Shown: in pieces, positions 1 through 64,000 of the stretch | Layout: the number at the start of each line of letters is the position of its first letter | Position numbering within the stretch: position 1 is the first letter of the stretch | IMG/VR virus record: IMGVR_UViG_3300035698_011365 | Span: 1-64,000 of that record | Strand: one strand, 5' to 3' | Origin: a virus | DNA: 64,000 nt | Program-made: the position numbers and the translations under genes | The notes under the pieces: model-generated | The model's database searches: none | The model's input: the letters and a program-made list of their open reading frames with translations, nothing else | What the model was told of the DNA's origin: nothing

Positions 1-422
1 ATAACCTCATACTCATCTTCTGATATTGCTTTAACAAAAATGGATGGGTTGCGGCTAAGGCACTCCATAAAAGATGGTTCTAAGTTTAATTCTTTCGCCC
101 ATTCATTAACTAATTTTGAAAATCTATCTTCTAACTTTTTAATATTGTCCTTTTTATCTAAATTATTAAACCAGTCGTCGCCAAACTCCCCAACAACATC
201 ATAAGCACTATCTATCGCCTCTTCTACAAGACGGTTACCACAAGGGAAATAGTAAGATGCATTACGTTTTACAAAATTTGCGGAGTATATTTCTAAAGTA
301 CCGCCGACTTCAATTAGTTCTTGTGAAAAAGCAGTCTGATAAACTTCATCAATACCTTCAGTAGTAAAAATATCATCTTGATAACTATATAAAATTTCTT
401 CGCTCATTTTAACATTACTCAT
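1..422 (-). CDS. Hypothetical acidic phage protein, truncated at window edge
   Basis: Hand-translated ORF MSNVKMSEEILYSYQDDIFTTEG... with RBS GGAAAGGA; stays open to position 1. Confidence 0.7.
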   Translation of the reverse strand, partial: MSNVKMSEEILYSYQDDIFTTEGIDEVYQTAFSQELIEVGGTLEIYSANFVKRNASYYFPCGNRLVEEAIDSAYDVVGEFGDDWFNNLDKKDNIKKLEDRFSKLVNEWAKELNLEPSFMECLSRNPSIFVKAISEDEYEV

Positions 423-479
423 TTTTCAGTCCTTTCCAGTTATTAGGCATAGTAGTAGTTATTCTGAGATCAGCATCAC

Positions 480-701
480 TTATTGGCATGTTGATTTCTC
501 GAACATATTGTCAAAATCACCATCAACACTCCATTCAGCAGTCATAAGTATTGGCCATAGTGATGCTGCTGTAAGCAATGAATAAGTTTGTTCATCAGAC
601 AGTCTACCACACTGCTTATATACTGTTTCTACACCTTTACCGAAGTAGATAGATGTAAATACAAACCATAATATAAACCATGTAAATGTTATTTCTTTCA
701 T
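480..701 (-). CDS. Small membrane protein
   Basis: Two hydrophobic segments. Start reassigned to MKEIT at 701 (TAATG overlap with the upstream stop). Confidence 0.65.
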   Translation of the reverse strand: MKEITFTWFILWFVFTSIYFGKGVETVYKQCGRLSDEQTYSLLTAASLWPILMTAEWSVDGDFDNMFEKSTCQ

Positions 702-923
702 TAGTAGTCCTTTTCTTCGCAATATTTAATCCAGTGCTTTAACCAATCATCTCCATAAATCTTTTTATATAAGATCATTGTATTATATTTGTTATCGACT
801 CTGTCAAAAACAGTTTGTCTCTGTGCTCTTAATGAAGAGATCTGTAAGAAGAGGATCATCTATAACATCCATGATATCACTAACATCTGCACGAGTGAGT
901 TCGTCTTTTGTGATTATTGTCAT
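701..923 (-). pseudogene. Small gene with an apparent 1-nt frameshift near 827-832
   Basis: ATG at 923 with GAGGA RBS (MTIITKDELTRADVSD...). Restoring one A gives ...LFIKEHRDKLFLTES...HWIKYCEEKDY*, whose stop overlaps the next ATG. Confidence 0.5.
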
Positions 924-924
924 A

Positions 925-1359
925 TCAGAGTCCTCTGTAATAAGCGCAGGTGTTGTTGTCGAAAAAGTAAATGGTTAGGGTAAAAGGGCCGTTACATCTT
1001 GCTATAATTGAAGTAACAAGGTTACGCTCTATTATTTGATATTCTACTAATTCTTTTGATACCTCAAGACGAGCTTGAATAAGTGCAGTTACAGGACTAT
1101 CAGCATTAAGTGATATTGATCCACTTGTAGGAAATGTCTGTACGATACTGAGGTCAGTAAGAACACGTTCATATTCAGCATTGTGTATAGCTATTTTACC
1201 GGCTACCTGAGACAAGTCAGCTCGCTCCCATGAATGAAACATCCAAGATACGATAGTCATTGGTAGCCATAGAATTAGGAGGATAGCTGTAAGGGTTGCA
1301 AAAAAGAAGGTTAAAGGGCTAAGGATGCTCTGATAGAGCCATATTGAGATTGATTTCAT
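925..1359 (-). CDS. Membrane-anchored hypothetical protein
   Basis: 144-aa ORF with N-terminal TM helix; ATGA coupling to the upstream gene. Confidence 0.7.
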   Translation of the reverse strand: MKSISIWLYQSILSPLTFFFATLTAILLILWLPMTIVSWMFHSWERADLSQVAGKIAIHNAEYERVLTDLSIVQTFPTSGSISLNADSPVTALIQARLEVSKELVEYQIIERNLVTSIIARCNGPFTLTIYFFDNNTCAYYRGL

Positions 1360-1526
1360 GATGTACCTACCCTTTTAATTATTGCTTTACCGCAGCTCTT
1401 GCATCTTCTTTCCTGAGCTGTGACGATTGTTCTTTTTTCTAGTTCTTCACCTAGAAAACCGTGCTCCATGTTTTCTGGAGGATCATATTTCCAGTCATGA
1501 ATTCCAAGTCTACAAAGTAGTCTCAT
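1356..1526 (-). CDS. Small zinc-binding protein (DUF1660-like)
   Basis: Hand-translated 56 aa MRLLCRLGIHDWKY...RRCKSCGK with C-x4-H...CxxC pattern; AGGAG RBS. Confidence 0.7.
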   Translation of the reverse strand: MRLLCRLGIHDWKYDPPENMEHGFLGEELEKRTIVTAQERRCKSCGKAIIKRVGTS

Positions 1527-1557
1527 AGTGTATCTCCTGTTATATTATGAATAGGTT

Positions 1558-1624
1558 GAGTCAGTGAAGTCTTGGGGGGGAACTCCACTGACTCTATCTA
1601 CAGGGAATGGGGGAAAACCCTGTA
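1558..1624. promoter_or_regulatory. Two tandem hairpins with G-run (C-run on minus strand) loops
   Basis: GAGTCAGTG...CACTGACTC and TACAGGG...CCCTGTA inverted repeats in intergenic DNA. Confidence 0.5.
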
Positions 1625-1632
1625 AATTAGGA

Positions 1633-1983
1633 TTAAATATTTAATTCTTTATCAGTTAATTTGTTGATTCTCTTAAACCAATGCATGTTTATATAGAACT
1701 TTGGTTCTGCACCCTTGGGAATATCGAAAAGCTTTGTTTTCTTATTCCATTTACATAATGAATATTCTAGTATGCCTGCAGCAGTCTTATACTGAACATA
1801 CCATAATGGAAACCCTCTAGGAGTTTCGGTTACTGGATGCGTATTCTTATTTTTAGGCAAGTACTCAATCCATGGCTCATTAATTACACCCTTGAGTAGA
1901 TCTGCTGCATTGATTCTTGTACGTCCGTTATCACCATAGAGTATTACGGTGCCTCGGACTTTCTTTAACATTTTACTTAGCAT
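1633..1983 (-). CDS. Hypothetical basic protein
   Basis: 116-aa ORF, co-oriented with its neighbours. Confidence 0.65.
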   Translation of the reverse strand: MLSKMLKKVRGTVILYGDNGRTRINAADLLKGVINEPWIEYLPKNKNTHPVTETPRGFPLWYVQYKTAAGILEYSLCKWNKKTKLFDIPKGAEPKFYINMHWFKRINKLTDKELNI

Positions 1984-2182
1984 AATTATTCCCTAAATGT
2001 TTGTGAGTGGCTGTGAGGGAGTAAGCTCATCTTTTCGGTTTGCATTGCCTATCAGAATTTTGCTATCTCCCTCGGATCACCAGCCGGTTGATTAGAATTA
2101 GTTGCTGGTTTCATCACACAATACCAGCGGCTTGCTCGTTACCCTTACGCGTAGGGACTGTGATACGTGTCCGAGTCAGTGA

Positions 2183-2698
2183 TTAGAAAAATACGGCTCC
2201 ACCTACACTGAAGTAGCTGTTGGAGCTGAATTGATTAAATGTATAATCAGCATGAGTGAATGCTAATGTTAATTTGGTGTTGTCTGTCGGCATTATGGCG
2301 CCTACGAGTGAGAATTCCTTCACACCGCCGCCTACTGAGCCTGCAAGAGCTATACCGCCCTTGTGGAGCATTCCTGAGCCAATCGCTAAAGACATACCTG
2401 TAGCAGGCATTGTCCATCCACGATCACCTCTATCGCCTTTAAAGCCACGATCACCTTTGATACTGAGTCCATCAAGGCCGTCAATACCGTCATTTCCGGG
2501 GTCACCCTTAATTCCGATACCTGGATCACCTTTCATGCCTTTGGCACCGGTGGCTCCTGTATCGCCTGTATCTCCCTTGTCACCTTTAAAGATGTCAAGG
2601 TAATTACAACCTCCCCAGCAAGTAGCGTTAGCCATTTGAGGGATAGCGAACATCGTAATCATTGAGAGGGCAATAATAATTATTTTACGTTTTAACAT
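2183..2698 (-). CDS. Secreted collagen-repeat protein with YadA-like C-terminal anchor (putative trimeric autotransporter)
   Basis: Signal peptide ending ANA; Gly-X-Y repeats; helix followed by amphipathic beta-strands ending in terminal Phe (YFSVGGAVFF). Confidence 0.65.
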   Translation of the reverse strand: MLKRKIIIIALSMITMFAIPQMANATCWGGCNYLDIFKGDKGDTGDTGATGAKGMKGDPGIGIKGDPGNDGIDGLDGLSIKGDRGFKGDRGDRGWTMPATGMSLAIGSGMLHKGGIALAGSVGGGVKEFSLVGAIMPTDNTKLTLAFTHADYTFNQFSSNSYFSVGGAVFF

Positions 2699-2809
2699 AT
2701 TTCTTTCCTTTTTTTGAAATTAGCTAGTAGTCTCTCCTACAAGTCTCGCACACATTTTGTTCGAGGACATTCTTATAAAACAAGAGTCTCTCTTTGTCAC
2801 GGGGTACGT

Positions 2810-3109
2810 TTACGACAAATTCTTATTATATTTGTGATAGAAATCTTTGATAGCCTCTACTCTTAGTAGAATAGCTATAATGGCTATTTTAAGATCTGGA
2901 TTCATTTCTCTGATCCAAACAGTATCTCTAGAACTAGCTCTAAGAGACGTTTTAGGAGTAACATTGTGAATAGTGAGTTTAGCCTCATACGTAGTGTCAT
3001 TAGCTTCAATTTCTAATTGGCCGTGCTCTTTAGCTTTATCTATTATATCTTCAAGGGTTCTGTTTTCAAGTGGGGCAATGATGTTCTCCATTTTAGTTTT
3101 GAGAGACAT
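2810..3109 (-). CDS. Hypothetical protein
   Basis: 99-aa ORF with AAGGA RBS, just downstream of the hairpin at 3136. Confidence 0.7.
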   Translation of the reverse strand: MSLKTKMENIIAPLENRTLEDIIDKAKEHGQLEIEANDTTYEAKLTIHNVTPKTSLRASSRDTVWIREMNPDLKIAIIAILLRVEAIKDFYHKYNKNLS

Positions 3110-3118
3110 GTTTATTCC

Positions 3119-3280
3119 TTATTTGTTTGCAGCAGATGCCGGAGGCATGGCGACTAGGTTCAATCTTCTTTCCACATGGCTCTTTCTACACTCTTCTGTG
3201 CAGAACTTTTTTGTGTACCTGCGAGCAGTAGGCCCCTTGATGTGTACATATTTTTTTCCACATTCATTACAAGTTTTCAT
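3119..3280 (-). CDS. Small zinc-finger protein
   Basis: Likely start MKTCNECGKK, then KFCTEEC; ATGA overlap with the upstream gene. Confidence 0.7.
   Translation of the reverse strand: MKTCNECGKKYVHIKGPTARRYTKKFCTEECRKSHVERRLNLVAMPPASAANK
3136..3148 (-). promoter_or_regulatory. Class II triloop hairpin ATGCC-GGA-GGCAT (N4-type promoter or priming signal)
   Basis: Perfect stem with GGA loop on the + strand; the same core recurs at 4756, 9668, 43271 and 60140. Confidence 0.55.
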
Positions 3281-3462
3281 GTGAATGCCTCTGCGAAGAG
3301 CATCCAGAGCCCCATTACTACACCATAAGGAAAGAATACCAATCCAACTACTAGATGGCCCCATGCCTCAACTGAGGCGCTTATGAAGAGGAACCACAAA
3401 TAGCCAATAAATCCTATGATGGTTGAGCTAACACCCAACAAAGTAAGTAATGTATCCCTCAT
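3277..3462 (-). CDS. Small two-TM membrane protein
   Basis: 61-aa hydrophobic ORF coupled to its neighbours. Confidence 0.7.
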   Translation of the reverse strand: MRDTLLTLLGVSSTIIGFIGYLWFLFISASVEAWGHLVVGLVFFPYGVVMGLWMLFAEAFT

Positions 3463-3737
3463 GATATTGTTTCCTTTAATTTATCTTTTTCAATTTCTAG
3501 ATCTAATCCTATTAAAGCCATTTCAATTACATTAACTAGTTGTTGAGTATCTACATTACACATAATAGGCTCCCTTAAAAATCCTTTATTGTTTTTAAGG
3601 TCTTGTTTAAGATTATCCATACTAATTTTTAAATTATATCTAAATTTTTCGTTAGAGGTCATAGGTTTTTCCATATGCCACTCATCAACTGTTGGAGAAT
3701 TTAGTAAAGAGTTTGTTGTACCACATGTATTAGGCAT
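3459..3737 (-). CDS. Hypothetical protein
   Basis: 92 aa, ends EKDKLKETIS. Confidence 0.65.
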   Translation of the reverse strand: MPNTCGTTNSLLNSPTVDEWHMEKPMTSNEKFRYNLKISMDNLKQDLKNNKGFLREPIMCNVDTQQLVNVIEMALIGLDLEIEKDKLKETIS

Positions 3738-3975
3738 CTTTATTTATTCCTATTAGATTTTGTAATGTCAATCTTGCTTTTTCATGTTCTAGGCCTTTAA
3801 GAGCCCAGAATAGTAGAAGAGCTTGAGATGATGCAGATACCTTGATTTGACGGGATATAGTCATTACTTTTTCTTCATCTTTTGAATACTCTTCAACAAC
3901 TGTATGTCTTAATTTAAATATTCTTATTAGGCTATCTATCGCCTTGAGAGTAGTCTCATCATTGTTTTCAAACAT
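3730..3975 (-). CDS. Hypothetical protein
   Basis: 81 aa, ends KARLTLQNLIGINKDA. Confidence 0.65.
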   Translation of the reverse strand: MFENNDETTLKAIDSLIRIFKLRHTVVEEYSKDEEKVMTISRQIKVSASSQALLLFWALKGLEHEKARLTLQNLIGINKDA

Positions 3976-4059
3976 ATCACCCTAATTCCTCTGTAAGTAG
4001 CTTCAGGTGGCTGGCACAGCCACAAAGGAGCGCATTAAGAGGAATTAGGTATAATATCA

Positions 4060-4224
4060 TTACTGAGGCTTTCTTGGTCTTCCCGGGCTTGATTTAACCC
4101 AATGAGCTTGTGTGGTGTCGGGATTAGCGTCTGCGTATGCTTTTTTACACCATCTACCGGTGTCTGATCTGCGATAAGCTTTACGATGTAAAACTCCTCT
4201 GATCATCTTACGATGACTTGCCAT
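4060..4224 (-). CDS. Small basic protein with AT-hook-like tail (not in the ORF track)
   Basis: 54 aa MASHRKMIRGVLHRKAYRRSDTGRWCKKAYADANPDTTQAHWVKSSPGRPRKPQ; strong AAAGGAG RBS. Confidence 0.75.
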   Translation of the reverse strand: MASHRKMIRGVLHRKAYRRSDTGRWCKKAYADANPDTTQAHWVKSSPGRPRKPQ

Positions 4225-4350
4225 TATGGTTCTCCTTTAATTAAAATGGTGAACCATCTTACCATATTATCATTATATTTCTAGTTTATTAGCTGCTATG
4301 GCTTTTCTCAATGTCTCTTCGTTTTATTCCTTACTGCTTGTAATTATTTA

Positions 4351-4388
4351 GGGGGATGAAAGAGAATGAGTGTAAACTTTCATCCCCC
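4351..4388. promoter_or_regulatory. Intergenic hairpin (terminator or processing site)
   Basis: GGGGGATGAAAG...CTTTCATCCCCC 12-bp stem. Confidence 0.5.
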
Positions 4389-4420
4389 AAGGCAGAAAAC
4401 AGGAGAGTAAACTACCTTAA

Positions 4421-4660
4421 TTATTTTTTAGTGAATAAGACAGAATTCTCTTCTAGAGCTTCTTGCCTCATTAGTTGCTTTTTTATTTTGAAAGCGAATT
4501 CAAGCTTTTCAAGTATATTATCGTAACCGCTTAATGATTTGTTTTGAATCATCCTCTGCAGCTTACGCTCTTTAATTTTATCTATTAAGTTACCTAATGT
4601 ATGTAAGCTTAATTTAGGGAGAGAGCTAGTAAATGACTCACTTTCTTTTGAACCTGTCAT
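4421..4660 (-). CDS. Hypothetical protein
   Basis: 79-aa ORF with AGGAG RBS. Confidence 0.7.
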   Translation of the reverse strand: MTGSKESESFTSSLPKLSLHTLGNLIDKIKERKLQRMIQNKSLSGYDNILEKLEFAFKIKKQLMRQEALEENSVLFTKK

Positions 4661-4749
4661 CTTATAGGCTCCTTATGGTAAATACCTGTATCTTTTTGAA
4701 AGTTAGTTTATAGGTTTAGATGTTTTAAGTACTTCTGAAAAAATACTCC

Positions 4750-4771
4750 CCAAAATTGCCGGAGGCAATTT
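4750..4771 (-). promoter_or_regulatory. Class II hairpin with N4 vRNAP-promoter geometry
   Basis: CC-AAAA-TTGCC-GGA-GGCAA has the same spacing as the N4 P2 template CC-AAAA-GAAGC-GGA-GCTTC. Confidence 0.65.
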
Positions 4772-4792
4772 CAGAGAGCGAGTTTAGCGTTC

Positions 4793-5785
4793 TTAACTTA
4801 GAGCATATTCAGCACTTATCATTTGTTCTGGAAGTGTATGTGACATCTTCTTATGAATCAAGTTTGGTTCACATATTTCACGTAGTATATCCTGAAGGAG
4901 ATTGCTTTGTGCTATCTCAATTAGAGTATCTAAATAGTTCTGTCTTACTTGGTTCATATAATTAGGTGAAGCCCAGAATGAGTCATGTATCGATAACAAA
5001 GCAAAGCCAGCAATATGCGCTTTCCTTATTTGTTCCCTAACAACATATCCATCAATAGAATGAACTATGTTAGCAGCTAGAGATAGACCTGTAGGTGATG
5101 GTTCATTGATATACATTCTATGAGTGAATGTAGCATGATCCAATTCATCTATTTCAATCTTCTTATCAACACGCTGCATGACCGGTACTACGGCTCTGTG
5201 GCCATCTGGTAACGTCCATGAATGTCTATAAGCTTCAGGATCCCAGCATCCCTGCATATCTTCCATACATTCTAAAGCTCCCGGTAAGAGATAACCTATT
5301 ACTTCATAGAATAGCTCTAGAGCAGGTGTATCAACTCCAAAGACTTGCTTGGGTTGATTCTTAGAACCATAGAAAGTAGTCATCACAGGTGGTTTGACTA
5401 TTTCCTTACTGTATTCCTCTTCAGAGGCATTAGACATGATATCTGCTACTGCTTGATAGACATCTTCCCTAGTACCTGAGTTGATTAGGTTAACTGCTGC
5501 TGCAGTAGCCTCACAACCACTCAAGCAAGCCATTATCTGAAGGCCTGAAGCGGTGGCATCAAGTCCCATGATGAATCCTGTAGGAATCTTAGATTCAGCA
5601 CTCATACGGGCTCTGACGGCCTTCCTGAATAGGACTGGTTCTTTAGCATCATCTGATTGCTCATAGAGATCAATACATGATTGGGTAGAAGACCACTCAA
5701 GTCTTTTACTCCATGTTAGCTTATCAAAACCATATTGATTGGCTATATCTATATTTATATATTCTGTTCCAGTAAATTGTTGCAT
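4793..5785 (-). CDS. N4-like RNA polymerase II catalytic subunit (gp16-like)
   Basis: T7-type motif A GLDATASGLQI, motif B KPPVMTTFYGS, motif C LSIHDSF; start at MQQFTG after AGGAG. Confidence 0.95.
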   Translation of the reverse strand: MQQFTGTEYINIDIANQYGFDKLTWSKRLEWSSTQSCIDLYEQSDDAKEPVLFRKAVRARMSAESKIPTGFIMGLDATASGLQIMACLSGCEATAAAVNLINSGTREDVYQAVADIMSNASEEEYSKEIVKPPVMTTFYGSKNQPKQVFGVDTPALELFYEVIGYLLPGALECMEDMQGCWDPEAYRHSWTLPDGHRAVVPVMQRVDKKIEIDELDHATFTHRMYINEPSPTGLSLAANIVHSIDGYVVREQIRKAHIAGFALLSIHDSFWASPNYMNQVRQNYLDTLIEIAQSNLLQDILREICEPNLIHKKMSHTLPEQMISAEYALS

Positions 5786-5813
5786 AAGTTTTCTCCTGTT
5801 TATATGCATTAGG

Positions 5814-6026
5814 TTAAGTATTAATTAGTTTTTTAAGTATTTTCCGTTGTTTTTGTAGACTACCCCAATAGAATACAGCTAAGTTCATACCATCACTATG
5901 AGAGATTGTTGGATCTATAGCTTGAAGTGCGGTACCTAGTACTTTTAGTTTAACTCTTGGATTAAGAGCTATCTGTTTATGTAATTCTTCTATATGAGAT
6001 GTATTTAGCTTGAGATCCTTATTCAT
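5814..6026 (-). CDS. Hypothetical protein with C-terminal tag
   Basis: Ends QRKILKKLINT. Confidence 0.7.
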   Translation of the reverse strand: MNKDLKLNTSHIEELHKQIALNPRVKLKVLGTALQAIDPTISHSDGMNLAVFYWGSLQKQRKILKKLINT

Positions 6027-6292
6027 GCTTTAATTAGGCTTCTCAAGGTATGCTCTGCATATGCCTTGTCTACGTCGATAAGCAGTTCTCCAAGAGCAAG
6101 AGCGTCTTTTAGTTTAAGATGTATTGTAGCACTCTTCTCATCTTCATAGGCTTGAAGTATTATAGTATATTCTTGTTTCGTTTTAGATCGAGTTGAACTA
6201 TTATTTGGTTCTAATGTTAAATCCATATGATCATTAGCTTGTGCCTCACAGTTTGCTTCAAATACTATTAATTCTTTTGATGACGTTGACAT
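6023..6292 (-). CDS. Paralog-array protein 6
   Basis: C-x5-D-x-M motif, beta strands then helix, ends AEHTLRSLIKA. Confidence 0.75.
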   Translation of the reverse strand: MSTSSKELIVFEANCEAQANDHMDLTLEPNNSSTRSKTKQEYTIILQAYEDEKSATIHLKLKDALALGELLIDVDKAYAEHTLRSLIKA

Positions 6293-6295
6293 ATT

Positions 6296-6568
6296 CTATT
6301 CCTTGTCTTCTGTTATTAGTTTTTTAAGTTCATTTGAGGCATGTAATTGATGTAATGCATTTAAAGTTTCTCTGAGCCTATTAGAAGTATCTTTAGTAAG
6401 AGTAGCTGAAGTCTTTTCACCGCTTTCAGTGACTTGTATGTTTATTAAGAATCCAGTAGATTTATCCTCTATTACATCTATTTTTATTGAATCTCTCTTT
6501 CTTGTTGAGCAGAGAGAGGTAAATATCCCAGTCCATGCGTCTGTAATTCTTAATATACTCATAGGCAA
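6296..6568 (-). CDS. Paralog-array protein 5
   Basis: CSTRKRDSI motif, ends SNELKKLITEDKE. Confidence 0.75.
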   Translation of the reverse strand: MPMSILRITDAWTGIFTSLCSTRKRDSIKIDVIEDKSTGFLINIQVTESGEKTSATLTKDTSNRLRETLNALHQLHASNELKKLITEDKE

Positions 6569-7083
6569 TCCACATCACCTGAAGAATTCCTAAATGAGGT
6601 AGACATAATCTCTGAATAGTAACCATTAGAACTGCCATGCCACCTTAAGACAGCATAGTTCTTAGCAGTAGCTATTCTGTAGAAAGTCCATGTATTAGAT
6701 TCATCATCATATACTTGGTCAGGGTCTGCTACATCCTCAACAGGCTCAATGAGTTTCTTGAGCTCCAGCTTTCTAAGCTCTATTGAATTTACTAGAGGAT
6801 TTACTGGAGGATCTATATCATGATAAGAATTTGATGCCTCATCAAATTGTATGATAGGATCTCCTACAAGACCTTGTAAGCTTCCATTAATGTCTGATAG
6901 GTACACATGCTCACAACAGTCTTGAGTGTGGTACATTTCTAGTCTTGAACCATCACTAAATACAAATGCAAGTGAGCTTGCATTCATGTAGGTATTAGGG
7001 CTATTAGTAGCCTCGTCATAATCATAGTCTTTGATTATCTCAACTAATACTTTATTGAGTATTTTATTTGTTATTTCTTTCAT
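6559..7083 (-). CDS. Conserved phage hypothetical protein (QDCCE...TWTFY...SNGYYS family)
   Basis: Widespread phage motif set, with an internal extra segment containing LELKKLI. Confidence 0.8.
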   Translation of the reverse strand: MKEITNKILNKVLVEIIKDYDYDEATNSPNTYMNASSLAFVFSDGSRLEMYHTQDCCEHVYLSDINGSLQGLVGDPIIQFDEASNSYHDIDPPVNPLVNSIELRKLELKKLIEPVEDVADPDQVYDDESNTWTFYRIATAKNYAVLRWHGSSNGYYSEIMSTSFRNSSGDVDCL

Positions 7084-7084
7084 A

Positions 7085-7336
7085 TTAATCTCCTGTTATT
7101 GGTGGATCTATTAAGTCTTTAAGTTTTTGTCTTTTTATACATTCAGCTTGTTCTAGAAGTATTGCAGCTAATTCACGAACTTCCTCTATATTTAAAAATA
7201 CAGAGTCATTTGCTGAATGTAATGATAGTTCTATAGCTAATGGAGCTCCTCCATCATCATTAAGAGCATAGTAAATTTTCCCACTGGATTCTTTGACTTT
7301 AAAAGTATGCTTTTCAAAGCGATCTTCTTTACTCAT
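7085..7336 (-). CDS. Paralog-array protein 4
   Basis: VFLNIEEVRELAAIL helix, ends KRQKLKDLIDPP. Confidence 0.75.
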   Translation of the reverse strand: MSKEDRFEKHTFKVKESSGKIYYALNDDGGAPLAIELSLHSANDSVFLNIEEVRELAAILLEQAECIKRQKLKDLIDPPITGD

Positions 7337-7341
7337 GTAAA

Positions 7342-7602
7342 TTACTCAGCATCACTGGGTTTAATCATCTTAAGAAGTTCATGCTTAGTCATATGATGTA
7401 GTGCAGAATCAATGTATTCTCTTAATTCTAATAGCTCTTCTTTGCCTACTATTACTACAGGCTCTTTTCCACTGTGTATATCAAGTCTGAAGAATACTTT
7501 ATTGTCTGAATTATAAGATACTTCAAGGGTATCTTCGTCATCCCTAATACATGATAGCTTAAATAATTTACTAAAGCGTTCGTCATTATTTTGTGCAGTC
7601 AT
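7342..7602 (-). CDS. Paralog-array protein 3
   Basis: CIRDDEDTLEVS motif, ends TKHELLKMIKP. Confidence 0.75.
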   Translation of the reverse strand: MTAQNNDERFSKLFKLSCIRDDEDTLEVSYNSDNKVFFRLDIHSGKEPVVIVGKEELLELREYIDSALHHMTKHELLKMIKPSDAE

Positions 7603-7847
7603 GGGTGTATCGCTCCTACTAAGTTATTATGTTGAATTGACCATGACTCCCATTCATGATTTGGATCAGGAATAAAGACCATTGTTACTCTTGTAACATC
7701 ATCAAAGTGTTTAATATCTGCATCTCTACCATAAAAAGAAGTATCATCTTCATGGATCTCATGTTTAACAATCCAACCACCAAATACCTTCATTCTTGAT
7801 ATAAGAGCATCATTCATAGGATAGAATTTATCAGCCAATAGAGTCAT
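7599..7847 (-). CDS. Conserved small phage protein
   Basis: RMKVFGGWIV...MVFIPDPNHEW motif common in phage hypothetical proteins. Confidence 0.75.
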   Translation of the reverse strand: MTLLADKFYPMNDALISRMKVFGGWIVKHEIHEDDTSFYGRDADIKHFDDVTRVTMVFIPDPNHEWESWSIQHNNLVGAIHP

Positions 7848-8137
7848 GTTAATTTACCTTCTAGTATGAGTTTAAGTCTATGTTTTTTATAGCTTTCAAT
7901 ATAGTCTGCAAGATTGTTGGATAACTCTTCTAAAGTATCTAAGCTAAGGTTTGTTTGAGTCTCTATGTCTGTTATAATTCCAGCAATATGTCTGTCCCTA
8001 TTAGAGGCTCTTATGCTAAATTGGAAGTTACTACTTAAGTCGTGTTCTTCAGGAAGAGAGATACTCAAGGTATCTTCTTTTCTCTCACAACACTTTATCA
8101 AAAGAACATGTGCAAAGGATTCCCAGTTATCATTCAT
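7844..8137 (-). CDS. Paralog-array protein 2
   Basis: CCERKEDTLSIS motif, ends KKHRLKLILEG. Confidence 0.75.
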   Translation of the reverse strand: MNDNWESFAHVLLIKCCERKEDTLSISLPEEHDLSSNFQFSIRASNRDRHIAGIITDIETQTNLSLDTLEELSNNLADYIESYKKHRLKLILEGKLT

Positions 8138-8437
8138 GGTTCTAATACCATAAGTAACTTCATTTTTTTGCGTTCATCTCTTATAAGTATAAGCTTATTA
8201 ATCATTTCATCTACTTGATCAGCTGTAAGAAGTAAAGGAACATTGGCTGTGGTATTTATTCCTAGCCTCAAACTCTTTCATCCCGTTTCTTAAAGATGCT
8301 TCTTTGAAGTGAGAAGTAAGAAGATAAACAGCAGCTTCTGGTACTTCTGTTAAAATAGGAGGCGTAGTTGATAAAGTAAGACAGTCCTTATATTCTGTAG
8401 CACATGTAGCTATTTTATTATCTTCATATATATCCAT
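8134..8437 (-). pseudogene. Paralog-array protein 1, +1 frameshift near 8268-8275
   Basis: The +1 frame continues LRLGINTTANVPLLLTADQVDEMINKLILIRDERKKMKLLMVLEP*; its TGA overlaps the ATG at 8137. Confidence 0.65.
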
Positions 8438-9339
8438 TAGGTTATTAACTCCTTCTTCTTTAAATTAAGTATAGCTTTCTTAAAAGAAGTGCTCTGTAAG
8501 TTTACTTGATAACCTTGTGAATATACTCTCCCACGTTTATCAAATTTCCAATTCAAATAGAACTGGTTCCCTTGCTTGATTAGATCTTCATAAACATGTC
8601 TAGATGAAATTACGATACGAAGAAAATTGGACATTTTCTCTGGGGTATCGAGAGGTCTCTTAGACTTCTCTTCTTCCAGAAGTACTGCCTTGTCTAGACA
8701 TAAAGGGATGGCGCCAGCAATATTTAGAATATCTAATGCTTGATACTCTTCATGATGATTTCCTGAGCCAAGAATTACAGAGTCATTCTTAGTTAAGTAG
8801 CCTGAAGTATAGTTATTTGTGATGGGTTGTGGTTCACAAATCATAGGTGGCAAATACTTCTTGTCCTCAAGTTCCTGTAGCACTGACTCATCTAGTTTGT
8901 AATTTGACTCCAACATTATTGAGCCAGTCTCACTATTTTTTGCTAGTATGATGTCATACAGGTCTGTCTCACATACCACTGTAAGAAGCTCTGCAGCTGT
9001 TTTGATACCAGCATAAGCGTTTTCGAACTTCAGTACCTGAGCGAGCCTCGCTGAGGCTGCTTGGATAGGTTGTTGACCTACTGGTGGTACTGTTATGATT
9101 AGGATTTCATCAACAATATCTGAAATAAGTACATTCTTTCTGAGATGGTCTACCCTAGCTTGTTTACTGTGGTAGTAATCTTTACCGGTGATGTAATTGA
9201 TTACTTGTTTTGTGGCTTGTCTCTTCAATAATTTGAAGTCCATTTGTTTAAGAGCATCAGTAATAATCTTTCTGATATTATGCCTTGAAAAGCTGTCTTC
9301 TATTTGTGCTTGAAGTATATGTGAATGTAATATAGCCAT
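8437..9339 (-). CDS. N4-like RNA polymerase II N-terminal subunit (gp15-like)
   Basis: KYLPPMICEP, SVILG..NHH and FDKRGRVYSQGY (DxxGR) motifs; synteny with the gp16-like gene. Confidence 0.93.
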   Translation of the reverse strand: MAILHSHILQAQIEDSFSRHNIRKIITDALKQMDFKLLKRQATKQVINYITGKDYYHSKQARVDHLRKNVLISDIVDEILIITVPPVGQQPIQAASARLAQVLKFENAYAGIKTAAELLTVVCETDLYDIILAKNSETGSIMLESNYKLDESVLQELEDKKYLPPMICEPQPITNNYTSGYLTKNDSVILGSGNHHEEYQALDILNIAGAIPLCLDKAVLLEEEKSKRPLDTPEKMSNFLRIVISSRHVYEDLIKQGNQFYLNWKFDKRGRVYSQGYQVNLQSTSFKKAILNLKKKELIT

Positions 9340-9362
9340 GGTTCTCTCCTGTTTATGACTGG

Positions 9363-9629
9363 TTAATTAGTTAGTAGTTCTTTAAGTTCTCGTTCTGCGT
9401 GGATAGTTTTTACACATGTATCTTGAGCAACAAAATAAATAGGTGATTTATCGTGTGCTAGTTTAATACAGAATTGTTCTGTTCTTCCTAATATATGAAC
9501 CAATTTGAAATTATATTTTATACTTAATTCTTTATGTTTACGATTATAAACAATAGGAATTTTAATATATCCACCTCTCTTTAGTACATCTATTATTAGT
9601 AATATTTGAGCCAATGTATGTTCTTTCAT
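9363..9629 (-). CDS. Hypothetical protein with C-terminal tag
   Basis: Likely start MKEHTL; ends AERELKELLTN. Confidence 0.65.
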   Translation of the reverse strand: MKEHTLAQILLIIDVLKRGGYIKIPIVYNRKHKELSIKYNFKLVHILGRTEQFCIKLAHDKSPIYFVAQDTCVKTIHAERELKELLTN

Positions 9630-9666
9630 TATTCTGTTTTCCCATTTTTTATGTTGAAGCATATTA

Positions 9667-9681
9667 AATGCCGGAGGCATT
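9667..9681 (-). promoter_or_regulatory. Class II hairpin AATGCC-GGA-GGCATT upstream of the RNAPII operon
   Basis: Perfect 6-bp stem, GGA loop. Confidence 0.6.
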
Positions 9682-9754
9682 ATCTGGACTCTCTTACTGT
9701 TTAAATACTTAACAAAAAGAGAGCTTTAATCCGTCTAGGATTAAAACATTAACT

Positions 9755-9788
9755 AAAAAATAGAGAGAGCTCACTTGAGCCCTCTCTA
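9755..9788 (-). terminator. Intrinsic terminator after the gp2-like gene
   Basis: TAGAGAGAGCTCA-CT-TGAGCCCTCTCTA stem next to an A6 tract. Confidence 0.75.
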
Positions 9789-9815
9789 TGTAGTCGTAGT
9801 CGGTAGTGTTGAGGA

Positions 9816-10112
9816 TTAGAATAAACCAGCTGTTGCTTCTTCTTTTTGATCATTCCATGTATATGAAATGTCAAGTTCAACATCAGGATTCGCACGGATA
9901 AATTCAATGAATTTAACAATACGAGCTTGATGAGCAATAGCTTCAGATTTAGCAGTTGAAGGATCACGCAATTCGTTAGCTAGTGGAATACCACCTAGAC
10001 GCAATTTGTTAGCGCCTTTAGCTTTAACATCAATGTTGAACCAACCCTGCGTATCAGGAAGGGCTACTGCAGTTACATTTGATTTCTTCGCGGCTTTATT
10101 TTGAACACTCAT
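9816..10112 (-). CDS. N4 gp2/Drc-like ssDNA-binding transcription coactivator
   Basis: QGWFNID...LGGIPL resembles N4 gp2 QFWLNIG...PTGIPL; lies upstream of the RNAPII genes. Confidence 0.7.
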   Translation of the reverse strand: MSVQNKAAKKSNVTAVALPDTQGWFNIDVKAKGANKLRLGGIPLANELRDPSTAKSEAIAHQARIVKFIEFIRANPDVELDISYTWNDQKEEATAGLF

Positions 10113-10166
10113 AAGAGGTTCCTTTCTTCAGTTAAGATTAAAGTTATTTGACAAAATTGTCTTAGC

Positions 10167-10185
10167 CTATGCGCGGTGCGCATAG
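10167..10185 (-). promoter_or_regulatory. Class I hairpin promoter CTATGCGC-GGT-GCGCATAG
   Basis: 8-bp stem with triloop, directly upstream of the gp2-like gene. Confidence 0.7.
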
Positions 10186-10221
10186 CCAATCCTAACCACC
10201 CACACTACCGGTGAAGTATTA

Positions 10222-10255
10222 GTGCTGTCTTATGTGTTAAGAGGTGTGTTAAAAA
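10222..10255. repeat. GTGCT.TCTTA plus TGTGTTAA x2 module
   Basis: Second copy at 12317-12364. Confidence 0.6.
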
Positions 10256-10279
10256 TGAAGGGGAACCCGAAGGTTCCCC
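10251..10279 (-). terminator. Intrinsic terminator with UUCG tetraloop
   Basis: Minus strand GGGGAACC-TTCG-GGTTCCCC followed by TTCATTTTT. Confidence 0.85.
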
Positions 10280-10331
10280 GAATGTGCTCTTTAGAGCTTA
10301 CAATAATTTAAGCATGATCATTCTCCCCTTA

Positions 10332-10727
10332 TTATCCTGACACCATTATGATTTTGATATCAGATGCTTTGGCTCTACGCACCATGTCTGCAGTGCCACG
10401 TCCACCGTCAAAGGCTACCAATACATTTGGGTTGCCTTCATCAATCATTCGCTGATTACGTTGGAAGCCTGCAATCACATTGTACCTGCCATAAGCACCA
10501 TGTTTGATTACAGCACCCTCTACTTCAATGTTCTTCCAATCAGCAGGGTATTCTTCAATCTCAAGACCACGCTCTTCAGCCCACTGATGACCGAGTATAT
10601 CAGCACCAGATGCCATACCAGTAATGAGCGTAGTAATGAAATGAGTCTTCATTATTGAATCAAGGACAGCATACAAGTTAGTTACGTTGTTGTATGTACG
10701 TCCACCAGTTATTAATAATTTAGTCAT
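10332..10727 (-). CDS. SLOG-family (YspA/DUF2493-like) nucleotide-binding protein
   Basis: LLITGGR, GMASGAD, YPADW, AGFQRNQRM, GGRGTADM motifs. Confidence 0.88.
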   Translation of the reverse strand: MTKLLITGGRTYNNVTNLYAVLDSIMKTHFITTLITGMASGADILGHQWAEERGLEIEEYPADWKNIEVEGAVIKHGAYGRYNVIAGFQRNQRMIDEGNPNVLVAFDGGRGTADMVRRAKASDIKIIMVSG

Positions 10728-10843
10728 GTCATTTCTCCTTTAAAATGGCCAGATGTTATACGCATCGCCAATGTTATAAATAATATACAAGTTCGTAACA
10801 GCTACAAATGCCACTGCTATCGAATAGATAAATGAAATCATTT

Positions 10844-11404
10844 TCATATTTTAACTCCTTTAGATGTAAGTTTAGGTTTTAAATCACGATAACATTTGTG
10901 AATGATCTGACGAACACGTTCACGAGTTACGTTATGTTTTGCACCAATGTCTTCTAAGGTATAATTGTTATGGAGCATTTCAAGCATGTCTTGAGCTCTT
11001 TCAGGAAGAGTCTTAATAGCATCATCAATGATAGCAGATCTCTGATCATTTATCACTTTTTGTTCTAGATCACTTTCACCGTTTTCAATGCTTACAAGCT
11101 CTTCTATGTTGACCTCCAGCTCTGCCATTTTCTTGTCTTTAGGTATAGTAAGCAGCCTTCTTGGAAATAGCTGTACAGGCATTACATTTAATGCTTCGCA
11201 TATTGCTATTACTGATGGTTTGTAATCACCGTCAACCTTATAAGGAGAGGTCTTTAGAGCACATATTGCTCCAACAGTTGTTGGGTTAACATTAGAAGCT
11301 CTAGCAAGGTCTGCTTGATTCATTCCTTTGCTTTTAAGAATACGCATAATATGTGCATTCTTGACTTTTATCTGTAATAGATAATCTTTTTCAGTATTAC
11401 TCAT
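10844..11404 (-). CDS. XRE-HTH plus sigma-70 region 4 protein
   Basis: N-terminal MNQADLARASNVNPTTVG HTH; C-terminal TLEDIGAKHNVTRERVRQI sigma4 signature. Confidence 0.85.
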   Translation of the reverse strand: MSNTEKDYLLQIKVKNAHIMRILKSKGMNQADLARASNVNPTTVGAICALKTSPYKVDGDYKPSVIAICEALNVMPVQLFPRRLLTIPKDKKMAELEVNIEELVSIENGESDLEQKVINDQRSAIIDDAIKTLPERAQDMLEMLHNNYTLEDIGAKHNVTRERVRQIIHKCYRDLKPKLTSKGVKI

Positions 11405-11405
11405 A

Positions 11406-11531
11406 TCATTTGTCCCATAGTTTAGATGCTAAAGTAGCACCTGTTATTATTAAGCTGACTATCAAGACAGCGCCCATTCCTGTAGCCACTACAAATGTAA
11501 TGACTGCAGGATCATTTATTAAATAGTCCAT
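11406..11531 (-). CDS. Small single-TM protein
   Basis: Hand-translated 41 aa MDYLINDPAVITFVVATGMGAVLIVSLII...; AGGAG RBS. Confidence 0.6.
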   Translation of the reverse strand: MDYLINDPAVITFVVATGMGAVLIVSLIITGATLASKLWDK

Positions 11532-11617
11532 AGTTAGTCTCCTGTTAATTAAGGTTAAGTTATTAGTTTACGTAATGTAGGCAGCATTATTACTGCCCAC
11601 ATATATATCTATTACTA

Positions 11618-12139
11618 TTACTCATAACCAATGCAGTACTGCATCTCATTATGAGTCATCTCAATACAACCAAAATCATGATCATCTTGAGCTCTTTTAG
11701 TTGGAGCAGTAAAACCCCATTTAGCACGAGGAACTCTATAACCCATGCCTTCACTCTTAGTATCAAGAGCAATACACGCAGCATAAGCCTCTTTATGATG
11801 CTCATACCAATCAGCATTAAAACTGACTTTACGAAGCTCACTTTTAGCAAAGTCCAAGATAGCAGTTCTTGTTTTACAAGCGCTCTTCCATACGACTTTA
11901 TTAGTTACAAGACTCACAATTGAGTTCTTAGGAGTAACTAAATACAGCGTATAGTCATGACAAACCATTACAGCTTTATGACTAGTAGGAGTCACTTTAC
12001 TGACTCTCACGCGCTTATTACTATTACTACCTTCTAAGGTAGGATTAATAATCTGCACGAGGTCTATCGTAGGCATGTCTACTACTAAATAAACAGCACC
12101 TAAATACTTAACGAATGAGCCTATAAGATTACCGGCCAT
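11618..12139 (-). CDS. Early hypothetical protein
   Basis: 173 aa with GAGGAG RBS, downstream of a class I hairpin. Confidence 0.75.
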   Translation of the reverse strand: MAGNLIGSFVKYLGAVYLVVDMPTIDLVQIINPTLEGSNSNKRVRVSKVTPTSHKAVMVCHDYTLYLVTPKNSIVSLVTNKVVWKSACKTRTAILDFAKSELRKVSFNADWYEHHKEAYAACIALDTKSEGMGYRVPRAKWGFTAPTKRAQDDHDFGCIEMTHNEMQYCIGYE

Positions 12140-12192
12140 GACACTTCTCCTCTATTGATATGTGCTAGGTTAATCCCAACACTTCATGTCCT

Positions 12193-12207
12193 GTGCGCTG
12201 TGCGCAC
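12193..12207 (-). promoter_or_regulatory. Class I hairpin promoter GTGCGC-TGT-GCGCAC
   Basis: 6-bp stem with triloop, upstream of the gene starting at 12139. Confidence 0.6.
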
Positions 12208-12316
12208 CTCACCTCTCAGGGAGCTCCATACAGGGCCCCTATGTGTGTACATGCTCATACTCTAGCGCCGCAGGCAGTATCACGCACTGTGCACCACTAC
12301 AGGAGCTTCCTACAAG

Positions 12317-12364
12317 GTGCTATCTTACAGGTGTGTTAGGGTGTGTTAAGGTTGTGTTAAAAAA
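12317..12364. repeat. GTGCT.TCTTA plus TGTGTTA x3 at 10-11 bp period
   Basis: gtgtgttagg gtgtgttaag gttgtgttaa. Confidence 0.65.
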
Positions 12365-12394
12365 TAAACCCCCTATATCTGTTAGGATATAGGG
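12359..12394 (-). terminator. Intrinsic terminator after the first early gene
   Basis: CCCTATATC/GATATAGGG stem with an A-tract on its left. Confidence 0.75.
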
Positions 12395-12405
12395 AGCGTA
12401 TGGTA

Positions 12406-12672
12406 TCAGTCTTTAGTGATCTCGGCTTGTGCCTCGATGTTGTCGTTGTCCATATCTTTAAGAAATGAATCAACGGTCTTCTTACATCCAGTCTCATAGC
12501 CACGAGCTAAGTGATCAGTACCACCTACCACGTGCTTAGTGATAGATAGTAGTGATTGCGTGTCAGCAACGGTGAGGTTGATGGCAGCTGTACCAAGCAG
12601 GCCTAGACCAACACATGCAGCGTTGATAAGGGTGATTGGGCCAGTAATTGCAGGTAAAGTTGTAGTGGTCAT
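12406..12672 (-). CDS. First early gene, hypothetical, hydrophobic N-terminus
   Basis: 88 aa with AAAGGAG RBS, flanked by its own hairpin and terminator. Confidence 0.75.
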   Translation of the reverse strand: MTTTTLPAITGPITLINAACVGLGLLGTAAINLTVADTQSLLSITKHVVGGTDHLARGYETGCKKTVDSFLKDMDNDNIEAQAEITKD

Positions 12673-12715
12673 AAGAGATCTCCTTTGTTAAATGACAGGC
12701 ATGAAGCCCATACTG

Positions 12716-12730
12716 ATGCGTGGTACGCAT
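12716..12730 (-). promoter_or_regulatory. Class I hairpin promoter ATGCGT-GGT-ACGCAT
   Basis: 6-bp stem with GGT loop, upstream of the first early gene. Confidence 0.7.
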
Positions 12731-12896
12731 GTGTGTGAATGAGTGATTCGAGTCGGGGGGGTTGTTTTGGGATCCCCCTTCTCTACTACTGTTCTGAACT
12801 CGTCTGTATTTTATAAATTTATGAAAAAACCTGCTCTTAATAAAAAATAATATAATTTAAGTATTGATCCAATTTAAATAAGAGCTATAGTGATTA

Positions 12897-12986
12897 GGCT
12901 TTAATTAGTCATTTGAGCAATCCTATATTATGTTATGTTATGTGATTAAGATCCCTCGGTAGTGTGATTCCTACCGGGGGTTTTTT
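12897..12986 (+). ncRNA. Candidate ~90-nt small RNA
   Basis: TTGATC-16-TATAGT promoter at 12864-12891, no obvious gene, terminator CCTCGGTAG...CTACCGGGG-TTTTTT. Confidence 0.45.
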
Positions 12987-13237
12987 ATGTGTGTAAAATA
13001 CATAGACTATCTTACCAATTAACTAGGGAGTTATAATTAGTATTTTAGGGCCTGTGTCGAATTACTAATGTGCTTTGCTCGCTTGCGCTCGCTGCACGTC
13101 GTAATTCTCCTCGGCCGGTAGTGTGAGGGGGAATAATGTATGTAGGTGCAGTGCAATTGAGGCGAGCGGAGCGGAGCCGATTGCAGTACGGGGTCACTTA
13201 TATATATTATGAGCCCGGGAGCTGTGAAAATAATATT

Positions 13238-13441
13238 TTATAATATTATTGTTTTGGGAGTGGTTGGTGGGAGTTTGGCGGGGCCTTCATCGAAGATGGC
13301 GAAGTGGACTGTGATTCCTGTTTCATCTTGGTTTATTGTAACTCCGAAGGGCATGTCTTTAGTAATGGTCTCTATTAGCTTACGGAGCTGAGTGGCATTC
13401 ATCTGTGTTTGTGTTCTGGTTTGGTTTGGATTTATAGCCAT
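13238..13441 (-). CDS. Hypothetical protein
   Basis: 67-aa ORF in the terminal region; weak RBS. Confidence 0.4.
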   Translation of the reverse strand: MAINPNQTRTQTQMNATQLRKLIETITKDMPFGVTINQDETGITVHFAIFDEGPAKLPPTTPKTIIL

Positions 13442-13890
13442 GGTAAGAGGTTCTTTTATAGTTATTGGTTTGATGAAGCGCCCCCCGGATATATCCTTTG
13501 CGCTGAGGAATATACCGAAGGGGTTCCAGACATCTTATGGTGAGGTCAGGAGCCAGTATATAACAAATAATATGGGTTTGTCAAAAGGGTTGGATTTAGG
13601 GGGAGATTTTAGTGGCCAGATTTTTGCTCTTAGTTGTCTTATATTACTTAGTCTTATATAGGGTATCATATATGAGAGGCATACAGGGTGTCATATATGA
13701 TAGGTCTCATAACCTCCCGCTGGTGATAGGTCACTTTGATTGAAGAAAGTTGAAATGAGGGGTTGATTTGTTGAAATAGTTGATGTAGAGTAGTGAAATA
13801 GTTAGGAAATCGAACTATCAGTGCAGTACAATAACAGAAAGTTATTGAATCTCGTTTAACAGAAAAGTTAATTAAAATAGGATTACTAAG

Positions 13891-14202
13891 ATGATTAGAA
13901 AATATAAGGCGATTATGCCGCCTGTAACAGCAGTGCAGTGGACAGGGGAAAATAAGAGAGAAGTGTATAGCTTTTTGGGTTCTGAAAAAATAGAGGGACA
14001 AGCCATTAAAAGTAAGAGTAAGTATTTTTATATTCAGTATGGTGATGTGACAGATAGCTTAATGCTAGTGAACCAACATCCAAACAGTAATGATTCAAGA
14101 GTATCGGTAGGAAATATGATAGTGAAGATGGGTACCGGCCTATACGACCACTTCTCTAAAGATTACTTTGAAACAATATATGAGGAAACATTAGATGACT
14201 GA
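13891..14202 (+). CDS. Conserved phage hypothetical protein
   Basis: RKYK..PVTAVQWTGEN...FETIYE family motif. Confidence 0.8.
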   Translation: MIRKYKAIMPPVTAVQWTGENKREVYSFLGSEKIEGQAIKSKSKYFYIQYGDVTDSLMLVNQHPNSNDSRVSVGNMIVKMGTGLYDHFSKDYFETIYEETLDD

Positions 14203-14350
14203 ACATGAAGCCGTAAGTAGAATATATCAGCAGAAGGTTGATCATATTGAATCAGAGGGTGCAACACTCTCAAAAAGAAAAATCAAAATTGTGGTGGAGT
14301 TTCTAAACTCCCAAGGATTTGCGGATCTAGCAAAGGAGTTAGATACATAA
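14195..14350 (+). CDS. Small hypothetical protein
   Basis: Hand-translated 51 aa MTEHEAVSRIYQQK..., GAGGA RBS, overlaps its neighbours. Confidence 0.55.
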   Translation: MTEHEAVSRIYQQKVDHIESEGATLSKRKIKIVVEFLNSQGFADLAKELDT

Positions 14351-14482
14351 TGCCTCTACTAGCAAAATATATGATAATTGTATCAGCAGCACAAATGACC
14401 TATAAACTTTATACCATGGTTCGTAAAGATTATGAACAAAGGCAGCGAGTTAAACAATTCAAAGCAATAGAGGATAACTACG

Positions 14483-14752
14483 ATGGGTCAGAATAATTTC
14501 GACAGAACAGTGATATTACAGGAAGCGCGTACTTATTTAGGGACGATCGACAAGCATATTCTTGAAGGCTTTGATAATTTATATGTGGCTTGGATGAATA
14601 GTAGAAGTGATGCGGGATATCACAGTATGATTAATTTAGCAGGGGCTTACGGCTATACCCATTATAACACATTAGGTGGTAAATATGATGTCAGCGACGA
14701 TACAAATAAAAAGGATGGATACAGTGATCATACGCCACAATTTACCGACTAG
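14483..14752 (+). CDS. Hypothetical protein
   Basis: 89 aa with GAGGA RBS. Confidence 0.6.
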   Translation: MGQNNFDRTVILQEARTYLGTIDKHILEGFDNLYVAWMNSRSDAGYHSMINLAGAYGYTHYNTLGGKYDVSDDTNKKDGYSDHTPQFTD

Positions 14753-15065
14753 TAAATTCACTAAGCTTGATAGAAGAGTATTCGCCAATAAAGATATCAG
14801 TGACGGCGCTGTGAGATTGTATGGCTACTTGTGCGGATTAAGAAATGGTGCTAACTTCAGTGATACGTATATCAAGAAAGCACTTAACCTAAGTCAAGCA
14901 GTGCTATACCGGCGTAAGAAAGAACTTAAAAATTTGGATCTACTCCTAATTGACCAAGTAAGCCCAAGAGTTTATATTGCTTATATTGGTTTCAGTAGTT
15001 TCGGAGCAACGCAGGTAAAGCATATGTGGAAGGATGAAGAGGATTTGCCTGATGAATGTCTTTGA
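14676..15065 (+). CDS. Winged-HTH DNA-binding protein (replisome-organiser N-terminal type)
   Basis: FTKLDRRVFANKDISDGAVRLYGYL...LNLSQAVLYRRKKELK pattern; start uncertain. Confidence 0.75.
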   Translation: MVNMMSATIQIKRMDTVIIRHNLPTSKFTKLDRRVFANKDISDGAVRLYGYLCGLRNGANFSDTYIKKALNLSQAVLYRRKKELKNLDLLLIDQVSPRVYIAYIGFSSFGATQVKHMWKDEEDLPDECL

Positions 15066-15294
15066 TGAAGACTTCGATCCATATAAAACAGAATTAGAGC
15101 ATACGAAGAGAGAGCTTCGTAGGCTAATAGATCCCCCAAAACCTACAACTACAAAGTATGTATTCAAGTTAAAAGAGTACCAAAGGAAGGTGTTACACGA
15201 AATGGATGAAGCATCCTTTTTCTCTGCAGGTCGTGGAGGTGGTAAGAGCAGACTAATGAATATGACTAGTCTAAAAACTAAATTAAAACCATAA
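15034..15294 (+). CDS. Small protein with tag motif and a terminase/helicase-like Walker A fragment
   Basis: KRELRRLIDPP, then LKEYQ...AGRGGGKS. Confidence 0.6.
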   Translation: MKRICLMNVFDEDFDPYKTELEHTKRELRRLIDPPKPTTTKYVFKLKEYQRKVLHEMDEASFFSAGRGGGKSRLMNMTSLKTKLKP

Positions 15295-15303
15295 GGAACT
15301 AAG

Positions 15304-15612
15304 ATGACTAAAAAACTCACAGATGAAGAAAAGAAAATGAAGAAAGAAACTAAAGCCGAAGAGAAAGTGGTTTTAGGAAAGTATCAAGGCGATGATGGTA
15401 ATGGTAATGACTTCTTAACTAAAGAGGATAGTGATGAGCATGTTGCTAGAGAAAAAACGAACAAAACGAAAATAAAAACAAAAGCAGCAAAGCCTCGTAA
15501 TTATGAATCTACGCCTAAATCAACACACGATATGAAGGTAGAGGCTACTCTTAAGGCCCGTGCCCTCAAGAATGAACAGATTAAAATGTCTATGGGTAAC
15601 GCAGCTAAATAA
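15304..15612 (+). CDS. Lys-rich hypothetical protein
   Basis: 102 aa with AAGGA RBS. Confidence 0.7.
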   Translation: MTKKLTDEEKKMKKETKAEEKVVLGKYQGDDGNGNDFLTKEDSDEHVAREKTNKTKIKTKAAKPRNYESTPKSTHDMKVEATLKARALKNEQIKMSMGNAAK

Positions 15613-15636
15613 TAAGATAACCATAATACCCCAATT

Positions 15637-15669
15637 TAAAAGCTCTTGTTTAATTACAGGGGCTTTTTT
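15637..15669 (+). terminator. Intrinsic terminator
   Basis: AGCTCTTGT/ACAGGGGCT stem followed by T6. Confidence 0.75.
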
Positions 15670-15734
15670 ATTGTTGATCTCATGGGAAAACTAATCTATC
15701 CTTTCGAATACACAAATAATTTCGAGGACTCGAT

Positions 15735-16130
15735 ATGGCCAATGGCGTTTTTACAGTAGCTAAAGAAGCATTTATGAATGGTGATTTAGATATGAATACA
15801 AATACAATCAGAGCACGGTTGGTTAAGAGTACTTATACTCAAGATCTGGCTGATACTTCCATGACTCCAATCACGAAGATTACGGGTACAACAGATCAGA
15901 CACTAGGTTCCCCTACTATTGCTGATGGCGTGTTTGATGCAGCTGATCCAACATGGACAGCAGTAGCAGGTGGTGAAACAATTACAGCATGTGTTGTATT
16001 TAAGTTCGTGACAGATGACGCAGGATCAACCCCTATTGTATGGATTGAGCTTTCAGATACAGCCACCAACGGTTCTGATATTACAGTTAACATGGATTCA
16101 GGCGCTAATAAGATTTTCGCATTCACTTAA
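15735..16130 (+). CDS. Structural protein heading the fibre module
   Basis: MANGVF..AKEAF...DL..NTIRARLV...FDAADPTWT...NGSDITV family; precedes fibre genes in many environmental phages. Confidence 0.7.
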   Translation: MANGVFTVAKEAFMNGDLDMNTNTIRARLVKSTYTQDLADTSMTPITKITGTTDQTLGSPTIADGVFDAADPTWTAVAGGETITACVVFKFVTDDAGSTPIVWIELSDTATNGSDITVNMDSGANKIFAFT

Positions 16131-16157
16131 TCTTCTCTAACGCATGGGAGAAGATGA

Positions 16158-16664
16158 ATGTGCAAAGTTCTTTTATTGAAACACAATAAAGATGTAGATA
16201 GAGAATCAGGTGATATCATTGCGGTGTTACCTGATACTCACCAATGGGGTATGCGTGAAAATAAAGAAGTATGGCTTAAAGCAGGAAAACCTGAGAAGGA
16301 TTATCCTGATCATTTCCGTATTCTAGAATTTCCTGGATTATCAGAAGCAGACTTTAAAGCTAAAATGATAGCAGCAACTGGTGTGCCTCTTAAGAACAAG
16401 CACATGATTGATGTTACTAAATTAGATAAGAAATACAAAGATAAGGTTGATGCTGGTGAAGATGTAATCAGTATCGCTGATCTTGATAATGATATACTTA
16501 AAAAAAGTAATATAGCTAAAATCAAAGCCTCTGGTGAAGAGAAGTCCAAGATAGAGCATCAAAAGACTAAAAGATGGACTGACAAAGTGTCTGTCATTAA
16601 AGAAGTTAAAGGCTTCTCGGATGCTGAGATAGAAAAGACATATAAATATAAGAAACTAGTTTAA
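16158..16664 (+). CDS. Hypothetical protein, possible fibre chaperone
   Basis: GDIIAVLPDTHQWG motif; coupled to the next gene. Confidence 0.6.
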   Translation: MCKVLLLKHNKDVDRESGDIIAVLPDTHQWGMRENKEVWLKAGKPEKDYPDHFRILEFPGLSEADFKAKMIAATGVPLKNKHMIDVTKLDKKYKDKVDAGEDVISIADLDNDILKKSNIAKIKASGEEKSKIEHQKTKRWTDKVSVIKEVKGFSDAEIEKTYKYKKLV

Positions 16665-17746
16665 TGACAGATATCGTATTCACAATAGGAACAGGCAAAG
16701 ACTATAGCACTGTCTCTGCTTGTGCGAGTAATGAAGCCACTGACCTTCCAAGCGATGGCGACACACACACGTATAAATGTGATGCTGGAACTTATACCGA
16801 CAATACAGCTTTCTCTGGCTATACAGCAGACGCAACAAACTATTTAAGAATTACTTGCGCTGATGGTGATGAACATCTTGGTCAGCTTTCTGGTGGTGTT
16901 ATCTGGGATCAAGGCGGCGGCTCAACAGGTGTATGGCGACCCTTATCAGGCACTAGAATAACCTTTGACAATATTCATTTTGAAGACAGCGTTTTCCCAC
17001 ATGACAATAATGGTGGTTCTATATTTGATTGTTATAATATCATTGTAACCAACAGTGGTGGTGACGGCATTCCACCTTCTGAACTTCAGGGTGATGTTTA
17101 TCATATCATGTCGATCAATGCGGGTGATGATGGGATGTTCCTAAATGGGGTAGATAGCGCGTGGGGATGTGCTTCTATCGGTGCGGGAAATCGCGGAATA
17201 TACGGCGGTGCTTTAACAGATTGTTACTCAGTTGACAGCTCTGGCGATGATTTTAGTAATCCATCAAGTCAAACTAAATGTTTTGCATCCGATACAACGG
17301 GGACAAACGATAACGCCACATTGTATGATGATGCGACAAAAGGCTCTGCTTCAAGTGGTGATATAATCGTTACTGAAAGCGCATTGGCAACCTTTGATGG
17401 AACTTTGATTGATCACGCTAATAATGGTATTTTTGAAAGCGGAACAAACGCAGGAAAACCAACAAATGACATCGCGGGTGTTGCTAGGCCAAATCCTCCA
17501 TCTGTTGGCCCTTTTGAAGGTGGTAGTGTTGTATTAACTCGTGAGCAAGATAGCTTCCGAATATATACTGATGGTACTGAATCTGGCTCAGTTGCTGAAG
17601 AAGCACAGAATACAGATGCAACTATAGTTCCGGAGACTCCTTTTCAAATAAGAATAGGGATGCAAACTGTAGGTGATGCACCGGCTGAAGCTGCTAAACT
17701 CCAGTACCGTAAAGTTGGTGAGTCAGTTTGGAGGGATGTTGATTAA
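16664..17746 (+). CDS. Pectin-lyase-like beta-helix fibre/adhesin protein
   Basis: TIGTGKDYST start, beta-helix repeats, DIAG..RP..PSVGPFE motif. Confidence 0.7.
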   Translation: MTDIVFTIGTGKDYSTVSACASNEATDLPSDGDTHTYKCDAGTYTDNTAFSGYTADATNYLRITCADGDEHLGQLSGGVIWDQGGGSTGVWRPLSGTRITFDNIHFEDSVFPHDNNGGSIFDCYNIIVTNSGGDGIPPSELQGDVYHIMSINAGDDGMFLNGVDSAWGCASIGAGNRGIYGGALTDCYSVDSSGDDFSNPSSQTKCFASDTTGTNDNATLYDDATKGSASSGDIIVTESALATFDGTLIDHANNGIFESGTNAGKPTNDIAGVARPNPPSVGPFEGGSVVLTREQDSFRIYTDGTESGSVAEEAQNTDATIVPETPFQIRIGMQTVGDAPAEAAKLQYRKVGESVWRDVD

Positions 17747-20700
17747 TGGCCATTCTAGGTAGATGGACAGCAGGAACAACCACGCTAGACCCGACTACAA
17801 GTTGGGCCGCTCCCGCTAGTCTATTCACTACTCAAGCCAGAAACGATAGCTCCACATATACGTACACTGCCGCTACTTCCTTGATAGCTTTGCCGACACC
17901 TGTTGTTGCGGATGGTTACTTATTAAGAGCATCATTTGAGTACGAAGATACCAGTAATGGTCGTCTTAACCCTGTTGGTCGATTTATTCAAGCAAGTGGT
18001 ACTGGCAACTTTGTTAGTCAAACCGTATCTGGATATAACCGTGACACCTCAGAAGACAGATCGTATGTCCAAGTAACGGCTGTTGTTGATAGCCCGTCAG
18101 ATGGTGCAACATTCCAGTTCCAATGGAAGCGTGATAGTGATGCTCCTACAGGCGGTACGGTTGATAGTGTTATTGAAATCATACCGCTGTATTACTCCAA
18201 TATTGGTATGTACAGCACTTCCACGAATACAAGCTTTGCTACGATCACGAAAACGCAAGTGCCTGTTACTTCGGTGTATCAATCTGATACTGCGGCGATT
18301 GAGGTTTCCGGTGGTGTTGTAACGATCAAAAGCGACAATAAGAAATACCTGATTATTGGCGGTGTTTATGGTGAGGGTTATGCCGATGGTTCTCGTACTC
18401 AAAGGCTGATGGGTCTTGAATACGATGGTGTGTTTGATCATTCAACAAAAGGCTACATGTATTGCCGTAATTCTGCGAACGCGATGAACGGTGCGCTATG
18501 TTGGGATATTAAAGAACGTGTTACAACGGACATTGCTATTGAGCTACAAGCTTGGTGTGCTGATAGTCAAACGTATGCTTCTGATAATGGTGCTTCTGAT
18601 AACTTGGGACAAGCTCCTACTCTGTCCGCGCATAGTTTAGTTGTTATCGAACTTAATGACGATGCCGAAGCGTTTAAGACTTACGATAGTACAGGGCTTC
18701 AAAATGCCGCTTCATTGACTGATTTGAATGTGGTTCGTGATACTTCATTTGCTGATGCTGCTTCATTCGTAAAATCAAGCAATACGGGTATGAATTGCGA
18801 AGTCTCTATGGATGGCTTCTTCGGTGGTACGGTTTATAATGCCCGTTACTCTACAACAGGTTTAAGAGAGACAGTAAAAACCCACATCACTGTTGATGGT
18901 GTTGAAGATGTAACAACGAAAGATGGTAGTTATTCTCGTGGTTTGCAATCCACAACATCTACGTATGCGGGTGGTAGTAATCCCGGTGGTTTCATTGCGA
19001 TAACAGCCGACGAAGATGTTGGTATAAGTCACCAACGTATTACAGGTGGTGAAGCAGGAACGGGGCGAACAGGTGCAGGCGCTGTTGGCCTTTGGGGTCT
19101 TAACCTTGATACTCTTGAAGATGCTGGTGGTGGTGGCCCACAAACCCTAAATGCTACTGGTTTCGCTGTTCCCCTGCTTTTTGGTACTGCTACTATTACA
19201 GTTGCCACAGATGTAGAAATGGTACTTGGTTCAGCAACACCCGGAGGAACTACTTCTAGGCTTACTGGATTAACAGGGACATTTAGTGGTGGACGTATTG
19301 AAGAGACTGCTGCACAAAACCCTTCAACAACTACAGTTGATGTTGCTTCAGACGGACATCGTGAGGATGTTTGGTCAATCCAGTTTACAGGTAATGCTGA
19401 AGCTGGAGCAGATTATGAATTCCGTGCCCTGTACGGAGCTGATCTTGTCCCAGACACTGTAACAAATACCCCTACTGTTACTAATGCAGCTGCAACAGAT
19501 CAAGATTTAAGCTCCACCTCCTTAGCTATATCAATAGCGGTAGGAACAGCTACTTTATCTGTAGGATCGGTTAGTTTAGCTGCTTCAAGTATATCAATAC
19601 CTATAGTGATTGGGTCTGGTACTCTAACAGAAGGAGCAGTGTCCCTTGCCTCTTCTTCTGCTGCCATTCCTATTGCTATTGGAGATGCGTCACTAAGTAC
19701 AGGAGTCCTTGCCCTTAGCTCCTCATCTGTGATCTCGCCCATTGCAGTTGGTGACGCATCGCTAACACTCGGAGCTGTCAACCTAAGCGCAACATCACTG
19801 GAAATTCCTATAGTGATGGGAGACGCCTCTGCAGTATATGGCGCTTTATCTATATCAGCCACAAGTATAGATATAAATATAAGCATAGGAGATGGCGGCT
19901 TAACAGTAAGTGGTGGAGTTGAGTTAACAACATCAAGCCTATTAATTCCTATTACCGTTGGTACTGGTAATATATATGCGGCGCCACAGAATTTATCCAG
20001 TAGTTCAGTATTAATTCCTATTTCTATAGGAACTGCTGATTACACCCTAGGAACGACTTCATTATCTTCCAGTAGCTTAACAATTCCAATAGCAATGGGT
20101 GATGGGAGCATTACAGTTGGTGGAGTGAACCTTTCAGGTTCCTCTGAAACAATTCCTATTGTTGTTGGTGATGGTTCTATAGATTTGGGAACCACAATAT
20201 TAAATACATCTAGTGTAGAAATACCTATTGCAGTTGGCGGTGCAGCTATTGCGGCCGGAGATGGTGTATTAAATGCTTTCTCTGTAACCCAAGTAATTAC
20301 TGTTGGTGATGCGACCCTTGTTCAGGGTGATAACACACTCTCAGCAACCTCTGTAACCATGGATATAAATATTGGAGATGCTACTCTATCCAGCTCACTT
20401 ACGTTATCAGCGACAAGTGTAGAGATTCCTATAGTATTTGGTTCAGCTGCTTTAGATCTTGGGGATGGGAGCCTTAATGCTTCCAGTGTAACTATTGATG
20501 TTTCCATGGGTGATGCGACCATAAGCGCAACTCCTATTAGTATATCTGGAGCAACCTCTTTAGAAATTCCGATTATTCCTGGAGATGCAAATATAAACCT
20601 AGGTACACTAGGATTAGTAGCATCCTCTGCAGATATATCAGTTGAAGTAGGAAATGCCGGTATAACTGTAGGAGCTGTAACGCTGAGTGCAGCCTCTGCA

Positions 20701-21393
20701 GAGATCGTTATTGATTATGGTACTGCAACTCTTGATGCAGACAATGTTATAAGCGCTAGCAGCGTTGAAATGGCGATAGAAATAGGGAATGCAACCCTAT
20801 CTACAAGTACAGTGTTCCTCGCAGCCACCAGCTTAGAGATAGATGTTGATATTGGTGATGCAGCTATAGTATTCCCACCTGTATTCTTATCTGTAGATGG
20901 TTTGAATATCCCAATTGTTGTTGGTAATGCTTCATTAACGCAGTCATTCCAAAATATAGATGCAACAGGTTTAGAAATAGACATTGTTGTAGGTAATGCA
21001 GACCTCACAATAGGTACAGCAATCCTTTCTGCGAGTAGTGTAGAGATTCCTATAGAGATTGGATCAATAACACTATCCGGAGCCCTTAATGTATCTGCCT
21101 CAAGTGTAGTAATTCCGATAGTTGTTGGTGATGCTGACATAGATTACCACACCTTCTTAGCAGCTACCGGTATTGAAATTCCTATTGTAGTCAGGGGCGG
21201 AAGACTCTTATCAGAATTAGCCGCTTCAGAAGACAGAGGTATTGAAATTGAAGCGATCGACAGGACTATAGAGATTGAATTAATGGATAGGACGATTGAA
21301 ATTGAGTCCTTGGATAGAACAATAGAGTATGATATTCAGGATAGGTGTATTGAAATACAATTACTGGATAGAACAATCAATATAGGAAAGTAA
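17746..21393 (+). CDS. Large repetitive fibre/adhesin protein
   Basis: N-terminal globular domains, about 25 copies of a ~20-22-aa unit (LSATSLEIPIVVGDASLTLG), C-terminal 9-aa DRTIEIE repeats. Confidence 0.8.
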   Translation: MAILGRWTAGTTTLDPTTSWAAPASLFTTQARNDSSTYTYTAATSLIALPTPVVADGYLLRASFEYEDTSNGRLNPVGRFIQASGTGNFVSQTVSGYNRDTSEDRSYVQVTAVVDSPSDGATFQFQWKRDSDAPTGGTVDSVIEIIPLYYSNIGMYSTSTNTSFATITKTQVPVTSVYQSDTAAIEVSGGVVTIKSDNKKYLIIGGVYGEGYADGSRTQRLMGLEYDGVFDHSTKGYMYCRNSANAMNGALCWDIKERVTTDIAIELQAWCADSQTYASDNGASDNLGQAPTLSAHSLVVIELNDDAEAFKTYDSTGLQNAASLTDLNVVRDTSFADAASFVKSSNTGMNCEVSMDGFFGGTVYNARYSTTGLRETVKTHITVDGVEDVTTKDGSYSRGLQSTTSTYAGGSNPGGFIAITADEDVGISHQRITGGEAGTGRTGAGAVGLWGLNLDTLEDAGGGGPQTLNATGFAVPLLFGTATITVATDVEMVLGSATPGGTTSRLTGLTGTFSGGRIEETAAQNPSTTTVDVASDGHREDVWSIQFTGNAEAGADYEFRALYGADLVPDTVTNTPTVTNAAATDQDLSSTSLAISIAVGTATLSVGSVSLAASSISIPIVIGSGTLTEGAVSLASSSAAIPIAIGDASLSTGVLALSSSSVISPIAVGDASLTLGAVNLSATSLEIPIVMGDASAVYGALSISATSIDINISIGDGGLTVSGGVELTTSSLLIPITVGTGNIYAAPQNLSSSSVLIPISIGTADYTLGTTSLSSSSLTIPIAMGDGSITVGGVNLSGSSETIPIVVGDGSIDLGTTILNTSSVEIPIAVGGAAIAAGDGVLNAFSVTQVITVGDATLVQGDNTLSATSVTMDINIGDATLSSSLTLSATSVEIPIVFGSAALDLGDGSLNASSVTIDVSMGDATISATPISISGATSLEIPIIPGDANINLGTLGLVASSADISVEVGNAGITVGAVTLSAASAEIVIDYGTATLDADNVISASSVEMAIEIGNATLSTSTVFLAATSLEIDVDIGDAAIVFPPVFLSVDGLNIPIVVGNASLTQSFQNIDATGLEIDIVVGNADLTIGTAILSASSVEIPIEIGSITLSGALNVSASSVVIPIVVGDADIDYHTFLAATGIEIPIVVRGGRLLSELAASEDRGIEIEAIDRTIEIELMDRTIEIESLDRTIEYDIQDRCIEIQLLDRTINIGK

Positions 21394-21394
21394 T

Positions 21395-21715
21395 ATGAAG
21401 AAAACATGGAAGACTACGTTAGATCATGAGGGTGATCATACCTATAAAATAGATTTCAGTAAAGAAATGACGAATTTAGGACACACCCTACAATCAGTAG
21501 CGTTAACATTAAGCACAGCAGCAACTGCTGCAGGGCTTGTGGTCTCTTCAGAAAATATTGTAGGTGATGTCTATTACTGTAAATTCAGTATTCCGAATGT
21601 GTCTAATCAAGACTTTAGTTCAAAAGGACAGACCTTAGATATGGAAGTGATTTACACCTCTAGTGGGGGTGAGGTAGATGCATTTACTGCATCAATCCAT
21701 ATTAAAGATAAATAA
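21395..21715 (+). CDS. Fibre-adaptor protein (Gp77-like)
   Basis: D.E....YKIDFS.......TL.SV...beta-sandwich...IHIKDK, following a fibre that ends in RTI repeats. Confidence 0.6.
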   Translation: MKKTWKTTLDHEGDHTYKIDFSKEMTNLGHTLQSVALTLSTAATAAGLVVSSENIVGDVYYCKFSIPNVSNQDFSSKGQTLDMEVIYTSSGGEVDAFTASIHIKDK

Positions 21716-21770
21716 TTAATTGATTTTAACTATATAAAGCCTATATACTAAATTCTTTTAAAGGAATGGT

Positions 21771-22490
21771 ATGTCTACATTATTATCTGAAGAGCAGTTT
21801 ATTAAGGTGCTCCCCCCTAAGATGAGAAAGTCTGTTAACCCGGGTTTAATGAAAGCCATTAACGGAGTTATTAGTGATCCAACTATAAGGGATTCTTTCA
21901 GAGAAAACTTATTAAGCTATACGAGTGTTATGGCTGACGGTAAGTTTAAAATGCCACAGTATTTAGAAGCCGTGCATTATGTCAGTTATAAATTATTTGG
22001 TTCAAGCAATATAGAGGCTTACTGTAAAACCTTTCCAGACAGATATCAAAGATTCTTAGATAACGGTGTAACTGATAAAGCTATATCCAGTTATGTTAAC
22101 GCTTATAATAATGGTAAGCTTGTTAATCTTATTATGGAACAGACCATGGTTCCTACTTATATTCTTAATGCGGATATATACCAAAAAGCTATTAATACCC
22201 AAGCAGAATTAATGACCACAGCTAATTCAGAGAAAGTTAGATCTGATGCGGCAAACAGCTTGCTTACTCATTTGAAGGCACCAGAGAATACTAAGGTAGA
22301 ACTGGATGTCACAATCAAAGAAGACAAGTCAATTACTGATTTGCGTAAGACCACAATGGAATTAGTGGCCAAGCAGAGAGAGCTCATTAAAAATGGGGAT
22401 ATGAACGCTAAAGAAATAGCTCATTCTAAGCTATTGGTTCAAAATGATGCTGGAGAGTACGAGGAGAGCATGATTGACGTATCCCCTTAG
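21771..22490 (+). CDS. N4 gp69-like protein (putative terminase small subunit)
   Basis: YLEAVHYVSYKL, TFPDRY, SEKVRSDAANSLLTHLK motifs; directly upstream of TerL. Confidence 0.85.
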   Translation: MSTLLSEEQFIKVLPPKMRKSVNPGLMKAINGVISDPTIRDSFRENLLSYTSVMADGKFKMPQYLEAVHYVSYKLFGSSNIEAYCKTFPDRYQRFLDNGVTDKAISSYVNAYNNGKLVNLIMEQTMVPTYILNADIYQKAINTQAELMTTANSEKVRSDAANSLLTHLKAPENTKVELDVTIKEDKSITDLRKTTMELVAKQRELIKNGDMNAKEIAHSKLLVQNDAGEYEESMIDVSP

Positions 22491-24093
22491 TATTGAAACA
22501 GATCGTGATGATGATCATGTAAAAACTGTTGAAGAGCATGTTAATAGTATTGCTTATGGAACAGACGGAAACTATATCCCTAGCGACTTTGCACTAGAGT
22601 TTATCACATTTATTAAATTAGTGAATGGTGAGGCCGGGGAAGAGAACTTAACACCTGTATTACATTATAGAATGTTGGATCAAGTAAGAGGCAAGAGGAA
22701 GAACATCGTAAATATGTTGTTTCGTGGCGCCGCTAAGACTACTTTGTTGGGCGAATATCTGTTTTTATACTTGGGAGTTTATGGTTCTCTTCCCGACTTT
22801 GGTAAGATAGAGCTTGCTCTCTACGTATCTGACAGCATCGAAAACGGTGTTAAGAATATGCGTAAAAACTTAGAGTATCGCTGGGAGAATAGTGACTTCC
22901 TAAAAGAATATATACCACATACAAGGTTTACTGATGTCAGATGGGAATTTAAAAACAAAGCGGGCAATATATTTGTTGTCAAAGGATATGGAGCGAAAAC
23001 TGGTGTACGGGGAAGTAAAGAAATGGGTGTTCGCCCTGTGCTTGCTGTCTTGGATGACTTGGTTTCTGATGAAGACGCTAGATCGCCTACAGTTATTGCC
23101 TCTATAGAAGATACAGTCTACAAAGCTATCGACTATGCGATGCATCCTACCAAATCCAAAGTGATATGGTCAGGTACCCCCTTCAACTCAAAAGATCCAC
23201 TATACAAAGCGGTTGAGTCTGGTGCTTGGCACGTTAATGTGTACCCAGTGTGTGAGAACTTTCCTTGTTCTGAAGAAGACTTCAGAGGTGCGTGGGAAGA
23301 TCGCTTCACATATGAGTATGTTAAAGAGAAATATGATAAAGCTTTCAAGGCAGGTAAGATTGATACATTCAATCAGGAGCTTATGCTTCGAATTATGTCT
23401 GATGAAGATAGATTAGTCCAAGATACAGACATATCATGGTATTTACGTAAGACTGTTCTTGAAAATAAGAGCAGATTCAACTTTTACATCACCACTGACT
23501 TTGCTACGAGTGAGAAAACCTCTGCAGACTTTAGTGTGATATCAGTATGGGCTTATAATAATGTTGGTTCATGGCTCTGGGTGGATGGAATCTGCGCAAA
23601 GCAGCTTATGGATAAGAATGTTAATGATTTATTCAGATTGGCTCAGATCTACTCCCCTCAACAGGTAGGTGTAGAGGTATCAGGACAACAGGGGGGCTTT
23701 ATTCCTTGGATCCAAAGAGAAATGATGACACGTAATCAATACTTCACGTTGGCAAGCGAGAATAACAATAATAAGCCGGGAATTAGACCTAATACTAACA
23801 AGATGGAGCGTTTTAATGTTATGCTCCCTATGTTCAAGCAAAATAAGGTCTATTTCCCTGAAGAACGTAAAACCAGTCCTGAAATGGTTGAATGTATGAC
23901 TGAACTCTCCCTAGCAGCCAAGGGAGGCTTCAAGAGTAAGCATGATGACTTTATTGATACAATTGCTATGCTCGGTGTACTTAGTCCATGGAAACCTACT
24001 CAAGCAGGGGATATGCATGATAAAGATAATACGGGTTTGTGGGACATTGAAGTAGAAGAATCAAAAAACAGCTTGGGTTCTTATATAGTTTAG
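22474..24093 (+). CDS. terL: Terminase large subunit (N4 gp68-like)
   Basis: Walker A FRGAAKTT, Walker B VLDDL, nuclease motifs ITTDFA and KHDDFID. Confidence 0.95.
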   Translation: MTYPLSIETDRDDDHVKTVEEHVNSIAYGTDGNYIPSDFALEFITFIKLVNGEAGEENLTPVLHYRMLDQVRGKRKNIVNMLFRGAAKTTLLGEYLFLYLGVYGSLPDFGKIELALYVSDSIENGVKNMRKNLEYRWENSDFLKEYIPHTRFTDVRWEFKNKAGNIFVVKGYGAKTGVRGSKEMGVRPVLAVLDDLVSDEDARSPTVIASIEDTVYKAIDYAMHPTKSKVIWSGTPFNSKDPLYKAVESGAWHVNVYPVCENFPCSEEDFRGAWEDRFTYEYVKEKYDKAFKAGKIDTFNQELMLRIMSDEDRLVQDTDISWYLRKTVLENKSRFNFYITTDFATSEKTSADFSVISVWAYNNVGSWLWVDGICAKQLMDKNVNDLFRLAQIYSPQQVGVEVSGQQGGFIPWIQREMMTRNQYFTLASENNNNKPGIRPNTNKMERFNVMLPMFKQNKVYFPEERKTSPEMVECMTELSLAAKGGFKSKHDDFIDTIAMLGVLSPWKPTQAGDMHDKDNTGLWDIEVEESKNSLGSYIV

Positions 24094-24135
24094 AGTAATA
24101 ATTACTGATTAAATATTTAAGCAGAGGATTCAATC

Positions 24136-24837
24136 ATGCTACTTTCAGAAATCTTTGACCAGCTAACGTATGGTGAATTAAAGCAACTAGATATGGGTGG
24201 TGATGATGGTGGAGCTATAGATCAGAAAGATTATCCTCAAGTTGTTGCGCATGTTAACCTAGGTTTAACAGAACTCTATAAACGATTTCCTATTAAAATG
24301 AGAACAGTAACAATTGAACAAGATGCTTCTATTGGGACTTACTTTTTAGATTCTACTTTTTCTGCGGTGGATGGAACAGCAAGCACCCTGTATCTAATAG
24401 ATACTGTTGCTGATCGGTTTATAGATAATGTTTTAAAAGTAGAGAAAATCCGAGATGTAGACGGAGATCTACTGGATTTTAATGATGCTAACAGTATTAC
24501 CTCCATTAATACTTATGATTATAATGCGATATCTATTCCTAACCCAGTTACCGGTACATTCATTAGTGTAGAGTACCGTGCAGATCATGATCCAATTTCA
24601 CCAATTGAATTAGATCCAACAACTGTAGAAGTGAAGCTACCAAGAAGTCTACTTGCAAGCTTACTTCAGTATGTAGGCTATAGGGCGTATGCTACGACTC
24701 CACCTATTGATGGAGTTGACAGATCAGGGCAATATCTAGCTAAATTTGAGGCTGGACTCACAAAACTTGTTAACCTTGATCTTATCAACGATGTTGAGAA
24801 AGAGAATCAGAAGCTGTGGAATAATGGATGGCCGTAA
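24136..24837 (+). CDS. Head-tail adaptor (N4 gp67-like)
   Basis: LTYGEL, NLGLTELYKRF, VEYRADH, terminal NGWP; synteny. Confidence 0.88.
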   Translation: MLLSEIFDQLTYGELKQLDMGGDDGGAIDQKDYPQVVAHVNLGLTELYKRFPIKMRTVTIEQDASIGTYFLDSTFSAVDGTASTLYLIDTVADRFIDNVLKVEKIRDVDGDLLDFNDANSITSINTYDYNAISIPNPVTGTFISVEYRADHDPISPIELDPTTVEVKLPRSLLASLLQYVGYRAYATTPPIDGVDRSGQYLAKFEAGLTKLVNLDLINDVEKENQKLWNNGWP

Positions 24838-27800
24838 CCCCTAAAACCTCCAACGTCGGAGGTGTTCAAATACATGTTGATGCTGCCTATAATAATATTA
24901 AACAGGTAGCAGATAACCTAGAAGCATTACTAGCCTTAGAAAACTACTTCAGTAATATGAATGGAATTTATCTAGGGGAGTTTGCTTCTGCTCCTTCATT
25001 GAGAGGAGATACAACTGCTCTGCAGAATGGTGATCATTATTTTAATACTGATAACACCATTATGTACACTTATTTAGATTCTGCTTGGATTTATAGTCCG
25101 GTGTTTTACACACAAGCTGCTTTAAACACTGCAGTAGGAGCAGGCCCCTTTCATACTTGGGTTGCTTATGCAGATGATAACATCGGTACCGGTATATCAG
25201 AACAACCGGGAAGTAGAGAATATATAGGTTTTGCTTTAGGTAATTCAGTTGCTGCAGTTAGTATTTTAGATCCAGATATATTTAATTGGTCTAAGATCAC
25301 CGGAGCTGACGGCATTGATGGTGTCGACGGCGCTGACGGTGCGCAAGGAATCCAAGGCGACGCAGGAGCCGCTGGGTTAGATGGAGCAGACGGAAGTGAC
25401 GGAGCTAAAGGTGATCAGGGTGATCAAGGAATAAAAGGTGATACTGGAGACACGGGGGCTACCGGAGCCGCAGGCGGAACCGGTGCAACCGGTTCGCCGG
25501 GTATAACAGGAGATACGGGCCCTAAAGGGGATATCGGCTTAACTGGTTCTACTGGTTTAACAGGCCCTGCCGGAACTGATGGAGCTGATGGAGCAACAGG
25601 GCCTGCGGGTTCTGCAGGTGCTAAAGGTGATAAAGGTGATACTGGGTCTCAAGGAATCACTGGTGCAACAGGTCTCACAGGAGATAACGGAATTCCAGGG
25701 ACTGCAGGCTTAAGCGGAATAGCTGGCCCTGCAGGAGCAACAGGTTCTAAGGGAGACAAAGGTGACACAGGGTTAACTGGGTCTACTGGTGCAGCAGGGA
25801 TCGATGGAATAGACGGATCTGATGGCACAAATGGAACTAATGGAAGTACAGGAGCTACAGGAGCTACAGGTACTACTGGCCCAACTGGGGCTAAAGGAGA
25901 TACCGGAAGTACTGGTGCTACTGGTGCTGGAGGTTCAACTGGAGCTCAAGGCCCTCAAGGAATTCAGGGATTAACTGGAGATACCGGAGCCCAAGGAATT
26001 AAGGGAGATAAAGGAGACACTGGTGATGCAGGAGCAGATGGTTCTGATGGAAATGTAGTTATACAAACTCCTGTAGAACCTTCAAGTATATCTGTATATC
26101 CTTTAAGCGAATCTATAAGAATTACATGGTCTGTACCTAATTACTCAGGGCACTGGTACACTAAAATATACAGAACCACATGGGATGGCATTACTCCCCC
26201 GACTTTTGATGAAGGAGACTTCCTGCAGTCAGTACAGGGAGATTACTTTGACTACGCCGTAACTCCGGATACTGATTATTATTATTGGCTTAAACATGTT
26301 AATTTAGATGGAACAGAGTCTACTGTAAGTGGGGGCAACGGAACCAAAACACTAATAGGTGTCTCAGATGATATTGATTGGGTCACTCTATCTAATTTAG
26401 ATGCAGTTTTAGAAGCTAGATTAAATCAAATAGATACAACATTGATTGATGGTGAAGCAGGCTTATTAGGGGCTATGGCAGCTATAAGAGGTGAATATGA
26501 TATTCTTGACGCTGCTTTTGCTGATGTTGAGGATGATTTGATAGATGCATCAACAGGGTTATATAAACAGTTCAGTGATCTAAGTGAAGCTTATACCATT
26601 ACCGCAGGAGTTGTCGGAGACAACAGTGCCGGACTTGTTTTTGATGTAGGAGCTCAAGGAGCTCACTTCTTCTTTAAAACCAATGTGAATGGGCATATAG
26701 CAGGTTATGGGTTATCTAATACACTTAACGAAGAGGGTAATGCTACAGCTCAATTTGCTGTTTTAGCTGATGAGTTTATAGTAGCGCACCCAGATAATAC
26801 AGAGACTGTTCCATTTTATATATCTGGAGGAGTAACATATCTTACTGAAGCCTTTGTTAAAGAGTTAACTGCTAATAAAATAATTGCAGGTACTGTAGCC
26901 GCAAGCCAAATATATATTGGATCAGATCTCTTTGAACTTAAGGGAGATGTGAACTCTGAATCTAAAGGTGCGTTAATTATTCAGAATGTGGCCAAGACTA
27001 CTGAGTTAGTTAGATTGGGTTATTCTGCAGATGGGGCCAGTGTAGGTCTCTTCTTAAAAGATCATGCCGGTACAGATATTTTCACCGCAGGTACGACACT
27101 CGCAGGAGATATGTTAAACTCCGGAACGATATGGGCTGATGTATCAGGCACAACTGATGCTCCAGATGATAACGCTACAAGAGATGTTTACCAAGGTAAC
27201 TATGATGCTGGAACAGCATATATTGTAGGCGACACTGTTTTAGAGTCTGGTAACATATATAGAAATATTTTAGCCTCGACAGGTAATACACCGCCTAATG
27301 GGACATACTGGACGCTATTTATTACAGGTGGATTATTTAAAGATATTAAGTTTAAAGCAAGCGCCGCTGTACCAAGCACTCCTACAGGTGCTTCTCCGGT
27401 TGACTGGACAGATCATGTACCAGCAACAGGCGGAACAGTGTTCCAGTCATTCGCCCTTAAAGATCAAAATGGTTCTGTTATCGGGGCTTGGTCAACACCT
27501 ACAGTATATATTGGTAGATTTAAGGGTGCGTACAGTGGTGGTACGGATTATTTCTTAGGAGACAGTGTAACGCAAGGAGGCTCGACATATATTTGTTTAG
27601 ATGAAACTACTGATGGTATCTCTGGACAAGCCCCACCAACGGGAGCAGGAAGTAATACATATTGGGATCCTTTAGCTATTAAAGGCGATCAAGGTGATGA
27701 GCCAACGACATTTAATGAAACATTAACATGGTCTTCAGGAGCAAACCTAAATCTGAGAGATCAAGCAGATATTCTTGGTTATGATGGTGTCGGTGATGCA

Positions 27801-28451
27801 ACATTTGCAGTAACAGTATCTGCAGACATTATATCAAGTACCACTGCTAGTGCTGCTATTGATACAGGAAGCTGGCCGGGAGTTACTCTTGATCTTGATA
27901 TTATCGTAAATTCCGGTGTCGTTGTAAGAGGACGAGGGGGTAACGGGGGTGCGGGTGGTAATGGAGATATTACAGGTAATGGTGGTGGAGCTGGTGGTAT
28001 CGGTATCAAACTTAACGAAGATTGTAATATTTCTCTTGGTTCTACAGCTCGTGTCTCCGGTGGAGCAGGAGGAGGCGGCGGCGGAGGTGGTTATGAAGAT
28101 CCTGAAGGTGCTGGTGTTGGTTATGGTGGCGGAGGAGGAGGAGGTTGGCCTCTAGGAGCTGCAGGTAATGGCCCGGGAAGTGCTACTAACGGTACAGCAG
28201 GTACTGCAACAGAAGGCGGTGCTAATGGTACTGGCTTTAATTTCGGTGGTAATGGTGGTGCAGGTGGTGACAGAATATCCACATACAGCCCTGAAGCAGG
28301 AACAAATGGTGTAACAGGAGCAGCAGGTGATCCGAACACCAATAGCGGCGGGCCGGGAGGCGCTGAAGGTGACGCTATTGATAAAAATGGGTATTCGTGT
28401 ACTATATCCGGTGCAGGCTCATCAAATACATATGATGTAGTTTCAACTTAA
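24828..28451 (+). CDS. Tail fibre / receptor-binding protein
   Basis: N4-type anchor (AYNNIKQVADNL), ~250-aa collagen region, FN3-like domain, TipJ-like F.VLADEF segment, two YxxGDxV carbohydrate-binding repeats, Gly-rich tip. Confidence 0.88.
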   Translation: MAVTPKTSNVGGVQIHVDAAYNNIKQVADNLEALLALENYFSNMNGIYLGEFASAPSLRGDTTALQNGDHYFNTDNTIMYTYLDSAWIYSPVFYTQAALNTAVGAGPFHTWVAYADDNIGTGISEQPGSREYIGFALGNSVAAVSILDPDIFNWSKITGADGIDGVDGADGAQGIQGDAGAAGLDGADGSDGAKGDQGDQGIKGDTGDTGATGAAGGTGATGSPGITGDTGPKGDIGLTGSTGLTGPAGTDGADGATGPAGSAGAKGDKGDTGSQGITGATGLTGDNGIPGTAGLSGIAGPAGATGSKGDKGDTGLTGSTGAAGIDGIDGSDGTNGTNGSTGATGATGTTGPTGAKGDTGSTGATGAGGSTGAQGPQGIQGLTGDTGAQGIKGDKGDTGDAGADGSDGNVVIQTPVEPSSISVYPLSESIRITWSVPNYSGHWYTKIYRTTWDGITPPTFDEGDFLQSVQGDYFDYAVTPDTDYYYWLKHVNLDGTESTVSGGNGTKTLIGVSDDIDWVTLSNLDAVLEARLNQIDTTLIDGEAGLLGAMAAIRGEYDILDAAFADVEDDLIDASTGLYKQFSDLSEAYTITAGVVGDNSAGLVFDVGAQGAHFFFKTNVNGHIAGYGLSNTLNEEGNATAQFAVLADEFIVAHPDNTETVPFYISGGVTYLTEAFVKELTANKIIAGTVAASQIYIGSDLFELKGDVNSESKGALIIQNVAKTTELVRLGYSADGASVGLFLKDHAGTDIFTAGTTLAGDMLNSGTIWADVSGTTDAPDDNATRDVYQGNYDAGTAYIVGDTVLESGNIYRNILASTGNTPPNGTYWTLFITGGLFKDIKFKASAAVPSTPTGASPVDWTDHVPATGGTVFQSFALKDQNGSVIGAWSTPTVYIGRFKGAYSGGTDYFLGDSVTQGGSTYICLDETTDGISGQAPPTGAGSNTYWDPLAIKGDQGDEPTTFNETLTWSSGANLNLRDQADILGYDGVGDATFAVTVSADIISSTTASAAIDTGSWPGVTLDLDIIVNSGVVVRGRGGNGGAGGNGDITGNGGGAGGIGIKLNEDCNISLGSTARVSGGAGGGGGGGGYEDPEGAGVGYGGGGGGGWPLGAAGNGPGSATNGTAGTATEGGANGTGFNFGGNGGAGGDRISTYSPEAGTNGVTGAAGDPNTNSGGPGGAEGDAIDKNGYSCTISGAGSSNTYDVVST

Positions 28452-28468
28452 CAACTTAAGGGTACAAT

Positions 28469-28879
28469 ATGACTGATAAGAAAAAGAAGATAATTAAAAA
28501 AACTCCTGCTAAAAAAGCAGCAGTTAAGAAAACTAAACCTAAGAAAGTAGGCCTACCTAAGCCAGTGATGAAACCAAAGAACATTGGTAAAGTAGCTGGA
28601 GTTAAGAAACCGGTTAAGAAGCCAGTTACTAAACCTACAGTAAAAAAAGCCGCACCTAAACCTAAAGCGGCTGTTAAACCTAAACCAGCACCTAAGCAGG
28701 TTTATAAACCAGTAGCTCCTACAGCTACTCCTATAATCGAGGAGAAGACCGTGAAGAGTAATAAAAAAGTAATCTTTTTAGTAGCCGGACTAGCACTACT
28801 AATTGCAGTGTTCCTAGTGGTTCGCTCTACTGATGACGATGTCATTGATAACAGTTCCATTGCTGAAGGCGATCTTTAA
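28469..28879 (+). CDS. Histone-H1-like Lys/Pro/Ala-rich protein with C-terminal TM helix
   Basis: KKTPAKKAAVKK...PKPK repeats, then VIFLVAGLALLIAVFLVV. Confidence 0.7.
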   Translation: MTDKKKKIIKKTPAKKAAVKKTKPKKVGLPKPVMKPKNIGKVAGVKKPVKKPVTKPTVKKAAPKPKAAVKPKPAPKQVYKPVAPTATPIIEEKTVKSNKKVIFLVAGLALLIAVFLVVRSTDDDVIDNSSIAEGDL

Positions 28880-29028
28880 TGAAAAGCCTTCTGGTAATAT
28901 GCTGTTTAGCTTTATCAGCGTGTGGAGGAGGTAATACTCCTCCTACCGATAAAGGCTTGAGTATTCCGTCTGGTAAGGCTTTCTGTGAAGATTACCCTGA
29001 CCACGAATTCTGTAATTTAGAGGAATAG
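28879..29028 (+). CDS. Small lipoprotein (not in the ORF track)
   Basis: MKSLLVICCLALSA-CGGG lipobox; PSGKAFCEDYPDHEFC. Confidence 0.75.
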   Translation: MKSLLVICCLALSACGGGNTPPTDKGLSIPSGKAFCEDYPDHEFCNLEE

Positions 29029-29032
29029 GATC

Positions 29033-29431
29033 ATGAGCCGTAAAGCATTAGGCCCAATATTCAGAGAGATGAAACGCATCTTCATATGGACATCAGACAA
29101 GAAGCAGTACAAACGTATTGATGATTGGCGTGTACCTGAGCTCAGTAAAGATGGTAAGCTTAGAGATGATTGTGATGGTTTTATCACTTATGCACATAAG
29201 TTAATAAGAAAAGTTTTGCCTGATAAAGACAAAGTTAAAATGTTTCCTATATACTGTAAGACACCTGAAGGTGGACACGTAATTCTTGCTGTAGAGTGTG
29301 ACGATCGACAGTATATATTTGATAACAGACAGGCTCGTATAGTAAGCTTGGACTTCTTAAAACGTAGAGAATACTCCGATTTTAGAAAACCCAAAGGCTC
29401 AATATCAGGTAAGTGGTATCCACTGGATTAG
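29033..29431 (+). CDS. Transglutaminase-like cysteine protease (BTLCP/LapG family)
   Basis: WTSD...Y...DDW, DDCDGF (Cys), GHVILAV (His), YIFDNR (Asp). Confidence 0.82.
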   Translation: MSRKALGPIFREMKRIFIWTSDKKQYKRIDDWRVPELSKDGKLRDDCDGFITYAHKLIRKVLPDKDKVKMFPIYCKTPEGGHVILAVECDDRQYIFDNRQARIVSLDFLKRREYSDFRKPKGSISGKWYPLD

Positions 29432-29452
29432 ATATATCCATTTTAAATCTAA

Positions 29453-29487
29453 TTGACGGAAGCTGTATATTTACATACACTTCCGTT
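29453..29487 (+). promoter_or_regulatory. Sigma70-type late promoter inside a palindrome
   Basis: TTGACG-17-TACACT overlapped by ACGGAAG...CTTCCGT. Confidence 0.65.
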
Positions 29488-29510
29488 ATTAATGTGTACA
29501 GGAGGCTTAA

Positions 29511-29933
29511 ATGCCTGAAACAATTCTAGAGAAAGCATCAAAAAACTTAAAGATGTTAGCAACAGTGTTTACTAGTGCAGGTATATTAATAGCGGGTAGT
29601 GTAAGCATGTGGGCTTATAACAGCTGGGCTGCAGATGATGTAGATTTAGAAGAAAGATTTAAATCCCTTTTAATTAGTCAACAAGCTTTTGATAGTGTAA
29701 GTCGTATGAGACTTAAGAGAGACATCGAAAAAGACCAGTTAGAAGATATTGAGGATGATATAAGAGATCTCAAAAGAGAGAGAAATTTAAATATAAGACA
29801 AGGAATTGCTCCGGAGCCCTCACTTGAAGACGATATTGAAGATCTTGAAGAAGAGAGAGATGAGCAAGAACGGCAGCTTGAATCAATAGAACGCGACTTA
29901 AATTACATATTGGATACACCCCCTGATGTCTGA
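29511..29933 (+). CDS. TM plus acidic coiled-coil protein (lysis cassette)
   Basis: N-terminal TM and heptad EDDIEDLEEE repeats. Confidence 0.65.
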   Translation: MPETILEKASKNLKMLATVFTSAGILIAGSVSMWAYNSWAADDVDLEERFKSLLISQQAFDSVSRMRLKRDIEKDQLEDIEDDIRDLKRERNLNIRQGIAPEPSLEDDIEDLEEERDEQERQLESIERDLNYILDTPPDV

Positions 29934-30372
29934 ATATTTCGAAGCAGAGCACCCTGATCTAGTAAACCATGTAGAATTTAAAAAGAGATGGCCTGATTTT
30001 ATTCCATCTGAATTGGCTTGCTCATGTTGTAACAAGATTAAGATACAATATACATTTATGGATAACATTCAAAAGATTAGAGATGAGTCAGGGATTGTGA
30101 TGGCTATTTCTAGCGCTTATAGATGTCCTAAGCACAATGCTTCTGTATCAGCCACTAAGAGCACCACAGGGCCTCATACAACAGGCCATTCAGTAGATAT
30201 AGTAGTTTCTAGTGCTGCAGCGAGAAAGCTTACCCGTGTGGCTCTTAAAAGAGAGTATAGAATGACAGGTATAGGTATTAAGCAAAAAGGTGACTATAAG
30301 AAGAGATTCCTTCACTTTGATAACTTGCCTAAAGGAAAAAACCAACCCCGGCCGCATATGTGGTCATACTAG
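29926..30372 (+). CDS. Endolysin, peptidase M15 family
   Basis: F..SELACSCC, ISSAYRCPKHN, HTTGHSVDI, FLHFD. Confidence 0.9.
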   Translation: MSEYFEAEHPDLVNHVEFKKRWPDFIPSELACSCCNKIKIQYTFMDNIQKIRDESGIVMAISSAYRCPKHNASVSATKSTTGPHTTGHSVDIVVSSAAARKLTRVALKREYRMTGIGIKQKGDYKKRFLHFDNLPKGKNQPRPHMWSY

Positions 30373-30381
30373 GAGAAGACA

Positions 30382-30525
30382 ATGTTAGATCTATTAGCTT
30401 ATCTACTTGCAGTTCTTTGGCTTGCTGAACGAGTCGGTAAATGGATTCCAGACGATGCTACTGGTGTTCTTGGATGGATTCGCAAAGCAGGTAAAACTAT
30501 TTCTATGTACACAGAGAATAAGTAA
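30382..30525 (+). CDS. Small membrane protein (holin/antiholin candidate)
   Basis: Hand-translated 47 aa MLDLLAYLLAVLWLAERVGKWIPDD...; AGGAG RBS. Confidence 0.6.
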   Translation: MLDLLAYLLAVLWLAERVGKWIPDDATGVLGWIRKAGKTISMYTENK

Positions 30526-30857
30526 TGCTTGCGCCTAAAACCACAAAACAAAACAAAAGCAGAGGAACCCGCCGTGCCATACTTAAAGGTGCGGCTGGTA
30601 TGCTTTGTGGAATATTCTGTATTGTTCTTGTTGGTTTGGCTAATGAAGATGTAGCGAATCGAGCAGTGTTAATGTTTGGTATTATATCTCTTATTGGAGG
30701 CTGTGCAGTAACAGTTATCATTACATATATGAGTGCAGCAGCACATGAAGACAAAGGCTCAGAAGTAGAACCTGATCCAATTCCAGAAGAGAAGTGTGAA
30801 GAAATTACAGTCAGTGTAAAAAAGCACAGCCATACATCATGGGAGGACGAATTGTAA
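30525..30857 (+). CDS. Holin candidate
   Basis: Two TM helices, basic N-terminus, charged C-terminus, located between endolysin and spanins. Confidence 0.6.
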   Translation: MLAPKTTKQNKSRGTRRAILKGAAGMLCGIFCIVLVGLANEDVANRAVLMFGIISLIGGCAVTVIITYMSAAAHEDKGSEVEPDPIPEEKCEEITVSVKKHSHTSWEDEL

Positions 30858-31381
30858 TGTTTGCTTTTCTAGCAAGTCCATTAGTAAAGTGGGTAGCCAT
30901 AGCCGGAGCAGCTACAGTAGCTATTTGGTATGGCTCAGTACAGGTTAAAAGTGCCCTTATGACATGGAACCAAATGAATAAGAATATTGGTGAATACCAG
31001 CAAAAAGAAAAACAAAATACTGACGATCTTAATGCTTTACAAGGCTTGTTAACTGCAAAGAATATAGAACTATTAGATATGCAGGTAAAGTTCGTTAAGA
31101 ACGAGACAGCCCTTAATGCGATAATGGAGAGATATGACGATGTTAATCAAACTTTACAAGAGCATCAGCTCAATACTCTTATGGTTCGTAAACCCGGCCT
31201 TATGGAGGGTGTCTATAATCGTGGCACTGATAAGTATTATCGGATGCGCGAAGAGTCAAGAGCCGCCCCTTACAACCATTACATTACCCCAAGAACTGAG
31301 TTGCCCAATACCATTAGAATTGATCCCCCCGAAACCAGAGCAATTGGCACCGGTGGAGTGGACGATCCTAGTAGTAACTGA
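30857..31381 (+). CDS. i-spanin (Rz-like)
   Basis: Start MFAFL after GGAGG; N-terminal TM plus coiled coil. Confidence 0.7.
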   Translation: MFAFLASPLVKWVAIAGAATVAIWYGSVQVKSALMTWNQMNKNIGEYQQKEKQNTDDLNALQGLLTAKNIELLDMQVKFVKNETALNAIMERYDDVNQTLQEHQLNTLMVRKPGLMEGVYNRGTDKYYRMREESRAAPYNHYITPRTELPNTIRIDPPETRAIGTGGVDDPSSN

Positions 31382-31553
31382 TCAGGAAACAGGAGAAGTA
31401 AAAGGATATGCTGCTTTAGACGAAGCTAATTATAGGAATTGGGTCTTCAATAATGTAGCAGCGAGTAAATGGGAAGACTTAGCATCCTCTCAATTGATAC
31501 AGTACTTAGATGAAAAACAAACAATTTATAAAATTCCCGGATCAGAACAATAA
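31134..31553 (+). CDS. o-spanin (Rz1-like lipoprotein) overlapping Rz
   Basis: Lipobox SIIG-C followed by a Pro-rich region, in another frame; true start probably near 31209. Confidence 0.7.
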   Translation: MTMLIKLYKSISSILLWFVNPALWRVSIIVALISIIGCAKSQEPPLTTITLPQELSCPIPLELIPPKPEQLAPVEWTILVVTDQETGEVKGYAALDEANYRNWVFNNVAASKWEDLASSQLIQYLDEKQTIYKIPGSEQ

Positions 31554-31562
31554 GGAAATGCA

Positions 31563-32045
31563 ATGAGTACAGATAAACCAGAGCACATGGCGGATAGCTC
31601 CAAGTATATGTTTGGTCTTTTAATAACTTGCCTGATTGGGATGGTAAGTTATGTATGGGTAAGCCGAGACAGTGATGTAAACATACTTGCTGAAAAAGTA
31701 GGTGAACTGGCTGTATCTACCGGAGCATTGAATGCTAACTTTGCTATTATGCTTGATACAAACAGAATGAACAATAAACAGCTAACTGCAGCGATTATAG
31801 ACCTAAGAACAACTGTTGCTGATCAAGCTCCTGCTTCTATAATCTCAATAAATAACAAAGAAGCTGTTGAAAAAATACAAGATACTATGTGGTCAAGTGC
31901 TGATCATGAAGCCTACGCAGCCAGAACAGATGTACGCAAAGATCAGTTAGAAGAGACAACAAACAGAATTAAGTTTGAGATAGAGAAAATAAAAAATTAT
32001 CTCAAACTAGTTCACGATGAGAACCCACCACAATTTGAAGATTAA
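31563..32045 (+). CDS. TM plus coiled-coil protein
   Basis: Single TM, helical soluble region. Confidence 0.6.
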   Translation: MSTDKPEHMADSSKYMFGLLITCLIGMVSYVWVSRDSDVNILAEKVGELAVSTGALNANFAIMLDTNRMNNKQLTAAIIDLRTTVADQAPASIISINNKEAVEKIQDTMWSSADHEAYAARTDVRKDQLEETTNRIKFEIEKIKNYLKLVHDENPPQFED

Positions 32046-32059
32046 TATAAAGGTGTTAC

Positions 32060-34237
32060 ATGGATATTCTAGAAAAAGCCGAAGATGTGGGTAAAGAGGG
32101 GTTCTCTGGAGATGAGAGCAAAGCCCTTACAGATTGGGCTAATGAGCCTACTGTAGCCGATCTTAAGATGGATCTTACCGATGCTAAGAGTGATGTAGAT
32201 GATCACATCAGCAAAGTAGATACATGGCTTGAGAATCTGAACATAACCGGTCAGGCTGTTGTAAATAACGGTAAGACCCGGTCAAGTATTGTTCCTAAGC
32301 TTATCCGTAAACAAGCTGAGTGGAGATATGCTTCTCTATCTGAACCTTTTCTAAGTACAGCAGATGTATTCAATGTAGATCCAGTAACGTATGAAGATAA
32401 ACAAGCCGCCTATCAAAATGCCCTTATTCTTAATAACCAGTTTAATACTAAAATAGATAAAGTACGTTTTATTGATGAATATATCCGTACAGCAGTGGAT
32501 GAAGGTACTGTTATCGTCAGGACTGGATGGGAATTTGAAGAAGGTGAAGTAGAAGAAGAAGTTGCTGATTGGGATTACGAAGTAACAGAAGATCCTAAGC
32601 AAGCTCAAGAAGTAATGCAGCAAGTACAACAGTTCCAGGAGAATCCTCAAATGCTTGAGGAACTCCCAGAAGAAATGAAAAGAGCTGTAGAACTAACCCA
32701 AGAAAACGGGATGCCTATTGTTCCTGTTCAAGTTGGTTCGCATATGGAAACACGTAATAGGACTATTAAGAACCATCCAACTGTTGAAATATGTAATTAC
32801 AAGAATATCGTTATTGATCCTACCTGTATGGGGGATCTAGATAAAGCAAGCTTTATGTCATATAGCTTCGAAAGTTCTAAAGCAGAGCTTAAGAGGGATG
32901 GCAAATATTCGAATCTAGATAAGATAGTAGTTGATGCTAATTCAGTATTAGCAACACCAGACCACCAAACCAATGATGAAAGTAATTTTGCTTTCCGGGA
33001 TGAGCCTAGAAAGAAAGTAGTAGTCTATGAATATTGGGGTTATTGGGATATCGACGGAGAAGGTGTAGTAGTTCCTGTTGTTGCTGCATGGATCGGTGAC
33101 ACTATGATTCGATTGGATAAGAATCCATTTCCAGATAAGAAGATTCCATTTGTAACTGCTCAGTACCTACCGGTACGTAGATCTATCTATGGTGAACCAG
33201 ATGGTGAGCTTTTAGAAGACAACCAGAAGATTGTAGGTGCCGTTACTCGTGGTATGATCGATATCATGGGTAGAAGCGCCAATGGCCAACAGGGAGTGCG
33301 TAAAGACGCTCTGGACGTTACAAACAAGCGTAAGTTTGATAACGGCGATGATTACGAGTTTAATAGCGGTATGAACGCTAAAGACGCTTTTTATATGCAT
33401 ACATATCCTGAGATTCCTCAATCAGCTCAGTTTATGCTGGGAATGCAGAACAACGAAGCTGAAAGCCTTACCGGTGTCAAAGCTTTCTCAGGGCCTTCAG
33501 GCCTAACAGGACAAGCCCTAGGAGATAGTGTAGGTGGTATTAAATCAGCTATGGATGCTGCTTCTAAAAGAGAGCTTGGAATTCTAAGAAGGCTTTCTGC
33601 AGGTATCAACGAAATAGGTCGTAAGATCATTGCTATGAATGGTGCATGGCTCGAAGAAGATGAAGTAGTTCGTATTACGAATGAAGAGTTTGTACCAATC
33701 AGTAAAGATGATCTAGAAGGTAACTTTGATTTAAGACTGTCCATAAGTACTCCTGAAGCAGATGAAGCTAAAGCTAAAGAATTAGCATTTATGCTTCAAA
33801 CCACAGGACAAACTATGGGCCCAGAATTTAGTCAGATTATATTATCTGATATAGCCAAATTACGTAAGATGCCTGAATTAGCTGCTAAGATTAAGGATTT
33901 TGCTCCACAACCTAATCCTATCGAGCAGAAGAAAGCAGAACTAGAAGTAGCTCTGTTAGAGGCTCAAATCGAAACTGAAAAATCCAAAGCTAGAGAGAAC
34001 AATGCTGAAGCTGGGCTTGATGAAGCCAAGACAAGTAATATCAATAGTGATACGGATCTAAAAGATCTAGACTTCCTTGAACAGGAGTCAGGAACCAAGC
34101 AGGAGAGAGACCTGCAGAAGCAAGACCGAGGAGCTCAAGCAAATATGGACAGTAAACTAGTAGATCACGAACTAAATAAAGATATTAAACGTGAAGAAGC
34201 TAAGTTTGCCGGAAATACTTCGAGTAATTCTCAGTAA
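32060..34237 (+). CDS. Portal protein (N4 gp59-like)
   Basis: LTDWANEP, PKLIRKQAEWRY, GAVTRGMID.MGRSANGQ motifs; synteny. Confidence 0.95.
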   Translation: MDILEKAEDVGKEGFSGDESKALTDWANEPTVADLKMDLTDAKSDVDDHISKVDTWLENLNITGQAVVNNGKTRSSIVPKLIRKQAEWRYASLSEPFLSTADVFNVDPVTYEDKQAAYQNALILNNQFNTKIDKVRFIDEYIRTAVDEGTVIVRTGWEFEEGEVEEEVADWDYEVTEDPKQAQEVMQQVQQFQENPQMLEELPEEMKRAVELTQENGMPIVPVQVGSHMETRNRTIKNHPTVEICNYKNIVIDPTCMGDLDKASFMSYSFESSKAELKRDGKYSNLDKIVVDANSVLATPDHQTNDESNFAFRDEPRKKVVVYEYWGYWDIDGEGVVVPVVAAWIGDTMIRLDKNPFPDKKIPFVTAQYLPVRRSIYGEPDGELLEDNQKIVGAVTRGMIDIMGRSANGQQGVRKDALDVTNKRKFDNGDDYEFNSGMNAKDAFYMHTYPEIPQSAQFMLGMQNNEAESLTGVKAFSGPSGLTGQALGDSVGGIKSAMDAASKRELGILRRLSAGINEIGRKIIAMNGAWLEEDEVVRITNEEFVPISKDDLEGNFDLRLSISTPEADEAKAKELAFMLQTTGQTMGPEFSQIILSDIAKLRKMPELAAKIKDFAPQPNPIEQKKAELEVALLEAQIETEKSKARENNAEAGLDEAKTSNINSDTDLKDLDFLEQESGTKQERDLQKQDRGAQANMDSKLVDHELNKDIKREEAKFAGNTSSNSQ

Positions 34238-34286
34238 CTTTTAATCTATCTCTATCCCACAGGGAAGAGGACACAAAGGAATAACT

Positions 34287-34625
34287 ATGTCTAATGATCT
34301 ACAACAAGTCGAAATCTCTATCAAACAAGCTAGAGACATGATTAAGAAAGCCAAACTCCTAGAACGTCTTTATAAGAACCCTCAGTTTAAAGAGCTTATC
34401 GTAGAAGGCTATTTAAAAGACGAAGCGGTACGACTTGTACTACTAAAGTCTGATCCACAAATGGAATCAGAGGAACGCCAGAAGCAGGTTGATATTGGTA
34501 TTGAAGGTATTGGTTCATTCTACCAACATCTAAACACTATTAGAATGCTAGGTAATAGGGCAAAACAAGATTTAGATGCACATGAAAACACTCGTGATGA
34601 GCTCCACGCTGAGGAAATCAACTAA
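34287..34625 (+). CDS. N4 gp58-like protein
   Basis: LERL..NP.FKELI.EGY..DEAVRLV; synteny. Confidence 0.88.
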   Translation: MSNDLQQVEISIKQARDMIKKAKLLERLYKNPQFKELIVEGYLKDEAVRLVLLKSDPQMESEERQKQVDIGIEGIGSFYQHLNTIRMLGNRAKQDLDAHENTRDELHAEEIN

Positions 34626-35836
34626 TGTCAGATGTGCATGAAAAGGAAGAGGTCGAAGAAGAAACTTTTCTAGACCTATCGGATGAAGAAATTTTAAACA
34701 TGGCTCCTCCAAAAGAGGAGCCTACACCCGAACCTGAAGCAAAAGCTGAAGAAGAACGGGGATCTGAAGAGAAGAAAGAAGAGGAAGAACAGCCGGAGCC
34801 TGAGCTCGAAGCTGAACAAAAAGAGGAAGAAGACGAAGGTGAGGAAGAAGAAAAAACCTCACCACTGGGTGCTTCTGATGATGATGCTGGAGACCCCCCT
34901 CCTGCAGAAGAAGAACCTAAACGTGAAAAACTTACTTTAGAGAAACCGGAAGCGGATAAAGAAAAAGAAGCTAAACCGGACGATAAAGAAGCTGAAGTTG
35001 CTATAGATTATGAAGCTGAATATAAGAAAATCATGGCTCCGTTTAAAGCTAACGGTAAAATGATGTCTCTTAATAAAGCTGAAGAAGCGGTGTCCTTAAT
35101 GTCTATGGGCGCTAACTATAACTTAAAGATGCAGGCTATTAAACCACACCTTAAAGTTATTAAAATGCTTGACAATAATAACTTACTTGACGAAAGTAAG
35201 ATAAGTTATGTAATTGATTTGGTTAAACACAATCCAGATGCTATTACAAAGCTGCTCAAGGATAGTGGTATAGACCCACTCAATGTTGATGTAGAAGAAG
35301 ATTCTAAATATAAGACTACTGCCGCTTACACTGTTACTGATAAAGAAGTAGAACTTGATTCTGTCCTAGATGACATACAGCATACCGAAAGCTATCAAGA
35401 AACAATCGACATCATTAGCAATAAATGGGATGAGCCTAGTAAAAGAATCATTATAGATAACCCCAATGTTATAACTTCAATAAATGAGCAAGTAGGCAGC
35501 GGTGTCTATTCTCAAATTAAAGATGTAATGGAGAGGGAACGAGTCTTAGGCAACTTAAAAGGCCTTTCTGACATCGAAGCATATCAACAAGTTGGTATAT
35601 ATATGCAGGAGAACCACTTATTCAAAGAAGATGAACAAAGTCCTCCACCTCCACAAAAGAATGCAGATACTCCCCCAGCCAAAAAAGATAAGCCAATCGA
35701 TCCAGAGCTCAAAAAGAATAAACTAGCCGCAGGTGGCACTAAAAATGCTCCGTCTAAAGCTCCTAAAAAAGAATATGATATTCTTAATATGAGCGACGAG
35801 GAGATTGAGAAGTTATCTGCAAATGATTTTAATTAA
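34625..35836 (+). CDS. N4 gp57-like scaffold protein
   Basis: Acidic N-terminus, PFKANGK, LMSMGANY..KM, LNMSDEE. Confidence 0.88.
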   Translation: MSDVHEKEEVEEETFLDLSDEEILNMAPPKEEPTPEPEAKAEEERGSEEKKEEEEQPEPELEAEQKEEEDEGEEEEKTSPLGASDDDAGDPPPAEEEPKREKLTLEKPEADKEKEAKPDDKEAEVAIDYEAEYKKIMAPFKANGKMMSLNKAEEAVSLMSMGANYNLKMQAIKPHLKVIKMLDNNNLLDESKISYVIDLVKHNPDAITKLLKDSGIDPLNVDVEEDSKYKTTAAYTVTDKEVELDSVLDDIQHTESYQETIDIISNKWDEPSKRIIIDNPNVITSINEQVGSGVYSQIKDVMERERVLGNLKGLSDIEAYQQVGIYMQENHLFKEDEQSPPPPQKNADTPPAKKDKPIDPELKKNKLAAGGTKNAPSKAPKKEYDILNMSDEEIEKLSANDFN

Positions 35837-35852
35837 CTAAGGAGCCCCAATA

Positions 35853-37364
35853 ATGGTGCAAATTTATAACGATCCCGCAGGTGGATCAGCCTCTACGATT
35901 GGTACTCAGTTCCGTACTGACTACTACAAAAAGAAAGCCCTCATTGAAGCACGTAAAGAAACGTACTTCGGTCAACTAGCTGATGTGACTAACATGCCTA
36001 AGAACATGGGTAAAACCATTAAGTGTTATCACTATCTTCCTTTGCTCGATGATGCCAACATCAACGATCAGGGTCTAGATGCTGCTGGTGCAGCGGTCAC
36101 ACAATCAGTAACTATTGTTGTTACCCGCGCTGATGGCGGTATTCCTAACATCCCTAATAACGGCCGTTCAGTAGGTAATGCTGTTCACTTCGTTGGTGAT
36201 GGTGCAAATGCTGCCGCTGCTGAAGATGCAGCTGTTAATCTATTTATGGATTGGGCTACTTCTGATGTTCTTGGTGGCGGTCTTGCTGCTAGTGAAGCAA
36301 ACTCAGATGGTGGCTTTGCTACTGCTGTTCAATCAGGTGGTACAGTCTATGATGCAGGATACCGTGCTTCACAACCTAATGGCACATTGATTACTGTTGC
36401 TGCTTCTGCTCTAGAAGCTCAGTCAGTACCTCAAACTGGTAATCTTTATGGTTCAAGTAAAGACATCGGTGCTATCGCTGCTAAACTTCCAGTTCTTTCA
36501 GAAACTGGTGGTCGTGTTAACCGTGTAGGCTTTAAACGCCGTGAGATTGAAGGAACTATTGCTAAGTTTGGTTTCTTTGATGAATACACACAGGAAAGCA
36601 TGGACTTTGATACAGACTCCGAATTGCAAATGCACATTAATCGTGAAATGGTAAGCGGTGCTAACCAGATGACCGAAGCTGCACTTCAAATCGATCTACT
36701 TAACGGTGCCGGTGTTGTACGTTTTGGTGGTTCAGCCACTTCAACAGCAACTGTTACTGGTGTGTCAGGCCCATCGATCATTACTTATAATGATCTTCTA
36801 CGTATGAATATCGATCTCGATAACAACCGTACTCCTAAGAATACTAAGATTATATCTGGTACTCGTATGGTAGATACTCGCGTTGTTAATGCTGCTCGTT
36901 ATATGTATGTAGGTGCTGAATTGACACCATCTCTTAAAGCTCTAGCTGACACATTCAGTAATCAAGCATTCATCTCTGTTGAGAAGTATGCTAATGCTGG
37001 TATGGTAGCTGTTGGTGAGATTGGTTCAATTGATCAGTTCCGTGTCATCGTAGTTCCTGAAATGCTCCATTGGGCAGGTGCAGGTGCTGCAGAAGGTACT
37101 AACACAGGTTATCGCACAACTGGCGGCAACTACGACGTATATCCAATGCTTATTGTTGGTTCAGAATCCTTTACTACTATTGGTTTCCAAACTGACGGTA
37201 AGACCGTTAAGTTCAGTATTAAACATGCTAAACCGGGTTCTACCGAATCATTTGCGAATGATCCATACGGTGAGACTGGCTTCATGTCTATTAAGTGGTA
37301 CTACGGATCAATGATCCTACGTCCAGAACGTATCGGTCTATTTAAAGTGGCTTGCCCTTGGTAA
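35853..37364 (+). CDS. Major capsid protein (N4 gp56-like) with insertion
   Basis: [54 protein letters not shown]. Confidence 0.96.
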
Positions 37365-37385
37365 GCGCTTATAGCTAACTAAATT

Positions 37386-37416
37386 AGGAGAGGGCTGAAT
37401 AAGCTCTCTCCTTCTT
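37386..37416 (+). terminator. Terminator after the capsid gene
   Basis: AGGAGAGGGCT-GAATA-AGCTCTCTCCT stem followed by a T-rich run. Confidence 0.65.
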
Positions 37417-37447
37417 ACCTTTCAATTAAATAAAGAGAATAACTCCA

Positions 37448-38020
37448 ATGACAGACCAAAACGCAGAAACAACTGTACCTGCTCCTAGCGAATTAGAAGT
37501 ACTTAAAGCTAGGGCAGTTACTCTCGGAATATCCCATCACCCAATGATAGGCGTAGACAAGCTTAGAGAAAAGATTAATAGTCAGATCTCTGAAACACTT
37601 CCAGAACCGGAAGTAGTAGCTGTCAAAGTCAACCCAAAAGAAGAAACAGAACTGGAACGAATTAATAGGCTCCGTCGTGAGTCTAATAAGTTGGTTCGTG
37701 TTGTTGTTACTTGCAGGAATCCTCAAAAAAGTGAGTGGGAAGGTGAAATCTTTACAGCAGGTAATAATGTTATCGGCAGTGTTAAGAAATATGTCCCATT
37801 CAATAATACAGAAGGCTGGCATGTACCTCAGATCATTCTAGATATGATGTATGACCGTAAGTGCCAACTCTTTGTTAATGGTAAAAATTCCAAAGGGCAC
37901 GATATCAAAGTGGCTAAACATATCCCTGAGTTCTCAATAGAAGTATTGCGATCTCTTACAGTAAATGAACTGGATGATCTAGCTAAGAGACAGGCTATGT
38001 CTCATTCTATAGATAAATAA
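37448..38020 (+). CDS. N4 gp55-like protein
   Basis: ELEVLKARA..LGI, LVRV.VTC.NP.K.EWEGEI, GWHVP. Confidence 0.88.
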   Translation: MTDQNAETTVPAPSELEVLKARAVTLGISHHPMIGVDKLREKINSQISETLPEPEVVAVKVNPKEETELERINRLRRESNKLVRVVVTCRNPQKSEWEGEIFTAGNNVIGSVKKYVPFNNTEGWHVPQIILDMMYDRKCQLFVNGKNSKGHDIKVAKHIPEFSIEVLRSLTVNELDDLAKRQAMSHSIDK

Positions 38021-38041
38021 TAATAATAAGGTATAATCACT

Positions 38042-40375
38042 ATGACCACTATTGCATTAACAGACCTGACTACTAAAGACCTCGAAGGTACTGGTATCTT
38101 CGATGAATTAATGTACTCAGTAGATCTCCACATCCACAGAGAGTTTAAAGCAAATAGAATTACAGGTAGTGATTATGCTAAAGCTTATGAGGGTGCAGTG
38201 GGTGTTGTGTTACAGCAATCCATTGCATTCCTTATGGGGAAAGATACAGCTGCTGCACAGACAGACCTATTAGTAGCTCAGACAGCTACTGAGGCTTTAC
38301 AAGCTTCTCTGGTAACTGCACAGGTTTCCAAGATGGGTAAAGAAGAGACTCTCATTGATGGACAGATTACAAAACTTGAAGCAGATGAAGAGTTAGTGGA
38401 TCAAACCAAAGCTAACGCCATACTCGAAGGTGTTAACATTCCTATTGAAGGAGCCAACCTTACTAAAGAAGGTTTGAAGACTCTGGAAGAAACATTACTT
38501 GTTACAGCTCAGAAAACCAAACTTGCTGGTGCCGATACAGCCTTGGCAGTGACCCAAGAACTTAAACTAGATGCTGACATCGCTCTAACAGGGGCACAGC
38601 AGACGAAACTAGCCGGAGCTGATACAAACGACGTTGTAGCCGCAACAGCGCTTAAAACAGCTCAGACAGCTAATACGACTGCAGAGACTACTAAGATTGA
38701 TGAAGAGACTGATTTGATTACTGCTCAAACCGGTAAGACAGATGCAGAAGCATCAGTGTCTACACAACAGGCTCTTAAGATTGTTAAAGATACTCTTCTT
38801 GTTGAAGCTCAAACATCTAAAGTAGCTGATGAAGAATTGTTAGTGGTTCAACAAATTCAGAATGCATTAGCAGAAGAGTCCAAAATAGATAACGAATCTG
38901 CTACTGAATTAGTTAAAGCTCTTAATATTGGTGCTGAAACTACTAAGCTTGCCGGTGTAGATACAGTTAATATGACGGCTCAAACAGCTAGACTAACAGC
39001 AGATACTGCGAAACTTGGTCAAGATGTTCTTGAAAGCCAAGCTCAGGTAACTAAACTATCTGGTGTTGATACTGCTCTGGTTACAGCCCAAACAGCTAAA
39101 ATAGGTAAAGATGAGGATCTAATAGATCAAGAGATACTTGTTAAGCAACAGGATGTGTTGGTAGCACAACAAGAAGTGCTGAACATGGCTCAAGAGGTAT
39201 TACTATCAACAGCTAAAGTTTCTAAGATGACAGAGGACACTGCACTTGTAGTAGCTCAAACAACTCAGTCAACTGCGACATCTGCAAACATTGCTGCAGA
39301 GACCCTTAAAACAACTGAAGAAAAAGATCTTCTTGTTCTTGAGCAGACTAAATTAGCAGGCCCAGATACTAACTTAGTTAACGCACAGGTATCAAAATTA
39401 GGTAAAGACGAAGATCTAGTTGATGCATCAATTACCAAGATGGCTGATGAAGAGTTACTTGTGGTTCAAAAGATCGCAGAGAGTGTTGCCCAGACTGCAG
39501 CTATTTCTGCTGAAGCAGGCAAGATCGCTGAAGAAGAAGCCCTTCTTACAGCACAAACTGCTAATGTATCTGCTAAGACAACTACAGAAGCGTCTACTAA
39601 ACTAAACATAGAAGCAGATACTTCACTTAAAGGAGCTCAACAAACTAAATTAGCAGGAGCAGAGACCAGCTTAATTACTGCTCAGATTAGTAAATTAAAT
39701 GATGAAGAGCTTCTAACAGTACAACAAACAGCTAAGACCTTAGCTGAAGTTGGATTGATCAGTAAAACTGAAGACAAGATGGATCAAGAGATCCTCAATA
39801 TGGTTCAGGAAGTGGCACTCTCCACAGCTAAAGTTGTGAAGATGGGTCATGAGGGAACTGTAATGTTAGCACAGTCTCTTAAAGTACCTGCTGAGACTGC
39901 ACTGCTTGAAGCACAAGAGCTCAGAACAGATGCTGAGACTCTGTTGATTGGTGAACAGACTGATAAGACAACTGCAGAAGAGCTCTTACTAGTACAAGAG
40001 AAAACCAATGCAATTACTCAGAACACGTTGATTACAAACCAATCAACTAAAGCTCTTTCTGAAGTGGCTCTACTTAATCAGAAAAAAGTATCTGAGGCAG
40101 CTCAAACAGTTGATACCACCACTTCAGGAGCTACTGCTCAAGTTGGTGCGGTTGCCGGTGTGATTGGTAAGCAAAAAGGACTGTACACTGCACAGACAGA
40201 CGGTTTCGCTAGGGATGCTGAACAGAAGCTCTCTAAGATTATGGCAGACATGTGGGCAGTGGGTGCATCCATTGAAGGTACAGGCTTTGCTTGGCCGGAT
40301 GCTTATAACCCTGCAACTACTTCAGGTAATGTTGTTGATGTTCTTAATAAAGCCAAAACAGGAATTGGCGCATAG
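38042..40375 (+). CDS. Tail tube (N4 gp54-like), greatly extended
   Basis: Conserved ends (GTGIFDELM, NRITG.DYA.AY; GVIGKQK.LY.AQ.DGF.RDAE.K) around ~610 aa of 14-residue repeats. Confidence 0.88.
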   Translation: MTTIALTDLTTKDLEGTGIFDELMYSVDLHIHREFKANRITGSDYAKAYEGAVGVVLQQSIAFLMGKDTAAAQTDLLVAQTATEALQASLVTAQVSKMGKEETLIDGQITKLEADEELVDQTKANAILEGVNIPIEGANLTKEGLKTLEETLLVTAQKTKLAGADTALAVTQELKLDADIALTGAQQTKLAGADTNDVVAATALKTAQTANTTAETTKIDEETDLITAQTGKTDAEASVSTQQALKIVKDTLLVEAQTSKVADEELLVVQQIQNALAEESKIDNESATELVKALNIGAETTKLAGVDTVNMTAQTARLTADTAKLGQDVLESQAQVTKLSGVDTALVTAQTAKIGKDEDLIDQEILVKQQDVLVAQQEVLNMAQEVLLSTAKVSKMTEDTALVVAQTTQSTATSANIAAETLKTTEEKDLLVLEQTKLAGPDTNLVNAQVSKLGKDEDLVDASITKMADEELLVVQKIAESVAQTAAISAEAGKIAEEEALLTAQTANVSAKTTTEASTKLNIEADTSLKGAQQTKLAGAETSLITAQISKLNDEELLTVQQTAKTLAEVGLISKTEDKMDQEILNMVQEVALSTAKVVKMGHEGTVMLAQSLKVPAETALLEAQELRTDAETLLIGEQTDKTTAEELLLVQEKTNAITQNTLITNQSTKALSEVALLNQKKVSEAAQTVDTTTSGATAQVGAVAGVIGKQKGLYTAQTDGFARDAEQKLSKIMADMWAVGASIEGTGFAWPDAYNPATTSGNVVDVLNKAKTGIGA

Positions 40376-40383
40376 GATAATTC

Positions 40384-42639
40384 ATGGTTCAGGTAATTGG
40401 AGTCTCAGTATCTGCACAGCCCTTGTTACAAGATACAGGGACTACCAGAAACATACTGGCTGAATATGTAATTAGTGCTGTTCGTACCGGTGGCTCTATT
40501 CCTGCAGCTGTTGTACAAGCCTCCAAAGTATCTTTCGATAATGATCTCGATGCTTTCTATGATTATGGGGAGGTCAATACTATCATTGGATTACCTATAT
40601 CTTTTAACTTTTCTGCAAGTGATGCTTTTGCAAACAGTAAAAGAACAGACGTAATTCAGCAAATAGCTGCAGACGAGGGAACCTCTACAGGCAACATAAT
40701 AATAAAAACGATTGATATTAAGTATGTAGATCAGACTATGTTATTTTTAGGGATAGTCTCTGAAGCAGGTCAGTGGAATTACAATACAAACTCTTTTCAA
40801 ATAGACGGAGGGTATTACCCAGTACCTAGAGCTTTTTGGAGAGGTACATTAGGCTCCGGAGGATTAGGAGGAATATATTATAATAGTGAAGACTCTTTTG
40901 GAGGTATAGAACCCTATATCTTTCACTATATTACTACTGATTATAAAAGCCCTAATACAGTGTTCTACCATATTAGGTATAGATTTAGGAGCGATGGTAA
41001 TAATACCACTAGATACTGGAACTATGAAAACGAATCCTTATCAGGAGGTAACTATGATGATCTAAATATAGATGCTTCTCTCGTTATAGGCGGAAGATAT
41101 TTTCCTGTGGTTCCAATAAGAGTAAACAAAGTATGGTCTGATGCCAGCGCCTACTTAAAAAATAACATAGCAGATATTAATAATATCCTTGCTTTCATTG
41201 GATTAGAGTATGAAAACCTAAAGACTGCAGTATCAGAAATAGACAGTGATGATCTAGCCAATGTAGATGATGTCGTTGTTATGCTTGCTTTGGATCTATA
41301 CTCAACTAATGATCATTCATTAGGGTACTTGTTTGAGCAGTTCAAAAGATATCATTATACTATTGATGGCGCCACTGAAGCTGAATGGTGGGCATGGAAG
41401 AATGAAACAGGTATCTGGGCTGCAGCAGGTGGTTGGGAATATACGGATAGACCTCGTAATGTAATTGATGTGAGATCTGCAGTTATAAAAATGAGGCTGG
41501 AATACCAGTATTCCACTGTTAGATCTATTACAGGAAATATTAATAGCTACGCTATACCTACTTTTGCAAACCACAGTTTACCGAATCAACCGGGAGGTAT
41601 TGAAAATCTGGCTGTACCGGTGATAGGGGAAGTAGTTCGTAAGATTAGATATGGTACAGAGATTATAGCAGGAGTGCAGAGTGGGCCCTACAGAACAGAC
41701 GTATTAGTCTACAGAATGCCCACATCAGGTAGCACATTCATTGAAGTAGCCATATTTGGGCCTAAAGCTATCTTTGATGTGCAAAGAGAAGGTTGGGGTA
41801 CCGATGGCCAGTTCTATAGGAAGATGGTCACAGGAGGCCCTGAAGAGGAGAGCTGGACTGATGGAGGTATGCTTGTTCCTATTTCACAGGATATATGTAA
41901 ACTTTTTAATAGTACTGATGAGTCAGCCCTATACAGAGAATCAGTAAGACTTGTTGTAACAGCTTATGAGATTGTTGATCTTGGTTTCTTTGCTAGTAAT
42001 ATATTTGCCTTTATATCTTTTGTTATATCTGTAGTATTTGTATTTATACCGGGAATTCAACAACTTGGATTAGCGTTAAGAGCTGCAGCTTTAGCCGGTA
42101 CATCTGCCTTCCTTGCTTTAAGTACTTATGCATTAACAGTAGTACTTAAGACAATTATAACCAGTGTTGTGATAGCAGGACTTGTTGAAATTATAAACAT
42201 TCTGGGAATAGATGCTGGATTAGTCTTAGCAGCTATGGCTCTTGTAGCTACTGTGGTTATGCAAGGTACGGGAGCTAATCTGGGTATGATGAATGCAGGT
42301 GATATGTTTGCATTAGCTGATTCACTAAATAAAGCCAATCAACAAGTAATTGCTAATAAAACCGGTGAACTCTATGAAGAGATAGAAGAATGGAATGATT
42401 ATGTTAGAACTGAGGAAGAAAGCTTTAGAGATGCTGCTGAAGCCCTTGATACAGGCAGCGTTAACTACAATCTTTATGATCTTATCACCCCACAAAGAAC
42501 TCTAAGTGTTGTAGAAGATCCCAGTTCTTTTTATAATAGGACTATACATAACACCAATCCGGGAGTATTATCTCTGGAAGTGGTGTCAATATATCATACC
42601 GATGCTCTGATATTACCAAAGCCAGAGAACGATTTTTAA
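40384..42639 (+). CDS. N4 gp53-like tail/structural protein
   Basis: YFPVVPIR, C-terminal hydrophobic helices, EDPSSFYNRT.H; synteny. Confidence 0.82.
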   Translation: MVQVIGVSVSAQPLLQDTGTTRNILAEYVISAVRTGGSIPAAVVQASKVSFDNDLDAFYDYGEVNTIIGLPISFNFSASDAFANSKRTDVIQQIAADEGTSTGNIIIKTIDIKYVDQTMLFLGIVSEAGQWNYNTNSFQIDGGYYPVPRAFWRGTLGSGGLGGIYYNSEDSFGGIEPYIFHYITTDYKSPNTVFYHIRYRFRSDGNNTTRYWNYENESLSGGNYDDLNIDASLVIGGRYFPVVPIRVNKVWSDASAYLKNNIADINNILAFIGLEYENLKTAVSEIDSDDLANVDDVVVMLALDLYSTNDHSLGYLFEQFKRYHYTIDGATEAEWWAWKNETGIWAAAGGWEYTDRPRNVIDVRSAVIKMRLEYQYSTVRSITGNINSYAIPTFANHSLPNQPGGIENLAVPVIGEVVRKIRYGTEIIAGVQSGPYRTDVLVYRMPTSGSTFIEVAIFGPKAIFDVQREGWGTDGQFYRKMVTGGPEEESWTDGGMLVPISQDICKLFNSTDESALYRESVRLVVTAYEIVDLGFFASNIFAFISFVISVVFVFIPGIQQLGLALRAAALAGTSAFLALSTYALTVVLKTIITSVVIAGLVEIINILGIDAGLVLAAMALVATVVMQGTGANLGMMNAGDMFALADSLNKANQQVIANKTGELYEEIEEWNDYVRTEEESFRDAAEALDTGSVNYNLYDLITPQRTLSVVEDPSSFYNRTIHNTNPGVLSLEVVSIYHTDALILPKPENDF

Positions 42640-42657
42640 TAGGAGACTATAGAAGCC

Positions 42658-43386
42658 ATGAAGAATTACATCCCACCATCTCAGAGCACCTCAACAGGCT
42701 TTCAGCCTATGGACTTTAACTTTAGTCCCAATAAGATGAGCTTTGGAGCTAATAAAAATATTTTTGATTCTAGTAAGTTTCTAGAGGATTTTAGAAGTTC
42801 AAGTGCTAGTGCGGGTTTTGGACTCACAGATGCAGTCAATGGTGGAATTGGCGGTGGAACAGCACTTAAGAACTTAAGTAGTATGTACACAGGTAATAGT
42901 GTTAACTCAGCTGTACAGCCGGGAGCTGGGGGCTTCTCACTTAATCCAAGTAGATCAGATGTTTTTAATCCTTCAGGTAGTCAAATCAGTAGTATGATTA
43001 GACCACCACAAACAGGAGGAGGTAAAGGTTTATTTGGTAGTTTAGCTGATGGCTTCAAAACAGATGGTAAATTAGACTTTGGTAAAATAAACGCATTTGG
43101 TCAATTGGCTATAGGAGGTTTTGGGGCGTATCTTTCTGCTAAACAGCTTGGATTGATGAAGAAACAGTTTGAATTCCAGAAGAGCTTTGACAAAACAAAC
43201 CTTCAGAACTCTGCTCTTGCCTCTAACGTCAATAAAGCAGACAAACAGACAGGACAACTGAACAGAGACTATGCCGGAGGCATTACCAAAAAGTATAGTA
43301 ATGGTTTCGATGGTGATGCTTTTGCTGACCTAGGCCCTGCAAAAGGTAGCAGGTCTAACGAAGAGAAGATGAAAGCAAAAGGTTAA
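42658..43386 (+). CDS. Ejection protein (N4 gp52-like)
   Basis: Gly/Ser-rich, GAYLSAKQLGL.KKQFEFQK motif, no Cys seen. Confidence 0.8.
   Translation: MKNYIPPSQSTSTGFQPMDFNFSPNKMSFGANKNIFDSSKFLEDFRSSSASAGFGLTDAVNGGIGGGTALKNLSSMYTGNSVNSAVQPGAGGFSLNPSRSDVFNPSGSQISSMIRPPQTGGGKGLFGSLADGFKTDGKLDFGKINAFGQLAIGGFGAYLSAKQLGLMKKQFEFQKSFDKTNLQNSALASNVNKADKQTGQLNRDYAGGITKKYSNGFDGDAFADLGPAKGSRSNEEKMKAKG
43271..43283 (-). promoter_or_regulatory. Class II hairpin ATGCC-GGA-GGCAT inside a late gene
   Basis: 13-mer identical to those at 3136 and 9668. Confidence 0.4.
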
Positions 43387-43404
43387 TCCAAGGAGATAAC
43401 GCAC

Positions 43405-46386
43405 ATGGCTTATCAACCACTAACATATAGAACAGTAGGGCTCTCAAACTATGGCGGTATCGCTGATGGTATGAGTGATGCCATTAAAGGCTTTAAATCA
43501 AGTGCTACGACTATTACTGATCAACTTGGGGAGATGGAAGCAAACCAAGAGGCAGATACTCTAGCAGCCTTCCAGAACTCCCTACGTGGACGTAGTGCTG
43601 AAGAAACTGAAGCACTTATTAATGATCCAAATCAATTAGGTCAATTCAATCTTGGTTTAGCTGATCAAACAGCTGTACAGGGTGTACTAGGCAGTGCAGT
43701 TGCACAAGCACGTACACAAGATACAGCTAACTTTAATTATGCACGTACACAAGAAGACCAAAGAGATGCTCCTCTATTAGATGTGCTACGTAATTCAGTA
43801 CTTGAAGGAAGCACTGATCAAGATGAAGCAGCCTATAAAAGTTATTTAGATAGTGGTGGTACTGTTCGAGGTGCTTCTGAGATATTTGCAGGTATCAATA
43901 AAGAAAAACAAGGGAATATATTAGCTGATCATGAGAGCAGCTTTTTACAGAACAGATATGATACTGCACTGGCTGAAGGCGGTAACGCTGATGCTGCTGT
44001 TGGTAAAGCCGCTGAAAAAGATTACATAGATAAGTATGTTGAATTAAATAACGGAAGTAGAGCAGGTGCTCAAGATTCTTGGGATAGGGCTCAAGCCAAA
44101 GAAAAAGCTAAATATAAAGTTGGTGAAATTGTTCAAGGCGAGTGGGATAAACAACTCAAAACATACGCTATTGAGTATGAAGCTGAAACCGGTACACAGA
44201 AATCACAATTAGATGCTGCAAATAAATTACTAGCTCCTGATAGTGTATTATCTGATGATGAAATAGCAAAACAATTAACAGACGTGCTTGTTGCTGCAGA
44301 CGGTAAATCAGAGGACTGGGGTCTATCAATAAAAAGTTTAATCTCAGATTCTTGGACTAATAAATATGTAGAAATTGGCGGGAAAAGGATATCTATTGAA
44401 GGTGTTAGACCTGCTGACTTTATGTATGCAGCTCAAGGTGCTGCGGATAAAGGAGATGAAGCTAAATGGTATACATTATTTGTATCTGTTGATGGCGAAG
44501 TGGATGAAGAGAAATTTAAAGCTGCTTTGGTTCAAAGAGCACGAGATAGGCAAGCAAGCCCTAACGCTGTTGATAAAAAAATTGAGAATGCTGCACTACT
44601 TGAAAAGTATAACCAGAGAGTTATTGATAAAGAGGCCCATTTTAATGCCAAAAGGCTGCAACTAGAGAATGATTATAAAGCTGATACCAGAAACGGTGTC
44701 CGTGCTTTTGGTGCTACTACTCCTCAAGGGGTAGCAAATAATCTTAGAAACGGAGCTAATGGTGTTGGTGGAGATATTTCTACAGGCACTCCTAGTGGTG
44801 TATTAGAGACCCCACCAGCAGCTGTAACAGTTAATACGCCTGAAGCGACTGGAACCGTTATTGAGACTGCTCCTGCAGTAACTCCTGCAGTAACTCCTGA
44901 AATAACCGCAGTAAGAGAGCGATTGTCTGCTCTTGATCAAGCTGCTTTAGATAATCCGTACACCCCGCCTACAGAAATACCTGCAGAAATAGGTACAGGG
45001 ATAGAACAGTCAGTTAAGGATGTATCCGATCTTGCAAACACTTTAGATGAGAATTCAAGTCCAGAAGAGGTAGCAGCAGTTCGGGATCAAGGTAACAAAT
45101 TAATATCTGACTATGTTGGAGTGGTTGGTACTGATGCTATTAAAAATAGTCTGAGAAAAGACGGAAATGAAACCCTTACACGAGCAGATCTTTTGAGAAT
45201 AGCTACGGATATATTATCAGTAGAAGACAGCCCAATAAAAGATTTACGGGGAGGAAGGGCATTAGTAGAGGATAAACCAACTGTTGACTATGTTGTAAGT
45301 GAACTTTCAGAAATGGTTGGTGAAGTTGTATCTACTCAAAGAGCAGAAGCTAAATCAGCATCTGATGCTGAGAACAAAAGAAAAGCTCTTGTAGAGCAGG
45401 TCAAAAATAGTGACAGAACTGCAGGTAGAACTGAAAGAGCAGGCATTCTTTCAGAAGGCAATACTCGTATTGAACGAGAGAATACCCTTAACAGTCTCAG
45501 AGGAAGTAGAAGAAACCCGAATGGTTTAACCATAGAGCAGGAAGTTCAAAATGAGCGGAGAGCAGCTCAAGAAGCCCTTTTGACTAATGCTCAAAATCAA
45601 GGGGGAGAGCAAAGCTTTTTCTCAGGAATTTTTCCAACTTCTCGGGCTGATCAAGACGCAGCTACTTTATCTAATGCAGGATTAGGCCAATATAATCCTG
45701 AAGGCACCGCCATACCCACAGAAACAAAGAGTGCTGGTGTGCAGAGAGCAGAGGATCTTGCTAAAATGAGACAGTTGGGGGAAATTCCTCAACAGCCTGC
45801 TGATGACCTAATAAATGGGTCTTCTGGCGATACAGGCCCAATCGATAACTTAAGTGTAAAAGCCACTACTTCACGAAGAGCAAAGGAAATCACAGGAGAA
45901 GAAGGTAATTTACTGGATGGTGCTAAACCTGATCCGGGGAATGGAGCAAGTAATATTAGTGCAGGTCTTCCCTATAAGACTAAACGTATTAAAGATCATA
46001 TAGGTAAATTATTCAATAAAATAGATGCAGCATCAATTAATATAACAGGCAAGCTTACTGCTGCACAAAGCACTAAACTTACAGAGTCTGTAGTTAAACA
46101 GACAGAAGGTGAGCTTAAAGGCTATCTGAACAACTGGGGAAAGTTATCAACCTTGGTTCAAGATGTTCTTGTAGACAAGACTTATAATAAAGGTCTTACA
46201 AAATTAGATGAAAAATCTAAGAAATTTGTTGATGCTATTCGTTCAAATAATTTACCTTTAGCTCTATCAGAGATGTCTGATAAGTCTCCAAGAGATAAAA
46301 GAAATATTAAAAAAATGAAGCAAGCTATATTAGAGTCTGGTGTTGATACTGCACTGGAATCCGGTGTAAATAATATAACTGATTAA
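43405..46386 (+). CDS. Ejection protein (N4 gp51-like) with C-terminal lysozyme-like domain
   Basis: PLTYRTV start; C-terminal EEG...D.GNG..NI.AG...QDVLVD.TYN.G...A.SEM resembles a GH24 fold. Confidence 0.78.
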   Translation: MAYQPLTYRTVGLSNYGGIADGMSDAIKGFKSSATTITDQLGEMEANQEADTLAAFQNSLRGRSAEETEALINDPNQLGQFNLGLADQTAVQGVLGSAVAQARTQDTANFNYARTQEDQRDAPLLDVLRNSVLEGSTDQDEAAYKSYLDSGGTVRGASEIFAGINKEKQGNILADHESSFLQNRYDTALAEGGNADAAVGKAAEKDYIDKYVELNNGSRAGAQDSWDRAQAKEKAKYKVGEIVQGEWDKQLKTYAIEYEAETGTQKSQLDAANKLLAPDSVLSDDEIAKQLTDVLVAADGKSEDWGLSIKSLISDSWTNKYVEIGGKRISIEGVRPADFMYAAQGAADKGDEAKWYTLFVSVDGEVDEEKFKAALVQRARDRQASPNAVDKKIENAALLEKYNQRVIDKEAHFNAKRLQLENDYKADTRNGVRAFGATTPQGVANNLRNGANGVGGDISTGTPSGVLETPPAAVTVNTPEATGTVIETAPAVTPAVTPEITAVRERLSALDQAALDNPYTPPTEIPAEIGTGIEQSVKDVSDLANTLDENSSPEEVAAVRDQGNKLISDYVGVVGTDAIKNSLRKDGNETLTRADLLRIATDILSVEDSPIKDLRGGRALVEDKPTVDYVVSELSEMVGEVVSTQRAEAKSASDAENKRKALVEQVKNSDRTAGRTERAGILSEGNTRIERENTLNSLRGSRRNPNGLTIEQEVQNERRAAQEALLTNAQNQGGEQSFFSGIFPTSRADQDAATLSNAGLGQYNPEGTAIPTETKSAGVQRAEDLAKMRQLGEIPQQPADDLINGSSGDTGPIDNLSVKATTSRRAKEITGEEGNLLDGAKPDPGNGASNISAGLPYKTKRIKDHIGKLFNKIDAASINITGKLTAAQSTKLTESVVKQTEGELKGYLNNWGKLSTLVQDVLVDKTYNKGLTKLDEKSKKFVDAIRSNNLPLALSEMSDKSPRDKRNIKKMKQAILESGVDTALESGVNNITD

Positions 46387-46403
46387 AATAGGAAATACTT
46401 CTT

Positions 46404-49400
46404 ATGAGTGATACTGCTTCTGCACAAATTAACAATATATTAGCCAGTAGAGGAGAAACAGCGACTCCTACTACAGATACTCCTCAAGCACCTGATGCCT
46501 TAGAGAGAGCTATAGCTCGTAGACCTGAAGCACCTATGTCTCCTTTGGATCTCCGTATAGCCGCAAGGGATGCTGAAGCACGTAATGTAACCACTCCTGC
46601 CCTCAATGAGAGAGTAGCTGCCAGAGATGCACAAGACAGCGGTGTATCATCTTTAAATGAGCGTATAGCCGCTAGAGAAGCCCCTACTGTTACTGAAACC
46701 AAAGCAGCTACTATTACAGCTAAGGCACAAGATAAAGTAAATAATTTTGGCGGTAAAACCCCTTCTCCAGAAGAGGCACAACCACAAAGAAGTATGGAAC
46801 AAGCCGTACAAGAAAAGGCTCAAAAACTAGGGTTAGAGAAACCTGTTCCTATTAATATGTCTGATGTGGGTGATGAATCTATATTCAGAGAAATAGCTGA
46901 TATCCCTATCAAAACCGGTCAAGGTGCGGTTATGGGTGTTCGCATGATTGCTGATGCTATGGGTGCAGATAATGAATTATCTCAATCATTACGAGGTGTT
47001 GAAGACTACTTAGGTGCTCTAGTAAGTGCACAATCTAAAGAAGATTCTGCAGAAGTCTCTCGTATAATGGAAGAAGCTAAAAATAAAGGTGTGTGGGAGC
47101 AACTGAAAGCAGGTGCAGAAGCATTTGCTGTGGCTCCTATAGATTTATTAAGTAATGCTTTTGGTACCTCTGTTCCCATAATTCTTGCAGGTATGGCTAC
47201 TGTAGCCTCTGGAGGTGGTACTGTTGCAGTAGGCGCCTCAGGTGTGGCTCTTGGTGGATTAACCGGTGTAGGTGTTACAAAGGGATCTATATATGATGCA
47301 ACTAAAGAAGTTCTATTAGAACAGGGAAAGGTTACTCCTGAGCAGGCTGAGAAGATGGCTGTAGAAGCTCAAGCATACGATGGTGAGAATCTGGATATGA
47401 TTCTTACTGGGGGTGCATTAGGAATATTAGCATCTAGATCGGGTATTGAGCCCGGACTAATAACAGGTATGGGTAAAAAGCTGGCTCAGAGACTAGGTAA
47501 AGAAGTATCAAGAGACATTGCTGAAGGCACAATTAAAGAAGGTGGTAAGAGCGTAGCTAAAAGAAGTGCTTTAAAAAATATAACTGAAGAAACTGTTACT
47601 GAAGCAGCTCAGGGATCTCATGAACAACTTTCAGCTAACGTAGCTAAAAATAGAATTGGAATTGATACTCCATTAATGGAAGGTGTAGTCAGTTCAGGTG
47701 TTCTTGAAGGATTAGGTGGTTTAGGTGTCAGTGGAGTAGCTGATGCTAAGAATATAGTTGGAAAGACAGCAGCTAAAAGTGTACTAAATCTAGATAAGAA
47801 GCTTAAAGAAAGAGATGCTAAAAAAGCAGAAGCAGTAGCCAATGGTGAAGAACCAGCCCCTGCCGGGACTATAAAACAAGAGCTTAAAAACCTTAAGAAT
47901 GATGTTGTTGAAAAGTTCAGCAAAGCTAAACAAACAGTTACATCACAAAAGAAAGCAGTAGATGCACTAAAAGAGCCAGCTAAAGTAGCTGAGGCCCTTC
48001 AACCAGATAATGAGAAGTTCACTAAGGAAGAGAAAGTAATTCTTGCTACTGATAAGTCACGCAGGCCTGCAGCAGATGCAAGCCCTGAAGAGATACAAAA
48101 GTATCAAGGGGAAGTACAGAATGCTCTAGTCGGTTGGTACACTGAGGTACACACAGAATTTAATGAACTTGTAGCCAAGAGCCCTAAAGAAGAGCGCTCA
48201 CCTGCGGATCAAAAAAGAGTTAATGAGCTTTTTGAAATCAAAAGGGAAATAGGTGCCAAGATTAAAAACATTATTGAAGTTGCCAGAGATGACTCTAAAA
48301 CTCTAAAAGATTTTACAAATGCTGTAGACGATGTGAAGAAAAACTCATCACCTCCGGACGCTATTGTTAGAATTCTTGGTTCAACCGGCGGTAAGAACAT
48401 TCCTAATGCAGATCTCAAAAGCTTACAAGAAAGTGATATTAAGCTTCCTGAAAGAGAGAAGGCTATTCTTGATACTCAAATTGAGATCAATAACAAAGTA
48501 GAGGCCCTAGAAAAGAGAGCAACCAGTACTAAAAGTTCTGACTATGTTCATATGGAAGTGGTCAATGGTACTGAAGATAATCTTGGTTTCAAAAACTATC
48601 TCGATAACATTACCATAAGTGTAGAGAGCCAAGAAACAACTACAGTAAAGAAATCAGTCGGAAACTTTAATAAGTTCCTCAAAGGACATAAAGATAAAGC
48701 TGTTGATTTTGCTAATACGATCAAACTCGATAATGCTAATGAAAAAAGTAATACCGAAGAAAGTAAAGCAGCTTTGGATAAATCCGTAGAGCTTTTGAAA
48801 ACCAAATATGATTGGGATCATGAGTTTGCGGGTGCAACAATGAATGTGCTCAAGTTAATCAAGGATGAGGTGGCCATAGGAGAGGCGTACAGCACACAAA
48901 TACAAAATGTGGTGAATACTGGCGCCAAATCAACTGCAGTCCCTACATCAACGCCTAATACTGTTATAGACGATACTGTAATCTCACAGGAAGAGTTTGA
49001 ACAAAGTAATCAAGAAGCACCATTACCAACACCCGATGATTATGCAGGAACATCCGGGCAGGATGCCCCCCTTGGGGAGAGTGCCGGAGTGACCAGCCCA
49101 ACATCGGAAGTTCCTCTTAATCAATCCCCTCCGGATAATGCGGGAACATCTGGGTTAGAGACAGGGTCTTTGAGCGAGGCTTCTTTAGCCGAGTCGAACA
49201 AGACTGGGTCTATAACCGAAGATGAGACAAGCCTATCGGAGGGTCTAAAGACAGAATTAAAAGAGTCGTTGGCTGCTTTGAAAGAAAACAAAGAGAATGG
49301 TGGTACAATTACACCTCAACAAGAACAACTTCTTAAATTAAGTGAAAAGAGAATAAACGGCTTAACAGATACATCTTTAAAACAAAGACTAGTAGAAGCC

Positions 49401-52400
49401 AATACTGCTACTGCTACTGCTACTGCTACTGATAATGGCGCCACTACCACTAAAACCAGACCACTTAAGAAAAGAGCTGAAGGACAAAACAATAGACTTA
49501 GAGAATTCTATAAGGATATTGAATATGTAAAGAAGGCTCGTAAAGCTATTGCTAAGAAACAAGGTAGGCGTAAAGTAACTCAATATACTCCTATTGAAGC
49601 CGTAACAAATGCTATTATTAATAGCGGTAAAAAGATTGTTATGTCTAAAAAAGGTGCATATGACAAAATAAATAATAAGCCTACTAACAAAGAAATTAGA
49701 GGGCTGTTTGTAAGTGAAAAAGCAGCTTCTAAGATGAATCCTGACAGCCTTATAGATGCTGCTGACAATTTAGAACCAGATATCTTTAGGGATGCTGGTA
49801 TAGAACCTGAGATGGATGGTAATTACGTAAAAGCTTCGTGGTTAGCCAAAGTATTTAACGAAGGTACTTTTGATGTTAGAGAAGGCTCAGAACTTGCAGC
49901 AGATAGAGTAGTTGAAGAAGAGATAAAAAGAATAGAAGAGTTTGTTACTGTAACTGTAGGTACAGATGTAGATGCCCCTTCTGTTGATATCATTGAAGCC
50001 TTTAGAAATTATGATAATAATCTAGAAGGTGTCGTACAAGAAGAAGCTTCACAAGAAGAGGACGATGCTGGAGTGCAAGAGGATTCCCTTCGGGAATCCG
50101 ATGGAACGAATAAGCCGTCCGATACTACTCTGCAGGATAGGTTAATGGAAGATACAGGAGCACTCTTTAAGTCTGAAGAGGGTAAGCCTGTACATGTGAA
50201 AGATAACCATCTCAAGAAGCTGTTTAAAGTCAAAGAGCTTAAAAATAGTCTTAATAATGTACTACATAATATAGTGAGCTGGGCAGAGAACTATACTGAA
50301 GTGAACTCTAAACTTAATGACGAAGAGAAGGCTATGGTGAAAAACTTCATAGCTTTTGATAAAGGTATTAATAGAATTCTCACTCAAGGTACATTCACTA
50401 GAGAAGACGGAGTAACTACACAAACTCATAGTCCACTTCTTGCGGCTAATGAGGGTAGAGCATTAGCTTTCAAAAACGATTCGCTTATTAACTTCTTCTA
50501 CAATAAAGAATACGACAAAGAGAATCCGGATACTGACGTACCTCTGCTAGATCCAAATATGGTAACAGCAATGTCCTCTGTTCTTTATGAGTGGTTAGCA
50601 GTACACGGTGCAGGCACCCTGAGCATGGACTCAACCACTGTTGCCAGAACCATAATGGGTTCCGGTAATTCTAAAATTACACCTACAAAAGAGATGTTTG
50701 ATCTCTTAGGGGATAAAGGCACAAACCAGTCTCTATTAGCTGAACAACTAGGTACGAAGCTTATTTCATCACTTGGGTTAAGTGTTTCAGAAAACAATCC
50801 AAACAACTATGTGAGCAAGGCTGCAGTAGATCTGGGTAATGTAATATTGGCTGCAGGGTTCCAATCAGGAATGATTGAGAGAACTGTGGTGTTCACTGAA
50901 GATGTAAACAAACTTAAGGAAGAATACAGGCTTGCTGTAAAAGAAGCAGACGGCACTAAAAAGAAAGTCGATAATGAAGACTTTGATGAAGGTGACGAAA
51001 ATAGTGATTTTACTGATTTCACGGATCTTAGTGAAAGTGCGGCCGAAGGACAAGTATTCTATGTTCGAGTTAAACCTCATACTGTAGAAACCAAGCTTGG
51101 AAGTAAAATACTCCCTAGTCCCTATATACAAGACATAAGAAAGAAATATAAAGGAGGCCAACGAGCATTCCATAATCTATTTGGATCAGTAAGCCCGGAC
51201 AGAGCCCCTTCTTTCGAGAAGCCTAAAGAGAATACTGTTTCTCCTACAATTAAGAAGACAGACTTAAATGTAGCTGAAGAAATTCAAGAGATTCTTCATA
51301 AGAAGGCTCAAGAACCACATCAAATGAGTGACTCTTTTGGTGTTATAAAAGATTTTTCTGATGCTGAACTGTTTGAGTTGTTTGGTGGTATCAATGATGT
51401 AGATAAGAAACAAATAAAACTACAAGCCAAATATAACGCACAGAATACAGAAATTAATAAATTCATAGAAGACATGAGATTCTTCATAGATGGCGCCCCT
51501 AAAGATGACTCAGGGAACCTAACTAAAGATTTCTATTATGATTACGAAATATGGCGTAACAGCCGTATTGGTATGAAAAATAACATCATGAACTACCAGA
51601 GCAGTAAGCTTGCAAGACAGCTGGTTGCTCTTAAGTCTATGAAGGTTGATATCCCAACTGTTAATGAAGACTCCAATAATACTGACATGAGTGAAATACT
51701 TACACTATTTCATATGGCAGTGGCTCAGGGAATGGGCATAGATGAAGGTCTCTCATCAAATGAGATAATCGGTGAGCTTGAAGAACTAATGAGTCCAAAA
51801 GGCCTCTACGGAGGTATAATAGACCTATTGGTTCAGCAAGAACAGGGATATGAGTTAGAACCTAAAGACAGAGCTAGACTTATTAAGGCTACAGCCAAAG
51901 GCGGTCTTCATAAGATATCTGCTATTACGGCATGGGCTAAATACATGCAAGCAAAAGAGACCGGTTCATCTTTCTCTACTAATCTAACAAGAGAGATTGA
52001 TGGTAAAGTGAATGGTGTTGCACATGCATCTTTCCAGTCTACTTTTGATCAAGAAGGTAATCCTGTACGTACTAACTTCATGAATAAGACCGGCATATTC
52101 AGGAATAAGAAGCAGTACAAAACATCTAATGAATACTTCAATGATCCAAAGAATAAAGATGTTTATCAGGATGTGGCTACTGTTGTGGGAGCTAATGTAA
52201 CTGAGGCAGGTAATAAACTTAAAAAAGATCCTAAAAAAGCTAGAGCGTATCAAGTACATCAAGGAGCTTTAGGACTAGTAGGCTCTTTCTTTGAAGTTAT
52301 TGATGGTAAGAATACAGATACTGTTACTAAAGATGGTCGAGAATTCGCTAAAGATCCTGTGATCAAATTCATATACGGTGCTGAAATTTCCAGTATTACT

Positions 52401-55400
52401 TCTGGGGTTGTGGCTGTATCTATGAATAAACTCTATACAGATATAGAAAATACCCTAGGTGATCCAGCAAAACTAAAGATTATAAATAATAGCTTATCCA
52501 ATATACTTGGTAAGGATGCTAAACTTAATAGTGATAACTATTTAACTTATGAACTTAATAACGTGAGTATAACTGCTGAAAGAGATGTAAGAGAGGCATT
52601 AGCCAACACATATAAAGAACCATTAAGAGCTGCTCTTAATGATACCTTCTGGCAGATTAAAGCTGCTAAGAAGAAAATAGTTGAAGCACATCAATTTGCT
52701 TATGAATTGTTTGAAGGAGCTTACTATACAAAAGCCGCCAATGTACTTATAGGAAACAATGGTCAACCTCTTACAATCAAGCAAGAGGAGGATATCCTCA
52801 AGGAGCTTGCTCCATTACTTCCACGTATTGATACTGCGATATCAGACAACAGTGGGAAGAGTGGTGCCTACCTCTGGACTAAAGAGTTAACAAAAGATTA
52901 CGACAGAGTACACATGCAAAAACAGATAGCTGCTCTAGAGAATAGTGGAAGAGATCCTGCTGAAATCAAGATATTTGTTGCAGCTCTTAAAAAAGGATAT
53001 AAGAAACTTAAGTCCAACAGTACAACAAGGAATGAATTCTTTGCTAGAGGCAGTAAAGAGAAGATCCGTAACACCGGTTATGAGAGTAGACTAAATAAAG
53101 GTTCTGAAGACGGTGTAGGTAAACTAGCGGGATTTGCTCGTCACTACGAGATCTTCGAAAGCACTAATAAAGCATTTGTAAATGGTATTCATTCCCTTGA
53201 TAGTATGAACATGCTTGAGATATATGCTGAACTTGAAGCCATGGGTATTCATGATGCTATTATGGTTCCACTTAATACTGAGATTAAAGATGTTGCTTTT
53301 GCTAACCAAGCATTCTTGAAAGTAAATAATAACTACAACCTCAGAGCTGAGAGTATTAATAGGCTTGAGTCTACTATAGAGGCTTACGAGAAGCTTAGAG
53401 ATAACAAGAATAATAAGAAAATACCTTATGGTGTTGTTGTTACTCCTGCTCGTATTGCTGCTATGAAAGCTTGGATGAATGAAGGAGCTAAAGGAAGTGA
53501 TTTTGGCCCTAAAAAACAAGCTGCAGCGAGCCAAAAAACAATACAGAAAGATGTTACTAATCTTGCTAAGAATGGTTTAGTGGATCAATTCCAAGCTAAC
53601 CATACAAGTTATTCAGATAATGTTGATGGTGTAGCTCAAGGTGAGAGCATTAAGACTAAAGACTTAGATAAAGCCACTGCTAAAGATCAAGAGAAGCTTG
53701 AAAAGAAAGTAGATATGGATACTGCTATAGGAATTATAACTGAATTCCGTAGAATAGGTGGTAGCACCAAAGCAGGTATCAAAACTTCTGATCAATCAGC
53801 AGATGCTCAAATATATATGGGAATCCATAAACAAGACCTGAAGCAGGCTGTGGAAGTACTTAAATCTAGTGAAGAAGGTAAAGACTTCTTGGCTGAGGAT
53901 TTTGATAGTTTCCTTGGTTCAGGCCCTAGTGATTATGATGAGAATAACTTCAATCCAAATAAAATATGGGAAGTTAATGGTCAAGGTGCTTTAGACCTGT
54001 TTGATATGTTAGGAACTAAAGGTTTTGGTAACAAGCCTGAGAATGCAGAGCATTCAAAATATTTAAGAGATTTGCTTGTTAGTTTTGGTGTAACTGAATC
54101 AATAGATAACTTGATTATTAAGCTTGAAGAGACCGGTACAGAGAGTGCAGGCTATGCCGTAACAAGAAGTAACGGTAAGAAAGAGATTCATATGCTCTCT
54201 GCTTCCAAGGCCTCTGCTAATGGCATCCGTATGTCAGTACAGGAAACCTATGCTCATGAACTACTTCACATCTTGTCTGAGTCTGTAATTAATACAAGCA
54301 GCAAAGCCCGGGCAGAGCTCGATCGATTATTTAATGAAGTCAGGGATGATCCTACAGTAGATTATAGAGCCTTCTTGAATGATCCAAATGATTTAAGCAA
54401 TCAAGCAGAGAACGACGCTGCTAAAGCCAGATATGACTATATATTTGAGAATACTGAGACAAGACAAGAATCCATCAGAGATGACTCCACAGGTGAAATA
54501 CACACTCATGATCGTAATGACTTCCTTCATGAGTTTTTTGCACTTGGTTTATCTAATGAGAACTTTGTTAAAGCTCTTGCAGGCAGGTTCTCTACTAAAG
54601 AAACTAAACCAGATAATAAGACCCTTTATGATAAAGTGGTTCATATTCTCGTAAAGACTATGGGTTTATTTGATAAGAAGTATAATGATATCCGTAAGGA
54701 TAACATGAGTAATCAGCTTAAGTTTATAGCTAAAAGACTTCTACAAAACAAAGAAGTTTCCAAAAGCAAAGTTCAAACTTTTAATGCTATTACTCAACAG
54801 ATAAATGAGCAGGTACTTTATCCGGCTGTACGTTTTGTTATCGGAAGCATCAAAGGTGCTGCACGGAGTAAATACGTAAAGAACAACAAAAACAGAGTTG
54901 TACGTGATGTTGGTGAAATAATTGATAAAGCTCAATTCAAATATTTCTCTACATATTTTGCTTTCTTGAGTGATGTACGTAAAAGAATGGGTATCAGCGC
55001 TAATAACATCCTAAGCTCTATGTTTAGAGAGGTTGCCGGTACTACTTTTGGAATGCGTTTCTGGCATCGGATGTTGATCTTATCTAATAGAAAGATGGAT
55101 CAAAACCATAAAGCAGTGGATAATCATGTTAGAGCAGAGGCTCTGGGAGCCTATTTGGAGCTCACTGAGGCCGAAAACGTATCAATTACTAAAGGTGGTA
55201 TCAGAACAGACTTCTCCGTGCTGGATGACTCTTATACGCTTGCTGAGATAGCTGAGTTCTATAATACAAGTAACAAAGCAGCTTTGAATAGTGAAATTCA
55301 ATCTATTATGCAAAGGCTTCAGAATGCTTATGACCCTGAAGTTTATAACTTTTACTGGAAGATGTCTGAGAGCCTCGCTAATGTGATGGTTGAGGGCAGA

Positions 55401-57563
55401 GCACTGGAAGAAGATACTTTTGGTTCAGCTTACAGTATTGTTAATATGCATGGCGCCGACTATGAAAAGACTGTGACCCATGAAGATATAAATGATACTG
55501 AGAGATTGATTGATATCCTCACTACGTTGAATGCTATCAAAAAGACCTCTGACAAAACCAAGAATGATCTTCATGGAGTAATGCTTCGTGAGAATGCTCG
55601 TGGAGATGTAGAGGGTGGTATTGATTTCACTATGAAGCTCTTGAAGAAGAATAAAGAAGAGGCACTAAATAATAAGGAATTGTTTAATGGTAACAAAGCA
55701 GAGGTTCGTAAAGGCTTTTCTAAAGAGCTCTATGCTCCTAATGTAACTTTTAAGTACGGTACTGCAGAGGAAGAAGGGGAAATGTTTAAAGATGGTTTCT
55801 TACCTATATCAAACAAGAGCCATGGAGTTGCATTAGACGCTGCTCATGTAGCTGAAAAAAGAATAATGTATGTGAATACAAATTCAGAAATTACTACATT
55901 TCAAAGGGGTATAGTAGCTCTTCAACAAGAAGCAACTATTGGAACCAATGTCTTAGACTTTAATAGTCAGAGAGGTAACAACAGTGTAAATAAAGCAGCT
56001 AAAGATGTAAGAAATATCCAAGCAGCTAAGAAAGCCAATAAGAAAAAGATTTTTGATAGTGCTCCTAGCAGAGTGCTTGATACAGATGCCAATAACTTAT
56101 TGATTCCTATTAATGCTCCTGACGGTACAATTACTGGGTACCGGTATATTATGAAAGAATCTACTAAAGATGAGATTTTGAATAGAGACAACTCTTTTGA
56201 GAAGGTTCTTGGTAAAATGGAAGCCGGTATTGATGATAAAATCAATGCTCGTATGATCAACAAGAAAGTGATTAAAGGGCTCCATACTGAATATACAACC
56301 ATGTTCAGTACAGCTACTCCTAATCACTTTGTTAAGTTGGGCCCTGATTCCAAGAATCCAAGGTATAAAGAGATCTGGCAAATGATGCCTGAGCCAATGC
56401 GTAGAGAGATTAAAGCTGTCTGGGGAACTGACGGAATCTATGTGCGTGAAGAGATAGTAGAATTGGTTTTCGGAAGAAGAAAGTTCTCTATAGCTGATTA
56501 CGGCCGTGAGTCTGTTAAAGCAGGTAATAAGCCGGGTATGATCAATCATACTCTAGGTATGCTGCTCAATAGACCTAATGTTCGTAGGGTAGAGGCTTTC
56601 GTACAGGATCTTGTTAAAATAATAAAAGACATTATTGTTATTAAATCTGTAGCTGTTCTAATAGATAACGTGATTAGTAACTATGTTATTCTTCTTATGA
56701 GGGGAATGTCTATACAGGATATCTTTAAATACAAGAAAGAGGCCCTTATTGATGCTAAAAAGTATAAGGAGCTTCTTACTAAAGAGAGTACGTTGGTTCA
56801 AAAGATAGCCCTTAAAGAACAAAGTAGAACCTCTAAAGGTGCTCCTACTAAAACTGTTATTGATGCTCAGATTAAAAAGATCGAAGGCGACTTAACTATT
56901 GTAAGAGAATCAATAGCAATCAATGCTGTAAGGGATTTGAGTGAAGCAGGAGTGCATCAAACGATTGTGGAAGATGTGTCTCTTGAAGATAATGACAACA
57001 GGCTTCGTGGAAATATTGAAGACTTAATAACTCCTGCTAAGAAATTTGTACCTGAAATAGTACAAGGAGGACTTAAAAACGTATTTCTTACACGAGATAC
57101 GCAAATGTATAAGGCTTTAAGAGATGTCACTCAAATGAGTGATTTTGTTGGAAGATACGCTTTACATCAACATAATACTAAAGTTATGAAGATGAAGCGA
57201 GAAGACTCAATTGAGGATATATTTGCTGCCTTCATTCATTATGATTTGCCTACCCATAAAGGCATTCAATACTTAAATGATGTGGGTATATGGATGTTTA
57301 CTAAATTCTTCTTTAGAATTCAAAAAGAGATATTTAGATCAATATTTGGAGCCCCTAATAGAGATGGCTCAAGAAGAGCAGGTAATCCTACTGCCTCTGC
57401 AGCTGTACTGGCTTCTCAGATATTTGTTGGTGATTTTGCTGATATATATGAAAGTGGTGTTGTTACTGGCTCAGGAAGTCATACATTTGATGTTAATATT
57501 CTTCATACAATATATAAGAATCTTTTATCAGGTGCGTTTACTTCGGCGGCTGTTTCGTATTAG
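46404..57563 (+). CDS. Virion-encapsidated RNA polymerase (N4 gp50-like)
   Basis: 3719 aa, no Cys seen; motif A EIDGKVNG, motif B REFAKDPVIKFIYG, motif C IHDA; HELLH zincin motif; IIVIKS and SDFVGRY C-terminal motifs. Confidence 0.96.
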   Translation: MSDTASAQINNILASRGETATPTTDTPQAPDALERAIARRPEAPMSPLDLRIAARDAEARNVTTPALNERVAARDAQDSGVSSLNERIAAREAPTVTETKAATITAKAQDKVNNFGGKTPSPEEAQPQRSMEQAVQEKAQKLGLEKPVPINMSDVGDESIFREIADIPIKTGQGAVMGVRMIADAMGADNELSQSLRGVEDYLGALVSAQSKEDSAEVSRIMEEAKNKGVWEQLKAGAEAFAVAPIDLLSNAFGTSVPIILAGMATVASGGGTVAVGASGVALGGLTGVGVTKGSIYDATKEVLLEQGKVTPEQAEKMAVEAQAYDGENLDMILTGGALGILASRSGIEPGLITGMGKKLAQRLGKEVSRDIAEGTIKEGGKSVAKRSALKNITEETVTEAAQGSHEQLSANVAKNRIGIDTPLMEGVVSSGVLEGLGGLGVSGVADAKNIVGKTAAKSVLNLDKKLKERDAKKAEAVANGEEPAPAGTIKQELKNLKNDVVEKFSKAKQTVTSQKKAVDALKEPAKVAEALQPDNEKFTKEEKVILATDKSRRPAADASPEEIQKYQGEVQNALVGWYTEVHTEFNELVAKSPKEERSPADQKRVNELFEIKREIGAKIKNIIEVARDDSKTLKDFTNAVDDVKKNSSPPDAIVRILGSTGGKNIPNADLKSLQESDIKLPEREKAILDTQIEINNKVEALEKRATSTKSSDYVHMEVVNGTEDNLGFKNYLDNITISVESQETTTVKKSVGNFNKFLKGHKDKAVDFANTIKLDNANEKSNTEESKAALDKSVELLKTKYDWDHEFAGATMNVLKLIKDEVAIGEAYSTQIQNVVNTGAKSTAVPTSTPNTVIDDTVISQEEFEQSNQEAPLPTPDDYAGTSGQDAPLGESAGVTSPTSEVPLNQSPPDNAGTSGLETGSLSEASLAESNKTGSITEDETSLSEGLKTELKESLAALKENKENGGTITPQQEQLLKLSEKRINGLTDTSLKQRLVEANTATATATATDNGATTTKTRPLKKRAEGQNNRLREFYKDIEYVKKARKAIAKKQGRRKVTQYTPIEAVTNAIINSGKKIVMSKKGAYDKINNKPTNKEIRGLFVSEKAASKMNPDSLIDAADNLEPDIFRDAGIEPEMDGNYVKASWLAKVFNEGTFDVREGSELAADRVVEEEIKRIEEFVTVTVGTDVDAPSVDIIEAFRNYDNNLEGVVQEEASQEEDDAGVQEDSLRESDGTNKPSDTTLQDRLMEDTGALFKSEEGKPVHVKDNHLKKLFKVKELKNSLNNVLHNIVSWAENYTEVNSKLNDEEKAMVKNFIAFDKGINRILTQGTFTREDGVTTQTHSPLLAANEGRALAFKNDSLINFFYNKEYDKENPDTDVPLLDPNMVTAMSSVLYEWLAVHGAGTLSMDSTTVARTIMGSGNSKITPTKEMFDLLGDKGTNQSLLAEQLGTKLISSLGLSVSENNPNNYVSKAAVDLGNVILAAGFQSGMIERTVVFTEDVNKLKEEYRLAVKEADGTKKKVDNEDFDEGDENSDFTDFTDLSESAAEGQVFYVRVKPHTVETKLGSKILPSPYIQDIRKKYKGGQRAFHNLFGSVSPDRAPSFEKPKENTVSPTIKKTDLNVAEEIQEILHKKAQEPHQMSDSFGVIKDFSDAELFELFGGINDVDKKQIKLQAKYNAQNTEINKFIEDMRFFIDGAPKDDSGNLTKDFYYDYEIWRNSRIGMKNNIMNYQSSKLARQLVALKSMKVDIPTVNEDSNNTDMSEILTLFHMAVAQGMGIDEGLSSNEIIGELEELMSPKGLYGGIIDLLVQQEQGYELEPKDRARLIKATAKGGLHKISAITAWAKYMQAKETGSSFSTNLTREIDGKVNGVAHASFQSTFDQEGNPVRTNFMNKTGIFRNKKQYKTSNEYFNDPKNKDVYQDVATVVGANVTEAGNKLKKDPKKARAYQVHQGALGLVGSFFEVIDGKNTDTVTKDGREFAKDPVIKFIYGAEISSITSGVVAVSMNKLYTDIENTLGDPAKLKIINNSLSNILGKDAKLNSDNYLTYELNNVSITAERDVREALANTYKEPLRAALNDTFWQIKAAKKKIVEAHQFAYELFEGAYYTKAANVLIGNNGQPLTIKQEEDILKELAPLLPRIDTAISDNSGKSGAYLWTKELTKDYDRVHMQKQIAALENSGRDPAEIKIFVAALKKGYKKLKSNSTTRNEFFARGSKEKIRNTGYESRLNKGSEDGVGKLAGFARHYEIFESTNKAFVNGIHSLDSMNMLEIYAELEAMGIHDAIMVPLNTEIKDVAFANQAFLKVNNNYNLRAESINRLESTIEAYEKLRDNKNNKKIPYGVVVTPARIAAMKAWMNEGAKGSDFGPKKQAAASQKTIQKDVTNLAKNGLVDQFQANHTSYSDNVDGVAQGESIKTKDLDKATAKDQEKLEKKVDMDTAIGIITEFRRIGGSTKAGIKTSDQSADAQIYMGIHKQDLKQAVEVLKSSEEGKDFLAEDFDSFLGSGPSDYDENNFNPNKIWEVNGQGALDLFDMLGTKGFGNKPENAEHSKYLRDLLVSFGVTESIDNLIIKLEETGTESAGYAVTRSNGKKEIHMLSASKASANGIRMSVQETYAHELLHILSESVINTSSKARAELDRLFNEVRDDPTVDYRAFLNDPNDLSNQAENDAAKARYDYIFENTETRQESIRDDSTGEIHTHDRNDFLHEFFALGLSNENFVKALAGRFSTKETKPDNKTLYDKVVHILVKTMGLFDKKYNDIRKDNMSNQLKFIAKRLLQNKEVSKSKVQTFNAITQQINEQVLYPAVRFVIGSIKGAARSKYVKNNKNRVVRDVGEIIDKAQFKYFSTYFAFLSDVRKRMGISANNILSSMFREVAGTTFGMRFWHRMLILSNRKMDQNHKAVDNHVRAEALGAYLELTEAENVSITKGGIRTDFSVLDDSYTLAEIAEFYNTSNKAALNSEIQSIMQRLQNAYDPEVYNFYWKMSESLANVMVEGRALEEDTFGSAYSIVNMHGADYEKTVTHEDINDTERLIDILTTLNAIKKTSDKTKNDLHGVMLRENARGDVEGGIDFTMKLLKKNKEEALNNKELFNGNKAEVRKGFSKELYAPNVTFKYGTAEEEGEMFKDGFLPISNKSHGVALDAAHVAEKRIMYVNTNSEITTFQRGIVALQQEATIGTNVLDFNSQRGNNSVNKAAKDVRNIQAAKKANKKKIFDSAPSRVLDTDANNLLIPINAPDGTITGYRYIMKESTKDEILNRDNSFEKVLGKMEAGIDDKINARMINKKVIKGLHTEYTTMFSTATPNHFVKLGPDSKNPRYKEIWQMMPEPMRREIKAVWGTDGIYVREEIVELVFGRRKFSIADYGRESVKAGNKPGMINHTLGMLLNRPNVRRVEAFVQDLVKIIKDIIVIKSVAVLIDNVISNYVILLMRGMSIQDIFKYKKEALIDAKKYKELLTKESTLVQKIALKEQSRTSKGAPTKTVIDAQIKKIEGDLTIVRESIAINAVRDLSEAGVHQTIVEDVSLEDNDNRLRGNIEDLITPAKKFVPEIVQGGLKNVFLTRDTQMYKALRDVTQMSDFVGRYALHQHNTKVMKMKREDSIEDIFAAFIHYDLPTHKGIQYLNDVGIWMFTKFFFRIQKEIFRSIFGAPNRDGSRRAGNPTASAAVLASQIFVGDFADIYESGVVTGSGSHTFDVNILHTIYKNLLSGAFTSAAVSY

Positions 57564-57732
57564 TACCGTTCTCTTCAACGATTGCGGCTACCACAATATA
57601 TACAATAAATATTAATGCTGCTACTGCACCTAATACTGAAAGGACAGCTCCTAACATTATTATACCTGCAGCGGCAGCTCCGAGCAGCAATACTGCTACT
57701 ATAGTTATAAAAGCTACTCGGAGTTTATGCAT
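57538..57732 (-). CDS. Small membrane protein
   Basis: Highly hydrophobic 64 aa, convergent on the vRNAP gene as in N4-like phages. Confidence 0.7.
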   Translation of the reverse strand: MHKLRVAFITIVAVLLLGAAAAGIIMLGAVLSVLGAVAALIFIVYIVVAAIVEENGTNTKQPPK

Positions 57733-57734
57733 TA

Positions 57735-58145
57735 CTATGAACCAAATAGATTAGAATTATCTGCAAGTTCTTTTTCAGGAGTGCCTTCAAGTAGGGCATC
57801 TTCTTCTGGATCTGGGTCAGCAATTTCTTCAGTGACCGGTAGTTCCAGTTGTTTATCGTCTACAGGTGCCTTATCTACATGCACTTCTGCAGCAGGTGCG
57901 GCTTCTGTAGCTTCAGCAGCTCTTCTAGCTGCCATTTCTGCTCTAGTAGCCCGTTTACGCTTAACAGGAGCTGTAGCGGTTGCTAGAGCGGGTTTAGTAG
58001 TCTCTTCGACAATAACAACTTCTGCTATATCATCAATGATTACAATGTCGGTTAAACGACCTTGAAAAGATGGATTATGTTTCTCAATATAATCCATTAC
58101 AGCTTGCTCCATTTCAATAGGAGATAGGTTTACTTTAATTTGCAT
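57735..58145 (-). CDS. N4 gp47-like protein
   Basis: MQIKVNL...E.EQAV.DYI, KRKRATRAEM, C-terminal NLFGS. Confidence 0.75.
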   Translation of the reverse strand: MQIKVNLSPIEMEQAVMDYIEKHNPSFQGRLTDIVIIDDIAEVVIVEETTKPALATATAPVKRKRATRAEMAARRAAEATEAAPAAEVHVDKAPVDDKQLELPVTEEIADPDPEEDALLEGTPEKELADNSNLFGS

Positions 58146-58152
58146 AATATCC

Positions 58153-58629
58153 TCATACTATAAATGTTTGAGAGGCATAATGAGCTAACATTAGTGCATC
58201 TGATTTACCATCCTTCAATCCGCCTTTAGGCCCTCTGATATTTACATCAGGGTAAAGCCTTTCACATATTACTGCTACGTCTTGCTTGATGGTTTTGCTT
58301 TTGGCTTTGATTCCTATAAATCTCTGCCATACTTTAGGCTGAACTAAGTCAATTGATAATCCTACTATAGAGGGGATTACATTGATCTTTTCTACATTAC
58401 GCCCAAATGTAAAATTAGACTTTGCCGACATTCCAAAGAGAGTATGTACGTCCTCGATCATCACTATAGCTATGGAATACTTCTTTTTCTGTACACTAAG
58501 CCATTGAGCAATTTCTCTAGGCTTAGTGTTATTGGGGTAGAACTCTACATATTTGGTAGAGGGAACTACAAGACAGTAATATCCTGTAGCTCCCGGATCA
58601 CACCCAATAAATGCAGTAGGCTCAATCAT
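58153..58629 (-). CDS. RuvC-like Holliday junction resolvase
   Basis: FIGCDPG, MIEDV, SNFTFG, PKVWQ, DGKSDAL. Confidence 0.9.
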   Translation of the reverse strand: MIEPTAFIGCDPGATGYYCLVVPSTKYVEFYPNNTKPREIAQWLSVQKKKYSIAIVMIEDVHTLFGMSAKSNFTFGRNVEKINVIPSIVGLSIDLVQPKVWQRFIGIKAKSKTIKQDVAVICERLYPDVNIRGPKGGLKDGKSDALMLAHYASQTFIV

Positions 58630-59372
58630 TAACCAAATAGATTGGCGTTTACGGCAGCGTCTGCTTCTGGAGCTGCAGCTGCTTTAGGAGTACCTGCGGT
58701 AGCACCAGAAGAACCAGCATGTTTAGCTAGTTGCTTTGTAACGCCTGTCCACTTATCTGCCCATTTGTGAATGAATACTGCTTCAGTTGCACTGGCTTTG
58801 ATTTCAGTTTGGCTTAGGCTATCAGCTGCACGAAAGAATCGATCAGCTTTATTTTCTTCACGGGTTTCACCAGTAGGAGCATAGCCATTATCACCAAGAG
58901 CTGTTTTATCAACAACTTGCTTGATCATGCCAACTTTAACTGGTTGATTGATGAGTTCATTAAGAACATTAGTTTTCTGAGAAAGCTCACCTTTAGTGTC
59001 TTTGTCCCAGCGCTTAACGACCTTTTCAGTTTCTGTAAGGTCTTCAAGGTTCATACCAGCAACTACTTGTGCTAATGAAGTAGCTAGAGCAAAGTCAGCT
59101 AAAACAAATTCTTTACCAGTTTTCTTATCAGTATAAGTAGTTTTGTTGCCTTTAGAATCACCAGAGATAGGGTAAGTAGTTAGGCGAACCAAAGCATTAC
59201 TACTAACATCACGAAGATGTAGAGTTAAGCTTTTGGCACCAGATGCTGTTGTATCTGAGTAAGCCATTTCGATCATCATATCGTAAAGGCCGCTCTCAAC
59301 CATAAATCCACCGCCAACTGTATCTTTAGTTACGGCTTCATCAGTAGTTTTTGCATTAGCGAATGTGGTCAT
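58629..59372 (-). CDS. ssb: Single-stranded DNA-binding protein (N4 gp45-like)
   Basis: DTVGGG..ESGLY, SGA.SL.L, TGETREEN, C-terminal NLFG; start reassigned to MTTFAN after AAGGA. Confidence 0.9.
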   Translation of the reverse strand: MTTFANAKTTDEAVTKDTVGGGFMVESGLYDMMIEMAYSDTTASGAKSLTLHLRDVSSNALVRLTTYPISGDSKGNKTTYTDKKTGKEFVLADFALATSLAQVVAGMNLEDLTETEKVVKRWDKDTKGELSQKTNVLNELINQPVKVGMIKQVVDKTALGDNGYAPTGETREENKADRFFRAADSLSQTEIKASATEAVFIHKWADKWTGVTKQLAKHAGSSGATAGTPKAAAAPEADAAVNANLFG

Positions 59373-59394
59373 ATTATTATCGTCCTTATTAAAA

Positions 59395-60111
59395 TTAATC
59401 GTAATATTCATGTAACCGGTCAGTAACCAGTTGCACATCGTTGTCGATGAAGGTTTCACTCACATCCCACATAGACATAGGGCTGCGAATAGCTTCATCA
59501 ATAGTGTTCCGAGTCAATTGAGTCTGGAATACATATTTAAAACCTAACGCTTCTTCTTGAGGCGTTATGTTTAATAGTTTGGATTTATATGGCTCTAAAT
59601 CCGTGATAGGTACTTTTTTGGTGCTGATAACAGTAGAGAAATGACTTTCAATACCGGTATTCATTAATGAGCCTTTCACTTTAACTCTGGTTTCCACGTC
59701 CAGAGTCTTTTCATTAGTGATGCTCAAAGTATGTCCTGTGAAAATGACATTCTTGGTTGAGTTAGCCACATACTGACTCAATAATACTTTAAAGAATTGG
59801 GCATAATCTCCCCAAGCCTTCATAGTATTTGGAGAAGTCAGTACATGGATAGACTCATACATGTCCATCATAAATGTTAAGCTATCTATGACGATAGTAT
59901 GTATAGCGGGGTGGTTTTCAGCTTCAACAAAGATACCTTCTATTTTCTTTGGATCAGTGATTGTTTGCTCACGGAATCCAGACTTAAATGGAAGTTTCTT
60001 GTTGTTTTCACAATTGAGGTAGATAACTCCAGCAGGGTCTTTAAGATTTCTAAAGGCTGCTGATTTACCAGTGGCTGATTTACCACTGATTAATACTAAA
60101 TGGTCGTTCAT
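59395..60111 (-). CDS. AAA/Sak4-like ATPase (N4 gp44-like)
   Basis: GKSATGKS Walker A, IVIDSLT Walker B, YLNCE..K.LPF. Confidence 0.92.
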   Translation of the reverse strand: MNDHLVLISGKSATGKSAAFRNLKDPAGVIYLNCENNKKLPFKSGFREQTITDPKKIEGIFVEAENHPAIHTIVIDSLTFMMDMYESIHVLTSPNTMKAWGDYAQFFKVLLSQYVANSTKNVIFTGHTLSITNEKTLDVETRVKVKGSLMNTGIESHFSTVISTKKVPITDLEPYKSKLLNITPQEEALGFKYVFQTQLTRNTIDEAIRSPMSMWDVSETFIDNDVQLVTDRLHEYYD

Positions 60112-60138
60112 TATTATTCCTTATGGAGTTTACGAAAA

Positions 60139-60153
60139 CCTGCCGAAGGCAGG
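60139..60153 (-). promoter_or_regulatory. Class II hairpin CCTGCC-GAA-GGCAGG
   Basis: Intergenic between primase and ATPase genes, preceded by AAAA. Confidence 0.6.
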
Positions 60154-60154
60154 A

Positions 60155-62302
60155 CTATATATCCCTTTTATGAATGGCTTTAGAAGCTGAGACCATGATA
60201 GTACTGAGGATCTCATTTTCATTCATTTTATCTGGGAGCTTATTATTTAATCCTATAACACTGTTCTGCACTGCGTTTAGATCCATACCGGAATCCACAA
60301 GCATTAGAGCGTATTTGATTAGTTGGTTGCTTCTGTTGCCTGCAGAAGTATTATTTACAAACCAGCGTTCTACATTGTTTAGTGATTGCTGACTGTCGAT
60401 AATTCTCTTTCTCTCTTCATTCTTAGTAGTCTGAGGAATGAATAAGAGAGAATTAAGCAAATCACCGGTATTATAGAAATAACTTCCATTATGAGACATC
60501 CACTTCCTTGATCGTTGGATTGTTTGTGCATCAGCTTCGAATGGAAGCCATTCTAATACATTAGTCATGAATCCCTTAAATTCATTAGCTGATAGTTTTA
60601 GGGTATGTGACATAGGCATTATAATCCTAAACCTGTTCGTTGTAGTACTGTGCCGTTTAGTAGTATAAATAAGGGATGTGTAGTCCTTTAACAGCAGTCT
60701 CGCTGTGTCTAGACTTACTCCGCCATCTATGTCCAATACTACCAGATTAAAGCCCGGAAGTACATTTTCTTCTTTACGATAATCATCAATTAAATGATGA
60801 GAAACCCAATGATAATTAGGGGCTTGAGTGAGTTTATGTAGCTCAGAAAACACACCTTTTTTTGGTACATAGCCTTCTGCTAATTTAGTACTATATGCTA
60901 CAATTACTTCTTTAAGATCGGTCTCTGCTAGAGACTCACCTCTAAGAAACTCAATACCATCTGTTATCTGTTTCTTGATGATAATATTGTTTTTATAGCC
61001 ATGGGCAATGGCCAGAGTCATCATTTCTCTCTTTTGGTTTTCAGATCCCTTATAGAAAGGGAGATCCTCAACCATATCAACATGAGTGACCTCACGGCCT
61101 GTATTAGCTATGTAGTTAGCTAGTTTCACATAATTACGCTCTCTGGTAAGTAAATCACCAAAGGCCTCTCCTGAGTCCTCTACAAGCTTAATAGCGCTAT
61201 AGAGATGATCTTCAGTGACTTCCGGAGATCCATCAATAAATGCATAGGTTCCTGCAAGCTTAAGAGCTTTAAAGTAACGGTGATCTAGTTCAGCTTTCTT
61301 AATCTCTTCGTGATCAGAAAGACTAGCTGCTATTTTCTCACAACGCTGTTTATATTCAATGAGAAGTAAACTTACATCTTTATCAATATCCAGTGTGGTA
61401 CCAAAGCAGATAGGATGAGCCAAATTACCTAAATCATTAGCCAGAGTCTGTAGAAAAGTACTTGCTGTATTATCAGTAAGCATATCATAGATCTGTTCTG
61501 GAGTTAGATTGGTTTCTTTAGTGGAGAGTTTAGTATATCCAAAGAGACATCGACGGGCGTATCCTGTTTCTAACATGCTATAGAATTCTTCTTCCACTCT
61601 GCCGCCATTTAACAATTTAGCAGGTGTTCCGAAGAGCATCATATTAGTAGGAGTCTTCCCGTCGATTTCTTCGCCACGAAGATTCTCTTGGGTATTTTTG
61701 GTTAGTTTTTGTTTGACTTTACCGACATCAAATAGTTCCAGAAATGTATTGAGAACATCAACATTACCTAAAAGATTTGAACCAATTTCATCAATTTCCA
61801 TATTCATAGAACCGCAATCTGCCATAAGCAGTTTGTGCCTCATTTGTTTTACGGCTGCAGTAGTTCCACTATCAAATGAGAAGGCTAGGTTTCCGAGCTG
61901 TTCAAATTCTTTCTCTACTCGAAGAAGCTCTTCACCTTCATCACAATTTTTCTTAGTGGCTCGCTTGATAGCCAGCTTTGCTAGATTGCCTTCACTAATC
62001 TTAATAAAGGTTTCTTCTAGGAAGCGCTCTTTAAATACATTAATGACTTGCTCTTCAACAATATTAGTAGAGTGGCCTTTACCTTCACCAGATGAGGCTA
62101 GATTGAGAGCATATACATTTACAGGGATCTGGCCTCTATCATGTGTTTTGATTGTGGTTCGCATCATAGATGCTACTTTGGTAAAGTAATAAGATACAAG
62201 TACTCTGAAAAAGAGTCTATTTGTGCTCTGTGTTTTTTGACAAAGAACATCAACCAACTGGTCAGAAGTTTTATGATAATCCATTAAATCATAAGTTTTC
62301 AT
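60155..62302 (-). CDS. DNA primase (N4 gp43-like; AEP with PriCT)
   Basis: SGEGKG, VVLDIDGG, YTTKRH...RFRII, GNRSNQL. Confidence 0.93.
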   Translation of the reverse strand: MKTYDLMDYHKTSDQLVDVLCQKTQSTNRLFFRVLVSYYFTKVASMMRTTIKTHDRGQIPVNVYALNLASSGEGKGHSTNIVEEQVINVFKERFLEETFIKISEGNLAKLAIKRATKKNCDEGEELLRVEKEFEQLGNLAFSFDSGTTAAVKQMRHKLLMADCGSMNMEIDEIGSNLLGNVDVLNTFLELFDVGKVKQKLTKNTQENLRGEEIDGKTPTNMMLFGTPAKLLNGGRVEEEFYSMLETGYARRCLFGYTKLSTKETNLTPEQIYDMLTDNTASTFLQTLANDLGNLAHPICFGTTLDIDKDVSLLLIEYKQRCEKIAASLSDHEEIKKAELDHRYFKALKLAGTYAFIDGSPEVTEDHLYSAIKLVEDSGEAFGDLLTRERNYVKLANYIANTGREVTHVDMVEDLPFYKGSENQKREMMTLAIAHGYKNNIIIKKQITDGIEFLRGESLAETDLKEVIVAYSTKLAEGYVPKKGVFSELHKLTQAPNYHWVSHHLIDDYRKEENVLPGFNLVVLDIDGGVSLDTARLLLKDYTSLIYTTKRHSTTTNRFRIIMPMSHTLKLSANEFKGFMTNVLEWLPFEADAQTIQRSRKWMSHNGSYFYNTGDLLNSLLFIPQTTKNEERKRIIDSQQSLNNVERWFVNNTSAGNRSNQLIKYALMLVDSGMDLNAVQNSVIGLNNKLPDKMNENEILSTIMVSASKAIHKRDI

Positions 62303-62679
62303 TTATCATCCTTGCGTATAACTATTGGTGTACCTTTAGGGAGCATATCTCTGTCAATCTTACCTGACCATACTCTAGCTAAAGCAGTGCGAGATTTATT
62401 AGTACCAAGTTGCTCATTGATTTTATCAGTGAGATCCCAACCAGTAAGTCTCTTGACTCCACGTTCTTTTGCAGTGTTGTTCCAGACTAGGAACTGTCTA
62501 TGAGCTTCTATAATGAAGTCATACATATACTGTGTGAGCTTAGTGGTGTCTCTTCTCTTACGAGGTCTCCGAGGAGCAAAAGATTTCTCTTTAGTGAAGA
62601 ATCTATTATGGACTAGTGAAACAGGATTATAAATCCTTATCAGGCGGGATGCTCCACCTAATTTTTTACGAATATTCAT
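62299..62679 (-). CDS. Basic putative DNA-binding protein
   Basis: RRDTTKLT...LT.KINEQLG.NKSRT.LARVW HTH-like pattern. Confidence 0.65.
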   Translation of the reverse strand: MNIRKKLGGASRLIRIYNPVSLVHNRFFTKEKSFAPRRPRKRRDTTKLTQYMYDFIIEAHRQFLVWNNTAKERGVKRLTGWDLTDKINEQLGTNKSRTALARVWSGKIDRDMLPKGTPIVIRKDDK

Positions 62680-62689
62680 TTTGGTTTCC

Positions 62690-63676
62690 TTAAAGTGTTA
62701 AAGTGCCATCGAGAATATAAATGTCTTTTTGCTGACAGATAGAGGTTGCATCACAATATCTACATTTCATTACCATACCTTTAACGGTATCGACTACACC
62801 CACATTACCATCTTGATGAAGACGGCTTAAAGCGTCATTCATATTATCGAAGTTCTTAGTGCTTCTAGCTTTCTTTTGTGGGTTTTTGTAATATTTGTAA
62901 GTAGGAGCAGATCTCCATAGATCTTCATCATTACACTCAGGCATTTTCTCTTCTGGTTCATTCTGATATTTAGCAATATCATCGATTTTATCTTCAACAA
63001 ATCTTTGAACATCAGCAACAGGCATCAGTTCCATTTCAACTTGCTCAATCTTATTCTTAGGATACTTAGGATTAATAAGAACCTGTGATTGAGTCCAGTT
63101 AGTGAAGATATATTGAACGGCCATCCGGTTATTAGTGATAATTGTTGGATTGAGCCATCTGTATATGCTGCCTTGCATGGCAAACTTCTTGTTATAGGGG
63201 TCTTTTACATAAGCAAAGGTACTGGTTGATTTAAAATCTTCCAGTCTACCTTGCATTACTAAGTCGAATTGACCGGTAACAATCACACCTTTGACTATTT
63301 TACTTGATCTCTTCTCCATATAGACAGGGATGAGGCTTGGATCGGCTTTTAAAGCTTCCTCAGAGGGGTTAAGTACCACTTTTGATGCAACTGACTTAGG
63401 ATAACCTAAATCAAGCATAGTGGCCTCTATATCGCCTTCCCAAGCATTTTCAATACCTGAATGGATTGCTTGACCAATACGACTAGCTGCAAGTGAGTTC
63501 ACATTGATAGCTGTGTCTTCTGGTTTAACTCTACCAGAGAGTATAATTTGCTTAGTAGAATTAAGTAAAGTAGTAGCACTTATAGAGTTTGGATCGGGAT
63601 GCGCATCATAGCCACTAGAAGCAAGCCAAACTTTCATAGAGAGGGGTACGTTAGAAGGTAAATTAATTAATGCCAT
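62690..63676 (-). CDS. PD-(D/E)xK exonuclease (N4 gp42-like)
   Basis: ISATTLL, TGQFD...EDFKST, QGSIYRWL, C..C...C. Confidence 0.9.
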   Translation of the reverse strand: MALINLPSNVPLSMKVWLASSGYDAHPDPNSISATTLLNSTKQIILSGRVKPEDTAINVNSLAASRIGQAIHSGIENAWEGDIEATMLDLGYPKSVASKVVLNPSEEALKADPSLIPVYMEKRSSKIVKGVIVTGQFDLVMQGRLEDFKSTSTFAYVKDPYNKKFAMQGSIYRWLNPTIITNNRMAVQYIFTNWTQSQVLINPKYPKNKIEQVEMELMPVADVQRFVEDKIDDIAKYQNEPEEKMPECNDEDLWRSAPTYKYYKNPQKKARSTKNFDNMNDALSRLHQDGNVGVVDTVKGMVMKCRYCDATSICQQKDIYILDGTLTL

Positions 63677-63685
63677 TATTTGTCC

Positions 63686-64000
63686 TTAGTTGTCGAACCA
63701 GAATATTGCCCTTATTTTTTCTGGGTCATTGTCTGTTTTTGATAGGAGTTTCTCCATAATATCATAGGCGTCTTTTAAGCCAAATAATAGAGATTTCTTA
63801 CCTTTTCCCTCTGGAAGAAGAGTTGTTCTTAATAGTTCTTCCTTAAGCTCTTTCATGGTGATCCAAGAAGGACTATGAGCATCTTCCTTCCATGACTGAT
63901 AATACTTATATATACGAGGATCACAATCTTTAGGGATTCCTCTACGATCTCTAGCGTGGATGTTATCAACACGAACTCCGGCTAATAAACCAAATAATTC
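63686..64000 (-). CDS. Conserved phage hypothetical protein, 5' truncated
   Basis: LAGVR...RGIPKD...AHSPSWIT..EL...IRAIFWFDN* family motif. Confidence 0.75.
   Translation of the reverse strand, partial: ELFGLLAGVRVDNIHARDRRGIPKDCDPRIYKYYQSWKEDAHSPSWITMKELKEELLRTTLLPEGKGKKSLLFGLKDAYDIMEKLLSKTDNDPEKIRAIFWFDN

Follow-up and report, generated by a model that had tools for sequence, protein, structure and literature searches.

The "short-tailed" phage analyzed here, known from its genes alone, probably has a tail of about 80 nm whose length is set by the length of its tube subunit. The reading that we favor, with a probability of roughly 0.6, is that of a single-layered tube of twelve copies of a repeat-lengthened protein, with an estimated length of about 80 nm (60-90 nm). 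As a rule, long phage tails are stacks of rings whose number is fixed by a tape-measure protein. The N4-like tube is of another design, a single ring of twelve long helices, and its subunits of solved structure have, to our knowledge, only 206-321 aa. The subunit described here has 777, or 2.5 times the usual length.

The tube protein and its locus

The gene was found in the first 64,000 nucleotides (the window) of IMGVR_UViG_3300035698_011365, a complete uncultivated genome of 73.7 kb with direct terminal repeats. Its source is an uncultivated N4-like Schitoviridae phage from salt-lake metagenomes. The gene order in the window (major capsid protein [MCP], gp55-like protein, tube, gp53-like plug, ejection proteins, virion RNA polymerase [vRNAP]; Table 1) is that of Schitoviridae, of which the giant virion RNA polymerase is a hallmark, and the order from MCP to vRNAP is common to Alteromonas phage A5, a DEV-like phage, an N4-like phage and the IMG/VR loci.

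Table 1. Coordinates of the tube gene, its parts and the virion genes discussed in the text (window positions).
Feature	Position	Strand	Evidence
gp67-like head-to-tail adaptor, 233 aa	24136..24837	+	phrog_2125 4e-54; conserved in relatives
Neck fiber, 1207 aa, positional equivalent of the N4 gp66 appendage gene	24828..28451	+	tail-fiber PHROGs; Pfam Collagen 2.5e-16
Uninterrupted collagen-like G-X-Y run, aa 159-410 of the neck fiber, 84 triplets, ~72 nm	25302..26057	+	
gp57-like protein, 403 aa, PHROGs label "tape measure"	34625..35836	+	phrog_2120
Major capsid protein, 503 aa	35853..37364	+	phrog_1357 3e-134; 54% identity to Pseudoalteromonas phage pYD6-A MCP
gp55-like protein, 190 aa, upstream neighbor of the tube gene	37448..38020	+	phrog_2130 4e-61
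gp54/gp75-type tail-tube gene, 777 aa	38042..40375	+	ORF; phrog_2050 1e-42; PDB sequence matches 9bgm, 9lc0, 9d83, 9d80; Foldseek top five
N-terminal domain, aa 1-120, presumed to dock on the adaptor	38042..38401	+	aligns to DEV gp75 6-114, N4 gp54 51-169
Central helical repeat region, aa ~75-690	38264..40111	+	7/14-residue periodicity, ~six 99-aa modules, six TKL[AS]GxDT motifs
Conserved C-terminal domain, aa ~662-777, presumed to form the far tip against the plug	40025..40372	+	aligns to DEV gp75 217-321
gp53-like tail plug, 751 aa	40384..42639	+	phrog_2220 4e-75; position as N4 gp53 / DEV gp74 plug
Giant virion RNA polymerase ORF, 3719 aa	46404..57563	+	ORF list; position as RNA polymerase gene in Alteromonas phage A5

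Both ends of the 777-aa protein aligned to solved tube proteins (best E values 1e-24 for DEV gp75 and 4e-23 for N4 gp54). Residues 4-113/120 matched DEV gp75, N4 gp54, B2 gp34 and the Moo19 tube with E values of 1e-21 to 1e-24, and the C-terminal part (646/662-777) matched the same four proteins. In the N-terminal domain, T10, G16, G18, F20, D21 and M24 were invariant or nearly so in the alignments; in the C-terminal domain, Q718, R724 and E727 were invariant in alignments A1 and A2, and D725, K729 and K732 were invariant in A1 and nearly invariant in A2. Word-index searches were too insensitive for this repetitive and diverged family (five matches for the full protein, one for residues 1-120), so a HMMER scan of a representative library, which gave 1788 matches to the N-terminal domain at E≤0.001, and a scan of IMG/VR with the C-terminal motif G-[FY]-x-R-D-A-E-[QA]-K, which gave 358 relatives, were used; a single-protein locus search of IMG/VR found no close relative. 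The five best Foldseek matches of the tube model (9d83, 9lc0, 9zdw, 9bgm and 9d80) were all Schitoviridae tail-tube chains (probability 1.00), and no match outside Schitoviridae tail tubes was obtained at E <1; the extended shape of the chains explains the low TM-scores (0.23-0.40 by target length). By these sequence and model comparisons the protein is a homologue of the dodecameric tail-tube proteins N4 gp54 and DEV gp75. A preliminary description of this DNA had assigned it to the gp54 type with intact terminal motifs, an assignment borne out by the end-domain alignments and the PHROGs match, and had put N4 gp54 at about 300 aa (299 aa, so that the window protein is 2.6 times as long).

Pseudomonas phage DEV gp75 (PDB 9BGM, 9ZDW; PMC11445570) has homologous end domains, a helical, repeat-bearing middle and the same order of MCP, small protein, tube and plug, but its 321 aa (about 33 nm) hold about one wall module, compared to about six in the window protein. 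Escherichia phage N4 gp54 (PDB 9LC0, 9YF4, 9YFT; PMC13434306) is homologous, lies in a locus whose gene order agrees as far as the vRNAP, and has an additional N-terminal extension of about 47 aa; the N4 tube is also wrapped by a gp64/gp65 sheath, whereas no sheath family was found among the window ORFs covered by a general PHROGs scan. Shigella phages B2 (gp34, 206 aa; the best structural match) and Moo19 (gp71, 279 aa) (PDB 9D83 and 9D80, respectively; PMC11654681) belong to the same family but represent the short end of the tube length range and use esterase tailspikes as receptor-binding proteins; the paper describing them gives no tube lengths.

Between the conserved terminal domains, diverged helical repeats of 7/14 residues take up about 615 aa. 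The self-identity of residues 75-690 at a lag of 14 was 0.211, against 0.095 on average in shuffled sequences (z = 10); further peaks stood at lags of 7, 21, 28 and 99. L[VIL]xAQ and AQxxK each occurred 11 times in the protein, and the six copies of TKL[AS]G.[DE]T reported in the preliminary description were counted exactly (residues 159, 188, 301, 337, 436 and 535; mean of 0.0005 in 2000 shuffles). About six 99-aa modules, each matching the central core of the short relatives, were identified by diagonal scoring, which replaced a blastp of the protein against itself that returned the trivial alignment only. The repeats are loose: global Fourier analysis of the 777-aa protein gave no coherent heptad phase, so that the "14-residue repeat" holds only locally and slips in register; period-7 power was strong in the DEV-like protein and in most of the long homologues, and weak over long range in the 777-aa protein. 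The earlier claim of some 610 aa of 14-residue repeats consequently stands for extent and short period, but not for a strict register, the higher order being one of 99-aa modules; the peaks at lags of 7, 14, 21 and 28 accord with an all-helical middle with a period of about 7 residues.

Length variation across the family

The 777-aa protein is not unique: syntenic IMG/VR homologues of 612-921 aa were found, and homologue lengths form a continuum from about 200 up to 921 aa (735, 786, 807 and 921 aa among the long ones). In complete loci the MCP-gp55-gp54-gp53 synteny was kept and only gp54 varied widely (257 to 921 aa). The gp55-like gene was located upstream of gp54 in every listed locus and was nearly constant in length (172-204 aa), and the gp53-like plug of the relatives had mostly 717-850 aa, regardless of gp54 length. 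In the sister clade on the MCP tree, which comprises the closest relatives of the window phage, the tubes had only 261-303 aa. The long forms require at least 6-9 changes on this tree, by which long tubes arose independently at least 6-9 times.

The dominant repeat lag was a multiple of 7 in 18 of 20 long homologues, with units differing between lineages. Four uncultivated IMG/VR phages (L071, L009, L028 and L006; 921, 807, 786 and 735 aa, respectively) share the synteny, the terminal domains and a repeat-expanded middle with the window phage, but their repeat units (56, 63 or about 122 aa) and MCP clades are different, indicating independent expansions; the L028 repeats contain Gly/Tyr/Asn loops. 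The longest homologue from a cultured phage was gp25 (513 aa) of the marine Schitoviridae phage Alteromonas phage vB_AemP_PT15-A5 (A5; OP481051; PMC10579305), the best tblastn match to the window tube among 50,697 phage records, which is 264 aa shorter than the window protein and has a diverged C-terminal motif. The published description of A5 assigns it the typical morphology of a short-tailed podovirus and states no tail length (PMC10579305).

The gp57-like protein, the sole candidate labelled as "tape measure", had 403 aa in the window, alongside a gp54 protein of 777 aa; the corresponding pairs were 405 and 299 aa for the N4-like phage SPSP, and 383 and 513 aa for A5. Judged from these sequences, its length does not follow tube length: the scaling of a tape-measure protein with the tail, by which such proteins are recognized in siphoviruses and myoviruses, was not observed, the candidate staying at around 400 aa. 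No report of tail-tube length variation in Schitoviridae, or of a long-tailed N4-like virion, was found in the literature.

The collagen-like stalk of the neck fiber

The G-X-Y run of the window fiber comprises 252 residues (PF01391, 59.6 bits vs. a cut-off of 27.2). At the same site, the nine recovered fibers whose N-terminal domain is 51% or more identical all had 0-36 G-X-Y residues, and the flanking domains, checked in three of them, were 31-51% identical. Orthologous neck fibers of the closest relatives, those with tubes of 261-303 aa, carry 15-36 such residues; with respect to these short-tube sister phages, the collagen-like stalk gained about 216 residues, or about 62 nm. The window fiber gene adjoins that of the adaptor, unlike the DEV long fiber (gp53), which is encoded away from it, and the N-terminus of the window fiber showed a weak match to that of B2 gp49 (residues 11-46 to 11-46, E 0.039; tail entry 9d83). 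Tailspike N-termini were modelled in this entry (PMC11654681), and the window fiber may be anchored at the neck. It may also be functionally coupled to the tube. The joint lengthening of tube and fiber, though a single evolutionary event, is the best evidence for a long tail found in these genomes. Total fiber length was rejected as a proxy for reach, one short-tube relative having a fiber of 1921 aa, and the fibers of the 621-807-aa clade and of its 276-aa relative were not orthologous and hence not comparable.

Probable tube architecture and its implications

The tubes of N4-like phages are single layers of 12 helical subunits, the helical barrel of the preliminary description; their N-termini face the adaptor, and the plug closes the opposite end. 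The N4 tube consists of 12 gp54 subunits closed by the gp53 plug (PMC13434306); that of DEV, made of gp75 (321 aa), is approximately 330 Å long, 63 Å wide outside and 36 Å inside, and touches the adaptor solely via an N-terminal helix-turn-helix (PMC11445570). By analogy, twelve copies of the window protein would probably form a single-layered helical barrel in which the N-terminal domain docks on the adaptor, each chain passes once down the tube and the C-terminal domain meets the gp53-like plug at the far end, the wall module of about 100 aa of the short relatives being repeated about six times. On the DEV scale (330 Å for 321 aa), such a tube would measure about 80 nm, against about 31 nm expected in the sister phages; the single-pass topology and the 80-nm figure are both drawn from this analogy. 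The 90 nm proposed earlier for the repeats alone, at 1.5 Å per residue, is probably too long: since the barrel helices are tilted, 1.0-1.15 Å per residue fits better, giving about 80 nm for the whole tube. The length of the subunit would then fix that of the tail, without a tape measure, tail length would evolve by duplication of helical repeat modules, and the approximately 216 extra collagen-like residues (about 62 nm) would keep the receptor-binding end of the fiber level with the tube tip. The earlier proposal that the subunit itself, and not a tape measure, sets tube length is in this respect consistent with the solved N4 and DEV tubes, the constant gp57-like protein and the 62-nm stalk gain, although the support is indirect. 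A tube of this length may serve to cross a thick capsule or S-layer, as the same description suggested.

Some observations are at odds with a long tube: the low pTM and the six helix breaks of the AlphaFold2 (AF2) model, the incoherent heptad and the typical podoviral morphology of A5 (513 aa). The AF2 monomer computed with an alignment was almost all helix (pLDDT 72.6, pTM only 0.28; 44 for pLDDT, and uninformative, in the run made with no alignment), with helices at 42-128, 142-190, 195-303, 308-438, 443-573 and 581-689 and breaks at 129-141, 191-194, 304-307, 439-442, 574-580 and 690-706. Any of these breaks could be a turn, and this monomer model fits an extended and a folded-back chain equally.

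The modules might thus fold back, with three passes per chain (only odd numbers are possible because the two terminal domains must sit at opposite ends of the tube), and add an outer layer, ribs or docking sites to an ordinary tube of about 30 nm. A comparable case is Pseudomonas phage A1002 gp37 (PMC13730344), which like the tube proposed here forms an elongated helical 12-mer in a podophage, and which its authors suggest helps to cross extracellular barriers (PMC13730344); it differs in being not N4-like, in its size (305 aa, 24 nm) and in having a second, outer helical layer with chain-like fibers wound round. The similar size of four AF2 segments (109, 131, 131 and 109 aa), broken at Gly-containing motifs, and the A5 morphology would also suit this arrangement. 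We consider it unlikely: family lengths are continuous and not clustered near one and three times the short form, all modules are homologous to a single-pass wall segment and would find themselves in unlike surroundings if a pass were antiparallel, the 616 residues of the repeat region contain only 3 Pro and 23 Gly, and the stalk gain of about 62 nm in the same lineage would be left unexplained.

It is less likely still that the extra region lies outside the resting tube, being processed off, disordered, stored elsewhere or deployed at infection, for example to cross the envelope. Nothing direct favors this, though the low heptad coherence and the dips in pLDDT at module junctions would allow flexibility; the protein shows no evident protease site or domain boundary, its modules are of the same kind as the tube-wall region, and syntenic homologues exist at every intermediate length. 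The trans-envelope channel of N4 is built by the ejection proteins gp51 and gp52 (PMC13434306), and gp51- and gp52-like proteins are encoded separately in the window. That a mis-assembled or chimeric contig inflated the repeats is very improbable, in spite of the metagenomic origin of the genome and the low read depth in public runs (2-7). The record is a complete genome with terminal repeats, and its DNA shows the protein repeats to be old: it has no tandem repeats there, and the copies are 60-73% identical in nucleotides, too diverged to mislead an assembler. Three runs, two from salt lakes and one marine, gave Logan contigs that follow the tube gene with neither differences nor indels nor alternative joints; one 1728-nt contig of one run spans most of the repeats, and the fragments obtained in a second salt-lake study and in a marine one agree with the gene exactly. 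No RNA run was among those listed for this sequence. The long syntenic homologues are on other contigs.

The single-pass, repeat-lengthened tube is thus preferred for the window phage. Its extension to the family is a more evenly balanced proposition: some Schitoviridae may have non-contractile tails, rigid and thin (about 6 nm) and 60-95 nm long, each made of twelve continuous helical chains of 600-900 residues, with a length written in the subunit and retuned many times by module duplication, and with receptor fibers lengthened to match, in the window phage by collagen triplets. If true, this would be a tail-building principle distinct from tape-measured stacked rings, and the line between podoviruses and siphoviruses would be blurred. 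Subunit length varies four-fold in the family, by way of the repeated independent events described above; if the tube follows it, the ruler would be readable from sequence, so that tail length could be predicted from the gene and its evolution traced in metagenomes. The matched lengthening of the collagen-like fiber would clearly exemplify the mutual adjustment of two parts of a tail, and such subunits may offer a route to helical protein tubes of chosen length.

Genomic setting and organization of the tube protein

The IMG/VR record containing the window was complete (73,673 bp, with direct terminal repeats), and genes that mark a phage as N4-like (Schitoviridae) were present in the window, among them portal, terminase, gp67-like adaptor, major capsid protein (MCP), and an ORF at the virion RNA polymerase position. 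The MCP was 54% identical to its counterparts in Pseudoalteromonas and Vibrio N4-like phages; MCPs of 450-512 aa were common in IMG/VR relatives, so its extra ~100 aa are a feature of the clade and not of this phage alone. The tube ORF lay between gp55-like (phrog_2130) and gp53-like (phrog_2220) genes, where N4, DEV-like and Alteromonas phages have their tail-tube gene. A further protein of 1215 aa, without a match in Pfam and PHROG scans, probably serves as a second fibre or spike, made of repeats.

Features of the window (gp numbers are those of N4 counterparts)
Feature	Position	Strand	Length	Remarks
Repeat-built protein	17746-21393		1215 aa	tandem array of about 25 copies of a ~23-aa unit (S-A-T-S-x-E-I-P-I-x-x-G-D-A type); tail of I-E-x-x-D-R-T repeats
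Fibre	24828-28451		1207 aa	gene after adaptor
Fibre, CBM_5_12-like stretch	27198-27305		aa 791-826	carbohydrate-binding type; E 1.5e-5, just below Pfam cut-off
Fibre, C-terminal region	27930-28451		aa ~1035-1207	very Gly-rich
MCP	35853-37364		503 aa	about 400 aa in N4-like coliphages
Tail-tube ORF (gp54)	38042-40375	+	777 aa	phrog_2050, 1e-42
gp52-position gene	42658-43386		242 aa	150 aa in N4; weak PHROG match
gp51-position gene	43405-46386		993 aa	644 aa in N4; without PHROG match
ORF at virion RNA polymerase position	46404-57563		3719 aa	

The preliminary description held that the gp54-type N- and C-terminal parts were intact. This was borne out by the phrog_2050 match and by PDB tail-tube chains (DEV gp75, 321 aa, E 1e-24; N4 gp54, 299 aa, 4e-23; B2 gp34, 206 aa; Moo19, 279 aa), which matched residues 4-120 and 646/662-777. 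All six of the TKL[AS]G.[DE]T motifs it listed were recovered (shuffle average 0.0005). Its 14-residue repeats were evident as a signal (lag-14 self-identity of 0.211 vs. 0.095 in shuffles for residues 75-690, z = 10), but the units were loose, their register slipped often, and a higher order of ~99 aa was superimposed. Lags 7, 21 and 28 were also raised and lag 99 was strong (z = 8.5), the best ungapped 42-residue self-match scored 101 (shuffle maximum 51), and the core of the short sister proteins (about residues 75-175) matched the window protein 6-9 times in succession. Taken with the motif copies, these results define the middle of the protein as about six ~99-aa modules, each of loose 14-residue units. 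Long-range heptad coherence was not found in the window protein, and the offsets of long-distance self-matches were not multiples of 7.

A 14-aa repeat closely like the gp54 unit, LITAQELKVDEETK, formed a long, near-perfect array in P0003, a JGI metagenome protein of 749 aa, flanked by stretches (three in all) of the T7-type “Tube” domain (PF17212, 1.7e-32); an unrelated lineage of podophages seems to have drawn on the same helical repeat to extend one of its tail parts.

Length distribution and evolution of gp54

The N-terminal 120 aa, used as query in an exhaustive HMMER search, gave 1788 representatives, and 93 of the best 150 were called full-length by the C-terminal motif (median 313 aa, 95th percentile about 460 aa, maximum 606 aa). 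In 442 deposited phage genomes with a homologue, that of Alteromonas phage A5 was the longest (513 aa); the DEV group, at 321 aa, came next. IMG/VR held 358 relatives with the C-terminal motif, and the best 80 of these included proteins of 921, 807, 786, 735, 680, 621 and 612 aa. At 777 aa the tube protein is thus unusually long, as first described, and lies near the upper extreme of the distribution, with proteins of 786, 807 and 921 aa beyond it. The literature yielded no report of variable tube length in Schitoviridae.

The gene order MCP, gp55, gp54, gp53 was common to all long forms. Among complete loci gp54 ranged from 257 to 921 aa, with gp55-like (172-204 aa) and gp53-like (mostly 717-850 aa) proteins nearly constant. 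The sole “tape measure” label assigned by PHROGs, to the gp57-like protein (phrog_2120), did not track gp54 (403 / 777 aa in the window, 405 / 299 aa in an N4-like phage, 383 / 513 aa in A5), in agreement with the earlier proposal that no tape measure sets the length.

Among 20 homologues that reached 450 aa or more, a set with some near-duplicates, 18 had a multiple of 7 as their dominant internal lag, as expected if duplications must keep a continuous supercoiled helix in register; the lags were 14, 28, 35, 42, 49, 56, 77 and 119, and the unit differed by lineage. On the MCP tree, at least nine state changes were needed for the 14 entries whose gp54 reached 500 aa, and at least six for the eight that reached 600 aa. 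The sister group of the window (SH-aLRT 93, 73% MCP identity) had tube proteins of just 261-303 aa, which confines the expansion to the window's lineage.

Two other long forms showed peculiarities. In the IMG/VR locus L028 (3935-6295, 786 aa), the repeat unit of about 63 aa, or nine heptads, carried Gly/Tyr/Asn-rich non-helical stretches (G+P 8.3% in the core), and this tube may have regularly spaced bulges or decorations instead of a smooth helical wall. The 55.9-kb record encoding the 921-aa protein was a provirus by IMG/VR class, which is unexpected, N4-like phages being normally strictly lytic, and could be a misclassification.

Tube geometry, neck fibre and alternative readings

The N4 tube consists of twelve gp54 chains, its far end plugged by gp53 (PMC13434306). 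That of DEV has twelve gp75 chains, is about 330 Å long, 63 Å wide outside and 36 Å inside, and contacts the adaptor through the N-terminal helix-turn-helix only (PMC11445570); the plug gp74 caps the opposite end (PMC12892993). N4-like tubes have been described as single-layered, helix-based 12-mers (PMC13730344). A wall of 13.5 Å is one helix layer. Rough geometry (twelve helices at a 25-Å radius) gave a tilt of about 40 degrees and a rise of about 1.15 Å per residue, in agreement with DEV (330 Å / 321 aa, 1.03 Å per residue overall). Wall thickness and rise imply a single top-to-bottom pass per chain, the tube being as long as its subunit allows.

The fibre gene occupies the place of the N4 neck appendage gene gp66. 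The fibre N-terminus weakly resembled that of B2 gp49 (residues 11-46 to 11-46, E 0.039), and the tail complex model of B2 includes the N-terminal parts of its tailspike. An uninterrupted run of 84 G-X-Y triplets (aa 159-410), well over the Pfam Collagen threshold, would span about 72 nm at the collagen rise of 0.286 nm per residue. Three short-tube relatives had orthologous fibres (N-terminal domains 50-51% identical by blastp, post-collagen domains 31-41%) with 36, 21 and 15 G-X-Y residues at the same site, and all nine IMG/VR fibres with N-terminal domains at least 51% identical had 0-36. Where both values were known, gp54 length and G-X-Y run after the N-terminal domain were 303 and 36 aa (two genomes), 293 and 21, 291 and 15, and 330 and 0, vs. 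777 and 252 in the window. Relative to a sister phage the tube had gained 474 aa (about 49-55 nm at 1.03-1.15 Å per residue) and the fibre stalk 216 aa (about 62 nm). A neck-anchored fibre must lengthen if the tube does, so joint expansion is a prediction of the long-tube reading, here seen as a single evolutionary event; fibres of a second clade were not orthologous. The CBM_5_12-like stretch and Gly-rich C-terminal region of the fibre hint at a polysaccharide receptor.

The most likely reading (probability about 0.6) has twelve single-pass chains forming a tube of about 80 nm, matched by longer neck fibres; a long tube is thus favoured as originally proposed, at this length and a rise of 1.03-1.15 Å rather than ~90 nm of repeats at 1.5 Å. 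The preliminary description further suggested that such a tube might serve to cross a capsule or S-layer. A tube of ordinary length in which each chain makes three passes or the wall has several layers is unlikely: the A1002 precedent, the unremarkable description of phage A5 and the helix breaks predicted by AF2 speak for it, but the continuum of lengths and the homology of every module to the wall segment speak against it, and fold-back leaves the fibre lengthening unexplained. The AF2 monomer (94-sequence alignment, mean pLDDT 72.6, pTM 0.28) was nearly all helix (42-128, 142-190, 195-303, 308-438, 443-573, 581-689 and 707-745), and its short breaks (129-141, 191-194, 304-307, 439-442, 574-580 and 690-706), several at KLAGxDT motifs, are compatible with kinks and turns alike. 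The five best Foldseek matches in the PDB were exactly Schitoviridae tail-tube chains, with no significant match beyond these. Processing of the repeat region, or its deployment at infection only, is less probable still; nothing direct favours it, and repeats outside the tube would again leave the fibre unexplained.

An assembly artefact is barely credible, given diverged repeat copies and independent contigs identical to the gene. No tandem repeat was found in the DNA of the tube gene, its copies were 60-73% identical, and Logan contigs (two salt-lake studies, one marine) matched it with 0 differences, 0 indels and 0 alternative joints; the gene is therefore real and its expansion not recent. 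Contigs of the two salt-lake metagenome studies (2017; two runs) carried the gene at 100% identity, and the marine metagenome (2019; one run) contained two 151-nt pieces. The public runs with most of the gene were salt-lake metagenomes; a saline-lake or marine host is suggested.
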